From a virus: a stretch of DNA of 64,000 bases. Below are positions 1 through 64,000 of this stretch, one piece after another (within the stretch, counting starts at the first letter, position 1; each line of letters begins with the position of its first letter). The translations under genes and the position numbers were made by a program. The notes beneath the pieces are model-generated. The model was not told where the DNA came from and made no database searches. It worked only from the letters and a program-made list of their open reading frames with translations. The stretch lies in the IMG/VR virus record IMGVR_UViG_3300025141_000031. One strand, 5' to 3'.

Positions 1-925
1 AAAAATCAGTTTCTCCATCATGTGTCCATACAGCTTTTTCATGTAAATTTATATCTTCTTTCTTATTAAGGTCTTTTATAAATTCTGGGTTACATTCGAA
101 TGAATGTATTTCATATATATCATCATTCCAATATTTTCTAAATAAATCTACTGACATACCATTTGCAGCTCCAGCATCTATAAATACTTTTCTGTTTGGT
201 TCTGTTTCTTGGCATTGTTTCATTATCTTGAACATTTCTTTATCAATTAAATTTTTCTCTTTAAATTTATTAATATCTTTAGGTTCATTAGGTTTAAATG
301 CTCCAACATATATAGGCTTATCGGCTGAATTATATCTTCTATCAAATTGAGTACAACCTACATTATATTGATTATTTAATAATGAAAACCTCGGTTGTAT
401 ATCAGGATAATAATGATGAACCATATTTACTATATTTTCATCACCTTTGTTATCTACAGCTGGATGTGCTTTATTTTCTTTCATAAAATCAATAATTAAT
501 TTCCATATATCAACACTACTTGGTTTTACAAATATTGACCCAGTATTCCATTGTGAATCATCAATATATTTACACATTCCTATATCGCCTGGAAATTTTG
601 GAAACTCAAATTTTTGTAATGGCCAGTCATCAAAATCATGAAACCAAAATGGTTCTGTAATTAGACCTTTATCTAATAATTCCCATATTCCATATTGTTT
701 ATTAAAATACTTATTAAATTTACATTCATGTTCTAATCTAATTATAGTTACGCCTTTATAACTAAATCCTAGATTTGTACATATTACAATATCTTCAGGT
801 TTCCAACCTAAACGTAAACTGTTATCTACTTGAGCTCGAAAATATTTAAATAATTCTGCTTGTTGCCATTGATGGCCGTATGTCACATCATTAACAAAAT
901 CTTGAAATATAACTACATTTTTCAT
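1..925 (-). CDS. Partial glycosyltransferase (GT-A-like) fused to an FkbM-family methyltransferase; runs off the window end
   Basis: Not in the ORF track. Hand translation from ATG 925 (ATGA overlap with the upstream stop): MKNVVIFQDF...FWFHDFDDW...WNTGSIFV...GDENIVN, then VFIDAGAANGMS...IHSFECNP...LHEKAVWTHDG (FkbM SAM-binding motifs). No stop before base 1. Confidence 0.75.
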   Translation of the reverse strand, partial: MKNVVIFQDFVNDVTYGHQWQQAELFKYFRAQVDNSLRLGWKPEDIVICTNLGFSYKGVTIIRLEHECKFNKYFNKQYGIWELLDKGLITEPFWFHDFDDWPLQKFEFPKFPGDIGMCKYIDDSQWNTGSIFVKPSSVDIWKLIIDFMKENKAHPAVDNKGDENIVNMVHHYYPDIQPRFSLLNNQYNVGCTQFDRRYNSADKPIYVGAFKPNEPKDINKFKEKNLIDKEMFKIMKQCQETEPNRKVFIDAGAANGMSVDLFRKYWNDDIYEIHSFECNPEFIKDLNKKEDINLHEKAVWTHDGETDF

Positions 926-1548
926 ATTGTTTCATAGAATGCATTTTGTTTTTCTTGCCTTCCAATATCTTTCGGATGATATAAACAAAACTTTTCTTCT
1001 GCTGGTAGGTTTGCAAATTTAGTATAACCTTTTAATTGTTCATGTACTGGTTTTATCCAATATATATTTTCATCATTTCTATAGACTCTCATTTGCCAAT
1101 CAGGAAAATTAACCCAACCATCATCACTAACTCTCCAACCCCATTTAGCTATATGGTCATCTGTAATTCCTGCTACTGTATTTACTCTTGGCACCCAATA
1201 TGCTTCTACATCTGAGTTTGATTCTAGAATAAATGGTAAAGCTTCTATTAAATATTCATTTGGTATTTCGTCCGCATCTATTTGGAATATCCAATTACCA
1301 TCACAATTTTTATTCAAATTATTTTTATATGCTGCAAAGTTTTTATTTAACGCACATTCAATAAGTTTATATTCATCAAATGGTTTATTTTCAAACCTTT
1401 CGCATGCACCCCATACTTCTTTAGTTGCTGCTGTGTCCATTTGGACTACAACTTGATCTTCTTTTCTTTTGTGCTCAAATAAAAATGTTAATAATTTGTC
1501 TATTTCTTTATGTTCATTACATACTGTAATTGCGTAACTTATTTTCAT
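922..1548 (-). CDS. Glycosyltransferase family 2
   Basis: ISYAITVCNE N-terminus, WIFQIDADE DxD motif, PVHEQL. Confidence 0.85.
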   Translation of the reverse strand: MKISYAITVCNEHKEIDKLLTFLFEHKRKEDQVVVQMDTAATKEVWGACERFENKPFDEYKLIECALNKNFAAYKNNLNKNCDGNWIFQIDADEIPNEYLIEALPFILESNSDVEAYWVPRVNTVAGITDDHIAKWGWRVSDDGWVNFPDWQMRVYRNDENIYWIKPVHEQLKGYTKFANLPAEEKFCLYHPKDIGRQEKQNAFYETI

Positions 1549-2138
1549 ATCTGGTTATCCTTTTTAAATTTTTCTACTTCGGAATTAACTTCAGCCATGG
1601 CTGCACCCATTAATGAATAGAATTCATCAATAGCTGTCTTGAATTCATTTCTTTCAAATGTTTTTGCATTGTCAATATCTACAATATGTGTATGATATTC
1701 TTCTTTATTATCTTCACAAGGATATTTTAGTCTTTCTTCTCCTGTTAACTCTTTTACGAATGCAAGTTTCCATACATAATCATCTTTTGTAATTCCGTCT
1801 GCATATAAACATGCTACATGAGTCCTCATAGTTGATAAATACCAAACTTGATTCAATAAGGGATCTACATATTTTGTATCTTTATACAATTGCGGAATAA
1901 ATTTTTCATATTGACCTATTGCACGAGCACCAACTGTAAATCTATCTGTTGTAGTCATTCCTGATTCCATACATATACGAGATTCCATTCCGGTTTTCTC
2001 ATCTGCTTCAATTAATACACATTTGTTTCCTGTGAATGGTGATATGTCATCATATTCTAATTTAAGATTTGTCCCATTGGTCTCTCTGATTTCTACTCCT
2101 TCAGGAGATTCTACTTTTGTTGTTTTTATTTTTTTCAT
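1545..2138 (-). CDS. Hypothetical protein in glycosyltransferase operon
   Basis: 197 aa ORF, overlapping start/stop with both neighbours. Confidence 0.6.
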   Translation of the reverse strand: MKKIKTTKVESPEGVEIRETNGTNLKLEYDDISPFTGNKCVLIEADEKTGMESRICMESGMTTTDRFTVGARAIGQYEKFIPQLYKDTKYVDPLLNQVWYLSTMRTHVACLYADGITKDDYVWKLAFVKELTGEERLKYPCEDNKEEYHTHIVDIDNAKTFERNEFKTAIDEFYSLMGAAMAEVNSEVEKFKKDNQI

Positions 2139-3493
2139 ACGTTAACCTTTTTTAATTTTGGTAATTTAATTTTTGGTGGTGAATCATTTTGTCCAGAATT
2201 ATTTAATTTTGGTAGAGTTAATTCTACTCGTTCTGGCTGAGCATATTTACCTAATATCTCAGTAAACTTTTCTGTCATTTTCTCTAGACTAAAATTAGTA
2301 CGAGAATAATAACCTTGTTTTCTTGATCGTTCTAAATATTTTTTATAATGCTTAAATACATCTTTAAGTATTTTAGAAGCATATTGATATTGTACTGTAA
2401 ACCATTTTGATTCTTTCATTATAAATCTATCAGCTGCGGATGGATGTACTTGAGTTAATTGTCCTGGTAACAATGTTGTATATTCGTTATGTAAGAAATC
2501 TAAATGGCCTGACCAATTTGAAACTATTATTGGTTTACCTGTTAATGAAAATTCTAATAACGGTCTTCCAAATCCTTCACCTTTAGTAAATGATACCATT
2601 GCTTTTACTTTAGGATGATTATATAATGAATTCATTTCAGCATCTGATAAATCTCCGTGTAGTAAATATACATTTGGTGCATTATTACCGTATCCTTTTA
2701 GAATAGAAGCTATTTTAGCCATTAACATATCTCTATCTATTATACTAAAAGTCGCTCCTGAAACTTTAAGTATTAAACCTGGTCGTTTTGATGTGCCTGT
2801 ATTTTTAAATGTTTCTAGGAATGTCTTAATAGTCATTCCAATATCCTTTCTATCTTCTCCGATATCACCTTTAATCCAATGTCCTACCACTAGAAAACAA
2901 AAAGATTCTTTTAGTTGTGCCAATTCATCAACTACAGGTTTATCCAATTCATGTACTTTTTTATAAACATCTAGATCTGCACCTTCAAATAACTCTTCTA
3001 TAGGAGTAGTAATTTTTAATTCATCTTCCTTTTGTTTAGTTTGTTCATTTACTTTGTCCCATATAGTTTGTTTAATTATAGTCGATGTATGTTTAGATGT
3101 AGTAATAACTAAATCCATTCTATTACATCCTTGTATACAATCTGCAGGCATTACATTTGATTCTACACCTGCTGTAATTCCAATATTAAATTTACCTGGT
3201 CTTACTTCCGTTTTACCATCAGGAGCCATACAGAATTCGTTTGGAACTGATATTTGTATAAAAATATCTGGTTGTCGGTCAAACTTATCGTTTACAATAC
3301 AATCAATTATCGGTTTATCTTTTGGATCTAATTCATTTAATGCTGTCATTGGACAGTGTCCCCAACGCATTGAAATAATTTTTAGATCATATTTATCCAT
3401 TGCAATTAAACTTCTTGCAATATCTCTTGTATGGTTTCCATACCCAGATCTAGTTGCTACTGGTCCTTGTATTACTACTAACGGTTTTATCAT
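2135..3493 (-). CDS. Glycosyltransferase, GT-B fold (GT4-like)
   Basis: SGYG N-terminal motif, RKDIG, KGEGFGRPLLE (EGFG-x4-E) motif. Confidence 0.85.
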   Translation of the reverse strand: MIKPLVVIQGPVATRSGYGNHTRDIARSLIAMDKYDLKIISMRWGHCPMTALNELDPKDKPIIDCIVNDKFDRQPDIFIQISVPNEFCMAPDGKTEVRPGKFNIGITAGVESNVMPADCIQGCNRMDLVITTSKHTSTIIKQTIWDKVNEQTKQKEDELKITTPIEELFEGADLDVYKKVHELDKPVVDELAQLKESFCFLVVGHWIKGDIGEDRKDIGMTIKTFLETFKNTGTSKRPGLILKVSGATFSIIDRDMLMAKIASILKGYGNNAPNVYLLHGDLSDAEMNSLYNHPKVKAMVSFTKGEGFGRPLLEFSLTGKPIIVSNWSGHLDFLHNEYTTLLPGQLTQVHPSAADRFIMKESKWFTVQYQYASKILKDVFKHYKKYLERSRKQGYYSRTNFSLEKMTEKFTEILGKYAQPERVELTLPKLNNSGQNDSPPKIKLPKLKKVNV

Positions 3494-4947
3494 GTTATAA
3501 CTCCTGGTTGTTCTATTTTATTAGTTTTTTCCATTTTATATAATGTAAATCTTTTTCTTGGCGTCCAATTTTTAAAACAAGTATCAATTGAAGTTTCCAT
3601 TAATTTACACATCTTTTTTGCTGACATATGTGATTCATCTCCCATTACCCATTCATGTCCTTCCATACCACGTTTTTGTCTTTCTTCTATAGGCATATCA
3701 TACCAATATTTAATAGCATTTGCTACATCTCTGAAATCACATCTATCATCGAATATATAAGGTGTCATTGGAGAACCTTGTACTGATCTATTTGATGGAA
3801 ATACTGCTTTTGCCCATCTTGCATGTTTCTTATATGTACCATCATGGTTACTTGGAAATTCTGATGTAAATTCTATCCATTTACCATTTTCATCTTCAAA
3901 TCTCATTTGGTCTTGTAACCCACCAGTAGTATTATTAACAATAGGAGTTCCAATCATTAATGACTCAGCTCCTGATAATCCAAATCCTTCGTTAGATGCT
4001 ATATTTACTGTTACATCAGACATATTATAAAAATATCTTAATTGTTTTAAATCTACTCCGCCATTTGTAACATGTATTTTATAATCAGGACATAATGCCA
4101 TTTTAACTGCTCCTAAATCTGTTCCATTATCATCTCTTGCTTGTGTATTCATTAATAATATACATCTATCTGATTGTTCTTTTGGTAATGTATCACAGAA
4201 TGTTTTATATGCAAGAATTAAATCACCTGGGTTCTTCCTTCTTATATTTCTATTGTTCCAAAATATTACAAAATCAACTTCATGTCTTTTCTTAAAACTA
4301 TCCTGAAATGTATTAAATTCATTCCATTCAGATGATAATTCATTAATTGGATAAAATTCTTTTTCATTAATACCATGAGGAATCCATTGAACTGCCCAAT
4401 CTGGTTTAGGATATTTTCTTAAAACGTTTTTTACAATATTTTGAGTTTGTCTTGATATATTCATTATCAAATCACAAGATTCATAATATGGCTCATTCCA
4501 GAATGGATAAGGAAGATCATCCCAAATATTCAAATACATTAAAGGCAATGTCTGTCTTATATCATGTTCTATTGAATACAACCAACCCCAAAATCTTGGA
4601 TCTGTAAAATGTAGTATTGCATCTGGTTTTTCTATTCTTATAATTTCACGTAACTTAGATTCATTTCCATAACCACTTGAAGCATATATCTTACAATATG
4701 CATATTCTACACCTGTTTGTTTTGCAACATCTGCAGAAATGTCAAATACTTGATTCTCTTGTGGATGTTTTACAGCTGCTCCTAATTGTACCCAATCATA
4801 TTTATCCATAGTTCCGAAGACAAAGTCTCTAGAGACATTTGCAATACCCGAGTGCATTCGTAAATCATCACTTAATAGTAATATTTTTGGTTTCTTTACC
4901 CTGTTTGGGTCTATTTTTTTTAACTTTGGTAACTTTAATGGTTCCAT
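3490..4947 (-). CDS. Glycosyltransferase, GT-B fold (GT4-like)
   Basis: HSGIA, NNRNIRRKN, SNEGFGLSGAES motif; AGGAG SD upstream. Confidence 0.85.
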   Translation of the reverse strand: MEPLKLPKLKKIDPNRVKKPKILLLSDDLRMHSGIANVSRDFVFGTMDKYDWVQLGAAVKHPQENQVFDISADVAKQTGVEYAYCKIYASSGYGNESKLREIIRIEKPDAILHFTDPRFWGWLYSIEHDIRQTLPLMYLNIWDDLPYPFWNEPYYESCDLIMNISRQTQNIVKNVLRKYPKPDWAVQWIPHGINEKEFYPINELSSEWNEFNTFQDSFKKRHEVDFVIFWNNRNIRRKNPGDLILAYKTFCDTLPKEQSDRCILLMNTQARDDNGTDLGAVKMALCPDYKIHVTNGGVDLKQLRYFYNMSDVTVNIASNEGFGLSGAESLMIGTPIVNNTTGGLQDQMRFEDENGKWIEFTSEFPSNHDGTYKKHARWAKAVFPSNRSVQGSPMTPYIFDDRCDFRDVANAIKYWYDMPIEERQKRGMEGHEWVMGDESHMSAKKMCKLMETSIDTCFKNWTPRKRFTLYKMEKTNKIEQPGVIT

Positions 4948-4980
4948 ATTAATCTCCTATAACCGTTCTTTTAATTTAAT

Positions 4981-4988
4981 ATAAATAT
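4981..4988 (-). promoter_or_regulatory. Class II (late-type) promoter motif
   Basis: ATATTTAT in an intergenic gap; same motif at 23605, 29915, 30345, 31959, 43884, 45059, 45640, 47519, 47851, 53139, 57287, 60236. Confidence 0.7.
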
Positions 4989-5001
4989 GCTTTTACCTAC
5001 T

Positions 5002-5187
5002 TTAACCTTTCATTTTCTTGAAGATAAATTTGTCGATTGGATAAAAAATTATCGCTCCTACAAATTGAAATCCAATTACTGTTGCTAAATTTGACCAACC
5101 TAATATATCTGAGAACAGATACATACATGGCCAGGATACAATTATACCTAATTGCCATTTAGCGTGATATGTTAAATACTTTTTCAT
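5002..5187 (-). CDS. Small two-TM membrane protein (GtrA-like possible)
   Basis: 61 aa with two hydrophobic segments. Confidence 0.55.
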   Translation of the reverse strand: MKKYLTYHAKWQLGIIVSWPCMYLFSDILGWSNLATVIGFQFVGAIIFYPIDKFIFKKMKG

Positions 5188-5585
5188 GTTATTATTGTTA
5201 CTGGTTTCTTTAACTTTTTAGCATTCTTAATTGCACTCATACTACCATTTGAATCACATCCAGTTGGAATAAATGCCATCATCACATCACAATCTCTTGC
5301 TATCAACATATTTCTATGATGAAATTGAGATACATGATATGGTTTATTGTAATAATTATCAGTCATAGCTGAATATAAGTTTTTTGTTGTATGTGCTGGA
5401 TTAAATTCTTTATAGTTAATTCCAAACTCTAATGCATATTTTCTTGCAAATTTATCTGCTCCATCTTTTGCTCCACCAGATACTATAATTAAATCATCAC
5501 CGAATTTTTGTTTTAATTGGAATAACGTATCTTTTACTTTACGAGTATTTTCATACATCCGACTACCTATTATTGCTACTTTCAT
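5184..5585 (-). CDS. SLOG-superfamily (DUF2493/YspA-like) protein
   Basis: VAIIGSR, IVSGGAKDGAD, HHRNMLI, SNGSMSAI motifs. Confidence 0.75.
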   Translation of the reverse strand: MKVAIIGSRMYENTRKVKDTLFQLKQKFGDDLIIVSGGAKDGADKFARKYALEFGINYKEFNPAHTTKNLYSAMTDNYYNKPYHVSQFHHRNMLIARDCDVMMAFIPTGCDSNGSMSAIKNAKKLKKPVTIIT

Positions 5586-6517
5586 TCCTTAATTCTTTTA
5601 TGTGGTGGACATAAAGTTGGTTGGTCTTTAAATTCACACCATTTACAATGTTTATTATTTTTGCCTGCAGATGAAACATATTGTTTATCTATGATATATG
5701 AACCATCTGAATTAAAATTATTATCTACAAATGACTCAATTGAATTAGTTAATTTGTTTCTGGTTGGCTTACCACTTGCAGGCATGAATTCTGTAATACG
5801 TTTTTGTGGAAACATTGCTCCTTCAATTAACTTACGTTTTACAATCATATATTTGATATTAATTTTTTCTACATCAAATCCGTATTGTTCTGCAAAATAC
5901 TTTTTATATAATACTAGTTGAGATGTTTTCGTTTTATCTGCTTTTTGATATTTATTCCACCCCATTGTTGACGTCTTAATATCAATAATTGTTATCGTAC
6001 CATCTCTCTTATCCCTAACTACAACATCTAAATAACCCAACATCATTACTTTATCATTTGTTTCATTGACTGGATGATATATAGGAACTTCAATTCCTAT
6101 TAACTCTTCATTTTTAGCAGAAAAATATTGTCCTCTTTTCTTTTTGAACCAGTCAAGTATTGCAACTCCATCTGAATAAAATTCGTTCATTTCTCTTTGG
6201 GTACTAAAATGTTCGCCCATTTTTTCAACAGCTTCTTTATATAAAGAATGCATTTGATCAGCTAGATATTTATTAATATCAATTTGATTTGCCTTAGTAA
6301 CAGATTGTTCAAACATTACAGTTAAATAATTTTGTAATGTTTCATGAAATGCTGTTCCGAATATAGTATGTATTGATTGACTAAAAGTTCTTAACCCTTT
6401 AACATATGCTAATTCCCAATGTTTTGGACAGGTTGAATACATTGCAAATTGTGAGTATGATATTCTTTTATCACCTTTTGCAGGTTCTCTTTGGTTGTAT
6501 TTCAGGAACTTATTCAT
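5582..6517 (-). CDS. PD-(D/E)XK exonuclease (RecB/Cas4-like)
   Basis: SYSQ..CP, FGTAFHE, GYLD, IIDIKT, QLVLY, C-terminal CKWCEF..C. Confidence 0.85.
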   Translation of the reverse strand: MNKFLKYNQREPAKGDKRISYSQFAMYSTCPKHWELAYVKGLRTFSQSIHTIFGTAFHETLQNYLTVMFEQSVTKANQIDINKYLADQMHSLYKEAVEKMGEHFSTQREMNEFYSDGVAILDWFKKKRGQYFSAKNEELIGIEVPIYHPVNETNDKVMMLGYLDVVVRDKRDGTITIIDIKTSTMGWNKYQKADKTKTSQLVLYKKYFAEQYGFDVEKINIKYMIVKRKLIEGAMFPQKRITEFMPASGKPTRNKLTNSIESFVDNNFNSDGSYIIDKQYVSSAGKNNKHCKWCEFKDQPTLCPPHKRIKE

Positions 6518-6523
6518 ATTATT

Positions 6524-6553
6524 AATATAAGTAAAAAATCTCGTAATTCCTAA
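6524..6553 (-). promoter_or_regulatory. Class I promoter
   Basis: TTAGGA-N18-TATATT, 6 nt before the ATG. Confidence 0.75.
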
Positions 6554-6946
6554 TTATTTACCCCATACCTTCTTGGAAACTATCTGAGCAATAATACCAT
6601 AAACTGATAGGTCTTGGAACGTATCTTTTTCAGATTCTCCTACTTCATCTTTATGACCTAATATAATTAATTGTTTTAATCTTTGTACTTTATCATTTAT
6701 CCTAAACCATAAACCAGTTAATGATAATTTTACATCACCATCTGTTTTTAAATCAGTTCCTATTGATATGTTACCAGGTCCATAATTCTTTTGTTTCTTA
6801 CAAAATAAAACATATTGATCATTTAATATTTGTTTAAATTCTTTACATGTTTCTGGATAATTTTGTTCACAGTAATCTACTGCTGCATTTCCTGTTGATT
6901 CTGTTTCTTTGAAATCTACTCTAGGTGTATCTTTAATTGCTCTCAT
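6554..6946 (-). CDS. DUF1599 / nucleotide-modification-associated domain protein
   Basis: KKQKNYG, RINDKVQRL, E..DTFQDLSVYGII pattern. Confidence 0.7.
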   Translation of the reverse strand: MRAIKDTPRVDFKETESTGNAAVDYCEQNYPETCKEFKQILNDQYVLFCKKQKNYGPGNISIGTDLKTDGDVKLSLTGLWFRINDKVQRLKQLIILGHKDEVGESEKDTFQDLSVYGIIAQIVSKKVWGK

Positions 6947-7389
6947 TTTAATAACTTTTTTATTTCTTTTTCTGTTTTACCATATAACTCTAACATATTA
7001 ATAAGATTTTGTACTCCCATAGTTGTATGTTTAAACAAACTTATATATGTTTCCGCTTCGCGAGAATTAATTTCATAGTGGTCTTTTACTATCTTAACAA
7101 GTTCTTTATTATACTTATCCACCTTTTTTCCCTTAATATACTTCGCTCTAACATTAGCATTCGGTAATATCTCATAATATAATTGATATACATGTTTTTT
7201 ACTTAAAGGACCGATTGTATATTGTTGGAATAAATCAATCGTTTCAATTAAGTCAGGATGCATCGACAACCATCTATTAATAATATATGGAGTAAATGAC
7301 TTTTGATCGGTTTCTGACAATTGATTCCATTCTTTTTTCTTATGAGTCAATTGTGTTATATGATCAAATATTGTAGCTGGCTTTTTCAT
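6943..7389 (-). CDS. Clamp loader small subunit (T4 gp62-like)
   Basis: FTPYIINRWLSM and AKYIKGKK pattern; near clamp and clamp loader genes. Confidence 0.7.
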   Translation of the reverse strand: MKKPATIFDHITQLTHKKKEWNQLSETDQKSFTPYIINRWLSMHPDLIETIDLFQQYTIGPLSKKHVYQLYYEILPNANVRAKYIKGKKVDKYNKELVKIVKDHYEINSREAETYISLFKHTTMGVQNLINMLELYGKTEKEIKKLLK

Positions 7390-7390
7390 A

Positions 7391-7552
7391 TTATTTTAAT
7401 ATACTTTTACCTAATATTAAAGGTGATGCATCTTTATGCATCAATATATGAAAGCAATTTGATTTTTCTCTAATAATTAATTTCTTATCTTTATACGTCC
7501 GATAATTTTTATATACGTATTCCGTTACTTGTTCTATAGTTTTTTCATTCAT
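7391..7552 (-). CDS. Small hypothetical protein (53 aa)
   Basis: Not in track. MNEKTIEQVTEYVYKNYRTY...GKSILK* exactly fills the gap between groEL and the gp62-like gene. Confidence 0.5.
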   Translation of the reverse strand: MNEKTIEQVTEYVYKNYRTYKDKKLIIREKSNCFHILMHKDASPLILGKSILK

Positions 7553-7553
7553 A

Positions 7554-9149
<1,596 letters not shown>

Positions 9150-9174
9150 TTATTTATTTTTAATTGTTATTAAT

Positions 9175-9423
9175 TTATTTACTTTTTACTGGTAAGAATT
9201 CTTTATTAATATGTCCACATTCATCACATCTAAATACTGGTACTGGAATGATTTGTTCCTTACCAGTAGGTGATACTAATGGTGATATCTTCTTAAATGC
9301 ACTTACTTGTCTGAAAAATTTTCCTTCGCAATTTTCACAAACAATATCTGTTAAATCATTAAGATCTAACTTTACTTTTGTTTTTGGTTGGTCTTTTCCA
9401 CCCATTCCTATAACTTTTCCCAT
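9175..9423 (-). CDS. Zn-ribbon hypothetical protein
   Basis: CENC...CDECGH, 82 aa. Confidence 0.65.
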   Translation of the reverse strand: MGKVIGMGGKDQPKTKVKLDLNDLTDIVCENCEGKFFRQVSAFKKISPLVSPTGKEQIIPVPVFRCDECGHINKEFLPVKSK

Positions 9424-9430
9424 TTTTTCC

Positions 9431-10357
9431 CTATTTTAATTCATTAATTAGTTTGACCATAGTGGCCATGATATGTATTTCTTTATCAACTGCAAATGCA
9501 TCTTGATATTGTGATTCAGCTAATATCAATATAACACTTGCAATATGTCCTTTTGCATATTCATCTATCTCATCAAATAAAAATTTATATAATGCAGTAA
9601 AATCTCTTACCTTACTATCATTTATTAATTGACGTATACTTTGAAAACATGTTTTCTTATCTTCTTTTTGTAAGATATTTAATAATTTAGTCATATAATT
9701 TGCTTGAACTAAACTCTCTTTATCTATTTCTAATTTACCTTTTATTACTTGTCTTTGAGCTGAATTAAGAACTCTTCTAATATCTGGATACCCACTATTG
9801 ATTAGAGTTACCAGATCTTCCATTTTAAATTCTACATTCTCATCTTTTAAGATTTCAACAATCCTTTTTGCTACTTCTTTTTTATTAGGTGGAGTGATTC
9901 CAAATACTTGACATCTAGATTGTATCGGGTCTATTATCTTTTCAACATAATTACATGTTAATATAAATCTAGTTGTTTTAGAAAATGTTTCCATTAGATT
10001 TCTTAATGCAGCTTGACCATTTGGAGTCATATAATCTGCTTCATCTAATATAACAATTTTCCATCGCTTAAATCCAATTGTACTTGCAAAATTCTTTACC
10101 TTGGTTCTAACAGTATCAACATTATTCTCATCAGATGCATTTATATACATGATATCTGCGTCTACATTACCTGCAATTATCTTAGCTAATGTTGTCTTAC
10201 CAGTTCCAGCTCCTCCATAAAATAATAAATGAGGAACATCTCCATTTTCAAGATATAACTTTACTTTGCTAATAACTAATTCATTACCAACATATCCATC
10301 TAATGTACTTGGTCGAAACTTTTCAACCCATAATGTATTTTCTACGTTTCCAAACAT
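9431..10357 (-). CDS. Clamp loader large subunit (T4 gp44 / RFC-like AAA+)
   Basis: WVEKFRP, GGAGTGKTT, ILDEAD, PIQSRC. Confidence 0.95.
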   Translation of the reverse strand: MFGNVENTLWVEKFRPSTLDGYVGNELVISKVKLYLENGDVPHLLFYGGAGTGKTTLAKIIAGNVDADIMYINASDENNVDTVRTKVKNFASTIGFKRWKIVILDEADYMTPNGQAALRNLMETFSKTTRFILTCNYVEKIIDPIQSRCQVFGITPPNKKEVAKRIVEILKDENVEFKMEDLVTLINSGYPDIRRVLNSAQRQVIKGKLEIDKESLVQANYMTKLLNILQKEDKKTCFQSIRQLINDSKVRDFTALYKFLFDEIDEYAKGHIASVILILAESQYQDAFAVDKEIHIMATMVKLINELK

Positions 10358-10358
10358 A

Positions 10359-11078
10359 TTAATTAGCTTGTAATTGTACTAGATAATAAGTTGATGAATA
10401 ATCTTTACTTGTAAATGATACTCTTGCAAGGCCTGCTGAAGAAACTTCTATAAATCCTTCTTCTGCATCTTTATTTGCAACTAGTATTTCTTTAAATAAA
10501 TTAGCTGAAAAACATGTTGCTTTAAGATCACTTTGCTCTCCTTCAGGAGTTGTTGGCCATGTAATTCTATTTGTATTCAAGGTTGAATAATTTAGAATCA
10601 TGTTAGTTCCTAACGCATCACTTTCAATTGCAAAATTTTCTGTTTCTGGTAATGCATTCTTTGATTTAACGAACTTATCTGCAAAATCTTTTGTTAATTT
10701 AATTTTAACATTAAAATCTGGCAATTGTTTCATTGCTGGTACTTGTCTAATTACCGATAAATCAGCTAACATAAATGTTACATTTGTTGTCTTATCTGAT
10801 AAATTAATCGAAAATGCGGTTCCATCTGCATTATTAACTCTCATTGTAACATCATTATCCAATGCAGTTAATAATTTTGTTAATTGTGAAGTTGCATATA
10901 CTCCTAATGTTACATCTTCAATATCAAAATTATCCATTGATACTGATCCTACTACGTTTTGATCGTCAGTAATAAAATTACATGACATTTTTTTATTTTC
11001 AATATCTAATCTAACAGAATTTGCATTTCCTGCTAAATGATATTTATCAATAAAACTTGTTAATTGTTTCTTTTCCAT
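10359..11078 (-). CDS. DNA sliding clamp (T4 gp45-like)
   Basis: 239 aa; LGVYATSQL, EVSSAGLARVSF..YYLV C-terminus; adjacent to clamp loader. Confidence 0.8.
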   Translation of the reverse strand: MEKKQLTSFIDKYHLAGNANSVRLDIENKKMSCNFITDDQNVVGSVSMDNFDIEDVTLGVYATSQLTKLLTALDNDVTMRVNNADGTAFSINLSDKTTNVTFMLADLSVIRQVPAMKQLPDFNVKIKLTKDFADKFVKSKNALPETENFAIESDALGTNMILNYSTLNTNRITWPTTPEGEQSDLKATCFSANLFKEILVANKDAEEGFIEVSSAGLARVSFTSKDYSSTYYLVQLQAN

Positions 11079-11090
11079 TGTTTACCTTTT

Positions 11091-12275
11091 TTATTCGAAA
11101 AATTGATTAAATACTTCATTGTTTACTAAATCTCTTGTACTACCACCAAACTTATCATATAATTGTCTATTCTTGTTATAGATATGAATTGCCTTGTCTG
11201 GGTCTTGGAACATTTCTTCCATGCTCATTAGTATTGCATAGAAATCCCTTGGAACTACTGTTTGTAATAATTCATTATGACATTTTACTATTTCCTCTAC
11301 TTGTCTAACAGTTTCGTTAAATACAAATAAATTATTTAATGTCATCTTCATTGTTACATCTCCTTTATAATTTGATACCTCACCAAAAGTCATTCCTTCA
11401 CAAACTGGATGTCCTAATGGATTAGGAACTAAATCATCTGCATTATACGGAAGATTTTCTCCTTTTGGAAAATATAAATCAGTAAAAGTCATTTTACTTA
11501 ATTGAGGAGAATGTAAATGAGTTCCATATACAGGATATAAACCTGGAGAACTTGAATCTGTTGATATTTGTATTCTACCTCCATGATATTTGTTTACCAT
11601 CTTTTGAAAAAAGCTTAATAAAAAGAAATCTGATATCTTTGATATACCTAATACATGTATAAATTGGTTTCTTGCTTTTTCAAATTCTCTATTCTTTATC
11701 ATTGGGACTAATGCCGACATGAACATAGTAACTCTCTTCTGAGCTCCTCCTATACACCATCCATTAAATTCAAAGTCTTTCATTTTTTGATACCATGTTT
11801 CATATTCTTCCACATTATTACCTTGAATAACATTTAAGAATTTACATTTACCAGATTGATTATCTGCAAAATACTTAAAGTTATCATAACTAATATCCAT
11901 ACATTCATGAAACTTTCCATCATATTTTGCTCTAGGTGGTATATCTAAATTAACTCCTAAATCACAATTTGCTTCTAACCAATCAAATATAGTTTTCTTA
12001 AATGATGGGTCCCATTTAATTGCTCCTGTAGCTAATTGAAACCCTCCGGAATCACCTAATACTAACACGTCATCATCTAATCCATATCTTTGTCTTGCAT
12101 CTGCCCATTTATAATGATGTCCTGCAGTAATTAGAAAATATGGATGTCTCCATCTTTCAGGAAAATCCTTATCATAAAATCTACAAGAGAGTCCTGGTTT
12201 AACTTCTTTGTTCTTTTTAAAATCTCCTGCACAACCTCCTGCAGATAATGATGGGTAATAAATTAAATCTTTCAT
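11091..12275 (-). CDS. dpdA: TGT-fold guanine transglycosylase, probably DNA-acting (DpdA-like)
   Basis: DSGGFQ, NLDIPP, VIQG, GWCIGG, HVLG, STDSSS TGT motifs; FolE, QueD and QueE nearby. Confidence 0.75.
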   Translation of the reverse strand: MKDLIYYPSLSAGGCAGDFKKNKEVKPGLSCRFYDKDFPERWRHPYFLITAGHHYKWADARQRYGLDDDVLVLGDSGGFQLATGAIKWDPSFKKTIFDWLEANCDLGVNLDIPPRAKYDGKFHECMDISYDNFKYFADNQSGKCKFLNVIQGNNVEEYETWYQKMKDFEFNGWCIGGAQKRVTMFMSALVPMIKNREFEKARNQFIHVLGISKISDFFLLSFFQKMVNKYHGGRIQISTDSSSPGLYPVYGTHLHSPQLSKMTFTDLYFPKGENLPYNADDLVPNPLGHPVCEGMTFGEVSNYKGDVTMKMTLNNLFVFNETVRQVEEIVKCHNELLQTVVPRDFYAILMSMEEMFQDPDKAIHIYNKNRQLYDKFGGSTRDLVNNEVFNQFFE

Positions 12276-12276
12276 A

Positions 12277-13440
12277 TTATTTTTCTTGTTCTAGTAATGA
12301 TTCACATAATTCTTTTTCATGCCAAATACATAATTCATTTTCATAATCATTGGCAATAATATAACCTTCCATTTGTCTTCCTAAATCTGATCTATCAACT
12401 ATATGCGGATGAACTTTAGGTGTTTCTAATGCATCTTCAATTGTTTCTAATGCATCCTGAACATCAAATGGTTTATACATTCTATCTGCATCTATAAATT
12501 CTGGAAAACTTCTAAAATATGGAAATACTATATCAGCACCAAATGCAGTTGATTCAATAACTGTCCAGGATACATAATCTTGTAATGCAGAATTAAATTG
12601 AATTTTACAAGTTGCTAATTCTGTATAATATTCTTCTTTTGTTAATCCCGTCATTAATTTAAATCTAGGTTGTTCATCAGCTAAATCTTCTAATGCATCT
12701 ACGACGCCTGGTAACATACTTTTGAATCCTTTTCCTGATGTAGTTACGTGCCATTCATAATCTGGGTGATTAGCTAAAAATGCTTCTGCAACTTTCATCA
12801 TAAAGAAAGGGTTCTTCTCTTTATCTAATCTAGATGAATATACAATTGTATTTTTCTTTGTATATTCTCCTGTTGGTAGTTTTTCTAATGTTGCTTGTTT
12901 ATGTATTGGTAATGAAACAACATGTATTGGAGCTTCAAATCCTGCCGCTCTTAATTGTTCTTTATGAATAGAACTTCCTACAAATATACCAGTTAATCTT
13001 TTATCTAAACCTAATTCATATGGTCTCATCCAATCCTTCATAGGATATGTAAAATCATATTCATCTACTGATTGTGCATGTAGCATTGTATATACCTTTA
13101 CGTTCTTATAGCCATATAGGTCTAATGCATACCAAATGGCTTCGACTCCTGGTGTCCAAAAGTCTTGCAAGAATATTATATCACCATCTTGGACTTTGTC
13201 ATCATACAGCATTTGTAAAAAGTTTTGGCATTGAGATAAACTATATTTTCCTCTGCCGATTGCATCTAATACTGCGCCAACTTTAATCTCACAATCTGGG
13301 TCAAAGTCTCCTTCTACATCAATAAAATTTAACTTGTCTTCATACCGTTCAAATGTTTTTGGCATCCATTCTTTACATAACTGATATGTATACCTTGCTT
13401 TTAATGGCTCTAGGCCAAAATAAAATAAATTTCTTTTCAT
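12277..13440 (-). CDS. GT-B-fold glycosyltransferase-like protein linked to the transglycosylase
   Basis: YSSRLDKEKNP, SALQDYVSWTVIES (divergent E-x7-E region), RSFPE. Confidence 0.7.
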   Translation of the reverse strand: MKRNLFYFGLEPLKARYTYQLCKEWMPKTFERYEDKLNFIDVEGDFDPDCEIKVGAVLDAIGRGKYSLSQCQNFLQMLYDDKVQDGDIIFLQDFWTPGVEAIWYALDLYGYKNVKVYTMLHAQSVDEYDFTYPMKDWMRPYELGLDKRLTGIFVGSSIHKEQLRAAGFEAPIHVVSLPIHKQATLEKLPTGEYTKKNTIVYSSRLDKEKNPFFMMKVAEAFLANHPDYEWHVTTSGKGFKSMLPGVVDALEDLADEQPRFKLMTGLTKEEYYTELATCKIQFNSALQDYVSWTVIESTAFGADIVFPYFRSFPEFIDADRMYKPFDVQDALETIEDALETPKVHPHIVDRSDLGRQMEGYIIANDYENELCIWHEKELCESLLEQEK

Positions 13441-13446
13441 AATTTT

Positions 13447-13866
13447 TTATTCTTTAATTCTATCAAATTTATAATCATCTGGATTAATCTCCATCATATT
13501 ACATTTCGTGATTTGATGTACTCTATACCAACCTGCATCTATAGATAATGTATCTGTCTTTTTAAGTTTTGATACATGAACATCTGGTATTCTATATATA
13601 ACATGAGCTCTATTGAAAATAGACATTGGAATCTTTTCCATTGTCTTTTCATTAGCTTCTATTGTGACATATTGTTTAGTTTCTAGGATATCATGTATTT
13701 CATCCCAATTACCATGAACACATGCCATTTCAATATATTCAATTGTAAAATAGATATGTGGATACTCTTTATAGTTTTTAGGTACTTGTCCTCTAACAAA
13801 TACCGTTTCTATATCAGATAACCTACCTTCTACTTCTTTTCCATACCAATAACTTTTTCCGTACAT
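13447..13866 (-). CDS. Hypothetical protein, first gene of the GT/transglycosylase/clamp operon
   Basis: 139 aa; GKEVEG and HIYF motifs; own promoter at 13883-13912. Confidence 0.65.
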   Translation of the reverse strand: MYGKSYWYGKEVEGRLSDIETVFVRGQVPKNYKEYPHIYFTIEYIEMACVHGNWDEIHDILETKQYVTIEANEKTMEKIPMSIFNRAHVIYRIPDVHVSKLKKTDTLSIDAGWYRVHQITKCNMMEINPDDYKFDRIKE

Positions 13867-13882
13867 ATTCTTATTTTAATTT

Positions 13883-13912
13883 AATATAATAAATCTTTTG
13901 CAAACAACCAAA
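13883..13912 (-). promoter_or_regulatory. Class I promoter
   Basis: TTTGGT-N18-TATATT. Confidence 0.75.
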
Positions 13913-13937
13913 TAATTTCATCTAAAAGTTAACTAAA

Positions 13938-14270
13938 CTATTTAGTTAATCCTTTTACTAAATCCTTATTCGGATTGATTGTTTCATCCAATTTATGGAC
14001 TTCAGACCAAACGTTATCAAAACGTCTATCTGTACTGCTTTCAACTTGAACTTGATATTCATCTATTCGTCTGTTAATAGAGTTATCACCTTCTTCTCGA
14101 TCATTAATTTCTGTGTCAATTTGTCTTTCGAATTGTCTTTCAAAATCAATGAGTTCCATTCTTAATAGCTCCAGATCATTGACCCTTCTGCTCAACCTTA
14201 TCACACCCGCGACCGCATACGCTAACGCACCCACTCCAAGTGTACTTAAAACTGTTAAAATTGTTTCCAT
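13938..14270 (-). CDS. Membrane-anchored coiled-coil protein
   Basis: N-terminal TM helix followed by a charged helical region. Confidence 0.6.
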   Translation of the reverse strand: METILTVLSTLGVGALAYAVAGVIRLSRRVNDLELLRMELIDFERQFERQIDTEINDREEGDNSINRRIDEYQVQVESSTDRRFDNVWSEVHKLDETINPNKDLVKGLTK

Positions 14271-14307
14271 ATTGTTTCTCTCTTATTTATCTAATTGATG
14301 GAATCAT

Positions 14308-16791
14308 TTAATTGAATGCAAAAAACTTTCCTAAATTATTATTTTCTGGGATTCTACCCCAATTCATTGCTCCATAAAAATCATTCAATTTGTTAGCAAA
14401 TGCAGATGTAAATACTTTATTATAATTTATATTATCCTGCACAAATTTTTCTATTGGAGTTGGATCTTCAAATCCTTTCATTGCTATTGTATCTAAGCCC
14501 ATATTATTAGGTATAAGATATGTCCATTTTATTTTTTCACCGTTAATGATCTCTCGAACATTTTTCACTTTATGATGTTTCAACATATCATTATAATTTA
14601 ATGCCGATTTAACATGTACTGGAGTTCCTTTCATTCTTACTGCAAACATGCCATCACCCTTTCTTTGCCATTTTTTAATATTCTTTACACCAATCGGAAA
14701 CATAATATCAATTAATGGTAATGTTTTCATATACTCTTTGAAGTTAAGAATTTTATCATCAAGTTCTTCTTTAGTAATATCATTCAAAATATCCTCTAAT
14801 ACTTCAGCCATAAATTTTCTAAAGGCTGGTGGAAATGAAGACCTAACAACATCTAATCCTTTAACATCTAATTTTGATACGGTATGTCCTTCAATATTAA
14901 TTATCCATTGTGCATACCTTTTCTTTGCTATCCATAAACCAGCCTTTGCAACATTTTCTTGTTTAATATCAAACTTATGAATATTTACATTATGAAATCT
15001 ATCAGCATATATATCATATGATCTATTAATAAAATCCTGTACTTCATCTGCTACTTCAATTGTTTTATCCGCCATCCATTTTTCATCTGTTATATCAAAC
15101 TTTGGATATCGGTGTTTTATAATTGGTAATGATGAAAAGAATGTCGAATCTGTATCAGTATAAATACAATAGTCTTTATTTTTACCTAATTCTTTTGTAT
15201 AAAATTTATTACCAATATCTGCTGTAAATTTAATTAATTGTTGTCCAGTACTTGTAATGGCTACTGCATTATCTGGGTCATTGAATCTAAAAGTTGGATT
15301 ACCTAAAACTCCATAAAATGAATTAAGAAGAATCTTTGTTACTAATTGTAATCTATCAAAATATTCTGCTTTGGCATCATCTCCTTCAGATTCATATTTC
15401 TTTCTTAAATTTTTATATTCAACTCTTTCTGCAAACCATTTTTCAAGTATAGATGATATAAAACCTTTTTGTTTAGTATCATATACAACTCCATTTGCTG
15501 CAATTGAATATTTATTTTCTGTTAAATATGATCTTAATTTTTCAGGCGATTCCCAACCGTCCTTATCCATTGAATATTCCATTGGAATATTTTTGATGTA
15601 TTTATGTCCATCAAAGTCTTCAATCTTACCTATTTTAGTTTCTGGAGAAACGTTAAGTGTCATAATGATACTAGGATATAAAGATGTTAAATCAAGATCG
15701 TATACCCATTTATATCTACCTGGATTAGGTGCTTTTACAAATGCTCCTAATAAATCTACATGTTTTATTTCATCATGCCTAGGTTTATTAGGTGCAACAA
15801 TTCCTAATCGTTTCATGTATGTTAATGCAGCTCCATCTAAATATCTAGTTGGAAATAAAAAGTCTTCATATGGAACATGTCCTTTATGACATATACCACG
15901 AGCTAAATCCATCAATTTCATTTTCTGGTCTATTTCATATACTAGATCAACATCATTCATATTATAATCAATATAACCTTGGATATCATTTTTCATCAAA
16001 TCATCCAACGTTCCTTCATATTTCATTTTACCTTTACCTAATTCTTTTTGAGATATAGCTTCTAATGAATAACTAGACTCTTCATTATAAGTAAAGTTTT
16101 TATATAATGCCATATAATCTAAACATGATACTCCAGATATTCTATATCTATTTCTATGTTTTAACCAAATAACATCTTTAATAGGAGATAATGTTCTTGC
16201 TTGAGATTCTCCTAATATATGACATATTCTATTATATAAGTAAGGAATATCAAAAAAGTCAATATTCCACCCCGTAATTAATGTAGGCATTATCTCATAA
16301 TATGTTACTAAAAATTTGGATAGTAATGTTGCTTCATCTGGACAAGATATTGTTTCGAAATTACCTTTTTTAGTTGAAGGAACTTGTCCTGCTTTATCTA
16401 ATATCCATACAAATTTTTGATCTCCTGCTTCATCATAAATTGCAATTGAAGTAACTTCATTTTGAGCCTCTTCTGGAGTAGGAAATCCATTTTCTATATC
16501 CACCTCAATATCAATAAATAAAGTTCTATGGCCTGTTGATATCTCATCTGAATCTGTATATTGATCTATTAAAGTTCTTATTTCAGGGTTAAGATCTGAT
16601 TCATATAATCCAGGAGCTTCTTGATCAGGATTCCATACTTTATCTACACGAGTTCCATCCAATGTTGTTAATGCACCAGAAGGATTCTTTGCGTATGCAT
16701 ATGGTTTATACTTTATCTTAAGGTGTCCCTTTACATCGTCCCATATATGGACTGTATTATTACGACGTTGATATGCTACTGCTTGATACAT
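14308..16791 (-). CDS. DNA polymerase family B (T4 gp43-like) with 3'-5' exonuclease
   Basis: FIDIEV, GWNIDFFD, DLTSLYPSII, KILLNSFYG, YTDTDS, KKRY. Confidence 0.97.
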   Translation of the reverse strand: MYQAVAYQRRNNTVHIWDDVKGHLKIKYKPYAYAKNPSGALTTLDGTRVDKVWNPDQEAPGLYESDLNPEIRTLIDQYTDSDEISTGHRTLFIDIEVDIENGFPTPEEAQNEVTSIAIYDEAGDQKFVWILDKAGQVPSTKKGNFETISCPDEATLLSKFLVTYYEIMPTLITGWNIDFFDIPYLYNRICHILGESQARTLSPIKDVIWLKHRNRYRISGVSCLDYMALYKNFTYNEESSYSLEAISQKELGKGKMKYEGTLDDLMKNDIQGYIDYNMNDVDLVYEIDQKMKLMDLARGICHKGHVPYEDFLFPTRYLDGAALTYMKRLGIVAPNKPRHDEIKHVDLLGAFVKAPNPGRYKWVYDLDLTSLYPSIIMTLNVSPETKIGKIEDFDGHKYIKNIPMEYSMDKDGWESPEKLRSYLTENKYSIAANGVVYDTKQKGFISSILEKWFAERVEYKNLRKKYESEGDDAKAEYFDRLQLVTKILLNSFYGVLGNPTFRFNDPDNAVAITSTGQQLIKFTADIGNKFYTKELGKNKDYCIYTDTDSTFFSSLPIIKHRYPKFDITDEKWMADKTIEVADEVQDFINRSYDIYADRFHNVNIHKFDIKQENVAKAGLWIAKKRYAQWIINIEGHTVSKLDVKGLDVVRSSFPPAFRKFMAEVLEDILNDITKEELDDKILNFKEYMKTLPLIDIMFPIGVKNIKKWQRKGDGMFAVRMKGTPVHVKSALNYNDMLKHHKVKNVREIINGEKIKWTYLIPNNMGLDTIAMKGFEDPTPIEKFVQDNINYNKVFTSAFANKLNDFYGAMNWGRIPENNNLGKFFAFN

Positions 16792-16997
16792 TAAACTAAT
16801 TCTTCTATTATTCCAACCATTTCACTTAATATAAGAAAAATAACTGACATTACCAAATTAAATGGCAACAATCCATATCCTAATATTCTAATTCCTGATT
16901 TAATAAAACTTATAATCTGATGCTTTCTTGCATCTGGTAATTGTTGTTTATTATCTTTGGTCCATTTATCCGTTTTTCCGTTATAAAATCCTTGCAT
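16791..16997 (-). CDS. Small membrane protein
   Basis: 68 aa with hydrophobic C-terminal half; TAATG coupling to polB. Confidence 0.6.
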   Translation of the reverse strand: MQGFYNGKTDKWTKDNKQQLPDARKHQIISFIKSGIRILGYGLLPFNLVMSVIFLILSEMVGIIEELV

Positions 16998-17000
16998 ATT

Positions 17001-17507
17001 CTAATTTATTTTGTAAATATTTCTATAATTTCTTTTTAGTCCGTTATCATCTAAACCATAACCTACTACCCATTCTTTATCTATTTCAAAACAAAAATGA
17101 TCTACTGGTGGACTATCTTCTTTTCTTTTTAATAAGGTAACTATTTTTACTGCTGCAGGCATCATATCATTAACTCTTAATAAAATTTCTAACATTGTTT
17201 TACCTGTATCAACTATATCATCAACAATATAAACGCTCCTGCCTTTACAATGTAACTCTAGATCTTTTGTAAATTTAACTCCGCCTGAATTATCTTTTCC
17301 TTCATATGATTTAGCTCTAATAAAATCTATTGATACATCTATACCCATATCTTTAACTAAATCTGTAAAGAACATGAATCCACCATTTAATACACATATC
17401 ATTACTGGTGGTAATGAATCTCCTGAAGATTTATGTTCTTCTGATATTTTATGTGCCATTGCTCTGACACGTCTTTCTATTTTATATTCTGGTATTAATA
17501 TTTTCAT
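17001..17507 (-). CDS. hpt: Hypoxanthine-guanine phosphoribosyltransferase
   Basis: CVLNGGFMF, VYIVDDIVDTGKT PRPP loop, WVVGYGLD..RN. Confidence 0.92.
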   Translation of the reverse strand: MKILIPEYKIERRVRAMAHKISEEHKSSGDSLPPVMICVLNGGFMFFTDLVKDMGIDVSIDFIRAKSYEGKDNSGGVKFTKDLELHCKGRSVYIVDDIVDTGKTMLEILLRVNDMMPAAVKIVTLLKRKEDSPPVDHFCFEIDKEWVVGYGLDDNGLKRNYRNIYKIN

Positions 17508-17593
17508 TTTTTGGTTTGTCCGTCACTAAATCCTGTTTTCCATCCATACCATAATAACCCTAAGAAAAATAATCCTGTAAATAATCCGTCCAT
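17504..17593 (-). CDS. 29 aa single-TM micropeptide
   Basis: MDGLFTGLFFLGLLWYGWKTGFSDGQTKK*; start overlaps the folE stop (TAATG) and stop overlaps the hpt start (ATGA). Confidence 0.6.
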   Translation of the reverse strand: MDGLFTGLFFLGLLWYGWKTGFSDGQTKK

Positions 17594-18249
17594 TAATATC
17601 CTTTTACAAATTCATAATACTCATTTCTTGTAGCAGGATCATCTTTAAATGCACCAGTTAATTTACTTGTCTTCATACTCGCACCACCATGTTTAACTCC
17701 TCTACATTGCACACAATTATGAGTTGCATCAATCATTACGGCTACACCGTTATTATCTTCGATGATAGTATCCATTGCATTATGAATTGCAACTGTTAAT
17801 TGTTCTTGTATAGCACCTCTTCTTGCAAAATGTTCTACTAATCTATTTAATTTAGATAAACCAATTACATGACTATCTTTTCCTGGAATATATGCAACAT
17901 GTACTTTACCCATAATGGTTTGATGATGGTGTGAACACATACTAGTTAATGGAATGCCACCTTCAAATACCATACCATCATATCCATCACTCGGAAAGGT
18001 TGTTATACTTGGTGGAGCTTCATATCTTCCAGACCATAAATCATTTACATATGCTTTTGCAACTCTATAAGGTGTTTTATTTGAATTTGGGTCATCTTTC
18101 CAATCCACTTTTAATGCATCTAAAAACTTTCCAAATGCAACACCTGCATCTATAATCATTTTTGATTTTTCATCTTCTGTTAAAGGTCTACCTTTTGCAA
18201 CACCATTTGCAAATCCTTCCTTTACTAATTCTAAATTTAATCTTTTCAT
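17593..18249 (-). CDS. folE: GTP cyclohydrolase I
   Basis: TPYRVAK, SMCSHH, GLSKLNR, IQEQLT, HNCVQCRG. Confidence 0.95.
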   Translation of the reverse strand: MKRLNLELVKEGFANGVAKGRPLTEDEKSKMIIDAGVAFGKFLDALKVDWKDDPNSNKTPYRVAKAYVNDLWSGRYEAPPSITTFPSDGYDGMVFEGGIPLTSMCSHHHQTIMGKVHVAYIPGKDSHVIGLSKLNRLVEHFARRGAIQEQLTVAIHNAMDTIIEDNNGVAVMIDATHNCVQCRGVKHGGASMKTSKLTGAFKDDPATRNEYYEFVKGY

Positions 18250-18545
18250 ATTGATTTCATAACTATTTCTGATTCTCTTACTAGAATATATCTTTTATCA
18301 TCTAATGTTACCTCATTACCATTTTTACCTGATAATAATCTATTAGGAACTAATACAGTATCATCTTCTTTGCATGACATTGCAATTCTATCTCCTGTTT
18401 GAGTATATATTCCTGGACCTACTGCAATAACTTTTGCATACCCATATTCGCTTTCTGAACTCTTTAAGATTAATCCTGATTTTGTTTTTTCTTGTCTTTC
18501 TTCTGCTTTTAATAAAAGCTGGTCACCCATTGGTTTCATTTTCAT
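18246..18545 (-). CDS. groES: Co-chaperonin GroES
   Basis: MKPMGDQLL, KTKSGLIL mobile loop, VIAVGPG, LVRESEIV. Confidence 0.92.
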   Translation of the reverse strand: MKMKPMGDQLLLKAEERQEKTKSGLILKSSESEYGYAKVIAVGPGIYTQTGDRIAMSCKEDDTVLVPNRLLSGKNGNEVTLDDKRYILVRESEIVMKSI

Positions 18546-18562
18546 AATTTTTCTTTTTTTTA

Positions 18563-19336
18563 TTATACCATTCGTTCTGTATCATATGCTATAATATGAT
18601 CTCTACCTGTCATATTATAACCATGTTTTGCTACCATTTCAAATACTTTAGGATACATTTCAAGTAATGTTTCTCTATTATCTCCTGCAGGCATTATATA
18701 TGTTTTATCTTTAGGAGCTCCTATCAATGTTCTAAAATTTTCTATTTCTTCAAGATTTTCTTCTGTTCCATCCCATACTGGTTTGTAATGATAATCTTTA
18801 TGAAACATTATCATTTGCTTCATTGCGTCAAGATTTAATCTTTTCTTATTATGAGTATCAATAAATCTTTGATCTACCACTCTCATTCCTGGAGTCATTA
18901 TTCCTAATTTTGGACAACTATTTGCAAATTTAGGACTTAAACTAATTAAATCAATTGGATAATCTGTTTCTACAAAATGACTACCTTCAGTTTCAATTGT
19001 AATAATAATTCCTCTTTTATGTGCAAAATGTGTTAACTCATTGACCAATGCTGGATGCATTGTTGGTGATCCGCCTGTTAACATCATTTCTTTAATTTGT
19101 GGGTTTTCATCATAAATGTTAATTACATCATTAAAGGTAAGCTTTCCTTTTTCTGGATGTATTGATGTATACCAACTGTCACACCAACCTCCTTCTCCAA
19201 ACCAACATCTATGAGTACATCCTGTTGTTCTAACACAAACAGTTGGCATTCCAATCCTACTTCCTTCTGATTGTACGCACCTGTATAATTCTAATACAGG
19301 TAATACTTTATTATAATCTTTTATTCTTTTATTCAC
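18563..19336 (-). CDS. queE: 7-carboxy-7-deazaguanine synthase (radical SAM)
   Basis: VQSEG, RTTGCTHRC..WCDS, LTGGSP, IETEG, SLSPK. Confidence 0.9.
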   Translation of the reverse strand: MNKRIKDYNKVLPVLELYRCVQSEGSRIGMPTVCVRTTGCTHRCWFGEGGWCDSWYTSIHPEKGKLTFNDVINIYDENPQIKEMMLTGGSPTMHPALVNELTHFAHKRGIIITIETEGSHFVETDYPIDLISLSPKFANSCPKLGIMTPGMRVVDQRFIDTHNKKRLNLDAMKQMIMFHKDYHYKPVWDGTEENLEEIENFRTLIGAPKDKTYIMPAGDNRETLLEMYPKVFEMVAKHGYNMTGRDHIIAYDTERMV

Positions 19337-19817
19337 TATATATTGATGAATTTCTATCGGCTTCCCAACATTCTACTTTTACTACTTTTACTCTACCTCC
19401 TCCTGTTAATGCCATTCGTTCATTAAATTTATCATAAACTAATTTAGCACAAGATTCAGCTCCCATTGCATCCATAATTCTTAAATCTAAAAGACCTAAC
19501 TCTTCCATCATCTTAAATGATTCTAATTGTGGATCATCTTTTTCTATTAAACATGTATGATCAAACATATAATTCATCCAATCTTTTAGGCCATTTCCTG
19601 GAGTTGGTTCTGCATCTGTAGATTTGAATCCACCATAGTCCATAATCCAATTCATTTCATCTAATTGTTTAGATTCCATTATTTCATTAGATTCAAACCA
19701 TACTTTAAACTTTAAAGCATATCCATGTAATAACTTACAATGTGAGTGTTGAGCTTTATGCTGTCTCAGTGCTACTGAATAATTATCGAATATTTTTGTT
19801 GATTGATACTTTGCCAT
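19329..19817 (-). CDS. queD: 6-carboxytetrahydropterin synthase
   Basis: HSHCKLLHGY, MDYG, FDH, GAES, ECWE. Confidence 0.9.
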   Translation of the reverse strand: MAKYQSTKIFDNYSVALRQHKAQHSHCKLLHGYALKFKVWFESNEIMESKQLDEMNWIMDYGGFKSTDAEPTPGNGLKDWMNYMFDHTCLIEKDDPQLESFKMMEELGLLDLRIMDAMGAESCAKLVYDKFNERMALTGGGRVKVVKVECWEADRNSSIYSE

Positions 19818-19839
19818 GTATAACTCCTTTTGTTTATTT

Positions 19840-19869
19840 AATATAAATAAAAATGTTCGTAAGTCCTAG
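19840..19869 (-). promoter_or_regulatory. Class I promoter (queD operon)
   Basis: CTAGGA-N18-TATATT. Confidence 0.7.
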
Positions 19870-19876
19870 TAAATTC

Positions 19877-20221
19877 TTAAGAATTATAACTAGGTGTATA
19901 ACTCCAAACAAACCAATACGTTCTTCCTTTTGGATGTCTATTTAATAAATGAGAACTCATATGACTTGTATGATAAAATTCTGATTCATATCTATTTCTA
20001 GCTTTTTCATCATTAAATAAAGCAAAATCGGATGCATGTGGATATGTTTGATCGAATGATCTACCAGTCTCTTTATAAGACTTTGCATTAATGGTATCAT
20101 AAATCATTGTAGATAGATATTCTTTATCAAACCATGATACACGATTCCAATCGAATCCTTTAACAATTTTTTCTACATCTTGTTTTGTCTTTTTGGTGTG
20201 CTTTGTAACTTTATAGTTCAT
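19877..20221 (-). CDS. Hypothetical protein
   Basis: ORF track 19877..20269; likely start is ATG 20221, just after the upstream stop. Confidence 0.55.
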   Translation of the reverse strand: MNYKVTKHTKKTKQDVEKIVKGFDWNRVSWFDKEYLSTMIYDTINAKSYKETGRSFDQTYPHASDFALFNDEKARNRYESEFYHTSHMSSHLLNRHPKGRTYWFVWSYTPSYNS

Positions 20222-20223
20222 AT

Positions 20224-20475
20224 TTAATTTTTTAATGTTTTTAACGTTTTTTCTAAATTTTGTATACAAATCTTTATATCCGTATTTGCCATTCCTACGA
20301 ATGCTTCATACGCACCACATCTTTTGGCCATTTGAGTTCCAGGATCGTCATCGACTTGTTCTTCTTTAATTCTATCAATATTATTAAACTCTAATCTGTT
20401 TTTAAGAAGTTTAACTTGATACTCTAGATCTAATTTTGCACCATAAATAGTATTGATTAATTGATTCTTTGTCAT
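20224..20475 (-). CDS. Hypothetical protein
   Basis: 83 aa, tightly packed in an early operon. Confidence 0.55.
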   Translation of the reverse strand: MTKNQLINTIYGAKLDLEYQVKLLKNRLEFNNIDRIKEEQVDDDPGTQMAKRCGAYEAFVGMANTDIKICIQNLEKTLKTLKN

Positions 20476-20476
20476 A

Positions 20477-21073
20477 TTATATTAATTCGTTAGTTATTTC
20501 TAAATCTAGTTCCGCGGAACATTCTACTTTTGGCTCATTCTTCATCCATCTACCAAACTCTGTATTGAAGGTATGAGTATCTTTCATTTCATTCCATCTA
20601 TCCGTATGGTATGTTTCATTATGATGATTTGGACCACTTGGACCATTAGGTCTTAAGTTATGCATTTTAGTTTTATACTTATCAATCTGCGTAGCACAAT
20701 TAATACTACCTTTATAACCTATGATTGAATCTTTATCATAACCCCTAGCATCTTTCCAATTATCTTCAACTTGCGTCCAGGTTGTTATTTTTCTAACATT
20801 ACAAATATCTTTTAAGCTATAAGAATAACATAAAGGTAAATCCGTATATTCATCTCTAGCATTAACTGATATTCCATCACATGATAATAATGAAATAAAT
20901 GATGATTCTGATATTGTTGTTTTAGAACCTTTTGCGACCATTAATTGTCCTGGTTCGTCTGATGTTGTACCTTGAGTTGCGGTTGGGTCAATATAACCAT
21001 GATGGTCAAGATATACTACTGCAAATATATCTTTGTTAAACGTAATTTCGTAACTAATTTTTTCTCTATTCAT
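20477..21073 (-). CDS. Hypothetical early protein
   Basis: 198 aa, downstream of tandem promoters and a leader hairpin. Confidence 0.6.
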   Translation of the reverse strand: MNREKISYEITFNKDIFAVVYLDHHGYIDPTATQGTTSDEPGQLMVAKGSKTTISESSFISLLSCDGISVNARDEYTDLPLCYSYSLKDICNVRKITTWTQVEDNWKDARGYDKDSIIGYKGSINCATQIDKYKTKMHNLRPNGPSGPNHHNETYHTDRWNEMKDTHTFNTEFGRWMKNEPKVECSAELDLEITNELI

Positions 21074-21093
21074 TTTTCAATTTTTAATTTTTT

Positions 21094-21113
21094 GATCTAC
21101 TTATGGCTAGATC
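21094..21113 (-). promoter_or_regulatory. Leader stem-loop, copy 1
   Basis: GATCTA-GCCATAAG-TAGATC on the - strand; matches the copy at 28174-28195. Confidence 0.7.
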
Positions 21114-21131
21114 TCCCTCCTTTTTATATAC

Positions 21132-21280
21132 TATAAAGATAAGAAAAAAATCTCATATATCCTAATCTTTTTGAAGCTTTTTTTAACTTTTTTTCATCTT
21201 TTATATCTAATTAACTAATTAATTATATATAAAGATAAGAAAAAAATCTCATATATCCTAATCTTTTTGAAGCTTTTTTT
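21132..21280 (-). repeat. 53 bp perfect direct repeat, each copy containing a class I promoter
   Basis: 21132-21184 is identical to 21228-21280; TTAGGA-N18-TATCTT in each. Confidence 0.9.
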
Positions 21281-21288
21281 CAGAAAAG

Positions 21289-21660
21289 TTACCCTAAATC
21301 TATTTCTTTTTCTAATCGTATACCTGGTAATGTTACTGACCATTTTTTTAATTCTTGATGTGTTTCACCAAATTCATCTTCATCTTGTTCTTCGCCATAA
21401 CAATCAATATATGAGTTTATATTTTCCTTAACTAATAAATCATAAATCTCTTTGGCTACCTGTCCATTTATTGTATCAATATATGGTTCGACCCAACATT
21501 CATCCATAGATATACCACAATATGTAAATTTAACTGATGATTCTTTGTTTACAAGACTTGCTATATGATTACAAAAATGTAAAAACTTTTTTACATCTTT
21601 CCATTGTTCACTCGAGGATTCTTTAATCACTCCATCTGAGGTGTATTGATCGTGTTTCAT
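21289..21660 (-). CDS. Hypothetical acidic protein
   Basis: 123 aa ORF directly after nrdJ. Confidence 0.55.
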   Translation of the reverse strand: MKHDQYTSDGVIKESSSEQWKDVKKFLHFCNHIASLVNKESSVKFTYCGISMDECWVEPYIDTINGQVAKEIYDLLVKENINSYIDCYGEEQDEDEFGETHQELKKWSVTLPGIRLEKEIDLG

Positions 21661-21662
21661 TT

Positions 21663-23519
21663 TTATACTATTTCACATGCACCACCTGCACATGCTAATT
21701 CACCTTTAAGATTTGTTTCATCATCTTCTTCAATAATATCAGATAAATTAATACTTGTTAATGAACCCATCATTCTTTCATATATTTCTTCATCAATATC
21801 TTCAAATGGAGCTTGTGTATATGAACCTCCATCATATGGTAATACTGCCAATCCGTTATAATAATTTTTATTTTCCCATAACCATTCGCCAGCTGCATCC
21901 CATTCATGATCTCTTAATGATATTGTTGCAGATATATTATGAGTATTATTTCCAGATCTATGTCCTGGTTTTATCCATTCTTTAGCTACTTTTTTGACTC
22001 TATCTAAAAGTTGAAAAGGTGATTCTGTTCTCATGATAGCACCTTCTGGAGCTTTTTGTGGTATTTCAATTACTGCTGTATCATGTGGTCTGAAATATTC
22101 GTCTGCAACTAATTCTGGATGATGTTTATTTAAGTGTTGGTATATTGATTCATTCTTACCAACCCTTATTCTACGAATATAATAATCATTATGCCATGCA
22201 TGAATACCAGATGATGTTCCTAATGTTAATGATGTTGTTCCTGCTGGTTTTACTGTTGTAGTTCTTGCAGCTCTATTTATTCCAATTAGTTTTGCAACTC
22301 TAATATTTTCTTCTTTTACAATTTTTGCTGCAGCTTTCATATCATATCCTAGAACTGTACCAGAACCTATACCTGTCATTGAAACGCCTATAAGTGCTTC
22401 TTTTTCTGTTGTTCTTTGCCAAACTGGTCTTAAATAATGGAATTCTGTATAACCTGCTTGGAGTGTTCCAATAAATGCTGCTGTACTAACTCTTTCATTT
22501 AAGTCGTCTTGTGATTCTATATTTGAAACATTTACTTCACATAGATTACAAAATTGAAACGGTCTTAATGCAATTTCGCAACAAGGGTTTGTTCCCCAAT
22601 CTTTATCATTACTTAAATATATTCCTGGTTCTCCTGCTCCTGATAATTCAACTCTTTTCCATAAATCCATAAAAAAGTCTTTTGTAACTCTATGTCTCAT
22701 TAAAACTGCTGAATTATTTGCTCTACCTCTTTGTGAATTTAATTCCCACCAGTTTCCAGTTTTACATGAAATCATTTCGTCATCATCAGCACTAAATAGA
22801 CTAATTAAAGCTGCTCTTCTAATACCTCCTGCTAATACTGCATCAGCAATATAACATACAATATCATGTACTTCTAAACATGATAATTTATCTCCATCAT
22901 TCTTTTCATGTAACATTCCTTTAATTTTAACTAAACATTCTTTTAGTGGTTGAGGTCCTGGAGCTTTTCCTCCTGATGTAACAAGTCGTGCACCTTTTGG
23001 TCTAATGTCTGTAAAATCGAATTTAATAGTTGAGCCATCAAAGAAATATGATTTCATTAAAATCTTTACTGCATCAGCCCAACCTTCAATTGAATCAGCA
23101 ATTAAAAATCTACGTTTTCTGTTTGGATTTGGTTTTCTAATTTCTGGTAGTTCTTCTACATGATGTTTTTGAACTGAATAACCAACACCTGTTCCACCTA
23201 ATAATAAGAACATTGTTTCACTAAATGCGCGCCAATCATCAATTGGTAAATAAGCACAATTAAACACTCTATTAGGAGATATCTCAATAGGCTTTCCAGC
23301 AAATTGCATTGACCTCATAGATGGAAGTACTTTTTTCTTAAGTACTAATTTATACGCTTTCATAATCTCATCATGTAACTCAGGATATTTTTTTAAGTGC
23401 ATTTTTCTATTTCGTGTAACTAGTTCTGTCCAAGTTTCTCTTCTATTCTTATTTGGTAAGAATTTTGCATACTTCATATAAACTGTGATTTCTGAAAGTA
23501 TTTTTGTAGATATGTCCAT
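21663..23519 (-). CDS. nrdJ: Class II (B12-dependent) ribonucleotide reductase
   Basis: LPSMR, FNC, GTGVG, GGIRRAA, TNPCCEI, VKPAGT, C-terminal CAGGAC; no beta subunit nearby. Confidence 0.9.
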   Translation of the reverse strand: MDISTKILSEITVYMKYAKFLPNKNRRETWTELVTRNRKMHLKKYPELHDEIMKAYKLVLKKKVLPSMRSMQFAGKPIEISPNRVFNCAYLPIDDWRAFSETMFLLLGGTGVGYSVQKHHVEELPEIRKPNPNRKRRFLIADSIEGWADAVKILMKSYFFDGSTIKFDFTDIRPKGARLVTSGGKAPGPQPLKECLVKIKGMLHEKNDGDKLSCLEVHDIVCYIADAVLAGGIRRAALISLFSADDDEMISCKTGNWWELNSQRGRANNSAVLMRHRVTKDFFMDLWKRVELSGAGEPGIYLSNDKDWGTNPCCEIALRPFQFCNLCEVNVSNIESQDDLNERVSTAAFIGTLQAGYTEFHYLRPVWQRTTEKEALIGVSMTGIGSGTVLGYDMKAAAKIVKEENIRVAKLIGINRAARTTTVKPAGTTSLTLGTSSGIHAWHNDYYIRRIRVGKNESIYQHLNKHHPELVADEYFRPHDTAVIEIPQKAPEGAIMRTESPFQLLDRVKKVAKEWIKPGHRSGNNTHNISATISLRDHEWDAAGEWLWENKNYYNGLAVLPYDGGSYTQAPFEDIDEEIYERMMGSLTSINLSDIIEEDDETNLKGELACAGGACEIV

Positions 23520-23663
23520 TTTATTTACCTTTTTTGTTTAATTCTTTGTTTATAACGTAAAAAAAGTTGTAACCTTAATTTTACGACTCATCCTAATTTC
23601 ATATATAAATATGAAGCGCAGATGCATTCATGAACGATTTTGACGTAAAAAGTTTAACGTTTT

Positions 23664-25019
23664 TTACTCAAAACCTTCGTTTTGTATTTCTTGGTATTTA
23701 CGTGATAATAATTTTCTCGTAAGCTCATTACCACCATCCATTTGCTTCTGTGTATCCTTTCCTCCTACAGATGTTTCTGCATATAAATGAAACTGCCCAT
23801 TTGAAGTATTCATTTTTGATGGTAACGTTATACCATCAGGTCCAAATCTATTTTTAATAACATGCCATCTTCCAGTTCCTGCTAATTTATCCGCAACCTT
23901 TCTTGATAATGATAATACAAAATCTGCAACCATTACCTTACCATATGATTCAGATATTTTACTTGCATCAATAACATCTTCTTCTAATGCCGATCTATTA
24001 GCTTGGGATGCTGTCCAAACTGGTATATCGTATTCTCCTGCCATTCCTCTTAAGTCTTCGTATATACCTTCCAACTCATGTCTTTTTTCTTGACCATGTC
24101 CTCTTAACAAATCTGCATAATCAACTATAATTACATCAGGTTTCTTATCTTGCATTATACATTTTTCAACATGAGCTCTAATTCCCATTACAGAAACTGA
24201 TTTTGTTGGATAATGTTTAATGATTAACTCGCCTGTTAATTTACTTATTTGTTCTTTTATATCTTCCTGATAATGTTTTAGATTTTGATTTGCAATTCCT
24301 GTTATAACTGAATCATATCTTAATCCAACATATGCTTCATTTAACTCTAATGTATAATGTAATACTGTTTTACCTTTTTTAACTAAATGAGCTCCGACAT
24401 TCATTAATGCCCAAGATTTACCAATACCAGCTGGAGCTACCATTACTCCTAGCTCTCCTTTACCTATTCCTCCATCTGTTAATTCATTTATAACTTCCCA
24501 TGGCGTTTCTTGTACATCTCGTACTGCTTCTGTGTACCTTTCATCTATTTGAGTCATATAATCATGACCAATATCTTTGTCTGCGCCTGCCTTTAAGGCT
24601 TCATCAACTTTAGCTTTTATTCCATCATAATCACCTTGTTTTAATAATTCTACTGATGATAATATAGCCTTTTTGATTTCTTGATTTTTACAGAAATCCA
24701 TTGCCTGATCTTTAATATATTCTAGATCTGGAGACTCTGTATATTTCCATGCATCTTTAAGATGAGATATAATTTGTTCTTTTAGTATATCATGATCAAC
24801 TTTTTCAAGCTTTACTTTCATTACTTCTAATGTCGGAGATGATTTATATTCTTTATGATATTCTAAAATTGTATCTATAATCCAACTGTTGGCATCTGAT
24901 TCAAAATATGATGATAACATAATATCTGAAATTTGCTCCAGAAAACTTTTATCTACAAGTAATGCTGTTATTACTTTAATCTGAAATGCGTAACCGTACG
25001 AACTTAATCTATCTGTCAT
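23664..25019 (-). CDS. Replicative DnaB-family helicase (T4 gp41-like)
   Basis: APAGIGKS, TLEL, IVDYAD, TASQANR, KNRFG. Confidence 0.93.
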   Translation of the reverse strand: MTDRLSSYGYAFQIKVITALLVDKSFLEQISDIMLSSYFESDANSWIIDTILEYHKEYKSSPTLEVMKVKLEKVDHDILKEQIISHLKDAWKYTESPDLEYIKDQAMDFCKNQEIKKAILSSVELLKQGDYDGIKAKVDEALKAGADKDIGHDYMTQIDERYTEAVRDVQETPWEVINELTDGGIGKGELGVMVAPAGIGKSWALMNVGAHLVKKGKTVLHYTLELNEAYVGLRYDSVITGIANQNLKHYQEDIKEQISKLTGELIIKHYPTKSVSVMGIRAHVEKCIMQDKKPDVIIVDYADLLRGHGQEKRHELEGIYEDLRGMAGEYDIPVWTASQANRSALEEDVIDASKISESYGKVMVADFVLSLSRKVADKLAGTGRWHVIKNRFGPDGITLPSKMNTSNGQFHLYAETSVGGKDTQKQMDGGNELTRKLLSRKYQEIQNEGFE

Positions 25020-25024
25020 ACTTT

Positions 25025-25054
25025 AATATAATAATTTTTTTTCTAATATCCTAA
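25025..25054 (-). promoter_or_regulatory. Class I promoter (helicase)
   Basis: TTAGGA-N18-TATATT, 5 nt before the ATG. Confidence 0.75.
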
Positions 25055-26121
25055 TCTTTTCGCATCTGAATATATGCGTTAAGAGTATTGAAGGAAGTTG
25101 CTAACCATGTATCTAAATCTTTTATAACTGTATACATTTTGTCAGCCATAAACATCTTCTTAAATTGGAATGTATTTAATTTATCTACTGGACCTGTAAC
25201 CTTGTCATGTATCATCATCTTTATAGAACCAGCAATATCAACCTCTTTGAGTTGCATAAGATTATGGTTCAAGTCTACCTGGTCCTCTGATTCTACTACG
25301 GACTTATAGATTTTGTAGCGTCCTTCATCTACTCCATCTTTTGCATGATTTATAATTTCATGTATCTTTACTTCCCTATTTTCTGTAACCATTGGAAAGA
25401 ATTTCTTAAGTGATTTCAATGCAACTCCCTTCACTCCAGGAATATTATCTGATTTATCTCCTAAGAATGTTCTATATAATAAATAGTTAGAAGCATTAAT
25501 TCCAAATTCCTCTTGCATTAATCTTGGATTATACATTTTCTTTTTAATTGGGCTCCAAACAGATATTCTATCATTTACTAATTGCAAAAAGTCTCTATCA
25601 GTAGATACAATTTGTACTTTCTGATTTGTTTCTGTATACACTTCATTTGCAATATATGCTATTGCATCATCAGCTTCAATATTATCAACTGCTAACATTG
25701 TAACTGGTAAACAATTTAGGTATTCTATTAATCTACCAAATTGTTTTCTCATAGAATCTGATTCATCTTCTTGTGAAGCAAATTCTTTATATCTGTTAAA
25801 TGCTGTTTTAACAGCTCTATTTGCTTTATAATCTGGATAAATCTTTTTTCTACGTTTTGATCCACCTTTACCATCAAAACATATAATAACTCTAGTTGGT
25901 TTTAATAATCGTATATTTGCGGCTATGGATCTTAAAAATCCTGTTACGCCTCCAATATGATCACCATCATCATTTAATGCTGGGACTGCGGAGAATACTC
26001 TAATGAAGGTATTGAGACCATCGAGTATCAATATTTTACTATTAATATCCGATGGTCTACCTTCTTGATGTTCCTTAACAACGTCTTGGAAAAATTTCTG
26101 AAGTTGTTTATGATTCTTCAC
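25051..26121 (-). CDS. 5'-3' exonuclease / flap endonuclease (T4 RNase H-like)
   Basis: ILDGLN, YKANR, EADD, STDRDFLQL, GDKSDNIPGV. Confidence 0.92.
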   Translation of the reverse strand: MKNHKQLQKFFQDVVKEHQEGRPSDINSKILILDGLNTFIRVFSAVPALNDDGDHIGGVTGFLRSIAANIRLLKPTRVIICFDGKGGSKRRKKIYPDYKANRAVKTAFNRYKEFASQEDESDSMRKQFGRLIEYLNCLPVTMLAVDNIEADDAIAYIANEVYTETNQKVQIVSTDRDFLQLVNDRISVWSPIKKKMYNPRLMQEEFGINASNYLLYRTFLGDKSDNIPGVKGVALKSLKKFFPMVTENREVKIHEIINHAKDGVDEGRYKIYKSVVESEDQVDLNHNLMQLKEVDIAGSIKMMIHDKVTGPVDKLNTFQFKKMFMADKMYTVIKDLDTWLATSFNTLNAYIQMRKD

Positions 26122-27262
26122 CTACAAAATCTTCTTCAATTTCAACATCGTCAATTCCAATATTATCACCTGGTTTGTATGTTAATATATACGCGTTACA
26201 GATAGCCTTGTATATCTCATCCTTCAATTCTGGATCGGCTTCAAGTTTACCTTGAAAGTCCTTTGATAAGAATTTTACGTCTTTACCATCTGCAGTTGTA
26301 TATGTATACCATGCACCAGCTGTACTCACCAATTTATGTTGTTTCATAACATTTAACCAGCCACCAAAATTATCTATTCCACTTTCAAAGTAAATATCAT
26401 AATCGATAGTCTTTAAAGGTGGACCCATTCTATTTTTAATAACTTGGCATCTAGTTTTGATACCAACAGTTTGATCAACGCCGTCCTTCTTAACTTTGAT
26501 CTGTCCTACTGATTTCAATCGTAACCGTACTGATGAGTGAAATGGAATTGCTTTTCCACCACTTGTTGTCCAAGGATCACCAAATGCTACACCTAGTCTT
26601 GAACGGAGCTGATTAGTAAACAATAAGGCAATTCGTTGTCTACCAATTAAGTTTGTAATCTTACGCATACCTTTTGATAATATGATAGCTTTGGACGTTG
26701 CCCAACCATCTTTATCATAGTCTGCTGCTTGTTCAATCTTTGTTGAAGCTCCCATTACTGAATCTACCACAATTGTTACCAATCGATCTTTGTTAGATTT
26801 TCTAACTGATTCAATAATACTTTCAATTGCTTCAAAGATATCCTCAATAGCATCTAATGGAACGTAGAGCATTTTTTCCAGGTCTAATCCAATCGCTTGT
26901 AGAAATTCTCTACTAACTGCATTTTCTGTATCAATATAAACGGCTAACCCACCCTGCTTTTGCGTATCCGCTAAAGCATGAGCTGCCAATAATGATTTAC
27001 CTGAAGCTTCTAATCCTGTTATCTCAGTTATTCTGCCAACTGGAAACCCTCCATTTTTTCTATTTGAGATTGCTAAGTCTAGCATAGAAGAGCCTGTACC
27101 TACCCATCCACCTACTTCACTAGGTGAATCTGTATCTCCGTCTAGGAAATATGCAACTTTATAGTTAGTATTTTTAAATTTCTTATTAAGGCCTTCTCTA
27201 ATACTTTCTCCTAAAGCCGTTGCAAGCTCGTCTGCTTGTTGTGCTTTACTTTTCTTCGCCAT
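26108..27262 (-). CDS. recA: RecA/UvsX recombinase
   Basis: GRITEITGLEASGKS, YIDTE, VVDSV, FTNQLR, TSGGKAIPF, KNR. Confidence 0.95.
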   Translation of the reverse strand: MAKKSKAQQADELATALGESIREGLNKKFKNTNYKVAYFLDGDTDSPSEVGGWVGTGSSMLDLAISNRKNGGFPVGRITEITGLEASGKSLLAAHALADTQKQGGLAVYIDTENAVSREFLQAIGLDLEKMLYVPLDAIEDIFEAIESIIESVRKSNKDRLVTIVVDSVMGASTKIEQAADYDKDGWATSKAIILSKGMRKITNLIGRQRIALLFTNQLRSRLGVAFGDPWTTSGGKAIPFHSSVRLRLKSVGQIKVKKDGVDQTVGIKTRCQVIKNRMGPPLKTIDYDIYFESGIDNFGGWLNVMKQHKLVSTAGAWYTYTTADGKDVKFLSKDFQGKLEADPELKDEIYKAICNAYILTYKPGDNIGIDDVEIEEDFVGEES

Positions 27263-27274
27263 ATATAACCTCTA

Positions 27275-28051
27275 TTATTCGTTAAACAAATCATCAAATG
27301 CCGCGCTGACATCATCGACTTTGTTTACTCCTGTTGTAACTGGTTCTTTCTTTTCTGTTGGTTCAGATGGTGTTGAAGCTGGATCTACGGTCTCTTCACC
27401 TTCTGGGTTCAACCAAGTTGCTAATGCATCTTTTAATTCATCATATGATGGCTCTTTAAATATATCGGATAAATTAGGTTGATTATCAGTAGCTGCTGTT
27501 GCAACATTACTATCTTCAGATATTGCTGATTGATTAGGTTTTACTCTAATAGTAGTCTTTGGAAACTGTCCAGCTCCTTCTGCAGGTGTAAATTCTACTA
27601 AGATATCTCTACCATTCATTGGATCTGTAATATCACCATAATCTGGATCTGCTATTACTCCTAAAAGTTCTTGATAAACTAATTTACCAAATCCCCAAAA
27701 TTTAACACCTTCTGATTCCTTACCTCTTACTATAACAGGAGCATAAGTTCTCATTTTAGGTTCCATCTTCTTACCTAATTTCCATTCATCTGAATTACCA
27801 GAAGATTTTAATTTTTCAGAAAATTCTACTACTGGATCAGGACGACCATGAGTCACCGGTGAAAGATAGTTTCTTTTACCTAAGTCATAATGAAAGTACA
27901 ATTCATTGAATGGATTGTCTTTGTTGTGCTGATAAGGTACGATTCTGATTATTTGTTTGCCTGGTTCAGGCTTCCATAAGTTTGACGTTCTGTTGTTCGT
28001 CGTTTGTAATTGATTAAGCTTTGCCTTAATCGCGTCTAAGTTAATTGCCAT
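27275..28051 (-). CDS. Single-stranded DNA-binding protein (T4 gp32-like)
   Basis: LWKP..IRIVP, VKFWGFGK, DITDP..GRD, acidic tail AFDDLFNE. Confidence 0.85.
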   Translation of the reverse strand: MAINLDAIKAKLNQLQTTNNRTSNLWKPEPGKQIIRIVPYQHNKDNPFNELYFHYDLGKRNYLSPVTHGRPDPVVEFSEKLKSSGNSDEWKLGKKMEPKMRTYAPVIVRGKESEGVKFWGFGKLVYQELLGVIADPDYGDITDPMNGRDILVEFTPAEGAGQFPKTTIRVKPNQSAISEDSNVATAATDNQPNLSDIFKEPSYDELKDALATWLNPEGEETVDPASTPSEPTEKKEPVTTGVNKVDDVSAAFDDLFNE

Positions 28052-28091
28052 TTTTTTATTCCTTTTTTTTAATGGTTAATAATTAATAATT

Positions 28092-28247
28092 AATATAACA
28101 ACTTTATTTCATTTATCCTAAGGTTTATCGAAAAAAGTTGTAAAAAAGTTTTTATTTGTTATTTTTTAATTTTGAGTTTAATTATGGCTAAACTCTAATC
28201 CTTTTTATTTATATATAAATATAATGAATATATTTCATATATCCTAA
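28092..28247 (-). promoter_or_regulatory. Two tandem class I promoters upstream of ssb
   Basis: TTAGGA-N18-TATATT at 28092-28121 and 28218-28247. Confidence 0.75.
28174..28195 (-). promoter_or_regulatory. Leader stem-loop, copy 2
   Basis: GAGTTTA-GCCATAAT-TAAACTC on the - strand; same loop as 21094-21113, different stem. Confidence 0.7.
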
Positions 28248-28259
28248 TTTATTTCAATT

Positions 28260-28859
28260 TTATCTTAATAAATCTAATAATGCTTTTGCGGCTTCATACT
28301 GTTCATCATTAGTTCCATCTATTGTAGATCTTAAATCATCATATGCATCTATAAGTTTCTCATTATTTGGATTATTATATATATCATCATAATAATCACC
28401 TAATTCATCTGTAATATCATCAGTCATATTTGTGTTGTCATCGCCTGCACCTGAATATATTGTAGCTACTACATCATAAAATTCTTCATCCGTTTCAAGA
28501 TTTCTAGCTCCTGTTGATGAAGATCTGTCATAATTAGCTTCACTGTCATTTGCATTAAACTGGATGAAAACATTATGGATATCTTTATCGAAATCAAAAT
28601 CCATTCCTACTCCTGCTGATCTTACTTCATCAGGTATTATTTTATCAAAGACAGTTATGTCATCTAAATATTTATTAAATGTCATTTTAAGTTGTTTGTC
28701 AGACGTTATTTCCACATTAGTCATCCCTAATTGTTTTAGTTTAGCATCTGCTTGTACTATTGGTAAATATGTTTCTGCATCATTTTCTGTTAATAATGTA
28801 AAATCATTGCTTCTAGTTTTACCTTCAAACAATTGTTTATATTTTTTTCCTAAATTCAT
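28260..28859 (-). CDS. Putative internal head protein with shared N-terminal leader
   Basis: Starts MNLGKKYKQLFEGKTRSNDFTLLTE, followed by an acidic body. Confidence 0.65.
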   Translation of the reverse strand: MNLGKKYKQLFEGKTRSNDFTLLTENDAETYLPIVQADAKLKQLGMTNVEITSDKQLKMTFNKYLDDITVFDKIIPDEVRSAGVGMDFDFDKDIHNVFIQFNANDSEANYDRSSSTGARNLETDEEFYDVVATIYSGAGDDNTNMTDDITDELGDYYDDIYNNPNNEKLIDAYDDLRSTIDGTNDEQYEAAKALLDLLR

Positions 28860-29871
28860 TTTGTTCCCTCTTCAAATCTATACATAATACTTGTTGGTTG
28901 TTCTTCTGAGAATTTTTTCATTACAGCAATTGTAGCATTATATTGATCTTTTGGTACTCCATCAAAACCTGAATCTTTTAATTCTTCCATTTCTTTAGAT
29001 GAAGCTACCTTGTTGCCTTTTCTAATTGCCGGAAATGCAAATATATTTATTCTGTTAATCTCATCGACCATATCTTTACCAGCCTTTGCTCCGTGAGCTA
29101 TTATAGCAAGTTGTTTTTTGAATTTTTCATCAGCCTCAGAAGAGCCTGAACTAGTTGGTTTATAATTTTCCAATTCTCCTTCAGCCCATCCTTCAAGTTC
29201 TGCTGCTACTTGTTCAGCTCCTCCATATACGCCAGATGCATCTAATGCGGCTGCTGAATCTTTATCAAATTCAAATGTAATATAATCTGGTTCTGATTTA
29301 TCTATTTTAGCTACTAAGAATTCTGGAAGTCCTTCTCCTGCCACTTCAGTATCTTTTCTATATCCTCCACCAACTTCTCCTTGGGATGTTGGAATCTGAA
29401 CTTCTGTTCCATCTTCTGCAGCAAATAAAGTTTCAAAATCAAGTGCATCTAAATCTATTACATCTTCCCAATCCATTTCATATTGAAATTCTTTAAGTAA
29501 CTTTGCATCATTTGATCTAACTTTACCTTCAAATAATTGTTTATATTTTTTACCTAAGTTCATTTTTATCCTCTTTCTACTGTCCATTTAATAGCACCAT
29601 CAGGATTAATCTTTGCACCTGTTGCAATTAAATCAGCATTAGCTTGTCCAAGCTGTTTATTAATCCATCCTAATGTATATGCAGTCCAAGCTGGTGAATT
29701 ATCTGGATGTCTTGTATCATCAAGAAATCCAAAAAACTCTTCTTGGTCTAATTGAGCTACTTTCATTATGAAAGAATCATCTACTACTTTACCTTCTTTA
29801 AGTAACTTTGAATCATTGCTTCTAGTTTTACCTTCAAACAATTGTTTATATTTTTTTCCTAAATTCATTTT
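28802..29871 (-). repeat. Dispersed direct repeat encoding the shared leader
   Basis: 28802-28862 is identical to 29811-29871 (61 bp); diverged third copy at about 29490-29565. Confidence 0.9.
28856..29563 (-). CDS. Putative internal head protein with shared N-terminal leader
   Basis: Likely start ATG 29563: MNLGKKYKQLFEGKVRSNDAKLLKE. Confidence 0.65.
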   Translation of the reverse strand: MNLGKKYKQLFEGKVRSNDAKLLKEFQYEMDWEDVIDLDALDFETLFAAEDGTEVQIPTSQGEVGGGYRKDTEVAGEGLPEFLVAKIDKSEPDYITFEFDKDSAAALDASGVYGGAEQVAAELEGWAEGELENYKPTSSGSSEADEKFKKQLAIIAHGAKAGKDMVDEINRINIFAFPAIRKGNKVASSKEMEELKDSGFDGVPKDQYNATIAVMKKFSEEQPTSIMYRFEEGTK

Positions 29872-29907
29872 TACTTCTTTTTTTTTATAATATTCGCTAT
29901 ATCCCAT
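29566..29907 (-). CDS. Putative internal head protein with shared N-terminal leader
   Basis: MNLGKKYKQLFEGKTRSNDSKLLKE from ATG 29868 (alternative start 29907). Confidence 0.65.
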   Translation of the reverse strand: MGYSEYYKKKEVKMNLGKKYKQLFEGKTRSNDSKLLKEGKVVDDSFIMKVAQLDQEEFFGFLDDTRHPDNSPAWTAYTLGWINKQLGQANADLIATGAKINPDGAIKWTVERG

Positions 29908-29924
29908 ATCATTAATAAATATGT

Positions 29925-30317
29925 TTATACATCAAATCTTTTATATAATTCTAATACAATTCTACGGTATCCATCATTATTAGTTAACAATAAACTATTA
30001 CTATAATTTTCCCATGTAATAATAAATGTTTTATCTAATACTCCATTATTAACTTTTTTAATAATTTCATTTAATGCATTTACCGTATATAAAGTATTTG
30101 TATCTTTCTTTCTATGTATTAGTATTGTATTTGGCGTTTTTTTATAATCTTCAGTAGGGTCTACATTATATGTAACATAAACATCATTTGGTTTGTCTGC
30201 ATCATTAAATACAAAAATCTTTTTTTCTACTATATTATAGCTTTGTTTAACATAATCTATAATAAGATTTAAGTCTTTTCTATGTGCGAATGTACATAAT
30301 AAGTTAGTTCTTGCCAA
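29925..30317 (-). CDS. Conserved-looking hypothetical protein
   Basis: 130 aa; LLCTF and IHRKKDTNTLYTVNALN; class II promoter upstream. Confidence 0.65.
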   Translation of the reverse strand: MARTNLLCTFAHRKDLNLIIDYVKQSYNIVEKKIFVFNDADKPNDVYVTYNVDPTEDYKKTPNTILIHRKKDTNTLYTVNALNEIIKKVNNGVLDKTFIITWENYSNSLLLTNNDGYRRIVLELYKRFDV

Positions 30318-30375
30318 AATTTTCCTTCTCGTTTTATTCTTATTATAAATATCAACTTTTACGCTGAAACCGTAA

Positions 30376-31953
30376 CTATTCTATAGTTCCTTTTGGTGAA
30401 CTTCCTGGAACACTTGCTCCGAAATATGTTTCAAAATATTCATAGAATGTTGGTGCTTTTCCTTTTTGTCCATAATCAGATGTCCATTGTCCATTTGTAA
30501 ACCTTAAAAATATTGGTATTGTAATTAACTTTTCACCATCTCCATATAATACAAGATCTCGTTGATAATCACCTAACGCTTCACCAGTCCTTTTTGTTTT
30601 CATTTTACCTAGCTTTGCTTCAAAATTACCCTTTTCTATTGCATTTTTTATTATGTCTCTTGATGGTAATGCATGTATTTTCTCACCTCCTTTTGCAACA
30701 TATAAATAAGTTTTCTTATCAGATTCTTCATCTGCTCTTAAAAGATATGTTATGATATCTGTTAAGTCTTCTACTCGTCCTTTAGATTCTAAATCTGTAA
30801 AAAGTACTTCTAGGGGTGGATGAAGATTAGATGCTCTATTCGCAATAATTTTCTTTTTAATATCATTTGGCATTTCTGAATATATTTTTCTATACATATA
30901 TGGTATAGTTCCTGAACCTCTTCCTAAATCATTCCATTCTGGTTCCCAGGATATATCTGATGATTGGTTATCCCATTTTGGATCAGATAGTATATCTTGT
31001 ACTTCTTTTGGCATATCGCCATTTTTTAATCTATCTTTTATCCAACCATTTATTTGTCCTACATAGTATTGTAATCCTGCATCAATAGCTTTTTTAGCTC
31101 CAGCTTGAGTCTTATACATATAATTTAATACACCATCATAATTTGAATCAGCTATTTCTGTATCAAATCCATATAACATTTTCAATATTTTTCCTACTGA
31201 TAAACTTCCGAATTGTCCTGCACCATATTTTAATGATATCCAAACATCTTCTTTTTCACCATTTACTAATATTTGTACGACATCATCTGACACACCTAAA
31301 TCAATTCCTGATGCAACTCTATAAGATTTTACATATGATGTTGGTTGATATAATTGATCTATTTTATTTTTAGTCATATGTGCTGCATCAAATGCATCTT
31401 CCCATTGTGCATAAAATGTTTTTGTGAACTTACCATCTTTAAGATAAACTGTATCTCCTTTTTTCTGGCCTTGTTTCTTTGCTACATCATCTGATGTATG
31501 TTTTGCGCCCACTAAATGATTAATTGCATTATCTGTGGTTACATCTGCATCTTTTAAGGTTCCGGCTGCTCCTTGTCCTATAAGTTCAAAATCTTCTATA
31601 GTTTCTATTTCTGGAGTAGATATTTGTACATTTTGTGTATAATCTTCTCCTGGTGTTATTTTAACTGGAGGTGCAAGCTCTATAATATATGCCAATGCTA
31701 AAGCATAAAATGTTTCATGTAAATTTGTAGTTGCAACTGATGGAGTAGTTTCTACTTCTTCTGGTTCATGTGGTATATAATCAACTGGAGCTTCATTACG
31801 TAAGCTTCGTATAATAGGTTTAGGGTCTATATTATTTTCTGTTAGAATTCTAGATAAAACCTGTAGTTCCATTTTATTATACGGCTGTATCGCATAACCA
31901 TTAGGTAGTCTATAGAACCACTCTCTTAATATATCTGTTACGTTTCTTTGCAT
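30376..31953 (-). CDS. Putative PD-(D/E)XK-like endonuclease with N-terminal leader
   Basis: LHETF...SDDVV...WISLKYG pattern resembling the E...D...SLK restriction-endonuclease fold. Confidence 0.45.
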   Translation of the reverse strand: MQRNVTDILREWFYRLPNGYAIQPYNKMELQVLSRILTENNIDPKPIIRSLRNEAPVDYIPHEPEEVETTPSVATTNLHETFYALALAYIIELAPPVKITPGEDYTQNVQISTPEIETIEDFELIGQGAAGTLKDADVTTDNAINHLVGAKHTSDDVAKKQGQKKGDTVYLKDGKFTKTFYAQWEDAFDAAHMTKNKIDQLYQPTSYVKSYRVASGIDLGVSDDVVQILVNGEKEDVWISLKYGAGQFGSLSVGKILKMLYGFDTEIADSNYDGVLNYMYKTQAGAKKAIDAGLQYYVGQINGWIKDRLKNGDMPKEVQDILSDPKWDNQSSDISWEPEWNDLGRGSGTIPYMYRKIYSEMPNDIKKKIIANRASNLHPPLEVLFTDLESKGRVEDLTDIITYLLRADEESDKKTYLYVAKGGEKIHALPSRDIIKNAIEKGNFEAKLGKMKTKRTGEALGDYQRDLVLYGDGEKLITIPIFLRFTNGQWTSDYGQKGKAPTFYEYFETYFGASVPGSSPKGTIE

Positions 31954-31969
31954 TTATTATAAATATGTA

Positions 31970-33316
31970 CTAACCGACTTTACTAGTCATATTTTGCATA
32001 TCTTGCATAGTCTTTCCAGCTTTGATCTTAACTGGAAATTTATCATTTGTCATAGTATTTTTAATATCTAATATTAATTGTTTACCATCTTTAAGATTAA
32101 AATCAAATAATAAAGAATCATATGTATATAAAATTAATTTAGTATCATATGGTCCTAATAATGCATTAACTTCATTTATCATGGCCATATTATATTCAGT
32201 TTCCATACTCTGTAAATAATAATTAAATAATTTACTTGGATTCATATCAGACATTGCATTTCTAAATAACTTTCTTTTTAAAACAGCTGTTTCTATATAT
32301 CCTTTAGATTGGAATTCTTTCCATAATTTATATGTAAAATCTCTTACCTTACCAAAGAATGGAATCTTTGCAAAATCTTTATCAACTCCACCATATAATA
32401 ATCTAAACGAAATAGTTTTACTTTGTTCATATTCTTCTTTAGATAATTTATCCTTTCCGAAATATTGTTTACCTAGATATGTATGTACGGATGTTTCTGG
32501 CAACTCATAATCAATAATATCTCCTATTAATCTTAAGTGATAAGAATCATAATCTAACTCTAATAACATACCATATTCATGTCTTGATATAAATGATTCT
32601 CTAGAGCCGTCTTCTTTATTAATTGCCGCATAATTAACTCCTCCATGTTTATTAGAAGGTCGTCCTGTAGTTGTATAAATATTATATTCTGTATATGCTG
32701 TTGCTCCTACTAGATTATTTGTTTGGAATTTTTCAACAAATTTTTCATAATCTACTTTTAATCCATTTCTTTCTATACCATATAAATTATCAATAAACAA
32801 TTCATTATAATATTCAAATGATTCAGATTTCTTAAAGGTTGCAAATGATTCCATAAATTTATCTTTCATTCCATTACATCTTTCATAATGTTTAACTATT
32901 GGAATATAATCATTTACATTAGTTTCATTATAATACCATTTATTGTACCAATCATGTGCATTTGTATCTGTATCTTCTAATTGTAACATTTTATTACTCT
33001 GAAAATATTCAACTAAATCTGCGTCAAATGTCTTATGATGGTAGAAATTTACAAAGCGTTTCTTACCCAAAACATAGATATCCGCCTTACTTGTAAACCT
33101 GTTTAGATGTTCGGATTCTAGGCATATGCAATCCTTATGACGGAAGGGTACTATGTATTCTTTTTTAGTATCAATTACATAAATATAAATAAAACTTATT
33201 TTATTATTTACGTAATGTCGATAAAAATCAGAAAATACTGGTATCCAAAAACTATCAGAAGTTTGTAATATTTGTTGTAATTCTTGTAACCTTGGTTTAT
33301 CTTCTACTATTTTCAT
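31970..33316 (-). CDS. Family A DNA polymerase-like protein (short, divergent)
   Basis: TTTGRPS, motif A LDYDSYHLRL, motif B K..SF.LLYG, NYYLQS, motif C YTYDS. Confidence 0.8.
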   Translation of the reverse strand: MKIVEDKPRLQELQQILQTSDSFWIPVFSDFYRHYVNNKISFIYIYVIDTKKEYIVPFRHKDCICLESEHLNRFTSKADIYVLGKKRFVNFYHHKTFDADLVEYFQSNKMLQLEDTDTNAHDWYNKWYYNETNVNDYIPIVKHYERCNGMKDKFMESFATFKKSESFEYYNELFIDNLYGIERNGLKVDYEKFVEKFQTNNLVGATAYTEYNIYTTTGRPSNKHGGVNYAAINKEDGSRESFISRHEYGMLLELDYDSYHLRLIGDIIDYELPETSVHTYLGKQYFGKDKLSKEEYEQSKTISFRLLYGGVDKDFAKIPFFGKVRDFTYKLWKEFQSKGYIETAVLKRKLFRNAMSDMNPSKLFNYYLQSMETEYNMAMINEVNALLGPYDTKLILYTYDSLLFDFNLKDGKQLILDIKNTMTNDKFPVKIKAGKTMQDMQNMTSKVG

Positions 33317-33323
33317 TTATATA

Positions 33324-33353
33324 ATTATAATGAATTTTTTGCAAAGAACCAAA
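33324..33353 (-). promoter_or_regulatory. Class I promoter (PolA-like gene)
   Basis: TTTGGT-N18-TATAAT. Confidence 0.7.
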
Positions 33354-33375
33354 TTAATACCTAGGAGACTTCCGA

Positions 33376-34221
33376 TTAATCTGTATTTGCGTTTTTTGAC
33401 CTAGCTAATTGCATTACATATTGTCCTTTTGTCAATAATATATCTTGTACTACTTCTTTACTATGACGTTTTCCTCGCATTACTCCTAATGTAGGATGAA
33501 TATGATAATAACCTTTATAAGGAGTTCCATTTGATAATACAAATTCTGTACCATCTGTTAGTAAATTATTTCTTTGTACTCCTGCATTATTCTGGGATTT
33601 AATTTCGGGATATTCTGAATGTTTTACAAGGTCTCTTAATGCATCTGATAGTCCTGCCATTTCATAATTTTTTTGAAATACAGTTCTTCTATTAGAATCT
33701 TCTACTCCAGTTTCTTTTACTTTTGTTTTTGTTCCATCAGTATATTTATCTTTAAGTGGTCCTTTTATCTTCCACCTCAATGATAATTTATCATATAAAT
33801 ATCCATTAATATTTCTACCATCTTTTGCTTTAACTTCCTTAAATTGTTTTTGGTCTATCTCAATTACTGGTTTAGTTATATCATTTTTTTGTTTGATAAA
33901 ATATCTTATCATATATCCATTCTTATAATCATTTGGTCCTGGTCCTGGAAGTTTTGTTATAGGCGATTGAAATTCATATAAATTAATATTCGTTAACTGG
34001 TCGTATATTAATATATCTCTGTTATCAGCTATATAAAAATCTTTAAAAGGTTTTAAAACTTTAGAGGCATCATTTGGAGAAGCTCCTGTCATTACTAATT
34101 CATGGTCACCAAAATAATGGTACGGACCTATATAGTTTTTTAGGTCAAAGGTCATCCATGTATTACCTTTAGTGTAATGTCCGAAATGTCGTTGTCCTTT
34201 TGGGTAATATCTAGATGGCAT
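33376..34221 (-). CDS. Hypothetical baseplate-associated protein
   Basis: Last gene of the tail operon; repeated Y.G.YH motif. Confidence 0.5.
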   Translation of the reverse strand: MPSRYYPKGQRHFGHYTKGNTWMTFDLKNYIGPYHYFGDHELVMTGASPNDASKVLKPFKDFYIADNRDILIYDQLTNINLYEFQSPITKLPGPGPNDYKNGYMIRYFIKQKNDITKPVIEIDQKQFKEVKAKDGRNINGYLYDKLSLRWKIKGPLKDKYTDGTKTKVKETGVEDSNRRTVFQKNYEMAGLSDALRDLVKHSEYPEIKSQNNAGVQRNNLLTDGTEFVLSNGTPYKGYYHIHPTLGVMRGKRHSKEVVQDILLTKGQYVMQLARSKNANTD

Positions 34222-34222
34222 A

Positions 34223-36259
34223 TTATGGCTCCATTCTACAAATTGTTGTTATATCTGTAATCCAATCATTTGGTGATATTGTATGCTTGGTTTTTGTTAC
34301 AGTAAATACTATTTTCATTCCAGAACCATTATCGTAATACCTACTAGGAGCGAGATTTGTTTCACATGCATTACCAAATTGAATACCGGCTAGACCTTCA
34401 ATAGTTGCAGATAATTCTAATGGGTACATATCCTTTCTAAAGCTTGCTTTGTCTCTTGCGGTAACAACTCCTTCAATATATGCTTTTAAATTTGTTTTAG
34501 CTGAAGTAATTGATTCATCGATATATCCTGTATCATGTATTACTTCTCGTGATTCGATTAAACCATTTAATATCTTCCCTATATTGTCAAGTTTTGTAAT
34601 TTTTTTACCTTTAATAACTTCAACTGCAGTATGTTTCTTTCCTGAAGTAGCTCCTGTACCTCCCACGAAAGCGGCTGCAGCCATATCTTTTGGAACTTTA
34701 CCATCTAATGATACGTTTCTAGTAGAATAATAATCAGTTGCAGTGTTTGCATTTAATTGTATTTTCTTCACGCCAGTTCCAGGAACCCAATTTCTATCTA
34801 CTATAAACATCTTACCTTCTGGGTCACCAGACCATCCATAATGTTCACATTGTTCTGGTGTCATTTCTGAAACTGTTAAATCATATGCTCCTCCGGTACA
34901 ATTATAAATTTCTTGGAAAATTCCATTTAAGAATTTTGATAATGGAACTTTACTTCCTGCATCACCCATTCCACCAGCACCTGCTATTCCACGTATACAA
35001 TCACGTGATATTAATATATTTGCTAACTCTGCTTTGTTACCTGCCATTACAGGAGGACAGTCAAAATTTTGACCCCAGATTTTGGAAGCTCCGAAAAATC
35101 TTCCGAGCAAACCTCCAGCTGTTCCTCCATATTGTTGTTGTTGATTACTTCCCAGGATTAAAACATTCATTGGATTTGCAGAAAATATTTTATCATAAAA
35201 TCTTCCAATGGTAACTTTATTATCACAAACATATTGTACTCCAGTTGTATCAACTTTAGAACCTTCTATATTACCATTTAATAAATCTTGATTGATTAAT
35301 TTATTAACTATATATCCTAAAGATGCAAATATAACGTTACCACCAACCATATTATCATTTTTTGGTTCTGGTGCTGCGTTAGGACAATCAGTTCCTGCTA
35401 TACTAGCTGTTCTATCCCAGCCTGGAAATGTATATGATTCATCTTCATCTAAATCAACATGATCATCCATTTTATTTTGAACGTCATAATCAAATACATC
35501 ACATATATTTACGACTGTTGATTTTTCATTTAATCCTTTATAATCAGAAACAAACATTCTACCATCATCTGTTAATTTTGCCATGACATTCATTTCTGTA
35601 ACTAAACTTCCTTTTCCAACAGCTTTAATTGTACAATCATATCCTAAATATTCATTTAATTTAAAAGAATAATCATATACTACTCCTTTAAATTCTGTAT
35701 TATTAGCTGGGCCAGAAACATTAACTCTACCATAAGAAATATTAACTTCTGTTCCTGGTATCATTAATTGTTCTTCTATTTCTTCAAAAGAAACTTTATC
35801 AAAACATTTAATAGTTAATTCAGCTTTTTTTAATGAACCATAATCACCTGACATTTCTACTTCGAATTTTGTTATTGCAGGAAGTGGTTTTCCAGATTCT
35901 GATCCATACCTTTCAGAAAAGTTTGTACCAATTTCAGCTGAAGATTCCATTTTTGTACCAACTGGCGTTTCTACTGTTTCCATTGCAACATTATGTTTGG
36001 CTTCTCCAAATAAAACATTTGATGTACCTTGACCTCCTATAAAATCTGTAACACCACGGGTTACTGTTCCAGCCCCCTCTTTAACTGCTTGCCATGTATC
36101 TAAATCTTTTGATTTTTGGTATACTGTAGAGGTTCGTTGTGCTGATATGTTTATATAACAACCTAATGATTTTCTACTTTCAACATAGTCTTTATTTCGT
36201 CTTTCCTGTAGTTCATCTAAGACAAAATCTTGAGCTGCTGAATAAAATACTCCTGCCAT
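34223..36259 (-). CDS. Baseplate hub-like protein
   Basis: Position after a LysM-like gene; PAIT..GSLKKAELTIKC and C-terminal LSATIEG..GIQFG..HTISPNDWIT hub-like pattern. Confidence 0.6.
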   Translation of the reverse strand: MAGVFYSAAQDFVLDELQERRNKDYVESRKSLGCYINISAQRTSTVYQKSKDLDTWQAVKEGAGTVTRGVTDFIGGQGTSNVLFGEAKHNVAMETVETPVGTKMESSAEIGTNFSERYGSESGKPLPAITKFEVEMSGDYGSLKKAELTIKCFDKVSFEEIEEQLMIPGTEVNISYGRVNVSGPANNTEFKGVVYDYSFKLNEYLGYDCTIKAVGKGSLVTEMNVMAKLTDDGRMFVSDYKGLNEKSTVVNICDVFDYDVQNKMDDHVDLDEDESYTFPGWDRTASIAGTDCPNAAPEPKNDNMVGGNVIFASLGYIVNKLINQDLLNGNIEGSKVDTTGVQYVCDNKVTIGRFYDKIFSANPMNVLILGSNQQQQYGGTAGGLLGRFFGASKIWGQNFDCPPVMAGNKAELANILISRDCIRGIAGAGGMGDAGSKVPLSKFLNGIFQEIYNCTGGAYDLTVSEMTPEQCEHYGWSGDPEGKMFIVDRNWVPGTGVKKIQLNANTATDYYSTRNVSLDGKVPKDMAAAAFVGGTGATSGKKHTAVEVIKGKKITKLDNIGKILNGLIESREVIHDTGYIDESITSAKTNLKAYIEGVVTARDKASFRKDMYPLELSATIEGLAGIQFGNACETNLAPSRYYDNGSGMKIVFTVTKTKHTISPNDWITDITTICRMEP

Positions 36260-36263
36260 AATA

Positions 36264-36569
36264 TTACCTCGATTGTTCGTTTCGCATAAGTAATTGATGT
36301 AATTCTAGTTTTGCTGGAATACGCAATCTTATTCCTGCAGGTACATGAAATGTACCTTTACCTAAATGATTTGCTTGTGCTAATACCCACCATTGTGATG
36401 CATCTTCATAATATTCATAAGCTATATTATCTAATCTATCTCCTGCACGAGTAACGATGTAATAGTCTTGCGTAGTTTTAGGAATTTCCGGTGGTAAAGA
36501 TGAATTTCTTCTTTTTCTTTTCTTTTTTCTATCTATCCTATCGTTTATTATATATTTATATCTGTTCAT
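36264..36569 (-). CDS. LysM-like baseplate protein (gp53 / P2 gpX-like)
   Basis: GDRLDNIAYEYYEDASQWWVLAQAN..G.RLRIP. Confidence 0.85.
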   Translation of the reverse strand: MNRYKYIINDRIDRKKKRKRRNSSLPPEIPKTTQDYYIVTRAGDRLDNIAYEYYEDASQWWVLAQANHLGKGTFHVPAGIRLRIPAKLELHQLLMRNEQSR

Positions 36570-36581
36570 ATTATTCTCCTA

Positions 36582-39500
36582 TTAGTCAAATGGATTAGAT
36601 AAATTACTTTCTTTACCGCTTTCTTTTGAGAAAGCTTTTTCTGCTACTCCTGATATTTTACTGGATGCTGCATTATCTCCTGATTGGTCACCTGGTAAAA
36701 TGAAATCTAATACATTATCTCCAGCACTTACTACTCCGTCTCCAACATCACCAAGTATATCTTTTGCCATATTATATGGTTTATCTGCTATATGATTTAC
36801 ACCTGGTGGTAATCCTTCTATTAAATCATCTATAGCATCAAAATTACTAGCTTTTTGTTCAACATTAGCATCTGCATTTGCTTGTACATCATCTCCTTTA
36901 AAGGTTGATCCTCCAAAAAATATACCACCTCTTTGTGGTATAGAACTACCGACATATTGCAGCTCTAGACTTACTGTTGCATATTTTGGCATTCTCTGGC
37001 CGGCTGTTATTTCCCATGGAGTTTCAGAATCCATATCTACACTAAATGTTGATATATAACACGGAATATTATCATAGATATCTCCTAATGTTAAGTTTAC
37101 AAATGTACCTGTATATCCATTAGAATGATATTTTGGTGCTGTCCAACCCGCAACTGTATTTATTTTATCCCACATTGGACTAAGCTCTCTTTTCGAACCT
37201 GCTGCTAATGTTAAATCTAATGAAATTGTTCTTCCCCAACCAGTTAATATTAATTTTGGATCAGCTCGTCCAATTTCTTTTTCTTGATTCCATTCTGGAG
37301 AAAAGCTATCACTTATCGAATTTATACCTGCTCTAAAGTAACATGTTTGAGATCCATGCATAGAAATATAAAATGGCACCAAATCACTTATTATTGGTTT
37401 ACCTCCGACTGGTAATCTATTCAGTGTATCATGTTGGTTTGCCCCACCATATCCTAACATATCACGATTTCTTAACTTGATTTCACCTTTGACAACTGTA
37501 GAAACTGCTCTTCTAAATTCTTGTATTTTTTTAGTACCTGCTACTGTACCAGTTTGTTTTGCTGCATCTCTTATTTCAGAATAGTTCATGTAATTATATA
37601 CTAAAGGTGTTCCAGCTGAAGATTTAGGCTTACCACCAATAGTTTTTGTTCCAGATGTTTCGTCTGGCCTTGCATCTGGATTCTGCATTGGATCTAGTTT
37701 AGATACAATTTCTGCATCAATTGCTTCTAATTGTTTAGATTCTTGGTCTGATATTGCAACTTGTCCTGCATCTGGTGAAGGGCCTTTTTTTGGACTAGCT
37801 GATGTATATTTAGAACTATATGATTTATCATTATATGTTGGAACCAATGAAGGATCATCTCCTCCATATATCCAAACAAATGGTGTACCAGTTGATGGAT
37901 CTCCTCCTTTATACTCTTCTAATAATAAACGTAAACTTTTATAATCATGTGATGGACCTTCATCTATTTGTTCTTTAGTATTTCCTGTAAAGAATTTTAG
38001 ATCTGGTGTAAAGTAATTAAAAATTGCTTCTCCGACTTGGACTTCATTTAATCCGGTAACTGGTCTTGCTGCAATTAATTTTGCTTCTTTATGCATATTA
38101 ACTGGAAATCCTGGTTCAAATACTCTTTCTGCAGATTTTCTAATTTGAGGAGTATTTGTATTTGATGCATCTCCATTAGGATCTATTAATCCATACAGAG
38201 ATATTCTATCATCAACATCCCAATCTTCTCCTATAACTGGTGTACTTCTTAAGAAATGTTCTAAATATCCTCCTTTTATATGCTCTATTAAAGCTGAACT
38301 TTGTATTGGATATGTTGAACTATGTCCATGTACAAATGTATGTATATGTTCAGTTAATTTTTTACTATCGATTAATGTACGTACTAATTCATTTTCTTGT
38401 TCTATAGATGTATATATATTATGTTTTGAACCTCCTATAGGCTTTCCTCTTGGACCGCTATTTGCATTTATTAGATTATAATACCCTTCTGGATATCCAT
38501 CTTCTCTATTTTGATATAGATGATATTTATGAGAATGTTCTAATAAATCTTTATCTTCAGTATTTTTTGCTCTTTGATGAGTTTCTTCTGATGCATCATC
38601 TGATGTACCTACATATCTTCCGCCTCCTGGAGAATGTGGTTCTACTTGTTGTCCTCCTCCAGCAGTCTTTTTAGATACATTTTGTGCCGGAGAATTACTT
38701 TCTAAATATCTTGTTCCAATAGCAAATGTATTATCATCTGATTCTGGAGTTCCTTCATGTATAGTCTTTCCATCATCTCCTAATAAACCTGTTGTAATAT
38801 CTACTTTTGGTCGTTTTAATGTTTCTGCCTCTAGAACTTTTTCTGGGGTTGTTTCTGTACTTATAAATCTACCTCCACGTGGTCCATCAGATTGAATATA
38901 CCCTGATTCATAAAATTCGTTATCATTATTAGGACTAAATATATTTAATACATTCTTGACTCCAGTACCACCGGTGGTAGCATCTTTACTTGGTAAAAAT
39001 GCTCCTTTATCTTTTTTATATTCTCCTGTACTTCCTGGGTTATTAAATGTCTTTTCTATAGAATTACCAGGTCTACCTGTATTTTCTAATGTTCTAGGTG
39101 ATCCTGGAACATCTTCAGATTCGTATGGCGTAGTTGATGCATAATGTATTCCCCAATATGCATTACCTAAATTATCTTTTAATCCTGTTCCTGTTACAAC
39201 AGTTCTTCTAATAGTTGTATAACCAATACCATATACTGATTTAGGTCCACCTGGTCCAGATAACTCTGAAATCTCTGATCCATCAAAGTTTGAAAATGCA
39301 TTTTGTAATGGTTCTACAAAGTTTGATATTCCTTGAGCAATTGTTCCTAATAAATCAGTTGGTGGAGCTTGATCTAAAGATGCAGGTGCACCATCTCCAA
39401 ACATTTCTATCTTTAATCTAGCTAATCTATTTTTTGTAACGGCTTCTGCATCTGAGTTTAATAATTCTTTTTGTACATCTTCATACTTACCTTGAATAAC

Positions 39501-40028
39501 TTTAGATCCATGTCTTGAATTATGAATACCTTCTGGTGCTGTTAATAAATTACTTGCAAGTCTTATTGGATTATATGCTCTAGTTGGTCGAATCTTTATA
39601 TTTGATTCTACATATGGATTAGATGCTTGTAATCCAACTTGTTTAATATTCCATAAAATACCTTTTGGAGATATCATAAATTTAGCAAATCTTAATGTGT
39701 CTTCTGCTAACCTAGCTGCAAATGCTACAAGTCCTCCTCTGACCATCATATTATCTGGAGATGTTCTTCCACCAGGTCCATAAAATTGTACATCACCACC
39801 TCTACGTTGTATTCCTCTTATTATAAATGGTTGGTCTGTTGCAACACCTAATGATAACCTATTTACATTTGGTGCATCATATATATGGAATTTATCATAC
39901 TGCTCCATAATTTCATTTTCATGAAATGATGATATTTTATTCTGGATCTTTTCTTGTGGATATTTTCCAGGAGCTTGATTTGTTAATCCTTGCCAAGCTA
40001 AGTTTGATGTCATACTAATTAAACCCAT
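36582..40028 (-). CDS. Large baseplate / tail-tube-initiator-like protein
   Basis: Follows tape measure; C-terminal FRA.I.SISDSFSPEW..IGRAD..RTISLDL..LTLGDIY..PWEI tube-fold-like domain. Confidence 0.6.
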   Translation of the reverse strand: MGLISMTSNLAWQGLTNQAPGKYPQEKIQNKISSFHENEIMEQYDKFHIYDAPNVNRLSLGVATDQPFIIRGIQRRGGDVQFYGPGGRTSPDNMMVRGGLVAFAARLAEDTLRFAKFMISPKGILWNIKQVGLQASNPYVESNIKIRPTRAYNPIRLASNLLTAPEGIHNSRHGSKVIQGKYEDVQKELLNSDAEAVTKNRLARLKIEMFGDGAPASLDQAPPTDLLGTIAQGISNFVEPLQNAFSNFDGSEISELSGPGGPKSVYGIGYTTIRRTVVTGTGLKDNLGNAYWGIHYASTTPYESEDVPGSPRTLENTGRPGNSIEKTFNNPGSTGEYKKDKGAFLPSKDATTGGTGVKNVLNIFSPNNDNEFYESGYIQSDGPRGGRFISTETTPEKVLEAETLKRPKVDITTGLLGDDGKTIHEGTPESDDNTFAIGTRYLESNSPAQNVSKKTAGGGQQVEPHSPGGGRYVGTSDDASEETHQRAKNTEDKDLLEHSHKYHLYQNREDGYPEGYYNLINANSGPRGKPIGGSKHNIYTSIEQENELVRTLIDSKKLTEHIHTFVHGHSSTYPIQSSALIEHIKGGYLEHFLRSTPVIGEDWDVDDRISLYGLIDPNGDASNTNTPQIRKSAERVFEPGFPVNMHKEAKLIAARPVTGLNEVQVGEAIFNYFTPDLKFFTGNTKEQIDEGPSHDYKSLRLLLEEYKGGDPSTGTPFVWIYGGDDPSLVPTYNDKSYSSKYTSASPKKGPSPDAGQVAISDQESKQLEAIDAEIVSKLDPMQNPDARPDETSGTKTIGGKPKSSAGTPLVYNYMNYSEIRDAAKQTGTVAGTKKIQEFRRAVSTVVKGEIKLRNRDMLGYGGANQHDTLNRLPVGGKPIISDLVPFYISMHGSQTCYFRAGINSISDSFSPEWNQEKEIGRADPKLILTGWGRTISLDLTLAAGSKRELSPMWDKINTVAGWTAPKYHSNGYTGTFVNLTLGDIYDNIPCYISTFSVDMDSETPWEITAGQRMPKYATVSLELQYVGSSIPQRGGIFFGGSTFKGDDVQANADANVEQKASNFDAIDDLIEGLPPGVNHIADKPYNMAKDILGDVGDGVVSAGDNVLDFILPGDQSGDNAASSKISGVAEKAFSKESGKESNLSNPFD

Positions 40029-43000
40029 TATCCTTCCTCTCCTGCATTACCTGCTGAAATTGCATATGATGTATTTACTTTTGTCTGACTTGCAATTTCT
40101 TCGATTACTTTATTACCAATAACAATCTGTACTGGTTTATTACTTGGTGCAGCTCCTTTCTGATTTGATGCGATTGCAGTAACTACTTCATCTAGTTTTG
40201 AAAGCATTGCATCTAATTTTTCAGCTGCGGTTGCATCATGTACAGGCTTACCAGCTTCTTCTCCTTCTTCATCTTCTCCACCTAATATACTTCCAAGGCC
40301 ACCTGATAATCCTCCCATCATACCTAAGAATGGATTACTACCTATCATATTTGCAACTACTAGTTTTTTAAATGCTTTTGAACTAAAATCTACTATTTTA
40401 GATTCTGGTGGGTCTGGCATGTTCCCCATACCACCACCAGGACCTATTGCACCATCATCCATTTTAAGTGCTCCAGCTGGTTTAAATACTGCGTCATTTG
40501 CCTTACGACCTTTTGATATTACATCATTTCCATAATTTAAGTTTGTTCCTGCTACGATTGTATCTTTATTATTAAATGATATAGCTCCTTCTGGTCCGTA
40601 TAATACTCTATCACCATAACCACTACCACCAGATTTTCCTGATACTATACCATCACTCATGAATGACATACCAAGTCCAATTACTGCAGCTGCAGCCGCG
40701 GCACCTAATATCCAACCTATCCCTGGTATAGCAGCAGCACTCTTATAAGCGGCCATGGCTGCTCCACCAATTGTTTTTAATAATCCTTTACTTTGAATTG
40801 CTGCAACAGATGTTTCAGAAGCTATTTGCTGTTGTGTCCACATAGCTGTAACAGCTTTAACTGCAGCCTTTCCTTTTTCAATTATCCAACCTTGGCCAGT
40901 TACAAGATTAATCATACCTTCCCAAGCCCATGCAGCTGCTCTTTGAACGTTACTTGCAATCCTTGTTAACAAGTTAGATTTCTCTGTAACTCCAGTGGCT
41001 TGAGCGGTTCCTAAACCTGTCAATCCTAATGCATTACCTAACTTGATTGCAGTATTCTTTAATCCTTCCCATAATACTTTTGCTTTTGCGACTATTAGAT
41101 CTTTTGCATGAACTGCAGAAAGTTTAAGTTGGTACATTAAACCAGTTTTACCTAATGCCACTTCTCTTGTTTTTGCACCTAACATGGCATTTTGTGATAA
41201 TGCTTTTGAGGCCGCGGCTGTATTACTTGCTTTATCAGTTATTAATCCTAATTTTTTTGCTCCTCCGATCAATGTTGCTTGAGTGGCCTCTTTAGTAGCA
41301 AACATAGCTTTTATTTTTGCAATCCCTAGTGCAGCTTTATCACCTGCCCATATTAATGCTTTAATTCCATATATAACTCCAAGTGTTGCTGCAATTGCTT
41401 TTAATACTGGAGATATTTTTTCGAAAACTATTGCAATAGCTTTTACTATCCAGATTACTGGCGTCAGTGCTAACATAAATCCTTTAAATATTCCGCCAAT
41501 GACTTCTAATATTGGAGATAATACATTTGTAAATATACCTGTTATTGCTTGAATTACAGGATATAATGCTTTCATTAATGTATTTTTTATCTTATTAAAT
41601 GTTGCTGACATTTCTTTTGCTGCTAATGCTTGTTCTTGTTGCGCAACTAATTGTTCTCCTGTTAATTCTTGTCCTTCTAATGCTTTAGTCGCTTCATCAT
41701 ATCTTTTCTTTTGTTCTTCAGTAAGGTTATTCATTTGTTCTTGTTTCTTTAATGCAGATTGTAACTGGCCAACTTCCATTCCTGCTGCTTGAGCTAATTT
41801 CTTTCTTTGAAGAACATCCATTTTATTAAATTCATGAATTGAACCTACTTGATTAAGAACTTCTTTTGTAGCTCCTTCTATATCACCTTGTAAAGCTAAT
41901 TGTCTTGCAAGGTCCATGTTTATTGTTTTTCCTAACATTACAGATGCTTCAAATTCAGCTTCAATTGATGATTCTATATCTAATAAACCATCTGCAACAT
42001 CAACCATATCACCTAATTCCATTCCTAACCTTGCTGCTTCTACTGCTGCTTTTGCTAAAGCATTTACATTTCCGCCCATATATTTGGCGGCCTTTTTAGA
42101 ACTTTTTGCGATATCAGCCATTACCTTACCTGGAGCTACTCCAGCTGCTTCTGCAAGATTTGCTGTTAAAGCTTGTGTATTAAATGCTTCTTCAGATGTT
42201 TGTCCCATTGCTTCAAATTGAGCTTGGACTGCGGCTGCATCACCTACTGCAATACCAAATGCTGCAGACATGTTAGCTATATTAAGTGCTGTTTCTTCTG
42301 AGAAGTTAGCTGTACTACCAAATTCGGTTGTTAATGCAGACATTGCTCCAACAATTTCTTCTGTATTTGCTAATGAATTACTACTAGAAGCTTGCATCCC
42401 TCTAGCTGATTGCATCATTTTTTCTGATTCTCTTGCAGATAATCCTGTATTCTTTGATAACTCTTCTGTTTCTTTGGACATTTGCGAGAATAACATAACT
42501 GCACCTACAAGTGCACCTACAACTAATAAAGGTAATAATGCTGATTTTAATGACATTCCAAATATTTTAGTTTGTGCTGTTAATGATCTAAAACTACCTA
42601 TTCCTTGTTCAACTCCTCCTGCTAATCCTTTCTGAATTGATATTTGGATTATCTCTTTCATTTTATCATTGAATACATCTAATCCAAGTGCTCCAGATAA
42701 ATATGATCCACCTGGAAATGAATCTATAGTAGATTTTAAACTTTCAAATGGACCTATTATAGCATCAGTCATTGCATCTCGTTGAGCAATTTGCATGTCT
42801 GTTACCATCTTTTGTTCTTCTAGTACATCAACACCCTTTCTTAAAGCATCTATATTTGCTTGGGCTAATGCAAGTCCTTGTCCAGATAGATTATTCTTTT
42901 CATTAGCAAATGCCAATTCAGCTTCTAATAATGCTTCTTGTGCAGTAACAGTACTCAATGATTCCATCAATCTTGAACCTCTTCCTGCTTCATTTATCAT

Positions 43001-43540
43001 TGATTGCTGAGTCTCAGATGACATTTCTCCCATTACATTATTAATTTGATTGGCAATACTTAATTCACTTTGGTATTTTGCTACGGCCTGTTTGTGTGCA
43101 TCATTACGTTGAGCTCCATATAATGCTTCAGCTTCTTTAAGACTATTTAATTTATCTTGTGCTTGTGATGCTGCTGTAACATTATTTTTTGCAAGATCTT
43201 GAAATCCGGCTATGGCTTGAATTTGTCCTGCTGCAAATTTATTACCTTTAGCAAAGTTTGCTAATGGTTTATCATAACTCTTAAATACTTTTGCAAGCTC
43301 TTTTCCTTTATTAACTACAGCACCGGTTTCTACTCCGACCTTTTTCATACCTCGTTCGGTAATACCTACTTGATTATTTATCTTATCACCAAGTTTGATT
43401 TTTTGTCGTTGTAACGCAATTATCTTTTGTTCATTAGGAGCTGATTTGGCTAGTTCTCTGTTGAGTTGCTCAACAAGATCTAATTCTTGCTGTATCAATG
43501 CATTTAACTGTGATTGTTTTTTTGCTTTATCGTCTGCCAT
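40028..43540 (-). CDS. Tail tape measure protein
   Basis: 1170 aa, Ala/Gly-rich helical with hydrophobic segments; downstream of tube and chaperone. Confidence 0.85.
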   Translation of the reverse strand: MADDKAKKQSQLNALIQQELDLVEQLNRELAKSAPNEQKIIALQRQKIKLGDKINNQVGITERGMKKVGVETGAVVNKGKELAKVFKSYDKPLANFAKGNKFAAGQIQAIAGFQDLAKNNVTAASQAQDKLNSLKEAEALYGAQRNDAHKQAVAKYQSELSIANQINNVMGEMSSETQQSMINEAGRGSRLMESLSTVTAQEALLEAELAFANEKNNLSGQGLALAQANIDALRKGVDVLEEQKMVTDMQIAQRDAMTDAIIGPFESLKSTIDSFPGGSYLSGALGLDVFNDKMKEIIQISIQKGLAGGVEQGIGSFRSLTAQTKIFGMSLKSALLPLLVVGALVGAVMLFSQMSKETEELSKNTGLSARESEKMMQSARGMQASSSNSLANTEEIVGAMSALTTEFGSTANFSEETALNIANMSAAFGIAVGDAAAVQAQFEAMGQTSEEAFNTQALTANLAEAAGVAPGKVMADIAKSSKKAAKYMGGNVNALAKAAVEAARLGMELGDMVDVADGLLDIESSIEAEFEASVMLGKTINMDLARQLALQGDIEGATKEVLNQVGSIHEFNKMDVLQRKKLAQAAGMEVGQLQSALKKQEQMNNLTEEQKKRYDEATKALEGQELTGEQLVAQQEQALAAKEMSATFNKIKNTLMKALYPVIQAITGIFTNVLSPILEVIGGIFKGFMLALTPVIWIVKAIAIVFEKISPVLKAIAATLGVIYGIKALIWAGDKAALGIAKIKAMFATKEATQATLIGGAKKLGLITDKASNTAAASKALSQNAMLGAKTREVALGKTGLMYQLKLSAVHAKDLIVAKAKVLWEGLKNTAIKLGNALGLTGLGTAQATGVTEKSNLLTRIASNVQRAAAWAWEGMINLVTGQGWIIEKGKAAVKAVTAMWTQQQIASETSVAAIQSKGLLKTIGGAAMAAYKSAAAIPGIGWILGAAAAAAVIGLGMSFMSDGIVSGKSGGSGYGDRVLYGPEGAISFNNKDTIVAGTNLNYGNDVISKGRKANDAVFKPAGALKMDDGAIGPGGGMGNMPDPPESKIVDFSSKAFKKLVVANMIGSNPFLGMMGGLSGGLGSILGGEDEEGEEAGKPVHDATAAEKLDAMLSKLDEVVTAIASNQKGAAPSNKPVQIVIGNKVIEEIASQTKVNTSYAISAGNAGEEG

Positions 43541-43553
43541 AATTAATTACCAA

Positions 43554-43856
43554 TTATACGCCTTTGTATCCTAATTTTTTAAGAAAGTCTCTAGTATTTT
43601 TTTCTACTGAACCCATATCTTCTTTAGAAGTAGCACTAATTATTTCATTACCTACTTCTAATTCGCGTTCAAAATCTTCAAGTGATTGATCTAAACGCTT
43701 TAATGCATCACGCATTGCTGGGTCTTTTTGAAGTTTCTTTAATTGTCGTTTTAAACGACCTCCAAGAATCTTCTTCCATATAGGCGAAAATAATCCTTCA
43801 TCAAGTTTATTGATTTGATCTAATTGAGTTTTTTCTAATTTATTTGATTTTGCCAT
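43554..43856 (-). CDS. Hypothetical late protein
   Basis: 100 aa; own class II promoter; LDE-G possible prohead-protease site. Confidence 0.6.
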   Translation of the reverse strand: MAKSNKLEKTQLDQINKLDEGLFSPIWKKILGGRLKRQLKKLQKDPAMRDALKRLDQSLEDFERELEVGNEIISATSKEDMGSVEKNTRDFLKKLGYKGV

Positions 43857-43920
43857 AGTCCTCGTCCATTTATATTATTTATTATAAATATGGGACTATG
43901 TAATTTATACGAAGAGAATC

Positions 43921-44143
43921 TTACCGTCTTCTTCTAGATTGAGCCTTGGCACTTTTGTGAGCTTTTTCATCTGCTTTCTTACGTTCTTTATGAACTCGTT
44001 CAATTGCTTTGATATAAAATACACGTAACCAGATAGGCATTGCATATACGTCAGACCAATTGAACCCACCTTTCCCCCAGTAGATAAGATCAAATATCTG
44101 TTGGTGCAGAATGGGCCTATAGCTAGGCCCCAGGCCAAAAAAA
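43921..44143 (-). CDS. Tail chaperone C-terminal extension (gp51-like), probably reached by frameshift
   Basis: QIFDLIYWGKGGFNWSDVYAMPIWLRVFY in the +1 frame after a U7 run; no credible own start. Confidence 0.7.
44113..44143 (-). promoter_or_regulatory. Putative programmed frameshift cassette
   Basis: AAC TTT TTT TGG (U7 at 44137-44143), 6 nt spacer, then hairpin GGGCCTA-GCTA-TAGGCCC. Confidence 0.7.
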
Positions 44144-45001
44144 GTTGGTGTCAATGGGCAAGTCCATAAAAAACTCTTCTCCCGTAGATGGATCATCAAA
44201 ACACAAATTTAAATCTACATCTGGTTGTAATTCTCTCATGTACGTACGTAACGCTCTTGAATCTAATGCTAATAATTCATTTTGAACGAATTTACGTATT
44301 GTCATTTTATCTTCATCTCCATCGATGGATACAATTGAATATGTTAATCTAGTTGATAATGTTGAATCAACACCTCTTGAAAATTTCTTAGCTGCTTTAA
44401 TTTCAGCTTCAATACTAGGCTCATCACCATGAGTTAAAAATTTGAATTCTACTGTTCTTTTAGCTGCTGGTAATTTAAATGAAAATCTATTTAATCCTTT
44501 TGTAAAGATAGAATAATCAATTTCCTTTTCTTTAAGTTCAGCTAAATCGATAACTTCCTTTATTTTTTCGCCTGAAGGTGTATTAATTTCGCATTGATAA
44601 TCTTTACCATATCCTAATACTCTTGCTGCAATCATAATAGCATTTTTATCACCTAATAGTAATTCATTATACTTAACTTTCTTTCCTTCGCCATTACTTA
44701 TTATCAATGATTGGAATAATTTATCTAAAACAACTCCTTGTTTAATATAAGACTGTGTAGTTAGAATATCTTCTTCTTTAGCGGTCATATACTTCATTTC
44801 TACTTTACCTGATTGTAAAGAACTTCCATCTGGATATAATAATCCTCTTGATGGTAAATCAACTACTTCAGTTGGAAACTGATGTTTCTTTGCTGTTTCG
44901 CCTGTATATGCGTCAATTGCTCTTGCTTTTAATTCTTCTGTTGTTGGTGCTTTTGCAATAGTTTGTTTTCCTGGATATTCTTCATTTACGTTTTTTGCCA
45001 T
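44123..45001 (-). CDS. Tail/baseplate assembly chaperone (T4 gp26-like)
   Basis: VDLPSRG, MTAKEEDIL, ends NFFWPGA; lies between tube and tape measure. Confidence 0.8.
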   Translation of the reverse strand: MAKNVNEEYPGKQTIAKAPTTEELKARAIDAYTGETAKKHQFPTEVVDLPSRGLLYPDGSSLQSGKVEMKYMTAKEEDILTTQSYIKQGVVLDKLFQSLIISNGEGKKVKYNELLLGDKNAIMIAARVLGYGKDYQCEINTPSGEKIKEVIDLAELKEKEIDYSIFTKGLNRFSFKLPAAKRTVEFKFLTHGDEPSIEAEIKAAKKFSRGVDSTLSTRLTYSIVSIDGDEDKMTIRKFVQNELLALDSRALRTYMRELQPDVDLNLCFDDPSTGEEFFMDLPIDTNFFWPGA

Positions 45002-45076
45002 AACTTAACCTCTTCCTTTTGTTTAAGAGAATATAATTCTCAATTAATAACATTTAATATAAATATGCATGAGCCC

Positions 45077-45104
45077 AAAAAAAATCCCACCGTAAGGTAG
45101 GATT
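45077..45104 (-). terminator. Intrinsic terminator after tail tube
   Basis: AATCCTACC-TTAC-GGTGGGATT followed by a U-tract. Confidence 0.85.
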
Positions 45105-45126
45105 CTTTAATGATCTTAAATCTTAA

Positions 45127-45615
45127 TTAGAATTGAAGGATTGCATAATCATATTTAATTGTTAATTCAATATTAACTGCATCTTCCGTTGCCCAATCCA
45201 TATCTCCAAAAGTGGCAGATGAAATAAATGCGCCTTTAATAGTCCATTCTTCAACTTTATCACCTACAGGACCTAAAGTATTAAATACTATATCTTTCTT
45301 ATAGAAATCAGAATAACCATCTCTTCCTGTTACTGATTCGTGATGTAAACGTATCCATTCCATACAAGCTTGAGCTCCTGATGGAACTACTGGATCATAT
45401 AATGTTACTGTTATATCTTGCCATCTAGATTTTCCTTTTAACTTTCTTTCCACATTAATATGGTCTAGAATAAGCTCACCTTGATCAATTGATGGTCTTG
45501 ATGCTGCTTTAACTATATAAGCTGGAATACCTTCTATGTACATTATAAACCTATTTGCTACTTTCGGCTCATATGCGGTATACATTATTTCATTTGGACT
45601 TAGTAAATCTGCCAT
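45127..45615 (-). CDS. Tail tube protein (T4 gp19-like)
   Basis: NRF, WQDITVTLYD, YKKD, EEWTIKGAF, ELTIKYDY; follows sheath. Confidence 0.9.
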   Translation of the reverse strand: MADLLSPNEIMYTAYEPKVANRFIMYIEGIPAYIVKAASRPSIDQGELILDHINVERKLKGKSRWQDITVTLYDPVVPSGAQACMEWIRLHHESVTGRDGYSDFYKKDIVFNTLGPVGDKVEEWTIKGAFISSATFGDMDWATEDAVNIELTIKYDYAILQF

Positions 45616-45672
45616 TTTATTTTCTCCTTGTTATTTAATATAAATATACTATTATTAACTTTTAACTACCTT

Positions 45673-47481
45673 CTATTCCGGAAATGCTGCACCAGTTGGA
45701 AGAATATTAAAGTCAATTATAATAAATTCTGCTGTTCTGGTTGGTTGTAAGAATAACTGACCTACCATTTGGTTTCTATCTATTACATCCGGTGTATTAT
45801 TTGTTTCATCCATTACTACTTTAAATGCATACAAACCTTGTCTTTGTTGTACACTTTCTAAATATGGATTAACAATACTTAAGAATCTATTTCTAGTTTC
45901 TGATGTATTTTGTTCAAACACTAAATATCTAGTTGCTGATGCAATAAATTTCTTAGCTGCAATCATCAATCTTCTAACATTTACTCTATCTAATGCAGAT
46001 GCTTTTTTCTGTAATGTTTTTTGTCCAAATGCTACTACTCCACTATTAGGAAAAGTTGCTAATGGATTAACATTTGCATCATATAAAGAATCTCTATTAC
46101 CATGAGTTAATTTTCTTTCTGGTTGTATTGCTCTATCAATTCCACCTCTATTTAAACCAGCTGGTGCAAACCATTCAGCTGCAACCTTATCATTAAATGC
46201 ATATACACCACCCATTGCAATTGAAGCTGGTACCCAAACATTTTTAGAAGCATAATTATCAGACATTTGAACCCATGGCCAATACATTGCAGCATAATTA
46301 GTATCTCTTGCAGAAGCTTCTGTAGTTGCATCTGTAATTGTTGAACCAAATCCTACTGGATCAATTATTGTAAAACAATCTCCTCTATTTTCACACATCT
46401 CAATTGCTGATGCTGCTACAATTGAATGACCTGTAAATGCTGAAATCACACCTGGTAACATTAATAAATTAATATCATATTCGTCTTGGTTTGCTAACAA
46501 GTTAATTGCATCTTCATATGCTGTTTTACCTTCACCTGCTGTTGTCAAGTCATATCCTTGCATATTTGTTGATTCAATCTGTTCATAAAATTTCTTTGGA
46601 TGTTGTACAGTTCCATCACTACCTCCACTAAATGTTCCTGAAACTGCTAATGGTAATGAACCAGATAAGCCTGCTGCTACTGTTCCTGTACCATCATCTC
46701 TAATAGCACCATTCTCATCTAAATAATTTAAAGTAGTTCTATTAACAATTACTCTAACTTCTTTAGATTTGTTCATATAAGAACCTGATGCTTGGATATA
46801 AGGACTAGTAGTACCAGAACCTCTTAAATTAAGTTTTGCATCTCCAATTCTTTTAGATATGAAGTTTGTTGAATTTGGATCTAATGATAAGTTGTTCCAA
46901 GTCTCAACAATATTTTTTCTTTTAATTGTATCATCACCTTTTCTTAAATATAATGAGAAAGTACCTTTTGAAGTATTAACACTTGCAATTTCCCATCTTA
47001 AGTTATCTTTCGAACCAGATAATAATCTACAATTTGTACTTATTGAAGTAGCAGCAGTCGATCCTGAACCTGCTGTTGATGCGGCAGGTAATCCACTATT
47101 TAATAGTGCTCCATCAGATAAAGTATACATTGTAAAACAAGCATTACCTAAATCTGCTGCTCCTACTTTAGTATCAGCTCCGCTAAATGAACCAGCTAAA
47201 ACTCTAACAACCGTTAAGGTGTCATGATGTCTTAAATATTCTTCTGCTGCTAATGACGTTAAGTATGAATAGTAATCTAAGTTCTCTGCGGAACCACTTT
47301 CGAACACATCTCCGAATAATTGTCTATATTCAGCAAATGATGTTACCATAGTAGGAACCAGACCAGGTCCTTTAACCGTTGGTCCAATTATTGCTGCCCC
47401 TATATTTTGTACTCCTGCAGGAAGAAATGATAAGTCTCTTTCTCTAGTAAATACACCGGGTGATACGATTTTTTCAGCCAT
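45673..47481 (-). CDS. Tail sheath protein (T4 gp18-like)
   Basis: SPGVFTRERDLS, WFAPAG.NRG, GQKTLQ, DRVNVRRL, FEQN, AEFI. Confidence 0.95.
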   Translation of the reverse strand: MAEKIVSPGVFTRERDLSFLPAGVQNIGAAIIGPTVKGPGLVPTMVTSFAEYRQLFGDVFESGSAENLDYYSYLTSLAAEEYLRHHDTLTVVRVLAGSFSGADTKVGAADLGNACFTMYTLSDGALLNSGLPAASTAGSGSTAATSISTNCRLLSGSKDNLRWEIASVNTSKGTFSLYLRKGDDTIKRKNIVETWNNLSLDPNSTNFISKRIGDAKLNLRGSGTTSPYIQASGSYMNKSKEVRVIVNRTTLNYLDENGAIRDDGTGTVAAGLSGSLPLAVSGTFSGGSDGTVQHPKKFYEQIESTNMQGYDLTTAGEGKTAYEDAINLLANQDEYDINLLMLPGVISAFTGHSIVAASAIEMCENRGDCFTIIDPVGFGSTITDATTEASARDTNYAAMYWPWVQMSDNYASKNVWVPASIAMGGVYAFNDKVAAEWFAPAGLNRGGIDRAIQPERKLTHGNRDSLYDANVNPLATFPNSGVVAFGQKTLQKKASALDRVNVRRLMIAAKKFIASATRYLVFEQNTSETRNRFLSIVNPYLESVQQRQGLYAFKVVMDETNNTPDVIDRNQMVGQLFLQPTRTAEFIIIDFNILPTGAAFPE

Positions 47482-47546
47482 TTATAAATCTCCTTAATTA
47501 TTGTTTCTTTATTTTTTAATAAATATACATTTCCGGCTTCAAACCT

Positions 47547-47822
47547 TTAGTTTGATGGTGAAAAAGTCCCGGAATCTAAATCCAATGTTCCTCTGCCGTA
47601 TTTTTCGTTGAATTCTTTAACCAATTCAAGCTCTGTTTTTTGAATATTTGCATATTCCGTATTAAATGTTTTATCTAGTTGATTTAATTTTTCCGTCTTT
47701 TGATCATGTAAAATTTGTTCTAATTTTAACTCTCCAAAGTTGGCAACTAACTTAGACATTCTTTCTCGTAACTCTTGAACTTTATTTAGTTCTTCTTCTG
47801 TAAACTTTTTTGTTTCTGACAT
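47547..47822 (-). CDS. Coiled-coil hypothetical protein
   Basis: 91 aa; EKYG.GTLDL C-terminus; SD and class II promoter. Confidence 0.65.
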   Translation of the reverse strand: MSETKKFTEEELNKVQELRERMSKLVANFGELKLEQILHDQKTEKLNQLDKTFNTEYANIQKTELELVKEFNEKYGRGTLDLDSGTFSPSN

Positions 47823-47883
47823 AACTGTTCTCCTTTTTTTGTTTCCTTATATAAATATGCTTATATTAACTTAAACAACCATC

Positions 47884-48144
47884 CTAAACTATCCATCCTA
47901 AGGAAACTGCTGCTTTAAGTTTAAATACTACAACTATACCTGGCCAAGGTGCTACTGCTAGGCCTCCTCCTGGAGGATGAAATTTTGTATTAACTCGTCC
48001 TGATAATATATACTGTTGTATCGCTGCTGTCATAACAGCTGCCATATCACCTTCTACTTCTGCGTTAGCTGGTCCTGGTTTTCCTGCTTGTCTTCTAAAG
48101 GCCGCGTATATTCCTAGATTTAATGCTGGTGTATTTAATGACAT
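47884..48144 (-). CDS. Stand-alone copy of the shared N-terminal module (putative virion adaptor)
   Basis: 86 aa; paralogous to the N-termini of the two neighbouring genes. Confidence 0.6.
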   Translation of the reverse strand: MSLNTPALNLGIYAAFRRQAGKPGPANAEVEGDMAAVMTAAIQQYILSGRVNTKFHPPGGGLAVAPWPGIVVVFKLKAAVSLGWIV

Positions 48145-48186
48145 ATTTGTTCCTTTTTAATTTTATGTTTGTTTTTCATTTTCTAT

Positions 48187-49404
48187 TTATGCGCCAGCTA
48201 AGGTTATTTTTCCATCAGATCCGGCTATGAACTGTTTAGAGTCTCTATTAGTATGCTTAATTGCTCTTTTTGTAGCAGATGAAGTCATACCTTTCCCCCA
48301 ACCTGCATTGGCTCTTGCTGTCACCAAATTAGCAGTGGCTTGATCAGGAAATTGTGGATTTGAGCCTTTATATTCAGGATAAGGGTGACTTCTGGATTTC
48401 CACCTATTTTGAAGAAATGCTACAGCTGCTGGAGCTGCTACTGCTGGATCATTTAATAAATCAGGATCAGATAATATATCAACTCCTATTATTTTCGCAT
48501 ACTTTTCATAAGAATCTCGGAAAGTTATTTGATTAAACCCACGTCCACGGTAGTCGTATCCATCAGATGTACCTTTCCGATTTCCATATTTACCAGCATA
48601 TACAAGGTTAGCTAATTTTTTATCATCTCCAGAATATTCTTCAGCTAATGCGTTATAATTAAACTTGCCTTGTCCTTTTGGTACAGTGTTTCCTGTTTTG
48701 GAAAATCTACCCCAAACTTCTGCTAATCTACCTTTGGAATAAAACATTTTTTCACTCTTCGGACATAGACTAGACTCTTTTGAGATCACTGCGAGTATTG
48801 CTATCCTTGCATATGTATTCGTAATACCAAATTTTTCCATTGCATTTTCAAGATGAACTATATTATCTGGAACAACACAAGGTCCTGTTTTATTCAAATA
48901 TTTAGATTTTGAAACTTTATTTAAATCTGATTTAGTTACATCATCTGAAGTATCTCCGGAAGTTGTTCCTGTTGTTGTATGTACAGGCCCTGTTGTACTA
49001 CTTTGTCCTGGTCCACTCTTATTATGTCTAGTACTACCACTACCTCCGCCTCCGCCTCCGCCACTTGATGGAGGTGGTGGATTTGTACCTACTGGTGGAG
49101 TAATAGTTATAGCTCCTGATGATACTGGTGATGTAGAACCATCTGTTTCGAAAGATGCAACTCCAATTCCTATAGGGATATAAAATGTTGCTCTAATTCC
49201 TGGCCATGGAAAAGCTGCCATACCTGAAGCTATTCCGCCCCATCCTAAAATAATCCATGCACCCTCTAAATATTCTCGTATTGCATTTGAAATATCTGAT
49301 GCCAGTTCAGCTGAAACTCCTCCTTTATATGGACCTGGTTTTGCAGCCTGTTTCAAAAATGCTGTATGTATACGAGCTCGTAATAGTATTTTATTTAATG
49401 CCAT
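48187..49404 (-). CDS. Adaptor module + Pro/Gly linker + GH19-family peptidoglycan hydrolase
   Basis: ISKESS..SE, LANLVY, DGYDYRGRGFNQIT..DSY, PDLL GH19 motifs. Confidence 0.8.
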   Translation of the reverse strand: MALNKILLRARIHTAFLKQAAKPGPYKGGVSAELASDISNAIREYLEGAWIILGWGGIASGMAAFPWPGIRATFYIPIGIGVASFETDGSTSPVSSGAITITPPVGTNPPPPSSGGGGGGGSGSTRHNKSGPGQSSTTGPVHTTTGTTSGDTSDDVTKSDLNKVSKSKYLNKTGPCVVPDNIVHLENAMEKFGITNTYARIAILAVISKESSLCPKSEKMFYSKGRLAEVWGRFSKTGNTVPKGQGKFNYNALAEEYSGDDKKLANLVYAGKYGNRKGTSDGYDYRGRGFNQITFRDSYEKYAKIIGVDILSDPDLLNDPAVAAPAAVAFLQNRWKSRSHPYPEYKGSNPQFPDQATANLVTARANAGWGKGMTSSATKRAIKHTNRDSKQFIAGSDGKITLAGA

Positions 49405-49415
49405 GATTATTTAAT

Positions 49416-50516
49416 TTACTTTACAGGTTTTGACATAGTTAATTGTTTATCTGCAGGAAACCATTTATTTACTAATTTCATTCTTCTTTCTTTATGACCT
49501 GAACGTTCATTTTGTCCAAATTTGTGAACATAAGCCGTTAGTATTTTTTCAGGGTCCCATTTTAATCTTCTTGCTTGTTTTTTGAATCCACCATTTCCAT
49601 AACTATTAGAAACTCCAACTGCTATTGCTGCATGTCTATTTGTACTCCATCCACCTTCTGAGAATGCTGCCTTTACTGCACTTATTCTACTACCTTTACC
49701 TGCCCGTATTTGTTTTGGATTATTTTTTGGATCGTTTAGCCATTTTTTCATTCCGTTCCACCACCACTTATGAGAAGCTGATCCTGTACCATTATCATTT
49801 TTTCCTGATGGTGTTGTATTTTTATCATTTAATTTTTCCATGTATTTTGCAGATTTTCCAAATACCTTTTGTGTATCCATATACTTATATAAAGTATTTA
49901 ATCCTCCTTGTGCAAAGTGGAATATTCCTACAGTACCACCATCTAACTTAGTCATATCTGTATAGTCTTTACCTGAACCTCCTACAAAAGACTTTCCTCC
50001 TTCATGTGCTACTACTCCATATATTGCATCTTCCCAAAATTTATCCCAGTCATCTGATGTACCAACAACCTCTGGATCAGGAACAACATAATCTTTATCT
50101 ATAAAACTTTTTTCTTCTTTATTTCTTTCTGTTTTATTTAATTTTTTATTTTTTCTAGTAGTTCTACTACCACCGCCGCCGCCACCGCCGCCGCCGCCGC
50201 CTCCGCCGCCACCTCCGCCACCGCCACTGGAACTTGGAGGAGGAGTTGGTCCTTCAGGAAATGGTACTGCTGGTGTTGCTCCTGTAAAAGGAAATGATGG
50301 TGGTGGAGGTGCTGTCGCTCCCCATGGAAGTATTACTCCTTTATCTTTATACCATAACATTGCAATTGGACCTGATCGTACATATGTATCTATTGCATTT
50401 GAGAGGTCTCTTGCGATTTCTCCACAAACTTCAGATTTACCAGGACCTGATTTTACTTCTTGTCTTTTAAATGCTATATATATCATTGCCTGTAATGCTG
50501 CTGAATTTAATGGCAT
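49416..50516 (-). CDS. Adaptor module + poly-Gly linker + lysozyme-like domain
   Basis: VVAHEGG...DGGTVGIFHF lysozyme-fold-like pattern; VSNSYG. Confidence 0.6.
   Translation of the reverse strand: MPLNSAALQAMIYIAFKRQEVKSGPGKSEVCGEIARDLSNAIDTYVRSGPIAMLWYKDKGVILPWGATAPPPPSFPFTGATPAVPFPEGPTPPPSSSGGGGGGGGGGGGGGGGGGGSRTTRKNKKLNKTERNKEEKSFIDKDYVVPDPEVVGTSDDWDKFWEDAIYGVVAHEGGKSFVGGSGKDYTDMTKLDGGTVGIFHFAQGGLNTLYKYMDTQKVFGKSAKYMEKLNDKNTTPSGKNDNGTGSASHKWWWNGMKKWLNDPKNNPKQIRAGKGSRISAVKAAFSEGGWSTNRHAAIAVGVSNSYGNGGFKKQARRLKWDPEKILTAYVHKFGQNERSGHKERRMKLVNKWFPADKQLTMSKPVK
50168..50226 (-). repeat. (GGN)n poly-glycine tract
   Basis: About 20 Gly codons, mostly GGC; extreme GC island. Confidence 0.9.
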
Positions 50517-50519
50517 AAC

Positions 50520-51404
50520 CTAACTCCTATTTTCTATTTCCTTTTCTAAATCTGAAATCAATTGTCTTTCTGATGTAATTGGATTATAACCTCCTGGTGG
50601 TGGTGTAAAGGTTGCAGGAAATTCATCTGTTGAATGTTCTGAACCAAATTTAATTTGTTTAATTGCATATCTTTTCTGAGCAGAGGAAACACGTAATTCA
50701 TCTTCCATTAATAATGTTGCTTTAGTCCTTACTGGTAACGTAGCTTTTATTATTCTATCTTCTCCTGAGTTGTTCATTGTTTCAAATGAATAATCGTCTA
50801 TGTAGGTTGCAAATTTCCAACTTGTGCCCCAAGCAAATCCTCCGGTTGGCATTATCTGTTCTATAATACCATTTAATTGTTCTGTATATGATGTCCATAT
50901 TAATAATTCATATGTTACTTCAACAAATTCAGGAACGGATGTAATATAAAATTCTTTGGTTGGTTTAGCATTTGTTAATAATCCAAATCTATCATATGAA
51001 TTTGCTTGAGTAAATTTATTTTGTAATATCATTGCATTACCAGAAGGATTTTTATTAACATCTAATTTTTTTAATATATCTCTTTCTGCAATTGAATTTC
51101 TTCGTATACTAATCATTGGTGACATTAACTTTCCTTTGGCATCTCTTAAATAACCATGCTTCTGAACTTGACTCCATTTTTCACCATTTGCATACATTAC
51201 TGGAACGTCTATTACATTATCATCTTCTATTACAGTAGGTTTAATAATATCTCTAATATAAGATATTATTGCATAATCAACATCATAAATAGTACACGAT
51301 GGAGTTTTTATAGAGTCAGTATCTCTCCTTACCTCATCAGCGCGATTAAAGCTAGTATCAGGTGAAAATGAACTATACGTTTTATTTAATTTTAATTTAC
51401 CCAT
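50520..51404 (-). CDS. Tail sheath stabiliser / terminator (T4 gp15-like)
   Basis: VPVMYANGEKW, PMISI, YELLIW..EQI; follows neck genes. Confidence 0.7.
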   Translation of the reverse strand: MGKLKLNKTYSSFSPDTSFNRADEVRRDTDSIKTPSCTIYDVDYAIISYIRDIIKPTVIEDDNVIDVPVMYANGEKWSQVQKHGYLRDAKGKLMSPMISIRRNSIAERDILKKLDVNKNPSGNAMILQNKFTQANSYDRFGLLTNAKPTKEFYITSVPEFVEVTYELLIWTSYTEQLNGIIEQIMPTGGFAWGTSWKFATYIDDYSFETMNNSGEDRIIKATLPVRTKATLLMEDELRVSSAQKRYAIKQIKFGSEHSTDEFPATFTPPPGGYNPITSERQLISDLEKEIENRS

Positions 51405-51407
51405 TTA

Positions 51408-51947
51408 TTATAAATTCCTTGGTAATTGATATTCTTGATTAACTCCACCACTACGAACTTCAATTAAGTTTAATTTATTTCTTTGTGTTACATGTGCTTC
51501 ACATATTACCGCGACACTATATCCATGTTCATCTACTTGTCCTCTAACAAATCCTAATAATGTAGCAGGATTTCTTCCTCCAAAATATTGTGATGCGCCT
51601 ACTTTATCTATTTCATAATATTCATTATCCCAATTCAATATATCACCTTCTTCTACTATAATTGTTCTATCAACAAGATAATCTCTTGAAAATGCAAATA
51701 TACCAGTCCTAGTAGAATCTAATCCAAAATCTTCTGCAACAATCATTTTATCATCTTTTTGTACTATACATGGAACTACAATTGGATTATAATATTTTTT
51801 TGCAATTGATTCTCCGTAGATATTTTCTCGTGTTTCATCTAATACTAACTTATATAGTTCAATTTCTGTATCTATGATATTAACTATAAGTTCGTTATTA
51901 ATATGTCTTATAAGACTTGCATCTCTTCCTGAACCAAATAATGCCAT
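51408..51947 (-). CDS. Head closure / neck protein (gp14-like)
   Basis: NIYGE, FGLD, EEGDIL..YYEI; follows the gp13-like gene. Confidence 0.7.
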   Translation of the reverse strand: MALFGSGRDASLIRHINNELIVNIIDTEIELYKLVLDETRENIYGESIAKKYYNPIVVPCIVQKDDKMIVAEDFGLDSTRTGIFAFSRDYLVDRTIIVEEGDILNWDNEYYEIDKVGASQYFGGRNPATLLGFVRGQVDEHGYSVAVICEAHVTQRNKLNLIEVRSGGVNQEYQLPRNL

Positions 51948-51950
51948 AAT

Positions 51951-53114
51951 TTACCCTACATATATTTTAAGTGGTATTTTATTCATTTGTTGTTGTAACG
52001 AATCTGCTTCTGCTTGTTTCCTTTCTAACTGCATTTGTCTTGACATTGAATCAAGAATTTCTTTTAATTCTGTTATAAGAGATTCTTTTTCTGATTGTCC
52101 TGCCGATAATAAATCTGCTCCGTTTAATGTCACTTCCGAATTTGGAATTGGAATTGCAGAATATTTACCTCTAATAAATCCGAGCATTTCTTTTGCTAAT
52201 GCTAAAGTGTATTTTCTTATCCATTGTCTACCTGTTGAATTAACATTTGAATAAACTATATCTTCATATGGAACATTTGAATAATCTGATATTGTTCCGG
52301 TATTTCCTTTTAAAGGATTACTACGATCAGCTTTCTTGATATACTGGAAATATATTTTTGTAAATGCACTACCGTCTGGAATTGGCCATACTTGCATTCT
52401 ATCATTTAATATTTGAAATGAATATGCTGATTTTCTTATTTGATCATTAAATTCAATTCCTTGTAATCGTAATACATCTGCATACGCTGGCATCATCATA
52501 AATGATACTCCAGGAGAATAATTACCCCAACTAAATGAATCTAACATTTGTTGAGATCCTAATCCTGTGCCTATAAATGGATCAAAGTATCTTGCTATAG
52601 CAGGTGGTGCTTCATGATATACTCTTTTCAATTCAATTGAATCTGTTCCAGCTGTACCTGATTCTAATGATACTATAGAACTATCTGTTAAGTCATATAT
52701 TTGTTTACTTGATGTAACTGCTAATGAACCAGTATAATATGTTACATTACCTCCACTTCCAGCTTCTGTTCCGTATTCTTCTGCTAATTCTATTAATCCA
52801 CCTAAATTAGATGATACTTTTTGTTGGGTTAAATTACTACCTGTTGAAGCACCGAATAAGTTAACCATATTATCACGAATATTATATGTATTAACTTGAT
52901 TACCATATTCTGTTACAGCTTCTTCAAAGCAAGCAAAGAAATTTATATCCTGTAATTCAATATCAGTTAAAGGATATCCCATTCTCTTAGCACACCAATT
53001 TGCAGTATTATTTGCAGATGATGTAAAAGCATTATCTGTATCGTATAATCCGAATGGGGTACTACCCGCTGAAAATGATGATGACCCTGGCCAAATAGGA
53101 ATTTTTACTGCCAT
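51951..53114 (-). CDS. Neck protein (gp13-like)
   Basis: RMGYPLTDIEL, WIRKYTLALAKEMLG.IRGKY, VTLNG.DL. Confidence 0.8.
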   Translation of the reverse strand: MAVKIPIWPGSSSFSAGSTPFGLYDTDNAFTSSANNTANWCAKRMGYPLTDIELQDINFFACFEEAVTEYGNQVNTYNIRDNMVNLFGASTGSNLTQQKVSSNLGGLIELAEEYGTEAGSGGNVTYYTGSLAVTSSKQIYDLTDSSIVSLESGTAGTDSIELKRVYHEAPPAIARYFDPFIGTGLGSQQMLDSFSWGNYSPGVSFMMMPAYADVLRLQGIEFNDQIRKSAYSFQILNDRMQVWPIPDGSAFTKIYFQYIKKADRSNPLKGNTGTISDYSNVPYEDIVYSNVNSTGRQWIRKYTLALAKEMLGFIRGKYSAIPIPNSEVTLNGADLLSAGQSEKESLITELKEILDSMSRQMQLERKQAEADSLQQQMNKIPLKIYVG

Positions 53115-53160
53115 AATTTACCTTCTCTCTATTTTAATATAAATATGGAGAAACGAAAGA

Positions 53161-53685
53161 TTAAAGAGATATTTTGCCTGATGTTAATTGTATCAAGCCT
53201 CTATCTAATGAAGTAGATAATCCTGTATCAGTGATTTCGGAATCATATGATATTACTGCTTGGACATAATCATAATAAATGTCCTCTCCTGCAGCTATAC
53301 TATCCATTTTTAATACAGCCTTAAGACTGTTAGCTTGAGATGCAGTCCAATCAAAACCCCATAAATCTTCACCTTCTCCCCATGTTAATAATGTAGGACT
53401 TCCGGTATTAGTTTCATTACAAGACTTCCAGCTGGTGGTTTCTTCCCCATTCATTATAGCAAATTGCGGCATATTAACACCAGCAGAACCATAACCATAT
53501 GCATATAGTCTTATATCAGTAATAATTGCATCATGTGGAGCATCTAAAGAATCGAAAGCTAATATTATATTTTCTGATGAATCTGTAACTGATTCATTAT
53601 ATACTTTATCATCTGCAGCCCATGCAATGGCTGCATTAATCTCATCATTTACTGCTCCTGTTACATATGAAGTAGATGTTGCCAT
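53161..53685 (-). CDS. Hypothetical beta-rich structural protein
   Basis: 174 aa acidic protein after the fibre gene. Confidence 0.5.
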   Translation of the reverse strand: MATSTSYVTGAVNDEINAAIAWAADDKVYNESVTDSSENIILAFDSLDAPHDAIITDIRLYAYGYGSAGVNMPQFAIMNGEETTSWKSCNETNTGSPTLLTWGEGEDLWGFDWTASQANSLKAVLKMDSIAAGEDIYYDYVQAVISYDSEITDTGLSTSLDRGLIQLTSGKISL

Positions 53686-53687
53686 AA

Positions 53688-56201
53688 TTAACTATCAGAA
53701 CTTACTTCTACAGAAATATTAAAATACACTACTCTACCCCCAGTGTCATCTTTAATCATTGTCATTAATATATCACCAGCATTTACCTCAACTGTAGTTG
53801 TTTCATTGATAGTTTTTAATTTATCATTACCTAAAGCTGTCCATGTAACTTCGTCTATTAATACTGGAGCTACATCATTATTATTATCTTCAATTGGCCT
53901 TAATCTAACTAAAGCCAGTTTATGTTCTGCAGATGTTCCATTTGTATGAGCCCAACCTACAATTTTTGTAACAGTTCCTGTTCGAGTTACTATTTGTCCA
54001 CCAGCAAAAAAGAATGTTCTAACACTCATCGCGGTAGTTATTGTAGCGTTATGATCAGCAGTATGTTCTAATGGTGCTTTGGTATCATTCATAGTTTCAG
54101 CATACTCATAAACAGTATCAGCTGTGCTTTGATTAAAACCCATAAAATGATAATTTTGTCTATATAAATTATCAGCAACTATTGTTCCACTTCCGCTTAT
54201 ATTTGAACCTGTTATATTGCCTAAATTTTGTAATGAACTTGATATAGTTCCTGCAGGTGTTAATTCTCCTACTGCATATGTTGTATTTGTATCTGAAACT
54301 GTATTTGTAATTGTTACTGTTCCATCAGCTGTTGTTTCACAAGTAATTCCAGTACCTGCTGTGAACATTAAATCATCACCTTGCGTTATGGTAGTTGCGT
54401 TACTGTCAGTCGTTGCTGATACTGTAAACCCAGACCCCATGGTGTTTGTATCGTCATAATTATCTGCATGTATTGTACCAACACTATTAGTCCAATCTAA
54501 ATGTTCATTTGCTACAAAATTAGTTGTTGCATCATGATCTATTTGGGCAGAACTACTAATGATATTTGAAGCTTCTACTCTACCAAATGAACCTGTACCC
54601 GTTGCTATTATATTTCCACTAGCACTTATATCGCCTGATGCTGTTATATCACCTTTTATTCCATTGGTAGTTGATCCATCTGCTACATTTAGATTACCCC
54701 AAACTTTTAAGGTTCCATGTGGTGTTGAATTTTGTGTTCCATCGGTTGTTGGCCATAAATTAGAACCACTACCTATAGCAACATGATCTGTAAAATAGTT
54801 TAAGTTTTTATTTGATTTTCTTTGAGATGTCCAAATTTGATTTCCTATTTTATCTTTAATCTTAAATTCTACGTCATCCTGTGCATTATTAACTATAATA
54901 GAATGAGATGTTAAAGATATATATGAATTTCCATCAATATTTAGATTAATAGTATCATCACCGATTTCCATCCATTCTTGTAAGGCTGTACCTGTACCAT
55001 CCAACTTGCTTCTAAAAAATATTGATTCATTATTACTGGAAGGTGTTATTGCTGAACCAGGGGCCATTACTAGCCCAGTTGAATAAAGCTTTCCACTTGC
55101 ACTTATATTACCTGATGATGTTATATCTCCAAATAATACATTACTTGAAGTTACTGCAAAACTTCCAGTTTGTGTTTCTAATATATAAGAACCTGTTGTG
55201 GCTAATATTCCTTGTACATCTGAACCACTTGCGAATGAACCTGTTTGAGAATTTACAACAAATGAACCAGTATCTACTTGTAAAACATATCCCGATAAAT
55301 CTTGATCTCCTGTATTAGTACCACTTAAATTAGAACCTCCTATTGTTCCACTTGCACTTATATTTCCTGATGCTGTTATATTACCACTTGCACTTATATC
55401 ATTTGCGTTAATATATCCATTTACATTAAGTCCGGTTGATTTTGTTGTATCACCTTTTAATACATGAAATGAACCTGAATTTGCTGTAACTTGGTTTGAT
55501 TGTATTGTTCCACTTGCACTTATATCATTTGATGCTGTTATTGCACCTATAAATGAGGATTGTCCTGTAAGAGTATGTTTGTTTGTTGATACATTCCCTA
55601 ATATTGCTCTTCCATCGACTCGTAAATCTCCACCAGCTACATGTAATCTTTTTTGTGGTATAGATGTTCCAATTCCTAATTTATCAGACAACAATCTCAT
55701 TCTTTCAGTACCCGATATTGAGAATATAGTACCTCCACTTGATGGGCCATTAAGATATGTAGTTGTACTTGTTGAACCTAAGGCATGACTTGCAAGATCA
55801 TTTGATCTTCCTAGAGTGGATACAGCACCAATATTTCCTATATTCCATGTATATCCATTACTAGTAATTTTAACGGGACTCCCATTTCCCCCCTTTAAAT
55901 GTAAACTACCTGTAAATTTATGTGTATCATTTGTATCATCACCAAATTTGGTTGTTCCTGAGGCTGTTATATTAGTAACTGCTATTGAAGGTGTTCCGTA
56001 TAAACTATTTGCATATGAAGATGTTTCTGCATAAGATGATGAAGTCTCATAATTTACTTCAGTAATTGCATATGAAGCAGTCATCTTTAATGTTGGAACT
56101 AACGATCCAGTTCCATCGTATACTACTCCATCGTCACCGACAGTTAATACTCGTTTATAAGTATCCTGAATATTTTGGCCTGTTAAGTCTGGTAAAGCCA
56201 T
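53688..56201 (-). CDS. Fibre-like structural protein with ITASG.ISASG repeats
   Basis: Ser/Thr/Gly-rich; repeated ITASGNISASG and TGSF units; ERMRL..KLGIG. Confidence 0.7.
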   Translation of the reverse strand: MALPDLTGQNIQDTYKRVLTVGDDGVVYDGTGSLVPTLKMTASYAITEVNYETSSSYAETSSYANSLYGTPSIAVTNITASGTTKFGDDTNDTHKFTGSLHLKGGNGSPVKITSNGYTWNIGNIGAVSTLGRSNDLASHALGSTSTTTYLNGPSSGGTIFSISGTERMRLLSDKLGIGTSIPQKRLHVAGGDLRVDGRAILGNVSTNKHTLTGQSSFIGAITASNDISASGTIQSNQVTANSGSFHVLKGDTTKSTGLNVNGYINANDISASGNITASGNISASGTIGGSNLSGTNTGDQDLSGYVLQVDTGSFVVNSQTGSFASGSDVQGILATTGSYILETQTGSFAVTSSNVLFGDITSSGNISASGKLYSTGLVMAPGSAITPSSNNESIFFRSKLDGTGTALQEWMEIGDDTINLNIDGNSYISLTSHSIIVNNAQDDVEFKIKDKIGNQIWTSQRKSNKNLNYFTDHVAIGSGSNLWPTTDGTQNSTPHGTLKVWGNLNVADGSTTNGIKGDITASGDISASGNIIATGTGSFGRVEASNIISSSAQIDHDATTNFVANEHLDWTNSVGTIHADNYDDTNTMGSGFTVSATTDSNATTITQGDDLMFTAGTGITCETTADGTVTITNTVSDTNTTYAVGELTPAGTISSSLQNLGNITGSNISGSGTIVADNLYRQNYHFMGFNQSTADTVYEYAETMNDTKAPLEHTADHNATITTAMSVRTFFFAGGQIVTRTGTVTKIVGWAHTNGTSAEHKLALVRLRPIEDNNNDVAPVLIDEVTWTALGNDKLKTINETTTVEVNAGDILMTMIKDDTGGRVVYFNISVEVSSDS

Positions 56202-56210
56202 TTATAACCC

Positions 56211-56798
56211 CTATTTTGTTTTTGCTAATACGTTCAATACTCCGTTAATAACTTTCGATTTTGACGATTCATTTATTGGTTTGAATTGAGTATATGTAGC
56301 TATAACCTTATTTAATTTATCTTTCTTAATTGAAAGATTTTTTATATTAACATTTTCATGAATTAATAATTTCATTATATTTAATATATGTACTTTTTCT
56401 GCTTCCGTAATTGTTGGTTTTCTATGTTGTTTAACTTTTATAACTTGTACTTTTGGTCCTCTTGTTTCTACAATCGGCGTTTTAGTAGATTGTGATTTTA
56501 TCTCTACAGTTACCTTTTTACTTGCTTGTACCTCAAATGTAGTTTCCCATGGAGTGAAGAATGTATCTTCTGCAATTACTTCTAATTTAATATTTCCTTT
56601 ATTATTTTCATCAATAAGTCCTTTAAGTTTTTTAATCGGAACTTTACATTTTCCATCTGAACTAATAGATCCATTAAACATTAAACTATAATCATTAGTT
56701 TCTACTACTAATCTTGCATTTGAATTAGAAAGACTTGCTCCTTCTATTTTTATATCACATTCAAATAATTCTGCTTTATCTGTAAATAATTTATACAT
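56211..56798 (-). CDS. Hypothetical head-associated protein
   Basis: 195 aa; beta-rich N-terminal domain; IVE/ITE/INE possible protease sites. Confidence 0.55.
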   Translation of the reverse strand: MYKLFTDKAELFECDIKIEGASLSNSNARLVVETNDYSLMFNGSISSDGKCKVPIKKLKGLIDENNKGNIKLEVIAEDTFFTPWETTFEVQASKKVTVEIKSQSTKTPIVETRGPKVQVIKVKQHRKPTITEAEKVHILNIMKLLIHENVNIKNLSIKKDKLNKVIATYTQFKPINESSKSKVINGVLNVLAKTK

Positions 56799-56799
56799 T

Positions 56800-56958
56800 T
56801 TATTTCTCCATCCAACTATATGGTACTATTTTATTTAATTTCTTTTTACGTTTATCACATCCACAATCTTCACCTATAACTTTTTTTACAACTTTTTTGA
56901 TTCCGGTTGCTTTAGTTATACGTTCAATCGTATCTCCTAAACCTTTATCTTTTTTCAT
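56800..56958 (-). CDS. Small basic Cys-containing protein (52 aa)
   Basis: Not in track. MKKDKGLGDTIERITKATGIKKVVKKVIGEDCGCDKRKKKLNKIVPYSWMEK*; ATGA-coupled to the upstream gene. Confidence 0.7.
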   Translation of the reverse strand: MKKDKGLGDTIERITKATGIKKVVKKVIGEDCGCDKRKKKLNKIVPYSWMEK

Positions 56959-57281
56959 ACTTGTATATTTTCCACTTGTAATTTAACCGATGATTCTTCG
57001 ATTATAGTTTTTATTTCATTTATATGAACATTAATATTCTTTACTTCTTTAGATTCGTTATAAATTGTTATTCCTTTACGTTTCATAATTAATCTAATAA
57101 GTTTCTTTTTCTTCTCAGGATCTAATGCTTCTACTGCTGGTTGAACTAATCCTCCTGAAATTGCTACTGCTACTAGTTCTTGAACTACAGACCAAGTATA
57201 CCTATCTGCTGTACTATCAGTTGGGGCTAAATTCCATTTAAAATCTGCATTTTCCCACTTTATTTTATCTCCTAAAGCCAT
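56955..57281 (-). CDS. Hypothetical late protein
   Basis: 108 aa; class II promoter 5 nt upstream of the ATG. Confidence 0.6.
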   Translation of the reverse strand: MALGDKIKWENADFKWNLAPTDSTADRYTWSVVQELVAVAISGGLVQPAVEALDPEKKKKLIRLIMKRKGITIYNESKEVKNINVHINEIKTIIEESSVKLQVENIQV

Positions 57282-57304
57282 TTAATATAAATATGGATAA
57301 ACGT

Positions 57305-57331
57305 AAGAAAGGTGCCTAAAAAGGCACCCTT
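57305..57331 (-). terminator. Intrinsic terminator after major capsid gene
   Basis: GGTGCCT stem / AGGCACC followed by TTTCTT. Confidence 0.8.
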
Positions 57332-57372
57332 CAAACAATAAATCCTAATAAAATTAGTTATTTAACCAATTC

Positions 57373-59046
57373 TTATATAGTATCTAATCCATCTACATGA
57401 ATTTTACCATAGAATTCTGGTCTTACCATTTTCTTAGCATATCTAGTCATTACACCTTTTCTTGGAGTGAATGATGCTGGATCGTATACTAATGGAGTCA
57501 TGATAAGTGGAATATATGGTGCATAAACTGCTCCAGTTTCAAGGAATTGAGCTCCTCTATATCCCATTAATATAGTATTCTCAGTCATATAAGGATTCTT
57601 ATAAACTTGGAATCTATTATTAATAGCACCAACTTTTTGTACACCCATTGCAAATTGCATTTTGTCACCATCTGTATCAGCTGCATATCCTGGGATTGAT
57701 TCTAGGATAGTTGCTACAGTTGGAGAACATACTAGGAAGTTTGCTCCACCTCTTAAAGTTAATTGGTGAATTTTGTTCGAAACTTTTTGTACTTTTGTAC
57801 CTAAAGTTTGGAACCATGTACCTTGGTTGTAAGCTGCAGAATTACCTGCTGTATTAGCGAATACTGTAGTTGCAGAATTGTACTCATATCCTAGTCTTGC
57901 AGACCAGTAATCAGTTGTTTGAGCATTTTGCATTAACATATCTAATAATTCTAAATCAATTTCTTGCGAAACGTATTCAGATAACATACTAGTTAATTCA
58001 GCTTCAGCATCAATTGAATGATAAGCATTCAAGTCTTGAGCAAATTCTGGAGTCCAGATTGCTTTTAACTTTCTTGTCTTAGCAACAATTGCCTCAGATC
58101 TCATCTCCAAGTTAATTTCTGGAATATCTAAAGTAGATACACTAGTATTAGTTGGAGCTGAAGTATCTTCAAAGTCACCTCTTGAAGTATCACCTGGTTG
58201 TTTTTGATAAGTAACTACCGCATTCTGAATAGCTGGAGTTGCAGCTGCTGCTTTTACAACAAATGTTACTGTCGGAGTTGTACTAGTTTCATCATCTACA
58301 GTAGTAAACTGTGGATAATAAGTACTAATTCCTGAACCAGAAACTTGATAAGCTCTTACACCATTTGTATCTGCTAAATCTGAAGCTCCAAATTTCCAAG
58401 CAAGAGTTTGAATCTGACCGTGTAATACAGAAGCGGCTGCTAATGATGCAGAAAATTCTGCGTCATGGTTTGTTCCAGCTTCAAATGTAGTTTGACTAGC
58501 ATAAGAAGAAGTTACAATGTTAGTTCCAGCAGTACCAGCACCATTTACTAACGTACTAGTTGATGTTTCATTGATAGAATATCCGAATCTACCTGCACCA
58601 TAAAGACCTTCAGTAGCTACTGTGCCACCTTTATTGTCATCTGTTACACCGAATACGGAATCATTTTGTGAATCTTTACCAGAGTTTGTAGTAAATCCTG
58701 GTTGTGCAGTACCATACTTGAAATCTAAGAAGAATACAAGTCCAGATGGTAAGTTCATTGGTTGAACGCTTACAAAATCCTTTGCAGCGATCTCAGCAAA
58801 AATTCTTCTAACTAATGGTAGAGCTACCCCTGACCATTCTTCAGAATTTGCACTAGTTCCAGTTGCGTTAGCTTCTGATACTAATTGTTTTGCTTGGTTT
58901 TCCAATAGAACTGCCATTCCTGACTTTTCATATTCTTTACCTAAACCTTCAAGGAGTCCTGTTCTTTCCCATTTTCTAACTAAACCTGCAGTAGCAGCTT
59001 TTGACTTAGCAACGGAATCATTTGGCATTAATGAATTTATATCCAT
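57373..59046 (-). CDS. Major capsid protein (T4 gp23-like)
   Basis: LLENQ, PLVRR, VQPMNLPSG, AKTRKLKA.WT.E.AQDL.AYH..DAEAEL, YAPYIPL, MTRY. Confidence 0.97.
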   Translation of the reverse strand: MDINSLMPNDSVAKSKAATAGLVRKWERTGLLEGLGKEYEKSGMAVLLENQAKQLVSEANATGTSANSEEWSGVALPLVRRIFAEIAAKDFVSVQPMNLPSGLVFFLDFKYGTAQPGFTTNSGKDSQNDSVFGVTDDNKGGTVATEGLYGAGRFGYSINETSTSTLVNGAGTAGTNIVTSSYASQTTFEAGTNHDAEFSASLAAASVLHGQIQTLAWKFGASDLADTNGVRAYQVSGSGISTYYPQFTTVDDETSTTPTVTFVVKAAAATPAIQNAVVTYQKQPGDTSRGDFEDTSAPTNTSVSTLDIPEINLEMRSEAIVAKTRKLKAIWTPEFAQDLNAYHSIDAEAELTSMLSEYVSQEIDLELLDMLMQNAQTTDYWSARLGYEYNSATTVFANTAGNSAAYNQGTWFQTLGTKVQKVSNKIHQLTLRGGANFLVCSPTVATILESIPGYAADTDGDKMQFAMGVQKVGAINNRFQVYKNPYMTENTILMGYRGAQFLETGAVYAPYIPLIMTPLVYDPASFTPRKGVMTRYAKKMVRPEFYGKIHVDGLDTI

Positions 59047-59067
59047 TTTTTGTCTCCCTTTTTAATC

Positions 59068-60120
59068 TTAAATAAGTCCAGCTAATTTCTTAAATCTATT
59101 AGCAACCGTAGATCCTTCAGAGATTACTCTTCTGGACGGTCTTGTAGATCTAGAAGCTTTACTTGCATAAGATTCTTTGATTGTTTTTCTTTTCTTTCCA
59201 CCATTTAATCTAAATGATTCAGATAATGTAGCAAATACTAATTTAACTTCTCTCAATGTTTGAGCTCTGTCAAAGTTTTCAATTACTTTCATTTTCTGAC
59301 TTTCATTTAATGAATGGTTTCTAAATAATTTGTTTGAGAATAATAATTTAGCATTTAAAAGATTTACTTCATTTAATTTAGATTTCATAAATCTAATTAC
59401 TTTATAAGCTTCTTCAAGGTCCTTAGCTGCATCACCGTCATCAACACCTGCTGTGTCGTTTTCTTCTACTGGTGCTGCTTCTTCATCGCCTTCTTCTTCT
59501 CTTAAAGCATTAATAATTTCTTCTAAGTCAACATCCTCACCTTCACCTTCAGCTACAGTTTCTTCTTCGTCGCCTTCAGTTTCAGATAATTTGCCTTTGC
59601 CTGGATCTTCTTCATCTTTAGCAGTTGCTGGTTTCATTTTGTTGTCTCCAGTTCCTACACCAGTTGAATTAGATTGTTCAGTTACTTCTTCATCTTCGTC
59701 TTCAGTAACTTCTTCTTCTTCTCCTTCAAGCTCTCGTAAGATTGCTTCAAGTTCAAGATCCTCTTCCTCTTCTGCAACCGGTTCTTCAACTGGTGCTTCT
59801 TCAGGTGCTGGGGCAGCCATCATTTCTTCGTCTTCAGTAACTTCTTCCTCACCATATTCGCCTTCGTTTTCTGCTACTGGTTCATCCATTGCAGGTTCCT
59901 CTACAGGAACTTCTTCTGCTGCTGGTTCATCCATTGGCATCATTTCTTCGTCTTCGGCTACTGGTTCGTCTTCCATTCCTTCTTCTTCAGATAATTTTGC
60001 TGATAACATAGATTGAAGTCTAGGTGTAAATGCTTCTTCTAATGCTAGTTTTGCATTAGCAAGTGCAGTTTCTCGTACGGCTTTCGCGTCTGCAATTGCT
60101 TCTTTCAATAATTTGTTCAT
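59068..60120 (-). CDS. Prohead core scaffold protein (gp22-like)
   Basis: Highly acidic with many V/L-x-E sites; directly upstream of the capsid gene. Confidence 0.8.
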   Translation of the reverse strand: MNKLLKEAIADAKAVRETALANAKLALEEAFTPRLQSMLSAKLSEEEGMEDEPVAEDEEMMPMDEPAAEEVPVEEPAMDEPVAENEGEYGEEEVTEDEEMMAAPAPEEAPVEEPVAEEEEDLELEAILRELEGEEEEVTEDEDEEVTEQSNSTGVGTGDNKMKPATAKDEEDPGKGKLSETEGDEEETVAEGEGEDVDLEEIINALREEEGDEEAAPVEENDTAGVDDGDAAKDLEEAYKVIRFMKSKLNEVNLLNAKLLFSNKLFRNHSLNESQKMKVIENFDRAQTLREVKLVFATLSESFRLNGGKKRKTIKESYASKASRSTRPSRRVISEGSTVANRFKKLAGLI

Positions 60121-60235
60121 TGAATTTCTCCTTTAATAAAATTTTTCGGAAATATAGTTATTAGGAACTATAATGTGAATTGTTTGTTAATAGTCAGTGA
60201 CGGTAATATTAGAAATACCGTATGTTTAATCATTA

Positions 60236-60243
60236 ATAAATAT
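60236..60243 (-). promoter_or_regulatory. Class II (late-type) promoter for the scaffold-capsid operon
   Basis: ATATTTAT about 115 nt upstream of the scaffold ATG. Confidence 0.7.
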
Positions 60244-60322
60244 ATAGAATTATATGTAAAAACCCCACACATATAAGAAAAGTTTTTATTAAATAAAAAA
60301 TCGGTTGTAAAGAGAGGTTATT

Positions 60323-60595
60323 CTATTCTTCTTGAGAATTTATTTGCTGAAAATATTTGGCGTTTTCCATTTGTACACGCCTTTTCGCAGATTTTTTTAT
60401 GAAATATCTTCTTTCTCTAAGCTCTTGTAAAGTTTCTGCATCTTTAAGGCCTTGTTTCCAAAAACGGATTGCAAATCCTATATCACTTACGGTTTTAGTT
60501 TTGCCATTTTTATCTGTGAATTTAGATGTAACGACTGACGCACCTAATGGTGCACCTGGTATATGTGACTGCCAAATTTTGTGTTTTTTGTTCAT
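60323..60595 (-). CDS. rpsU: Phage-encoded ribosomal protein bS21
   Basis: DIGFAIRFWKQGLKDAETLQELRERRYFIKKSAKRR matches the bS21 core (I..ALR.FK...L.ELR.R.YY.KPS..RR). Confidence 0.8.
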   Translation of the reverse strand: MNKKHKIWQSHIPGAPLGASVVTSKFTDKNGKTKTVSDIGFAIRFWKQGLKDAETLQELRERRYFIKKSAKRRVQMENAKYFQQINSQEE

Positions 60596-60624
60596 GTAAT
60601 TATTTTATGATTATAACTATTATT

Positions 60625-60654
60625 AATATAAAGAAAATTTTTCAAAGTACCAAA
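60625..60654 (-). promoter_or_regulatory. Class I promoter (bS21)
   Basis: TTTGGT-N18-TATATT. Confidence 0.75.
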
Positions 60655-60655
60655 T

Positions 60656-61210
60656 TTATCTGTACTTTCTTTCTTCTATGTTAATATCGGTATTTTTAGC
60701 CAATTTAGAGATTTTATTGTGATTCATTTTTTTGAATGCTTTTGCTGATATATTAAGATCTTCTTCTACTTCTTCTTCTTCTTTTAAAGCTTCATTTATC
60801 TTATAATATTTATTCAATGTTCCGCCCATATCTTCATATGCAGATTCTAACCTTTGTTGTAATGTTTGAACTTCATTAGCTGTTTTTGAAAATACTTTAT
60901 AAGCTTCTTTTAATTGCTTCATATGACGGGATGTAGTAACATTATCAAACCAATGTTCTGATTCTTGTAATGTAAGAGCTTCAGCTACTTTAACTATCTC
61001 ACCTAATTGTTCTGTAATTTCTCTTAAGGATTCATTTCTATATATAGATTCACCCATTGAATGATAATTACCAACTGCTTCAGTAAAAGATTTTTTTTGT
61101 TCAGATGTAATTCCTGTTTCTTCTTCTTCACCAAAGTTTTCTGATAGATATTTAGATTTTTTCATTATCATTGATAATAATGCATTTTCGTATTTACTTT
61201 TCTTTGCCAT
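60656..61210 (-). CDS. Hypothetical head-module protein
   Basis: 184 aa, helical; LSE/LQE/INE/LKE sites. Confidence 0.6.
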   Translation of the reverse strand: MAKKSKYENALLSMIMKKSKYLSENFGEEEETGITSEQKKSFTEAVGNYHSMGESIYRNESLREITEQLGEIVKVAEALTLQESEHWFDNVTTSRHMKQLKEAYKVFSKTANEVQTLQQRLESAYEDMGGTLNKYYKINEALKEEEEVEEDLNISAKAFKKMNHNKISKLAKNTDINIEERKYR

Positions 61211-61617
61211 TATAAGTTCCCTTTTTGTCTTTCTAAATATTTTTGAAGATCTTCTAATCCTTTTTGAGAACTATTAATATATCTAGATATTTGTTTTTCA
61301 GCTGTTTCATATTGATAATCACCTGTCTCATCAGCTTTCATTTCTATGTTAGTTCCTAATTCTTGATGAAACTCATCTATAGACGTTAATAATGTATTTA
61401 TTTGATCTGAGTAATATTCAATATCAAATGGTTCTGGTCCTTCTGGATATTGTCTATCTACTACACCAGCTGCTTGCTTTTCTGCTGCAGTTCTCATTCT
61501 TGGAAAAGCTCGGCTCATTGGAGCTTCTAATAATGAATCTCCTGTCTTTAATGTATTAACTTTTGCAAAAGCTTGTCTACCTTCAAATAATCTTTGATAT
61601 TGTTTTTTTAAGTTCAT
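61210..61617 (-). CDS. Putative internal head protein with shared leader
   Basis: Likely start ATG 61617: MNLKKQYQRLFEGR...SLLE. Confidence 0.6.
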   Translation of the reverse strand: MNLKKQYQRLFEGRQAFAKVNTLKTGDSLLEAPMSRAFPRMRTAAEKQAAGVVDRQYPEGPEPFDIEYYSDQINTLLTSIDEFHQELGTNIEMKADETGDYQYETAEKQISRYINSSQKGLEDLQKYLERQKGNL

Positions 61618-61618
61618 T

Positions 61619-61885
61619 TTAGTACTCCACTGAGTCAATATATAATGTAGGCTTACCATTAGCCATTCCAAATAAAGATCCTGCTGAAACTCCTTCTAAT
61701 CCTAAATTCTTTGCTCCTTCAAATGCAAGTGTATCTTTTGGTCTAGTTACTGAGTATTTAGAAGCATTATTTGCTCCTAAGCCTTCTAATCCAGTATTCT
61801 TTTTTCCTTCTCCAGCTAATACATCTGATTGAGGTGTTGTTTTGGTTGGTCCAAATATTGATTCCATATCTTTTAACATTGCCAT
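61619..61885 (-). CDS. Hypothetical protein with internal duplication
   Basis: LAGEGKKNTGLEGLGA and LAFEGAKNLGLEGVSA; AGGAG SD. Confidence 0.6.
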   Translation of the reverse strand: MAMLKDMESIFGPTKTTPQSDVLAGEGKKNTGLEGLGANNASKYSVTRPKDTLAFEGAKNLGLEGVSAGSLFGMANGKPTLYIDSVEY

Positions 61886-61887
61886 GA

Positions 61888-62490
61888 TTAAAACTCCTTA
61901 ATTATATCGGTTATTAATTTATTAACATTTCCATACTTATCTGCCTTAGGATTTTTTCCTTCATTAACTGGCGATAAAAATGCTCCATGTGTTGATGGAT
62001 TAGAAACAAAGTCAAATGCAATTAATTCAAAATCAGGTTGTACTTCTAATGTATTATCTCCTTCGCCCATTACTTCTTTTACTGATCCCATTCCTCTTGA
62101 GCTAATACCTAATCTAATTCCTGATTTGAAAAGTTCTTTTAATATATTACCTGCTGGTGTTCCTAAAACTTCTACAGTACCACATAAGTCATCACCCTTC
62201 CAACTCATACCTAAAACATTATGAGATACATTATTTAAATTCACTACTGATGAATCTGGATGGTCTAATTCTCCTAATGCTCTTTTTTCTGCAATAAATG
62301 AACCTTCATATTTCTTAGCTTCTCTCATTAGAGTTTCTCTAGGATATACTCGTCCATTTTGGTTTTTTGATTCGGCTCTTTGAAGAACTCCTGATACAAT
62401 TAATTTTCCACCATTCTTTGAAAGACTTTCAGTTATTTGTTGAGGAGTTATCTCAAATGTTTGATAATTAACTAATAATTGTTTTTCCAT
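61888..62490 (-). CDS. Prohead maturation protease (T4 gp21-like)
   Basis: NQNGRVYP, LGELDHP, GISSRGMGS, DFVSNPS. Confidence 0.95.
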   Translation of the reverse strand: MEKQLLVNYQTFEITPQQITESLSKNGGKLIVSGVLQRAESKNQNGRVYPRETLMREAKKYEGSFIAEKRALGELDHPDSSVVNLNNVSHNVLGMSWKGDDLCGTVEVLGTPAGNILKELFKSGIRLGISSRGMGSVKEVMGEGDNTLEVQPDFELIAFDFVSNPSTHGAFLSPVNEGKNPKADKYGNVNKLITDIIKEF

Positions 62491-62500
62491 TTCTCGACTC

Positions 62501-63028
62501 CTATTGTGATAATTCTTTTAATCGATTTGCAATCCTTGTCATTCTTTCATTTATCTTTGCAAATCTATTTCCGGTTGATTTCCAAAAATGGTTTGATTGA
62601 ACTCCCATTTCTGTCTTTAACCTTAAATTGTTATTTACTATCTTTTCCATTAATCCTAACATTTTATTAACTTCGGCTATTCCTCTGTTAACTTTTTGTT
62701 GTGGTGTTGATGTTGGATCTTTTTTATAGTCTCTATATGATGTTTCATTTATTACACCTGTTTCATGAATCATTGTCATCATTTTTTTATATAATGAATC
62801 TTTTACTAATTCGAAATCAGTTGCAGTAGTTGCATTATCTTTTTGTTTCTTTTTACCTTTCTTATCATCATCATGAAAAGCATATGGAGTTTTAACAGGT
62901 CCTTCACCGCCATCTATATTACCAGTTGCAGTTGCTTCACCTAATTCTTCTTCATTGTGTTCATATCCAATTTCTTCAGAATCTTCCTCTTCCTTTAAGT
63001 ATTTTTTAAATTTATCTAGATATTTCAT
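62501..63028 (-). CDS. Hypothetical head-module protein
   Basis: MKYLDKFKKYLKE leader-like start; TPYAF motif. Confidence 0.6.
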   Translation of the reverse strand: MKYLDKFKKYLKEEEDSEEIGYEHNEEELGEATATGNIDGGEGPVKTPYAFHDDDKKGKKKQKDNATTATDFELVKDSLYKKMMTMIHETGVINETSYRDYKKDPTSTPQQKVNRGIAEVNKMLGLMEKIVNNNLRLKTEMGVQSNHFWKSTGNRFAKINERMTRIANRLKELSQ

Positions 63029-63032
63029 TATT

Positions 63033-63344
63033 CTACTTTCTTAATAAATAAATTGTTGCACTCGATGCAGCGGTTATTTTAGAAACTGATATATCATATA
63101 CTACACCTGCTGTTAAATTAGTGGCTGCTATAGAACCTCCACCAGGTTGATGTAATACTGCACTACCATGAGTCTTAACAATTACCGCATTCCATCTTTG
63201 ATCATTAGAACCGGTATAATCAGTTTGGCCATCTGCAACCGTTGTAGATGCAAATGCTGAAAAGTTTCCTTTTGTATTATATTGGCTTCCTGAATCTTGG
63301 TAAGTTGCAAACCAGGTTTCTTTTTGTGATGGATTAGCACTCAT
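63033..63344 (-). CDS. Hypothetical beta-rich structural protein
   Basis: 103 aa, TAATG-coupled to the upstream gene. Confidence 0.55.
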   Translation of the reverse strand: MSANPSQKETWFATYQDSGSQYNTKGNFSAFASTTVADGQTDYTGSNDQRWNAVIVKTHGSAVLHQPGGGSIAATNLTAGVVYDISVSKITAASSATIYLLRK

Positions 63345-64000
63345 TATTTAGTCTCCACATTTTTAAGTTCTTTAATCAATTCATAATAACGTAACATAGT
63401 CAATACATCTTTATCTTTAACTGAAGGTGCATTACCTATTTTTGTTAACATACTATTTACTTCATTTAACTTAATTTTAACTATTTTGGAACCAACTCTT
63501 ATAGCTGATCGTTTTAGTTCTTTTTGGATAACTGGAATTTCTTTTTGGATAAATTCTTTTAATGCAACTGTATTTGTTACATTATTAATATATTCACGTA
63601 GTATATTCTTTTGACGTTGATTAAGACCATTATATTTATCATTAAATTTATCAATTAACATTTTATATGATAATAATCTTACATCTTTAGGTTGAACTGC
63701 GTAATGATCTTTTACAACAGTACCTTCCTTTTTCTTAATAGGATTAGCTATCGTATTTCTTAATACATGTTCTACCAATGTTGCTTTTGATCTTACTATT
63801 TGAGCTGGATTATCAACTTCTGCATATTCAAATAATTTATATGCTGCCGCCATTATATTATAATTTGATACTCTAGCTTTAAAGAAATTATCAACTATAA
63901 ATTGATCGTTAATTTCTTTAATAAGATTATATTTTTGTCTACGTAATATGTTTAAGTTTAAAGATTTACGAGCAGTAATACATGCTTGTAAAAACTTTTG
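63344..64000 (-). CDS. Partial head-module protein (start lies beyond the window)
   Basis: Frame is open from 64000 (QKFLQACITARKSLN...YNLIKEI...) into the tracked ORF. Confidence 0.7.
   Translation of the reverse strand, partial: QKFLQACITARKSLNLNILRRQKYNLIKEINDQFIVDNFFKARVSNYNIMAAAYKLFEYAEVDNPAQIVRSKATLVEHVLRNTIANPIKKKEGTVVKDHYAVQPKDVRLLSYKMLIDKFNDKYNGLNQRQKNILREYINNVTNTVALKEFIQKEIPVIQKELKRSAIRVGSKIVKIKLNEVNSMLTKIGNAPSVKDKDVLTMLRYYELIKELKNVETK

Follow-up and report, generated by a model that had tools for sequence, protein, structure and literature searches.

A polymerase-like C-terminal tail on a predicted phage transglycosylase suggests coupling of DNA modification to replication

A divergent transglycosylase in a replication module

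The window, that is, the whole 64,000-nucleotide stretch analysed from IMG/VR virus record IMGVR_UViG_3300025141_000031, has a G+C content of about 30% and carries nearly all of its genes on the minus strand, including all of those around the feature studied here (Table 1). In the order of transcription, queD, a queE-like gene, a groES-like gene, folE, a purine phosphoribosyltransferase gene and a small open reading frame (ORF) lead into the gene for a family B DNA polymerase (PolB), which is followed by a 110-amino-acid ORF, a 139-amino-acid protein of unknown function (p139), a GT-B-like glycosyltransferase (GT), the transglycosylase, the sliding clamp, the clamp loader and an 82-amino-acid zinc ribbon. 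The TAA stop codon of the transglycosylase gene is separated by 12 nt (AAAAGGTAAACA) from the ATG of the clamp gene, which confirms the 12-bp spacing on which the original prediction relied; its account of the locus was correct as written, except for the strand, as the genes are on the minus strand. No terminator-like sites were found in the region 9000–17200.

We fetched 80 viral loci as a synteny sample. The order PolB–p139–GT–DpdA–clamp–loader–zinc ribbon recurs in around 50 of them, whereas divergent loci have the order DpdA–PolB–clamp instead. The GT and the 139-amino-acid unknown keep their place between PolB and the transglycosylase in most loci, and the GT occurs in two subtypes. Reading by eye also revealed a GroEL-like chaperonin (530 amino acids) and a GroES-like co-chaperonin (99 amino acids), the second of which lies inside the deazaguanine operon.

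Table 1. Positions of the genes and C-terminal features of the window that are discussed in the text.
Feature	Position	Strand	Basis or remark
GroEL-like chaperonin	7554-9146	minus	read by eye
Clamp loader large subunit, gp44/RFC-like AAA+	9431-10357	minus	phrog_168 1.1e-83; Pfam AAA, DNA_pol3_delta2, Gp44_lid
Sliding clamp, PCNA/gp45 fold (239 aa)	10359-11078	minus	predicted fold; no sequence-family match
Transglycosylase (394 aa)	11091-12275	minus	fold and active-site motifs
Predicted disordered linker and clamp-binding-like tail (residues 379-394)	11094-11141	minus	pLDDT, conservation, modelled contacts
Tail core NEVFNQFFE	11094-11120	minus	within the transglycosylase C terminus
GT-B-like glycosyltransferase (GT)	12277-13440	minus	Pfam Glycos_transf_1 4e-4
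Unknown, 139 aa (p139)	13447-13866	minus	between PolB and GT
Family B DNA polymerase, gp43-like (PolB, 827 aa)	14308-16791	minus	phrog_262 2e-191
PolB tail NNNLGKFFAFN	14311-14343	minus	PolB C terminus
Small ORF	16791-16997	minus	directly before PolB in transcription order
Purine phosphoribosyltransferase, FolE, GroES-like, QueE-like radical SAM, QueD	17001-19817	minus	PF00156, PF01227, PF04055, PF01242
Purine phosphoribosyltransferase	17001-17507	minus	PF00156 5e-25
GroES-like co-chaperonin	18246-18545	minus	read by eye
gp32-like SSB	27275-28051	minus	PF08804 5.5e-14

The AlphaFold model of the 394-amino-acid transglycosylase (pLDDT 89, pTM 0.90) has the (beta/alpha)8 barrel of TGT enzymes. 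In Foldseek searches it matched arcTGT (1J2B; E = 2e-10), DpdA (7UI4, a DNA preQ0 insertase; E = 4e-8) and human and bacterial TGT (around 3e-8). D75 (in GDSGGFQ), D111 (in LDIPP), Q151 and D240 (in DSSSP) are invariant in the family (37 sequences), and the D75 and D111 motifs align with DSGSFQ and LDIP of arcTGT. Three aspartates are invariant in TGT and DpdA, serving as acid/base, in base recognition and as nucleophile; in Salmonella Montevideo DpdA, the active-site residues are D95, D130 and D256 (PMC10164549). Judged from sequence alone, D75, D111 and D240 would correspond to these residues, with the assignment of D240 as the nucleophile resting on its position only.

For the transglycosylase, neither Pfam (even at E = 10) nor PHROG returned a match, and NCBIfam gave only weak ones, to TgtA (3.6e-5; 22.4 bits against a cut-off of 350) and to DpdA NF041059 (6e-4; 18.7 bits against a cut-off of 200). 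PF01702, present in many relatives at 46–51% identity, is absent from the window protein. A profile search of PDB sequences yielded marginal matches only, to arcTGT for the transglycosylase (0.021) and to PCNA for the clamp (0.15). Because Pfam and PHROG were blank and these profile matches were marginal, fold prediction was needed for both proteins. The designation 'DpdA-like' in the original prediction is therefore supported by fold and motifs but not by any curated family. On the strength of its predicted structure, the transglycosylase is a very divergent, previously unclassified TGT/DpdA-like branch that resembles arcTGT. Membership of DpdA3 was considered and rejected, as hhalign against phiST CGPG_00065 (259 amino acids) gave a probability of 0.15%; the transglycosylase family profile found nothing in phiST or CP220, and searching CP220 with the phiST DpdA3 protein did not reveal a DpdA3 there either.

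The family comprises 498 word-index matches and 959 cluster representatives at E ≤ 1e-3, nearly all of them from metagenomes or uncultured aquatic phages. Two parts of the arcTGT architecture are missing from the window protein. The C-terminal tRNA-binding domains are absent (394 amino acids, compared with 576–582 in arcTGT), and the structural zinc site (Cys-Cys-Cys...His) is replaced by N-x3-H-x2-C ... LNN, whereas relatives at 57% identity or less mostly retain C-x3-C-x2-C ... LHN (the arcTGT form being C-x-C-x2-C). Throughout the sub-clade of the window, this region (residues 285–320) reads N-x3-H-x2-(C/S/Y) ... LNN, and such proteins would be zinc-less TGT-fold enzymes.

The product of the gene downstream, 239 amino acids long, also lacks a family match in Pfam and PHROG. 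Its AlphaFold model, made from 25 homologues (pLDDT 93.8), has the two-domain fold of a clamp protomer, and every top Foldseek match is a PCNA (E around 1e-12; TM 0.72–0.79, with one quoted at 0.78). Because the model matches PCNA clamps, the label 'sliding clamp', which had been given to this gene from the outset, is right. In two complete relatives (G002 and G003; loci L020 and L043), the replisome is gp43/gp45/gp44-like, and G003 has a gp62-like protein at 39532–39981; the T4 late sigma factor gp55 (phrog_234) was not detected in either genome.

The FolE, QueD and QueE genes, as annotated from sequence, would supply 7-carboxy-7-deazaguanine (CDG). Two complete related genomes lack QueC. This absence, together with the presence of FolE, QueD and QueE, makes it likely that the inserted base is CDG-derived, its identity being an inference. 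The purine phosphoribosyltransferase gene adjoins folE, queE and queD; its product could convert guanine freed by exchange into GMP, feeding FolE. The conserved, divergent GT-B protein may modify the inserted base further, for example by glycosylation, and in view of this GT the candidate nucleosides are dCDG, dDG, dADG or a glycosylated derivative.

The C-terminal tail and its polymerase counterpart

The transglycosylase ends in ...STRDLVNNEVFNQFFE (last residues NNEVFNQFFE) and PolB in ...IPENNNLGKFFAFN (last residues NNNLGKFFAFN). These are the tails that had been reported, and both match N-x-x-h-x-x-F-F, in which h is a hydrophobic residue. In the transglycosylase, V/F-N-Q-F-F at residues 388–393 places a hydrophobic residue and then adjacent aromatics at a terminus that is predicted to be disordered (pLDDT below 50 for residues 378–392). 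Among around 72 real genes in the window, only these two encode proteins with an h-x-x-F-F C terminus.

Conservation of the tail extends across the family. We compared 117 full-length homologues, all of at least 46% identity, with a background of 220 genes from a complete related phage: h-x-x-aromatic-aromatic occurs in the last 12 residues of 115 of the 117, as against 12 of the 220 (about 5%), and FF in the last ten residues of 104 homologues and six background genes. An FF or LF ending is kept by many representatives of 50% clusters, down to around 28% identity. Column by column, conservation covers the last helix and an FGG, lapses over the next 8–10 residues and returns at F389, F392 and F393; this alternation, together with the low pLDDT, is characteristic of a short linear motif held on a flexible tether. 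The alignment of homologous C termini proposed with the original prediction therefore came out in its favour. Its reading of the motif as PIP-like holds for h-x-x-F-F, which is family-wide, but not for the leading asparagine as a stand-in for glutamine: position 1 of the canonical PIP box, a Gln, is N386 in the window and K, A, V or D in homologues. This Gln is also absent from T4-type clamp epitopes.

The position of the motif varies. In some relatives it is internal and an acidic extension is present; in others a polybasic tail takes its place. We rejected the idea that the tail is conserved as an overlapping ribosome-binding site or promoter of the clamp gene, because the motif is also kept in loci that have PolB or other genes downstream, and in proteins in which it is internal. 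In the complete genome G003, other proteins ending in FF (an endonuclease, a baseplate protein and small unknowns) are not established as clamp clients. The endonuclease (160 amino acids; phrog_945, 1e-40; 104979–105461, corresponding to 9979–10461 of locus L087, minus strand) ends in DPKRFFS and may be another clamp client, or its ending may be due to chance.

The transglycosylase tail also varies together with that of PolB. In the main clades, the transglycosylase ends in FNKFFKF and PolB in AKFFSFGK. Closer pairs are found elsewhere: KKINNLFKF and KKINSLFKF (L057), KMDALFD and KMDGLFW (L070), and MIETFFDF and KIESFFEF (L051), for the transglycosylase and PolB, respectively. Transglycosylases of the 500-amino-acid form have FNNLFE at an internal site, with an acidic extension after it, and their PolBs end in FNSLFE, FNKLFDFE or FESLFG. 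A switch from FF to LF is seen in several separate lineages. In a permutation test that used one representative per PolB lineage (less than 60% PolB identity, n = 10), tails from the same phage had a similarity of 20.1, compared with 10.7 ± 2.1 after shuffling (p around 1e-4); ancestry is not fully removed by this design. With the aromatic pair excluded, so that only the flanks were scored over the same ten lineages, the values were 9.3 and 2.3 ± 1.9 (p around 1e-3). Gene conversion could be an alternative source of the similarity. The co-variation with PolB indicates a shared partner only, and does not say which partner that is.

A structural precedent exists for the polymerase tail. The thumb of the window PolB aligns with residues 720–884 of the 903 of RB69 gp43, which leaves a tail of equivalent length, and residues 883–903 of RB69 gp43 are a PIP-type clamp-binding peptide that was co-crystallized with gp45 (PMC3012046). 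Read from the T4 genome, gp43 ends in SLDFLFG and gp55 in SLDFLYEAND. A gp55 homologue bearing the motif, which would have served as an internal control, was found neither in the main clade nor in the two complete genomes; that of the distant genome G005 ends in ISHYYKT, which is only loosely similar to the tail. Separately, the gp32-like SSB of the window ends in SAAFDDLFNE and its relative in G003 in ASAFDDLFNN, a hydrophobic-acidic tail that is as like the T4 clamp epitope SLDFLF as it is like an SSB tail.

A predicted clamp complex and alternative readings of the tail

The original prediction had proposed modelling the clamp trimer with each peptide. This was run with residues 355–394 of the transglycosylase, which include the tail, and the model passed its controls: the ipSAE was 0.66, 0.62 and 0.66 in three runs, compared with 0.00 for the best of three control predictions. 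The same mark was attained by 58 of 80 solved complexes and by 2 of 110 mismatched pairs; our alignments and trimer set-up differ from those of this calibration. At least 55% of the contacts agreed between runs. The pLDDT of the partner was at least 49, and its own fold is uncertain because the value fell below 50 in at least one run. Confident contacts from the tail involve L383–N385, V388, F389 and Q391–E394, and on the clamp, residues 39–43, 114–120 (the interdomain loop), 191, 215–217 and 232–237 (the C-terminal strand). The corresponding pocket of the RB69 clamp is formed by Tyr39, Ile107, Phe109, Trp199 and Val217 (PMC3012046). The modelled position of the tail thus matches the canonical peptide pocket of the RB69 clamp, in a prediction without binding data. 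The many solved PCNA–PIP and gp45–peptide complexes, if memorized by the model, may also account for the pass.

We consider it probable that the transglycosylase is a DNA guanine transglycosylase tethered to the clamp by a PolB-like tail, with base exchange coupled to replication. The evidence for this consists of the fold, the conservation of the motif, the co-variation, the synteny and the passing complex model. The computational checks proposed with the original prediction both came out positive, and no outcome that it had named as a refutation was encountered. In the mechanism that we propose, a transglycosylase from a T4-related marine myovirus would exchange guanine in DNA. Its catalytic TIM-barrel domain would be followed by a flexible linker of around 15 residues and then by a short h-x-x-F-F peptide that imitates the C terminus of the family B polymerase encoded by the same phage. 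Like the polymerase tail, this peptide would occupy a hydrophobic pocket of the clamp, beneath the interdomain connector loop. Once the phage clamp loader has placed clamps on replicating phage DNA, they would carry the enzyme along the fresh duplex and raise its local concentration on phage DNA, so that replacement of G by a CDG-derived 7-deazaguanine would be coupled to replication. Actual binding, processive or replication-coupled action and selectivity for phage DNA are inferences. The tail that the transglycosylase shares with PolB suggests that DNA modification is physically coupled to replication.

Given that the co-variation with PolB does not identify the partner, the shared tail might instead bind another replisome hub, such as the gp32-like SSB, the helicase or the clamp loader, so that recruitment to the fork would proceed through a different partner. 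The gp32-like protein has a hydrophobic-acidic tail of its own (AFDDLFNE), and there may therefore be several tail-mediated contacts in the replisome. We nonetheless think a different hub unlikely, because the homologous RB69 and T4 polymerase tails bind gp45 (PMC3012046, PMC2988020), the model puts the transglycosylase tail in the canonical clamp pocket while controls score 0.00, and in most loci the clamp gene comes directly after that of the transglycosylase.

The tail could also be an intramolecular or oligomerization element, or a stability tag, with its likeness to PolB being coincidental or compositional. A genome of around 30% G+C favours codons for F, N and K, TGT enzymes are dimers and a similar ending occurs in 4–5% of unrelated genes. 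Against this, the tail is predicted to be disordered and detached from the fold, and it follows the changes that the PolB tail undergoes from lineage to lineage, that from FF to LF among them; it is, moreover, retained whatever gene lies downstream, PA5oct included. We regard such a structural role as distinctly unlikely. That the enzyme modifies tRNA, like arcTGT and bacterial TGT, and sits in a replication operon incidentally, is very improbable even though its best structure and sequence matches are tRNA enzymes (arcTGT 1J2B/1IQ8; NCBIfam TgtA, 3.6e-5), given its lack of the arcTGT C-terminal tRNA-binding domains, its strict placement in the replication module, its polymerase-like tail and the fact that the phage TGT paralogues studied so far all act on DNA (PMC6884629, PMC10516641). 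DNA as the substrate, which the original prediction favoured over tRNA, remains an inference backed by context only, namely the embedding in a replication module in around 50 loci and the adjacent FolE, QueD and QueE genes.

Cultured relatives and known systems

In a phage collection, tblastn gave only weak matches to the transglycosylase (up to 25% identity), in PA5oct-like, Pseudomonas putida, Vibrio GR7B/GR11A and Sinorhizobium Phosso phages and in a few Xanthomonas and Erwinia phages. PA5oct EST35_0316, a TGT-like protein of 540 amino acids annotated as hypothetical (2462–4084 of locus L096), contains SFNSLFD followed by an acidic extension. It is encoded around 1.1 kb downstream of a PolB fragment (159–1298 of L096) that ends in HFDSLFGW. 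The same phage encodes FolE and a clamp loader of the T4 type (1e-82); searching it with our clamp profile returned no clamp, a blank that is uninformative. Given the motif-bearing EST35_0316 and FolE, 7-deazaguanine may occur in PA5oct DNA, and because this phage is cultured and has the same arrangement, genetics is possible.

Not all of these relatives carry the motif. The proteins of Vibrio GR7B (2081–3697 of L095) and P. putida Illi-2 (2366–3736 of L097) have long Lys/Ala-rich polybasic tails without FF, and such tails may provide an alternative, clamp-independent tethering to DNA. These Lys-rich tails hint at a C-terminal appendage that can be swapped as a module for targeting DNA. Bacterial DpdA requires the DpdB ATPase. 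A broader version of the clamp-tether reading, in which deazaguanine insertion is co-replicative through the clamp, near-complete and phage-specific replacement of G is achieved without a DpdB-like ATPase, and the C-terminal appendages (clamp peptide, clamp peptide with acidic extension, or polybasic tail) are interchangeable DNA-targeting modules, is put forward only tentatively, as a conjecture that stops short of being probable.

DpdAs insert 7-deazaguanines into phage DNA, replacing from less than 0.1% to 100% of G depending on the subfamily, and are regarded as post-replicative (PMC10516641). How they find DNA, and why replacement spans so wide a range, is unexplained (PMC10516641), and the tail offers a testable targeting mechanism. 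Divergent DpdAs may require their cognate clamp and loader in heterologous tests. The window enzyme shares with the phage DpdAs (bDpdA and DpdA1–4) the TGT fold, the three aspartates, the association with FolE, QueD and QueE and the phage context (PMC6884629, PMC10516641, PMC10164549), but it falls below every curated DpdA or TGT threshold and has no similarity to phiST DpdA3. Full-text literature searches found no paper that connects a sliding clamp with DpdA or with the insertion of 7-deazaguanine, and the combination therefore looks new: the type of motif is known, but the class of client that bears it is not, and this client belongs to a DpdA-like branch that had not been classified before.

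T4 gp43, gp55 and gp33 are textbook cases of proteins that bind the clamp through C-terminal epitopes. To our knowledge, a base-exchange enzyme is not among the known clamp clients, which are polymerase, late sigma factor, co-activator, RNase H and ligase. The window proteins resemble gp43, gp55 and gp33 of T4 and RB69 in having a hydrophobic peptide at the extreme C terminus and near-identical tails on unrelated proteins. The clamp epitope of T4 gp55 has the same architecture, a short terminal peptide after a variable flexible linker (PMC2988020), and the RB69 peptide binds a hydrophobic pocket of the gp45 clamp (PMC3012046, PMC2988020). Like some DpdA homologues, gp55 (SLDFLYEAND) has a short extension past the motif. 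Unlike in T4 and RB69, the carrier in the window is a DNA base-exchange enzyme, and its h-x-x-F-F is nearer to the PIP box than is the S-L-D-F-L-F of T4.

In eukaryotes, the PIP boxes of DNMT1 and UNG2 recruit these DNA base and modification enzymes to PCNA on newly replicated DNA. As in the system proposed here, a base-flipping DNA enzyme is brought to fresh DNA by a PIP-type peptide. The eukaryotic enzymes differ in having another fold, with N-terminal or internal PIP boxes, and their task is to maintain or repair DNA, not to replace a canonical base on a large scale. Phage family A polymerases fused to uracil-DNA glycosylase (PMC13697223) likewise couple a base-processing enzyme to the replicase in phages with modified genomes, but by gene fusion instead of a clamp peptide and with other chemistry. 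If the clamp tether is borne out, a DNA hypermodification enzyme would join the clients of the sliding clamp, as a viral parallel to the coupling of DNMT1 and UNG2 to PCNA.

Follow-up and report, generated by a model that had tools for sequence, protein, structure and literature searches.

We analysed a 64,000-nucleotide stretch (hereafter, the window) of an uncultured, AT-rich (30% GC) marine phage of roughly 175 kb, represented by IMG/VR record IMGVR_UViG_3300025141_000031. The nearest isolates are Microcystis phage Mel-JY01 (RecA 56%, SSB 51%) and Flavobacterium phage immuto; neither the region nor the cassette described here gave a DNA match among isolated phages, and a literature search on Mel-JY01 returned nothing. 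Two places in the window carry a short leader hairpin, with the following features:

20477–21073, minus strand: ORF198, an ORFan, the gene served by hairpin 1
21074–21093, minus strand: unstructured A/U tract with AUUAAAAA repeats and without an SD, from hairpin 1 to the AUG of ORF198
21094–21113, minus strand: leader hairpin copy 1, GCCAUAAG; 6-bp stem and 8-nt loop, covariance-model match, MFE −6.4 kcal/mol
21114–21125, minus strand: SD-like, A-rich AAAGG box and 4-nt linker, abutting hairpin 1 (GG at 21120–21119)
21136–21165, minus strand: early-type promoter of copy 1; TTAGGA (21165–21160), 18 nt, TATCTT (21141–21136)
21232–21261, minus strand: tandem duplicate of the copy-1 promoter, 96 nt upstream, with neither a hairpin nor a real ORF behind it
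27275–28051, minus strand: gp32-like SSB gene (PHROG 1192/224; Pfam gp32, 5.5e-14)
28092–28121, minus strand: proximal promoter of the SSB gene, lying between that gene and hairpin 2
28174–28195, minus strand: leader hairpin copy 2, the SSB-upstream type, GCCAUAAU; 7-bp stem and 8-nt loop, fold z −3.6
28196–28207, minus strand: SD-like AAAGG box and 4-nt linker before hairpin 2 (GG at 28201–28200)
28218–28247, minus strand: distal promoter of copy 2; TTAGGA (28247–28242), 18 nt, TATATT (28223–28218)

Both minus-strand hairpins were found exactly where the first-pass annotation had placed them (21113–21094 and 28195–28174). The arms of copy 1 (21113–21108 and 21099–21094) enclose a loop at 21107–21100, and those of copy 2 (28195–28189 and 28180–28174) a loop at 28188–28181; as that annotation had described, the stems differ yet stay paired, and both loops start with GCCAUAA. 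The spacing of 22 nt behind a promoter was likewise seen at both copies, counted from the −10-like hexamer of TTAGGA-N18-TATnTT. Copy 2 indeed has no ORF directly behind it: the proximal SSB promoter comes next, followed by the SSB start at 28051, which leaves the hairpin 122 nt upstream of the SSB AUG. A 13-nt promoter word has five exact occurrences, all on the minus strand. In relatives, the copy-1 promoter class also precedes the hairpin, the distal promoter of the copy-2 type was found in 17 of 24 hairpin-bearing SSB loci, and the proximal SSB promoter was strongly conserved in every one of the 68 relatives whose upstream sequence is long enough.

The leaders share a conserved order—AAAGG box, 4 nt, a hairpin of 6–7 bp, 17–21 unstructured nt and the AUG—in which the hairpin is the sole predicted structure (−3.7 to −9.6 kcal/mol). 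The tract between hairpin and AUG, which the first-pass annotation had not remarked upon, contains two UUAAAAA repeats with no SD ahead of the AUG, and is conserved across 13 leader variants. In hairpin leaders the AAAGG box lies 45–50 nt ahead of the AUG, without an AUG, GUG or UUG 5–10 nt past it, as is typical of a STAB-SD; in hairpin-less leaders with the same promoter class, the box is an ordinary SD, 8–9 nt before the AUG. The register of GG, 4-nt linker, stem and loop GCC..AA is invariant among copies, although the position of this box does not count as independent evidence, as all copies share descent.

A covariance model built on the two window copies was scanned over the 64 kb. The two copies scored 44.7 and 46.6 bits (E about 1e-7), and the next best match reached 16.7 bits (E 0.4); scoring these copies against their own model is circular, so the independent evidence comes from relatives. 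Further copies with covarying stems were found there, in line with the check that the first-pass annotation had suggested. Among nine distinct copies, 96.8% of cells were paired, with double changes in five of the seven pairs; none of 500 shuffles was as good, and slid alignments reached at most 43%. Similarly, among 19 distinct copies, 97.0% of stem cells were paired and 33 were double-changed (slid controls at most 44%), the compensatory double changes again affected five of the seven pairs and included A-U to G-U to G-C paths, and the loop GCC-NN-AA-N was kept throughout. To obtain a sample unbiased for the hairpin, we fetched 12 loci through homology of the downstream protein; all 12 carried a fully paired hairpin, with six different stems.

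The wobbles in the 19 copies are G-U on the sense strand only (four cells), never A-C, and one set of orthologues (L218, L216 and L227) forms an A-U, G-U, G-C series; both observations fit folding of the transcribed strand. Furthermore, one related genome (G001) contains three paralogous copies, each with a stem of its own but all with one loop type. This argues against a palindromic DNA operator, since the three stems could not all be recognised by a dimeric protein that reads DNA half-sites. An Rfam cmscan of positions 17000–31000, with E up to 10, gave no match at either hairpin, preQ1 classes included.

In IMG/VR relatives, the element occurs at three places, two or three copies being present per genome: ahead of the gp32-like SSB gene, before a small winged-helix gene, and in a variable slot after the RNR gene, which corresponds to the 21-kb site of the window. 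Different ORFs follow the hairpin in that slot in the window, L243 and L245. The copy-2 sequence is identical in 34 IMG/VR contigs, with the SSB promoter next in every one, and this hairpin is invariant while the SSB proteins of the same contigs diverge by up to about 27%. The SSB gene lacks an upstream hairpin in 44 of 68 relatives; in seven others, the hairpin lacks its own promoter and comes immediately after another gene's stop codon. The AAAGG box is retained where the upstream promoter is lost (L038, L055, L058–L063) and is missing together with the hairpin in hairpin-less SSB alleles (L010, L012, L068). Breakpoints fall just upstream of the box, and at least seven changes in hairpin presence are required on the SSB tree. 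The hairpin cassette has thus been gained and lost repeatedly, and its structure, covariation, loop conservation, leader position and recurrence at three loci are established.

The proteins encoded behind hairpins in relatives include a winged-helix family (family A) and a KOW-like family (family B). The last 27 residues of ORF198 resemble the C-terminal tail of family A; a search of IMG/VR found no relatives of ORF198 itself. The KOW barrel of family B is closest to Spt5 KOW5 and the NusG C-terminal domain, with matches below curated thresholds, and family B was not found in the window. The phage also carries genes for 7-deazaguanine synthesis (GTP cyclohydrolase I, PTPS and a radical SAM enzyme).

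We compared the leader with known systems. In T4, the gp32 operator combines a folded 5′ element with an unstructured A+U tract whose UUAAA/UAAA repeats extend over the RBS (PMC3014915, PMC535899); the hairpin that forms the gp43 operator is loop-specific and sits about 40 nt ahead of the AUG (PMC3014915). The gene 32 operator of T4/RB69 resembles our leader in placing a folded 5′ element before an unstructured, UUAAA-type A+U tract that runs to the AUG. It is, however, an H-type pseudoknot rather than a plain hairpin with a conserved 8-nt loop, its tract exceeds 40 nt rather than spanning 17–21 nt, and it serves the SSB, whereas the best-placed copies here serve winged-helix, KOW-like and ORFan genes. 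The gene 43 operator of T4/RB69 is likewise a short hairpin a few tens of nt before the AUG, with a loop of the 8-nt class in which bases including adenines are specificity determinants; its loop sequence differs, and no hairpin copy stands before the family B polymerase gene here (14308–16791).

The first-pass annotation had instead likened the hairpins to the promoter–early stem-loop (PeSL) cassettes of some T4-type phages. PeSLs carry a GC-rich terminator stem-loop upstream of the promoter, with the stem as the conserved part (PMC2839356, PMC4122927). The two share a sigma-70-like early promoter with a nearby stem-loop (within 60 nt here), as well as insertion/deletion junctions, ORFans and duplicated promoter cassettes. 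The likeness fails in the element itself: the PeSL stem-loop lies upstream of the AT-rich region and −35 box, has a free loop and occurs in dozens of copies per genome, whereas the hairpin here lies downstream of the promoter, is AU-rich without a U tract, conserves its loop rather than its stem and occurs two or three times per genome. Only the SSB copy also lies upstream of a (second) promoter. The lambda nut site (boxB) similarly combines a small hairpin, a conserved loop, a variable stem and few copies soon after early promoters, but its loop is a GNRA-like pentaloop rather than 8 nt. The 5′ stabilisers of Gram-positive bacteria and their phages (STAB-SD and 5′ stem-loops) share the start-less SD-like box near the 5′ end beside a hairpin, but require no specific loop sequence. 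Overall, the leader layout resembles the T4 gene 32/43 translational operators more closely than PeSL cassettes or nut sites.

The covarying stems and the conserved loop point to a functional, structure-selected element that is recognised through its loop, most likely as RNA. The proposal that it is a protein-binding RNA or DNA element survives in part: the functional, loop-read element stands, and the covarying stems and the three stems in one genome argue against a palindromic DNA operator. The hairpin would then be a previously undescribed regulatory RNA element of this uncultured lineage; its RNA action, protein binding and translational output are what we infer from the comparative pattern.

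Our favoured reading, to which we give somewhat less than an even chance, is a protein-recognised RNA operator over a small early regulon, with translational control of the T4 gp32/gp43 type. The SD-less, UUAAA-rich tract from the hairpin to the AUG points in this direction, although UUAAA repeats alone are weak evidence because A/U-rich tracts are common at 30% GC. A few early transcripts would carry the hairpin as a structured RNA element of their 5′ leaders, with the loop as the recognition (nucleation) site for a trans-acting protein, which might extend across, or cover, the neighbouring unstructured initiation region and thereby repress translation; altered stability of these mRNAs could be a secondary effect. 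The most economical candidate binder would be the phage's own gp32-like SSB: a gp32-family protein is encoded, and one hairpin copy lies within the long leader of that gene. Alternatively, the winged-helix or KOW-like proteins may bind, in which case control would be autogenous. Several observations run counter to the operator. A Pfam sweep of 37 ORFs of the window revealed no such binder, that is, no RegA-like or other RNA-binding regulator, and no antiterminator family. The SSB copy is distant from its AUG, and the intervening promoter is predicted to make transcripts without the hairpin; moreover, the SSB copy is promoterless in seven relatives, and 44 of 68 SSB loci are hairpin-free.

Other explanations account for parts of the same evidence. 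Bacillus STAB-SD and 5′ stem-loop stabilisers work by holding the 30S subunit or blocking nucleases at the 5′ end, and the element might likewise be a 5′ mRNA stabiliser or processing signal, in which the AAAGG box holds 30S, or box and hairpin together block a 5′-end-dependent nuclease (RNase J or RNase E), so that a few early mRNAs would last longer. Box and hairpin do lie about 10–40 nt from the predicted 5′ end, are gained and lost jointly at the SSB locus, and have no other predicted structure beside them in the leader. We nevertheless consider this unlikely: a hairpin that only protects has no need of a conserved loop, but GCC..AA stays the same in all 19 variants; the roughly 16–18 unpaired nt ahead of the hairpin would be a poor guard against 5′-end-dependent attack; and where the hairpin is promoterless it is not at a 5′ end at all. 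The lambda boxB hairpin recruits N, and a nascent hairpin here could similarly recruit a phage factor to RNA polymerase for antitermination or elongation, as the first-pass annotation had proposed with its nut/put-like role. Low copy number, position soon after an early promoter, a conserved loop on variable stems and the KOW barrel of the downstream family B, with its kinship to Spt5 and NusG, are all compatible with such a site. Predicted terminators lend it no support, however, as the coding strand has no predicted terminator from 17 to 31 kb, and the phage elsewhere uses canonical GC-rich terminators with U tracts. Neither a boxA-like partner nor an arginine-rich, N-like protein was found in the 64 kb examined, and family B is missing from the window and matches KOW under curated thresholds, all of which makes a nut-like site improbable.

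We give a similarly small probability to action at the DNA level, in which a cruciform or single-strand hairpin would serve as a PeSL-like recombination or shuffling site, or would signal replication or priming, with the RNA incidental. The cassette does occupy variable junctions, with different ORFs in the post-RNR slot, at least seven presence changes upstream of SSB, breakpoints immediately before the AAAGG box, and a tandem promoter duplication with an empty cassette in the window. However, homologous recombination between cassettes requires neither a hairpin nor a conserved loop, G-U wobbles are confined to the sense strand, and three stems in one genome would lower homology rather than promote exchange; PeSL stem-loops are, furthermore, GC-rich terminators upstream of the promoter (PMC2839356). 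A riboswitch-like pseudoknot, stabilised by a ligand or factor, would pair the GG of the box with the CC of the loop and thereby hide or expose the SD-like box, with the loop adenines docking in the groove. The invariant register of GG, linker, stem and GCC..AA, the joint disappearance of GG and hairpin, and the 7-deazaguanine genes would fit, but two base pairs are too few for stability, the Rfam search gave no riboswitch match, and the box to be hidden is far from the AUG; GG:CC covariation is impossible because both sides are invariant. We regard this as very improbable. Hardly credible, finally, is a neutral relic of a duplicated leader: one cassette could have given both window copies, and the SSB copy precedes no ORF, but compensatory changes in five of seven pairs with 97% pairing over 19 variants, and an SSB-type copy invariant in 34 contigs despite SSB divergence, speak against decay, while the 12-locus protein-anchored sample argues against an artefact of selecting paired sequences.

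Further candidates were tried and rejected. A preQ1 riboswitch, suggested by the 7-deazaguanine genes, had no Rfam match; an intrinsic terminator on either strand was not supported, as an A-rich tract follows the hairpin and a terminator scan did not flag the hairpins. A leader peptide or mini-ORF with its start within the hairpin was set aside, since only some copies have near-cognate codons. Folding of the hairpin would still leave the AAAGG box over 20 nt away from the AUG, so split-RBS bridging of the kind seen in T4 genes 38 and 25 was rejected too. For a pseudoknot of the loop with the A-rich tail, the tail offers no GCC complement and the linker is too short; loop pairing with UUAUGGC-type start regions was dropped because the genes in question have no such sequence. 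Scanning IMG/VR for a generic loop-plus-tail pattern gave only chance matches among the matches listed.

An extension of the operator reading, which we consider decidedly unlikely, is that the loop is a portable regulon tag carried by several unrelated early mRNAs and read by a phage protein, most simply the gp32-like SSB when in excess over single-stranded DNA. The tagged mRNAs would be those of the winged-helix regulator, the KOW-like factor and ORFans, with genes joining or leaving by cassette exchange. To our knowledge, the mRNA of the SSB itself is the only one for which gp32-type autogenous control has been described; if true, the tag would widen such control into a mobile circuit of several genes, in an abundant lineage of uncultured marine phages.

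We know of almost no exploration of cis-regulatory RNA motifs in uncultured marine phages. The comparative support for this element, absent from Rfam, is unusually clean for one so small, and its covariance model can be used for annotating the lineage in metagenomes. Early genes of three kinds share a single recognition loop; should the SSB or one of the small regulators behind the hairpin prove to be the binder, the element would offer a directly testable case of post-transcriptional early-gene timing in a large phage, and would also show such control moving between genes as a cassette.

Both minus-strand hairpins described in the first-pass annotation were seen in the window sequence.

21113-21094 (minus strand): hairpin copy 1, 6-bp stem (21113-21108 with 21099-21094), 8-nt loop (21107-21100)
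28195-28174 (minus strand): hairpin copy 2, 7-bp stem (28195-28189 with 28180-28174), 8-nt loop (28188-28181)

The reported conserved GCCAUAA opens both loops, and the reported 22-nt spacing is the distance from a -10-like hexamer to the hairpin start in both copies, with TTAGGA 18 nt before the hexamer (early promoter class; TTAGGA, 18 nt, TATnTT). The 13-nt promoter word occurs exactly five times in the window, on the minus strand only. Copy 1 is separated by 20 nt from the start codon (AUG) of a 198-codon ORF (ORF198). Copy 2, correctly described as having no ORF directly behind it, has a second promoter downstream and, beyond that, the gp32-like SSB gene, 122 nt away from the hairpin. The covariance-model scan that had been suggested recovered more copies in relatives, and none in the window, where the best hit beyond the two copies, for a model trained on them, had an E value of 0.4.

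We also observed a perfect tandem duplication of a 53-nt early promoter unit (period 96 nt; window 21132-21290, minus strand), the upstream unit of which has only AT-rich spacer and a 4-codon mini-ORF behind it and is thus an empty cassette. A TTAGGA-N18-TATATT promoter lies at 25020-25054 (minus strand), within the end of the exonuclease gene, its -10 box just 5 nt ahead of the annotated AUG (25019) of the DnaB-like helicase; either the helicase mRNA is leaderless, or the real start is further downstream of 25019.

The window has a GC content of ~30% and ~70 ORFs, every one on the minus strand, and the hairpins are surrounded by a phage replication module (gp32-like SSB, RecA/UvsX-like recombinase, 5'-3' exonuclease, DnaB-like helicase and class II RNR). 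No DNA-level match was found among isolated phages, the nearest isolates by protein being Microcystis phage Mel-JY01 and Flavobacterium phage immuto; marine relatives number in the hundreds in IMG/VR, with the largest contigs at ~130 kb (estimated completeness 72-73%). Structural genes have another, late-type motif ahead of them. A second promoter-like motif with a ATATTTATAT core, usually with TAAAT behind it, is far commoner than the early class and stands ahead of structural and some other genes.

Near 57300, 53140, 47850, 45640, 45060, 43890, 30340, 19850 and 4975 (minus strand): examples of the ATATTTATAT-core motif

This motif is probably the late promoter class, because no TTAGGA box lies upstream of it; the early class holds a related TTTATA core.

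Every promoter-bearing hairpin copy has the same leader order: -10 box, ~13 nt, A-rich AAAGG box, 4 nt, hairpin, tail and AUG. The tail measures 17-21 nt from hairpin to AUG and contains two AUUAAAAA repeats, and the hairpin is the sole structure predicted by leader folding (-3.7 to -9.6 kcal/mol). A survey of 99 distinct leaders of the early promoter class revealed that the majority are short and without structure, and that their AAAGG box stands 8-9 nt ahead of the AUG; in these short hairpin-less leaders the box is an ordinary SD. Hairpin leaders carry it 45-50 nt from the AUG, with no SD in the AUG-proximal tract, and the box was therefore counted as displaced. At one relative's locus (L209), two early-class leaders have a different hairpin and loop (8-bp or 4+4-bp stem, 5-nt purine-rich loop) at the same leader position, with the same A-rich tract behind; leader hairpins of this lineage may fall into at least two classes.

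We then turned to the relatives with enough sequence upstream of SSB (n = 68), where a hairpin identical to copy 2 was present in 24 and absent in 44. The distal promoter was found at 17 of the 24 hairpin-bearing loci and retained at 7 of the 44 others; at the remaining 7 of the 24, the hairpin lies right after another gene's stop codon with no distal promoter. The exact 22-mer of copy 2 occurs in 34 IMG/VR contigs, followed in all by the SSB promoter and start. Hairpin presence on the SSB tree takes at least seven changes, at least four forced by well-supported branches, and together with the identical 22-mer this indicates recurrent gain or loss of an SSB-locus hairpin whose sequence does not change. 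Hairpin-less SSB alleles also lack the GG of the AAAGG box; GG and hairpin are therefore gained or lost jointly. The 120-nt stretch from hairpin to SSB start (window 28052-28173, minus strand; the same in relatives' loci L001-L080), containing a twice-repeated CTTTTTT box, promoter and leader, shows far stronger conservation than the SSB coding sequence, as judged across relatives with 72-90% SSB protein identity.

The covariance model also found copies bearing different stems at other loci. One set sits ahead of a small gene (family A), and loci of this family fetched purely by protein homology had a fully paired hairpin in 12/12 cases, with six different stems. Another set follows the RNR gene in a slot that lies 7.2 kb further downstream than the SSB copy and is copy 1's position in the window; this set precedes a second small gene (family B; L243, L245, L255, L260 and L262).

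L218:1501-1806, L220:1456-1788 and relatives: family A, 95-110 residues, winged-helix model
L245:8111-8353, L243:1217-1495, L255:474-707, L262:12580-12849: family B, early protein, 77-92 residues

The 129.6-kb contig of one large relative (G001) carries all three copies with three different stems; a 127-kb relative (G002) has no hairpin copy, no family A and no family B.

Across nine distinct copies, 96.8% of cells were paired and 5/7 pairs showed double changes; 0/500 shuffles scored as well in pairing or covariation, and pairing fell to 8-43% when the partner was slid by 1-3 columns. Nineteen distinct copies gave 97.0% pairing and 33 double-changed cells (slid controls, 7-44%), some copies having been sampled by selection for paired stems, from which the protein-anchored sample (12 family A loci) is free. 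One pair runs through an A-U, G-U, G-C series in orthologous leaders. Wobble cells were G-U on the sense strand without exception, with no A-C cells, a pattern that fits a hairpin folding on the transcribed strand. Unpaired cells were exclusively A-A, at the base or closing position. Loop positions 1-3 (G, C, C) and 6-7 (A, A) are kept, with 4, 5 and 8 variable. A covarying stem with a conserved loop would imply that the folded strand is recognised in a sequence-specific way; a palindromic DNA operator appears unlikely, because half-sites differ among the copies of one genome while an asymmetric centre is kept.

No Rfam family matches the hairpin. An intrinsic terminator was rejected from the hairpin sequences of both copies and a terminator scan; canonical terminators (GC-rich, U tract) are present elsewhere in the window. 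The suggested likeness to promoter-early stem-loop cassettes (PeSLs) does not hold as these are defined, PeSL stem-loops being GC-rich terminators with conserved stems that lie upstream of an AT-rich region and a -35 box (PMC2839356, PMC4122927). Two other sites in this phage do have the true PeSL-like order of terminator then promoter, with a late-type promoter behind each.

~57308-57331 (minus strand): canonical intrinsic terminator, GC-rich stem and U tract
~45077-45104 (minus strand): canonical intrinsic terminator, GC-rich stem and U tract

The genes behind the hairpins appear to encode small proteins of nucleic-acid-binding type, the fold assignments being weak and leads only. The family A model (mean pLDDT 68) best matched MecI, MarR and PadR (E ~1e-2). 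The family B model (mean pLDDT 82) comprises an N-terminal helix and a KOW/Tudor-like barrel, best matching Spt5 KOW5 and the NusG C-terminal domain (E 3e-3 to 2e-2), and its match to Pfam KOW5_SPT5 (3.4e-5) was under the family cut-off; family B may act, as a phage factor, on RNA or on transcription elongation. The C-terminus of family A is a conserved acidic tail with an invariant Cys-Ser, a Leu-Asp-Asn and, last, Asn-Glu-Ser-Ile; the same tail (window 20480-20560) closes the otherwise unrelated ORF198, encoded behind copy 1, which suggests a shared partner-binding peptide.

Several explanations compete for the hairpin's role. The strongest rival is a 5' stabiliser or processing signal, in keeping with the orphan SD-like box but at odds with the conserved loop and the promoter-less copies. 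A nut-like site ranks next: the number of copies and the presence of a KOW-like gene would suit it, but no coding-strand terminator is predicted between 17 and 31 kb. Sense-strand wobbles and dissimilar stems weigh against a DNA-level recombination or priming signal, which cassette turnover would favour and which we place third, ahead of a tiny GG:CC pseudoknot. Least favoured is a neutral relic, against which the covariation speaks.

We tentatively prefer a protein-bound translational operator of a small early regulon, because of the covarying stem and conserved loop, the likeness to T4 operators, and a phage-encoded gp32-family SSB whose gene has one hairpin copy within its long leader. A candidate binding protein would read the hairpin loop, and translation of a few early genes would be controlled. 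Among described architectures the T4 gene 32 operator comes closest: gp32 nucleates on a folded 5' element and then spreads along an unstructured A+U tract that spans the RBS and contains UUAAA/UAAA repeats (PMC3014915, PMC535899). In the gene 43 operator, a loop-specific hairpin lies about 40 nt ahead of the AUG (PMC3014915). The arrangement found here differs from both PeSLs and T4 operators. The leader hairpin itself is a small RNA motif that is both new and well supported, belongs to a known general category and has a putative function.
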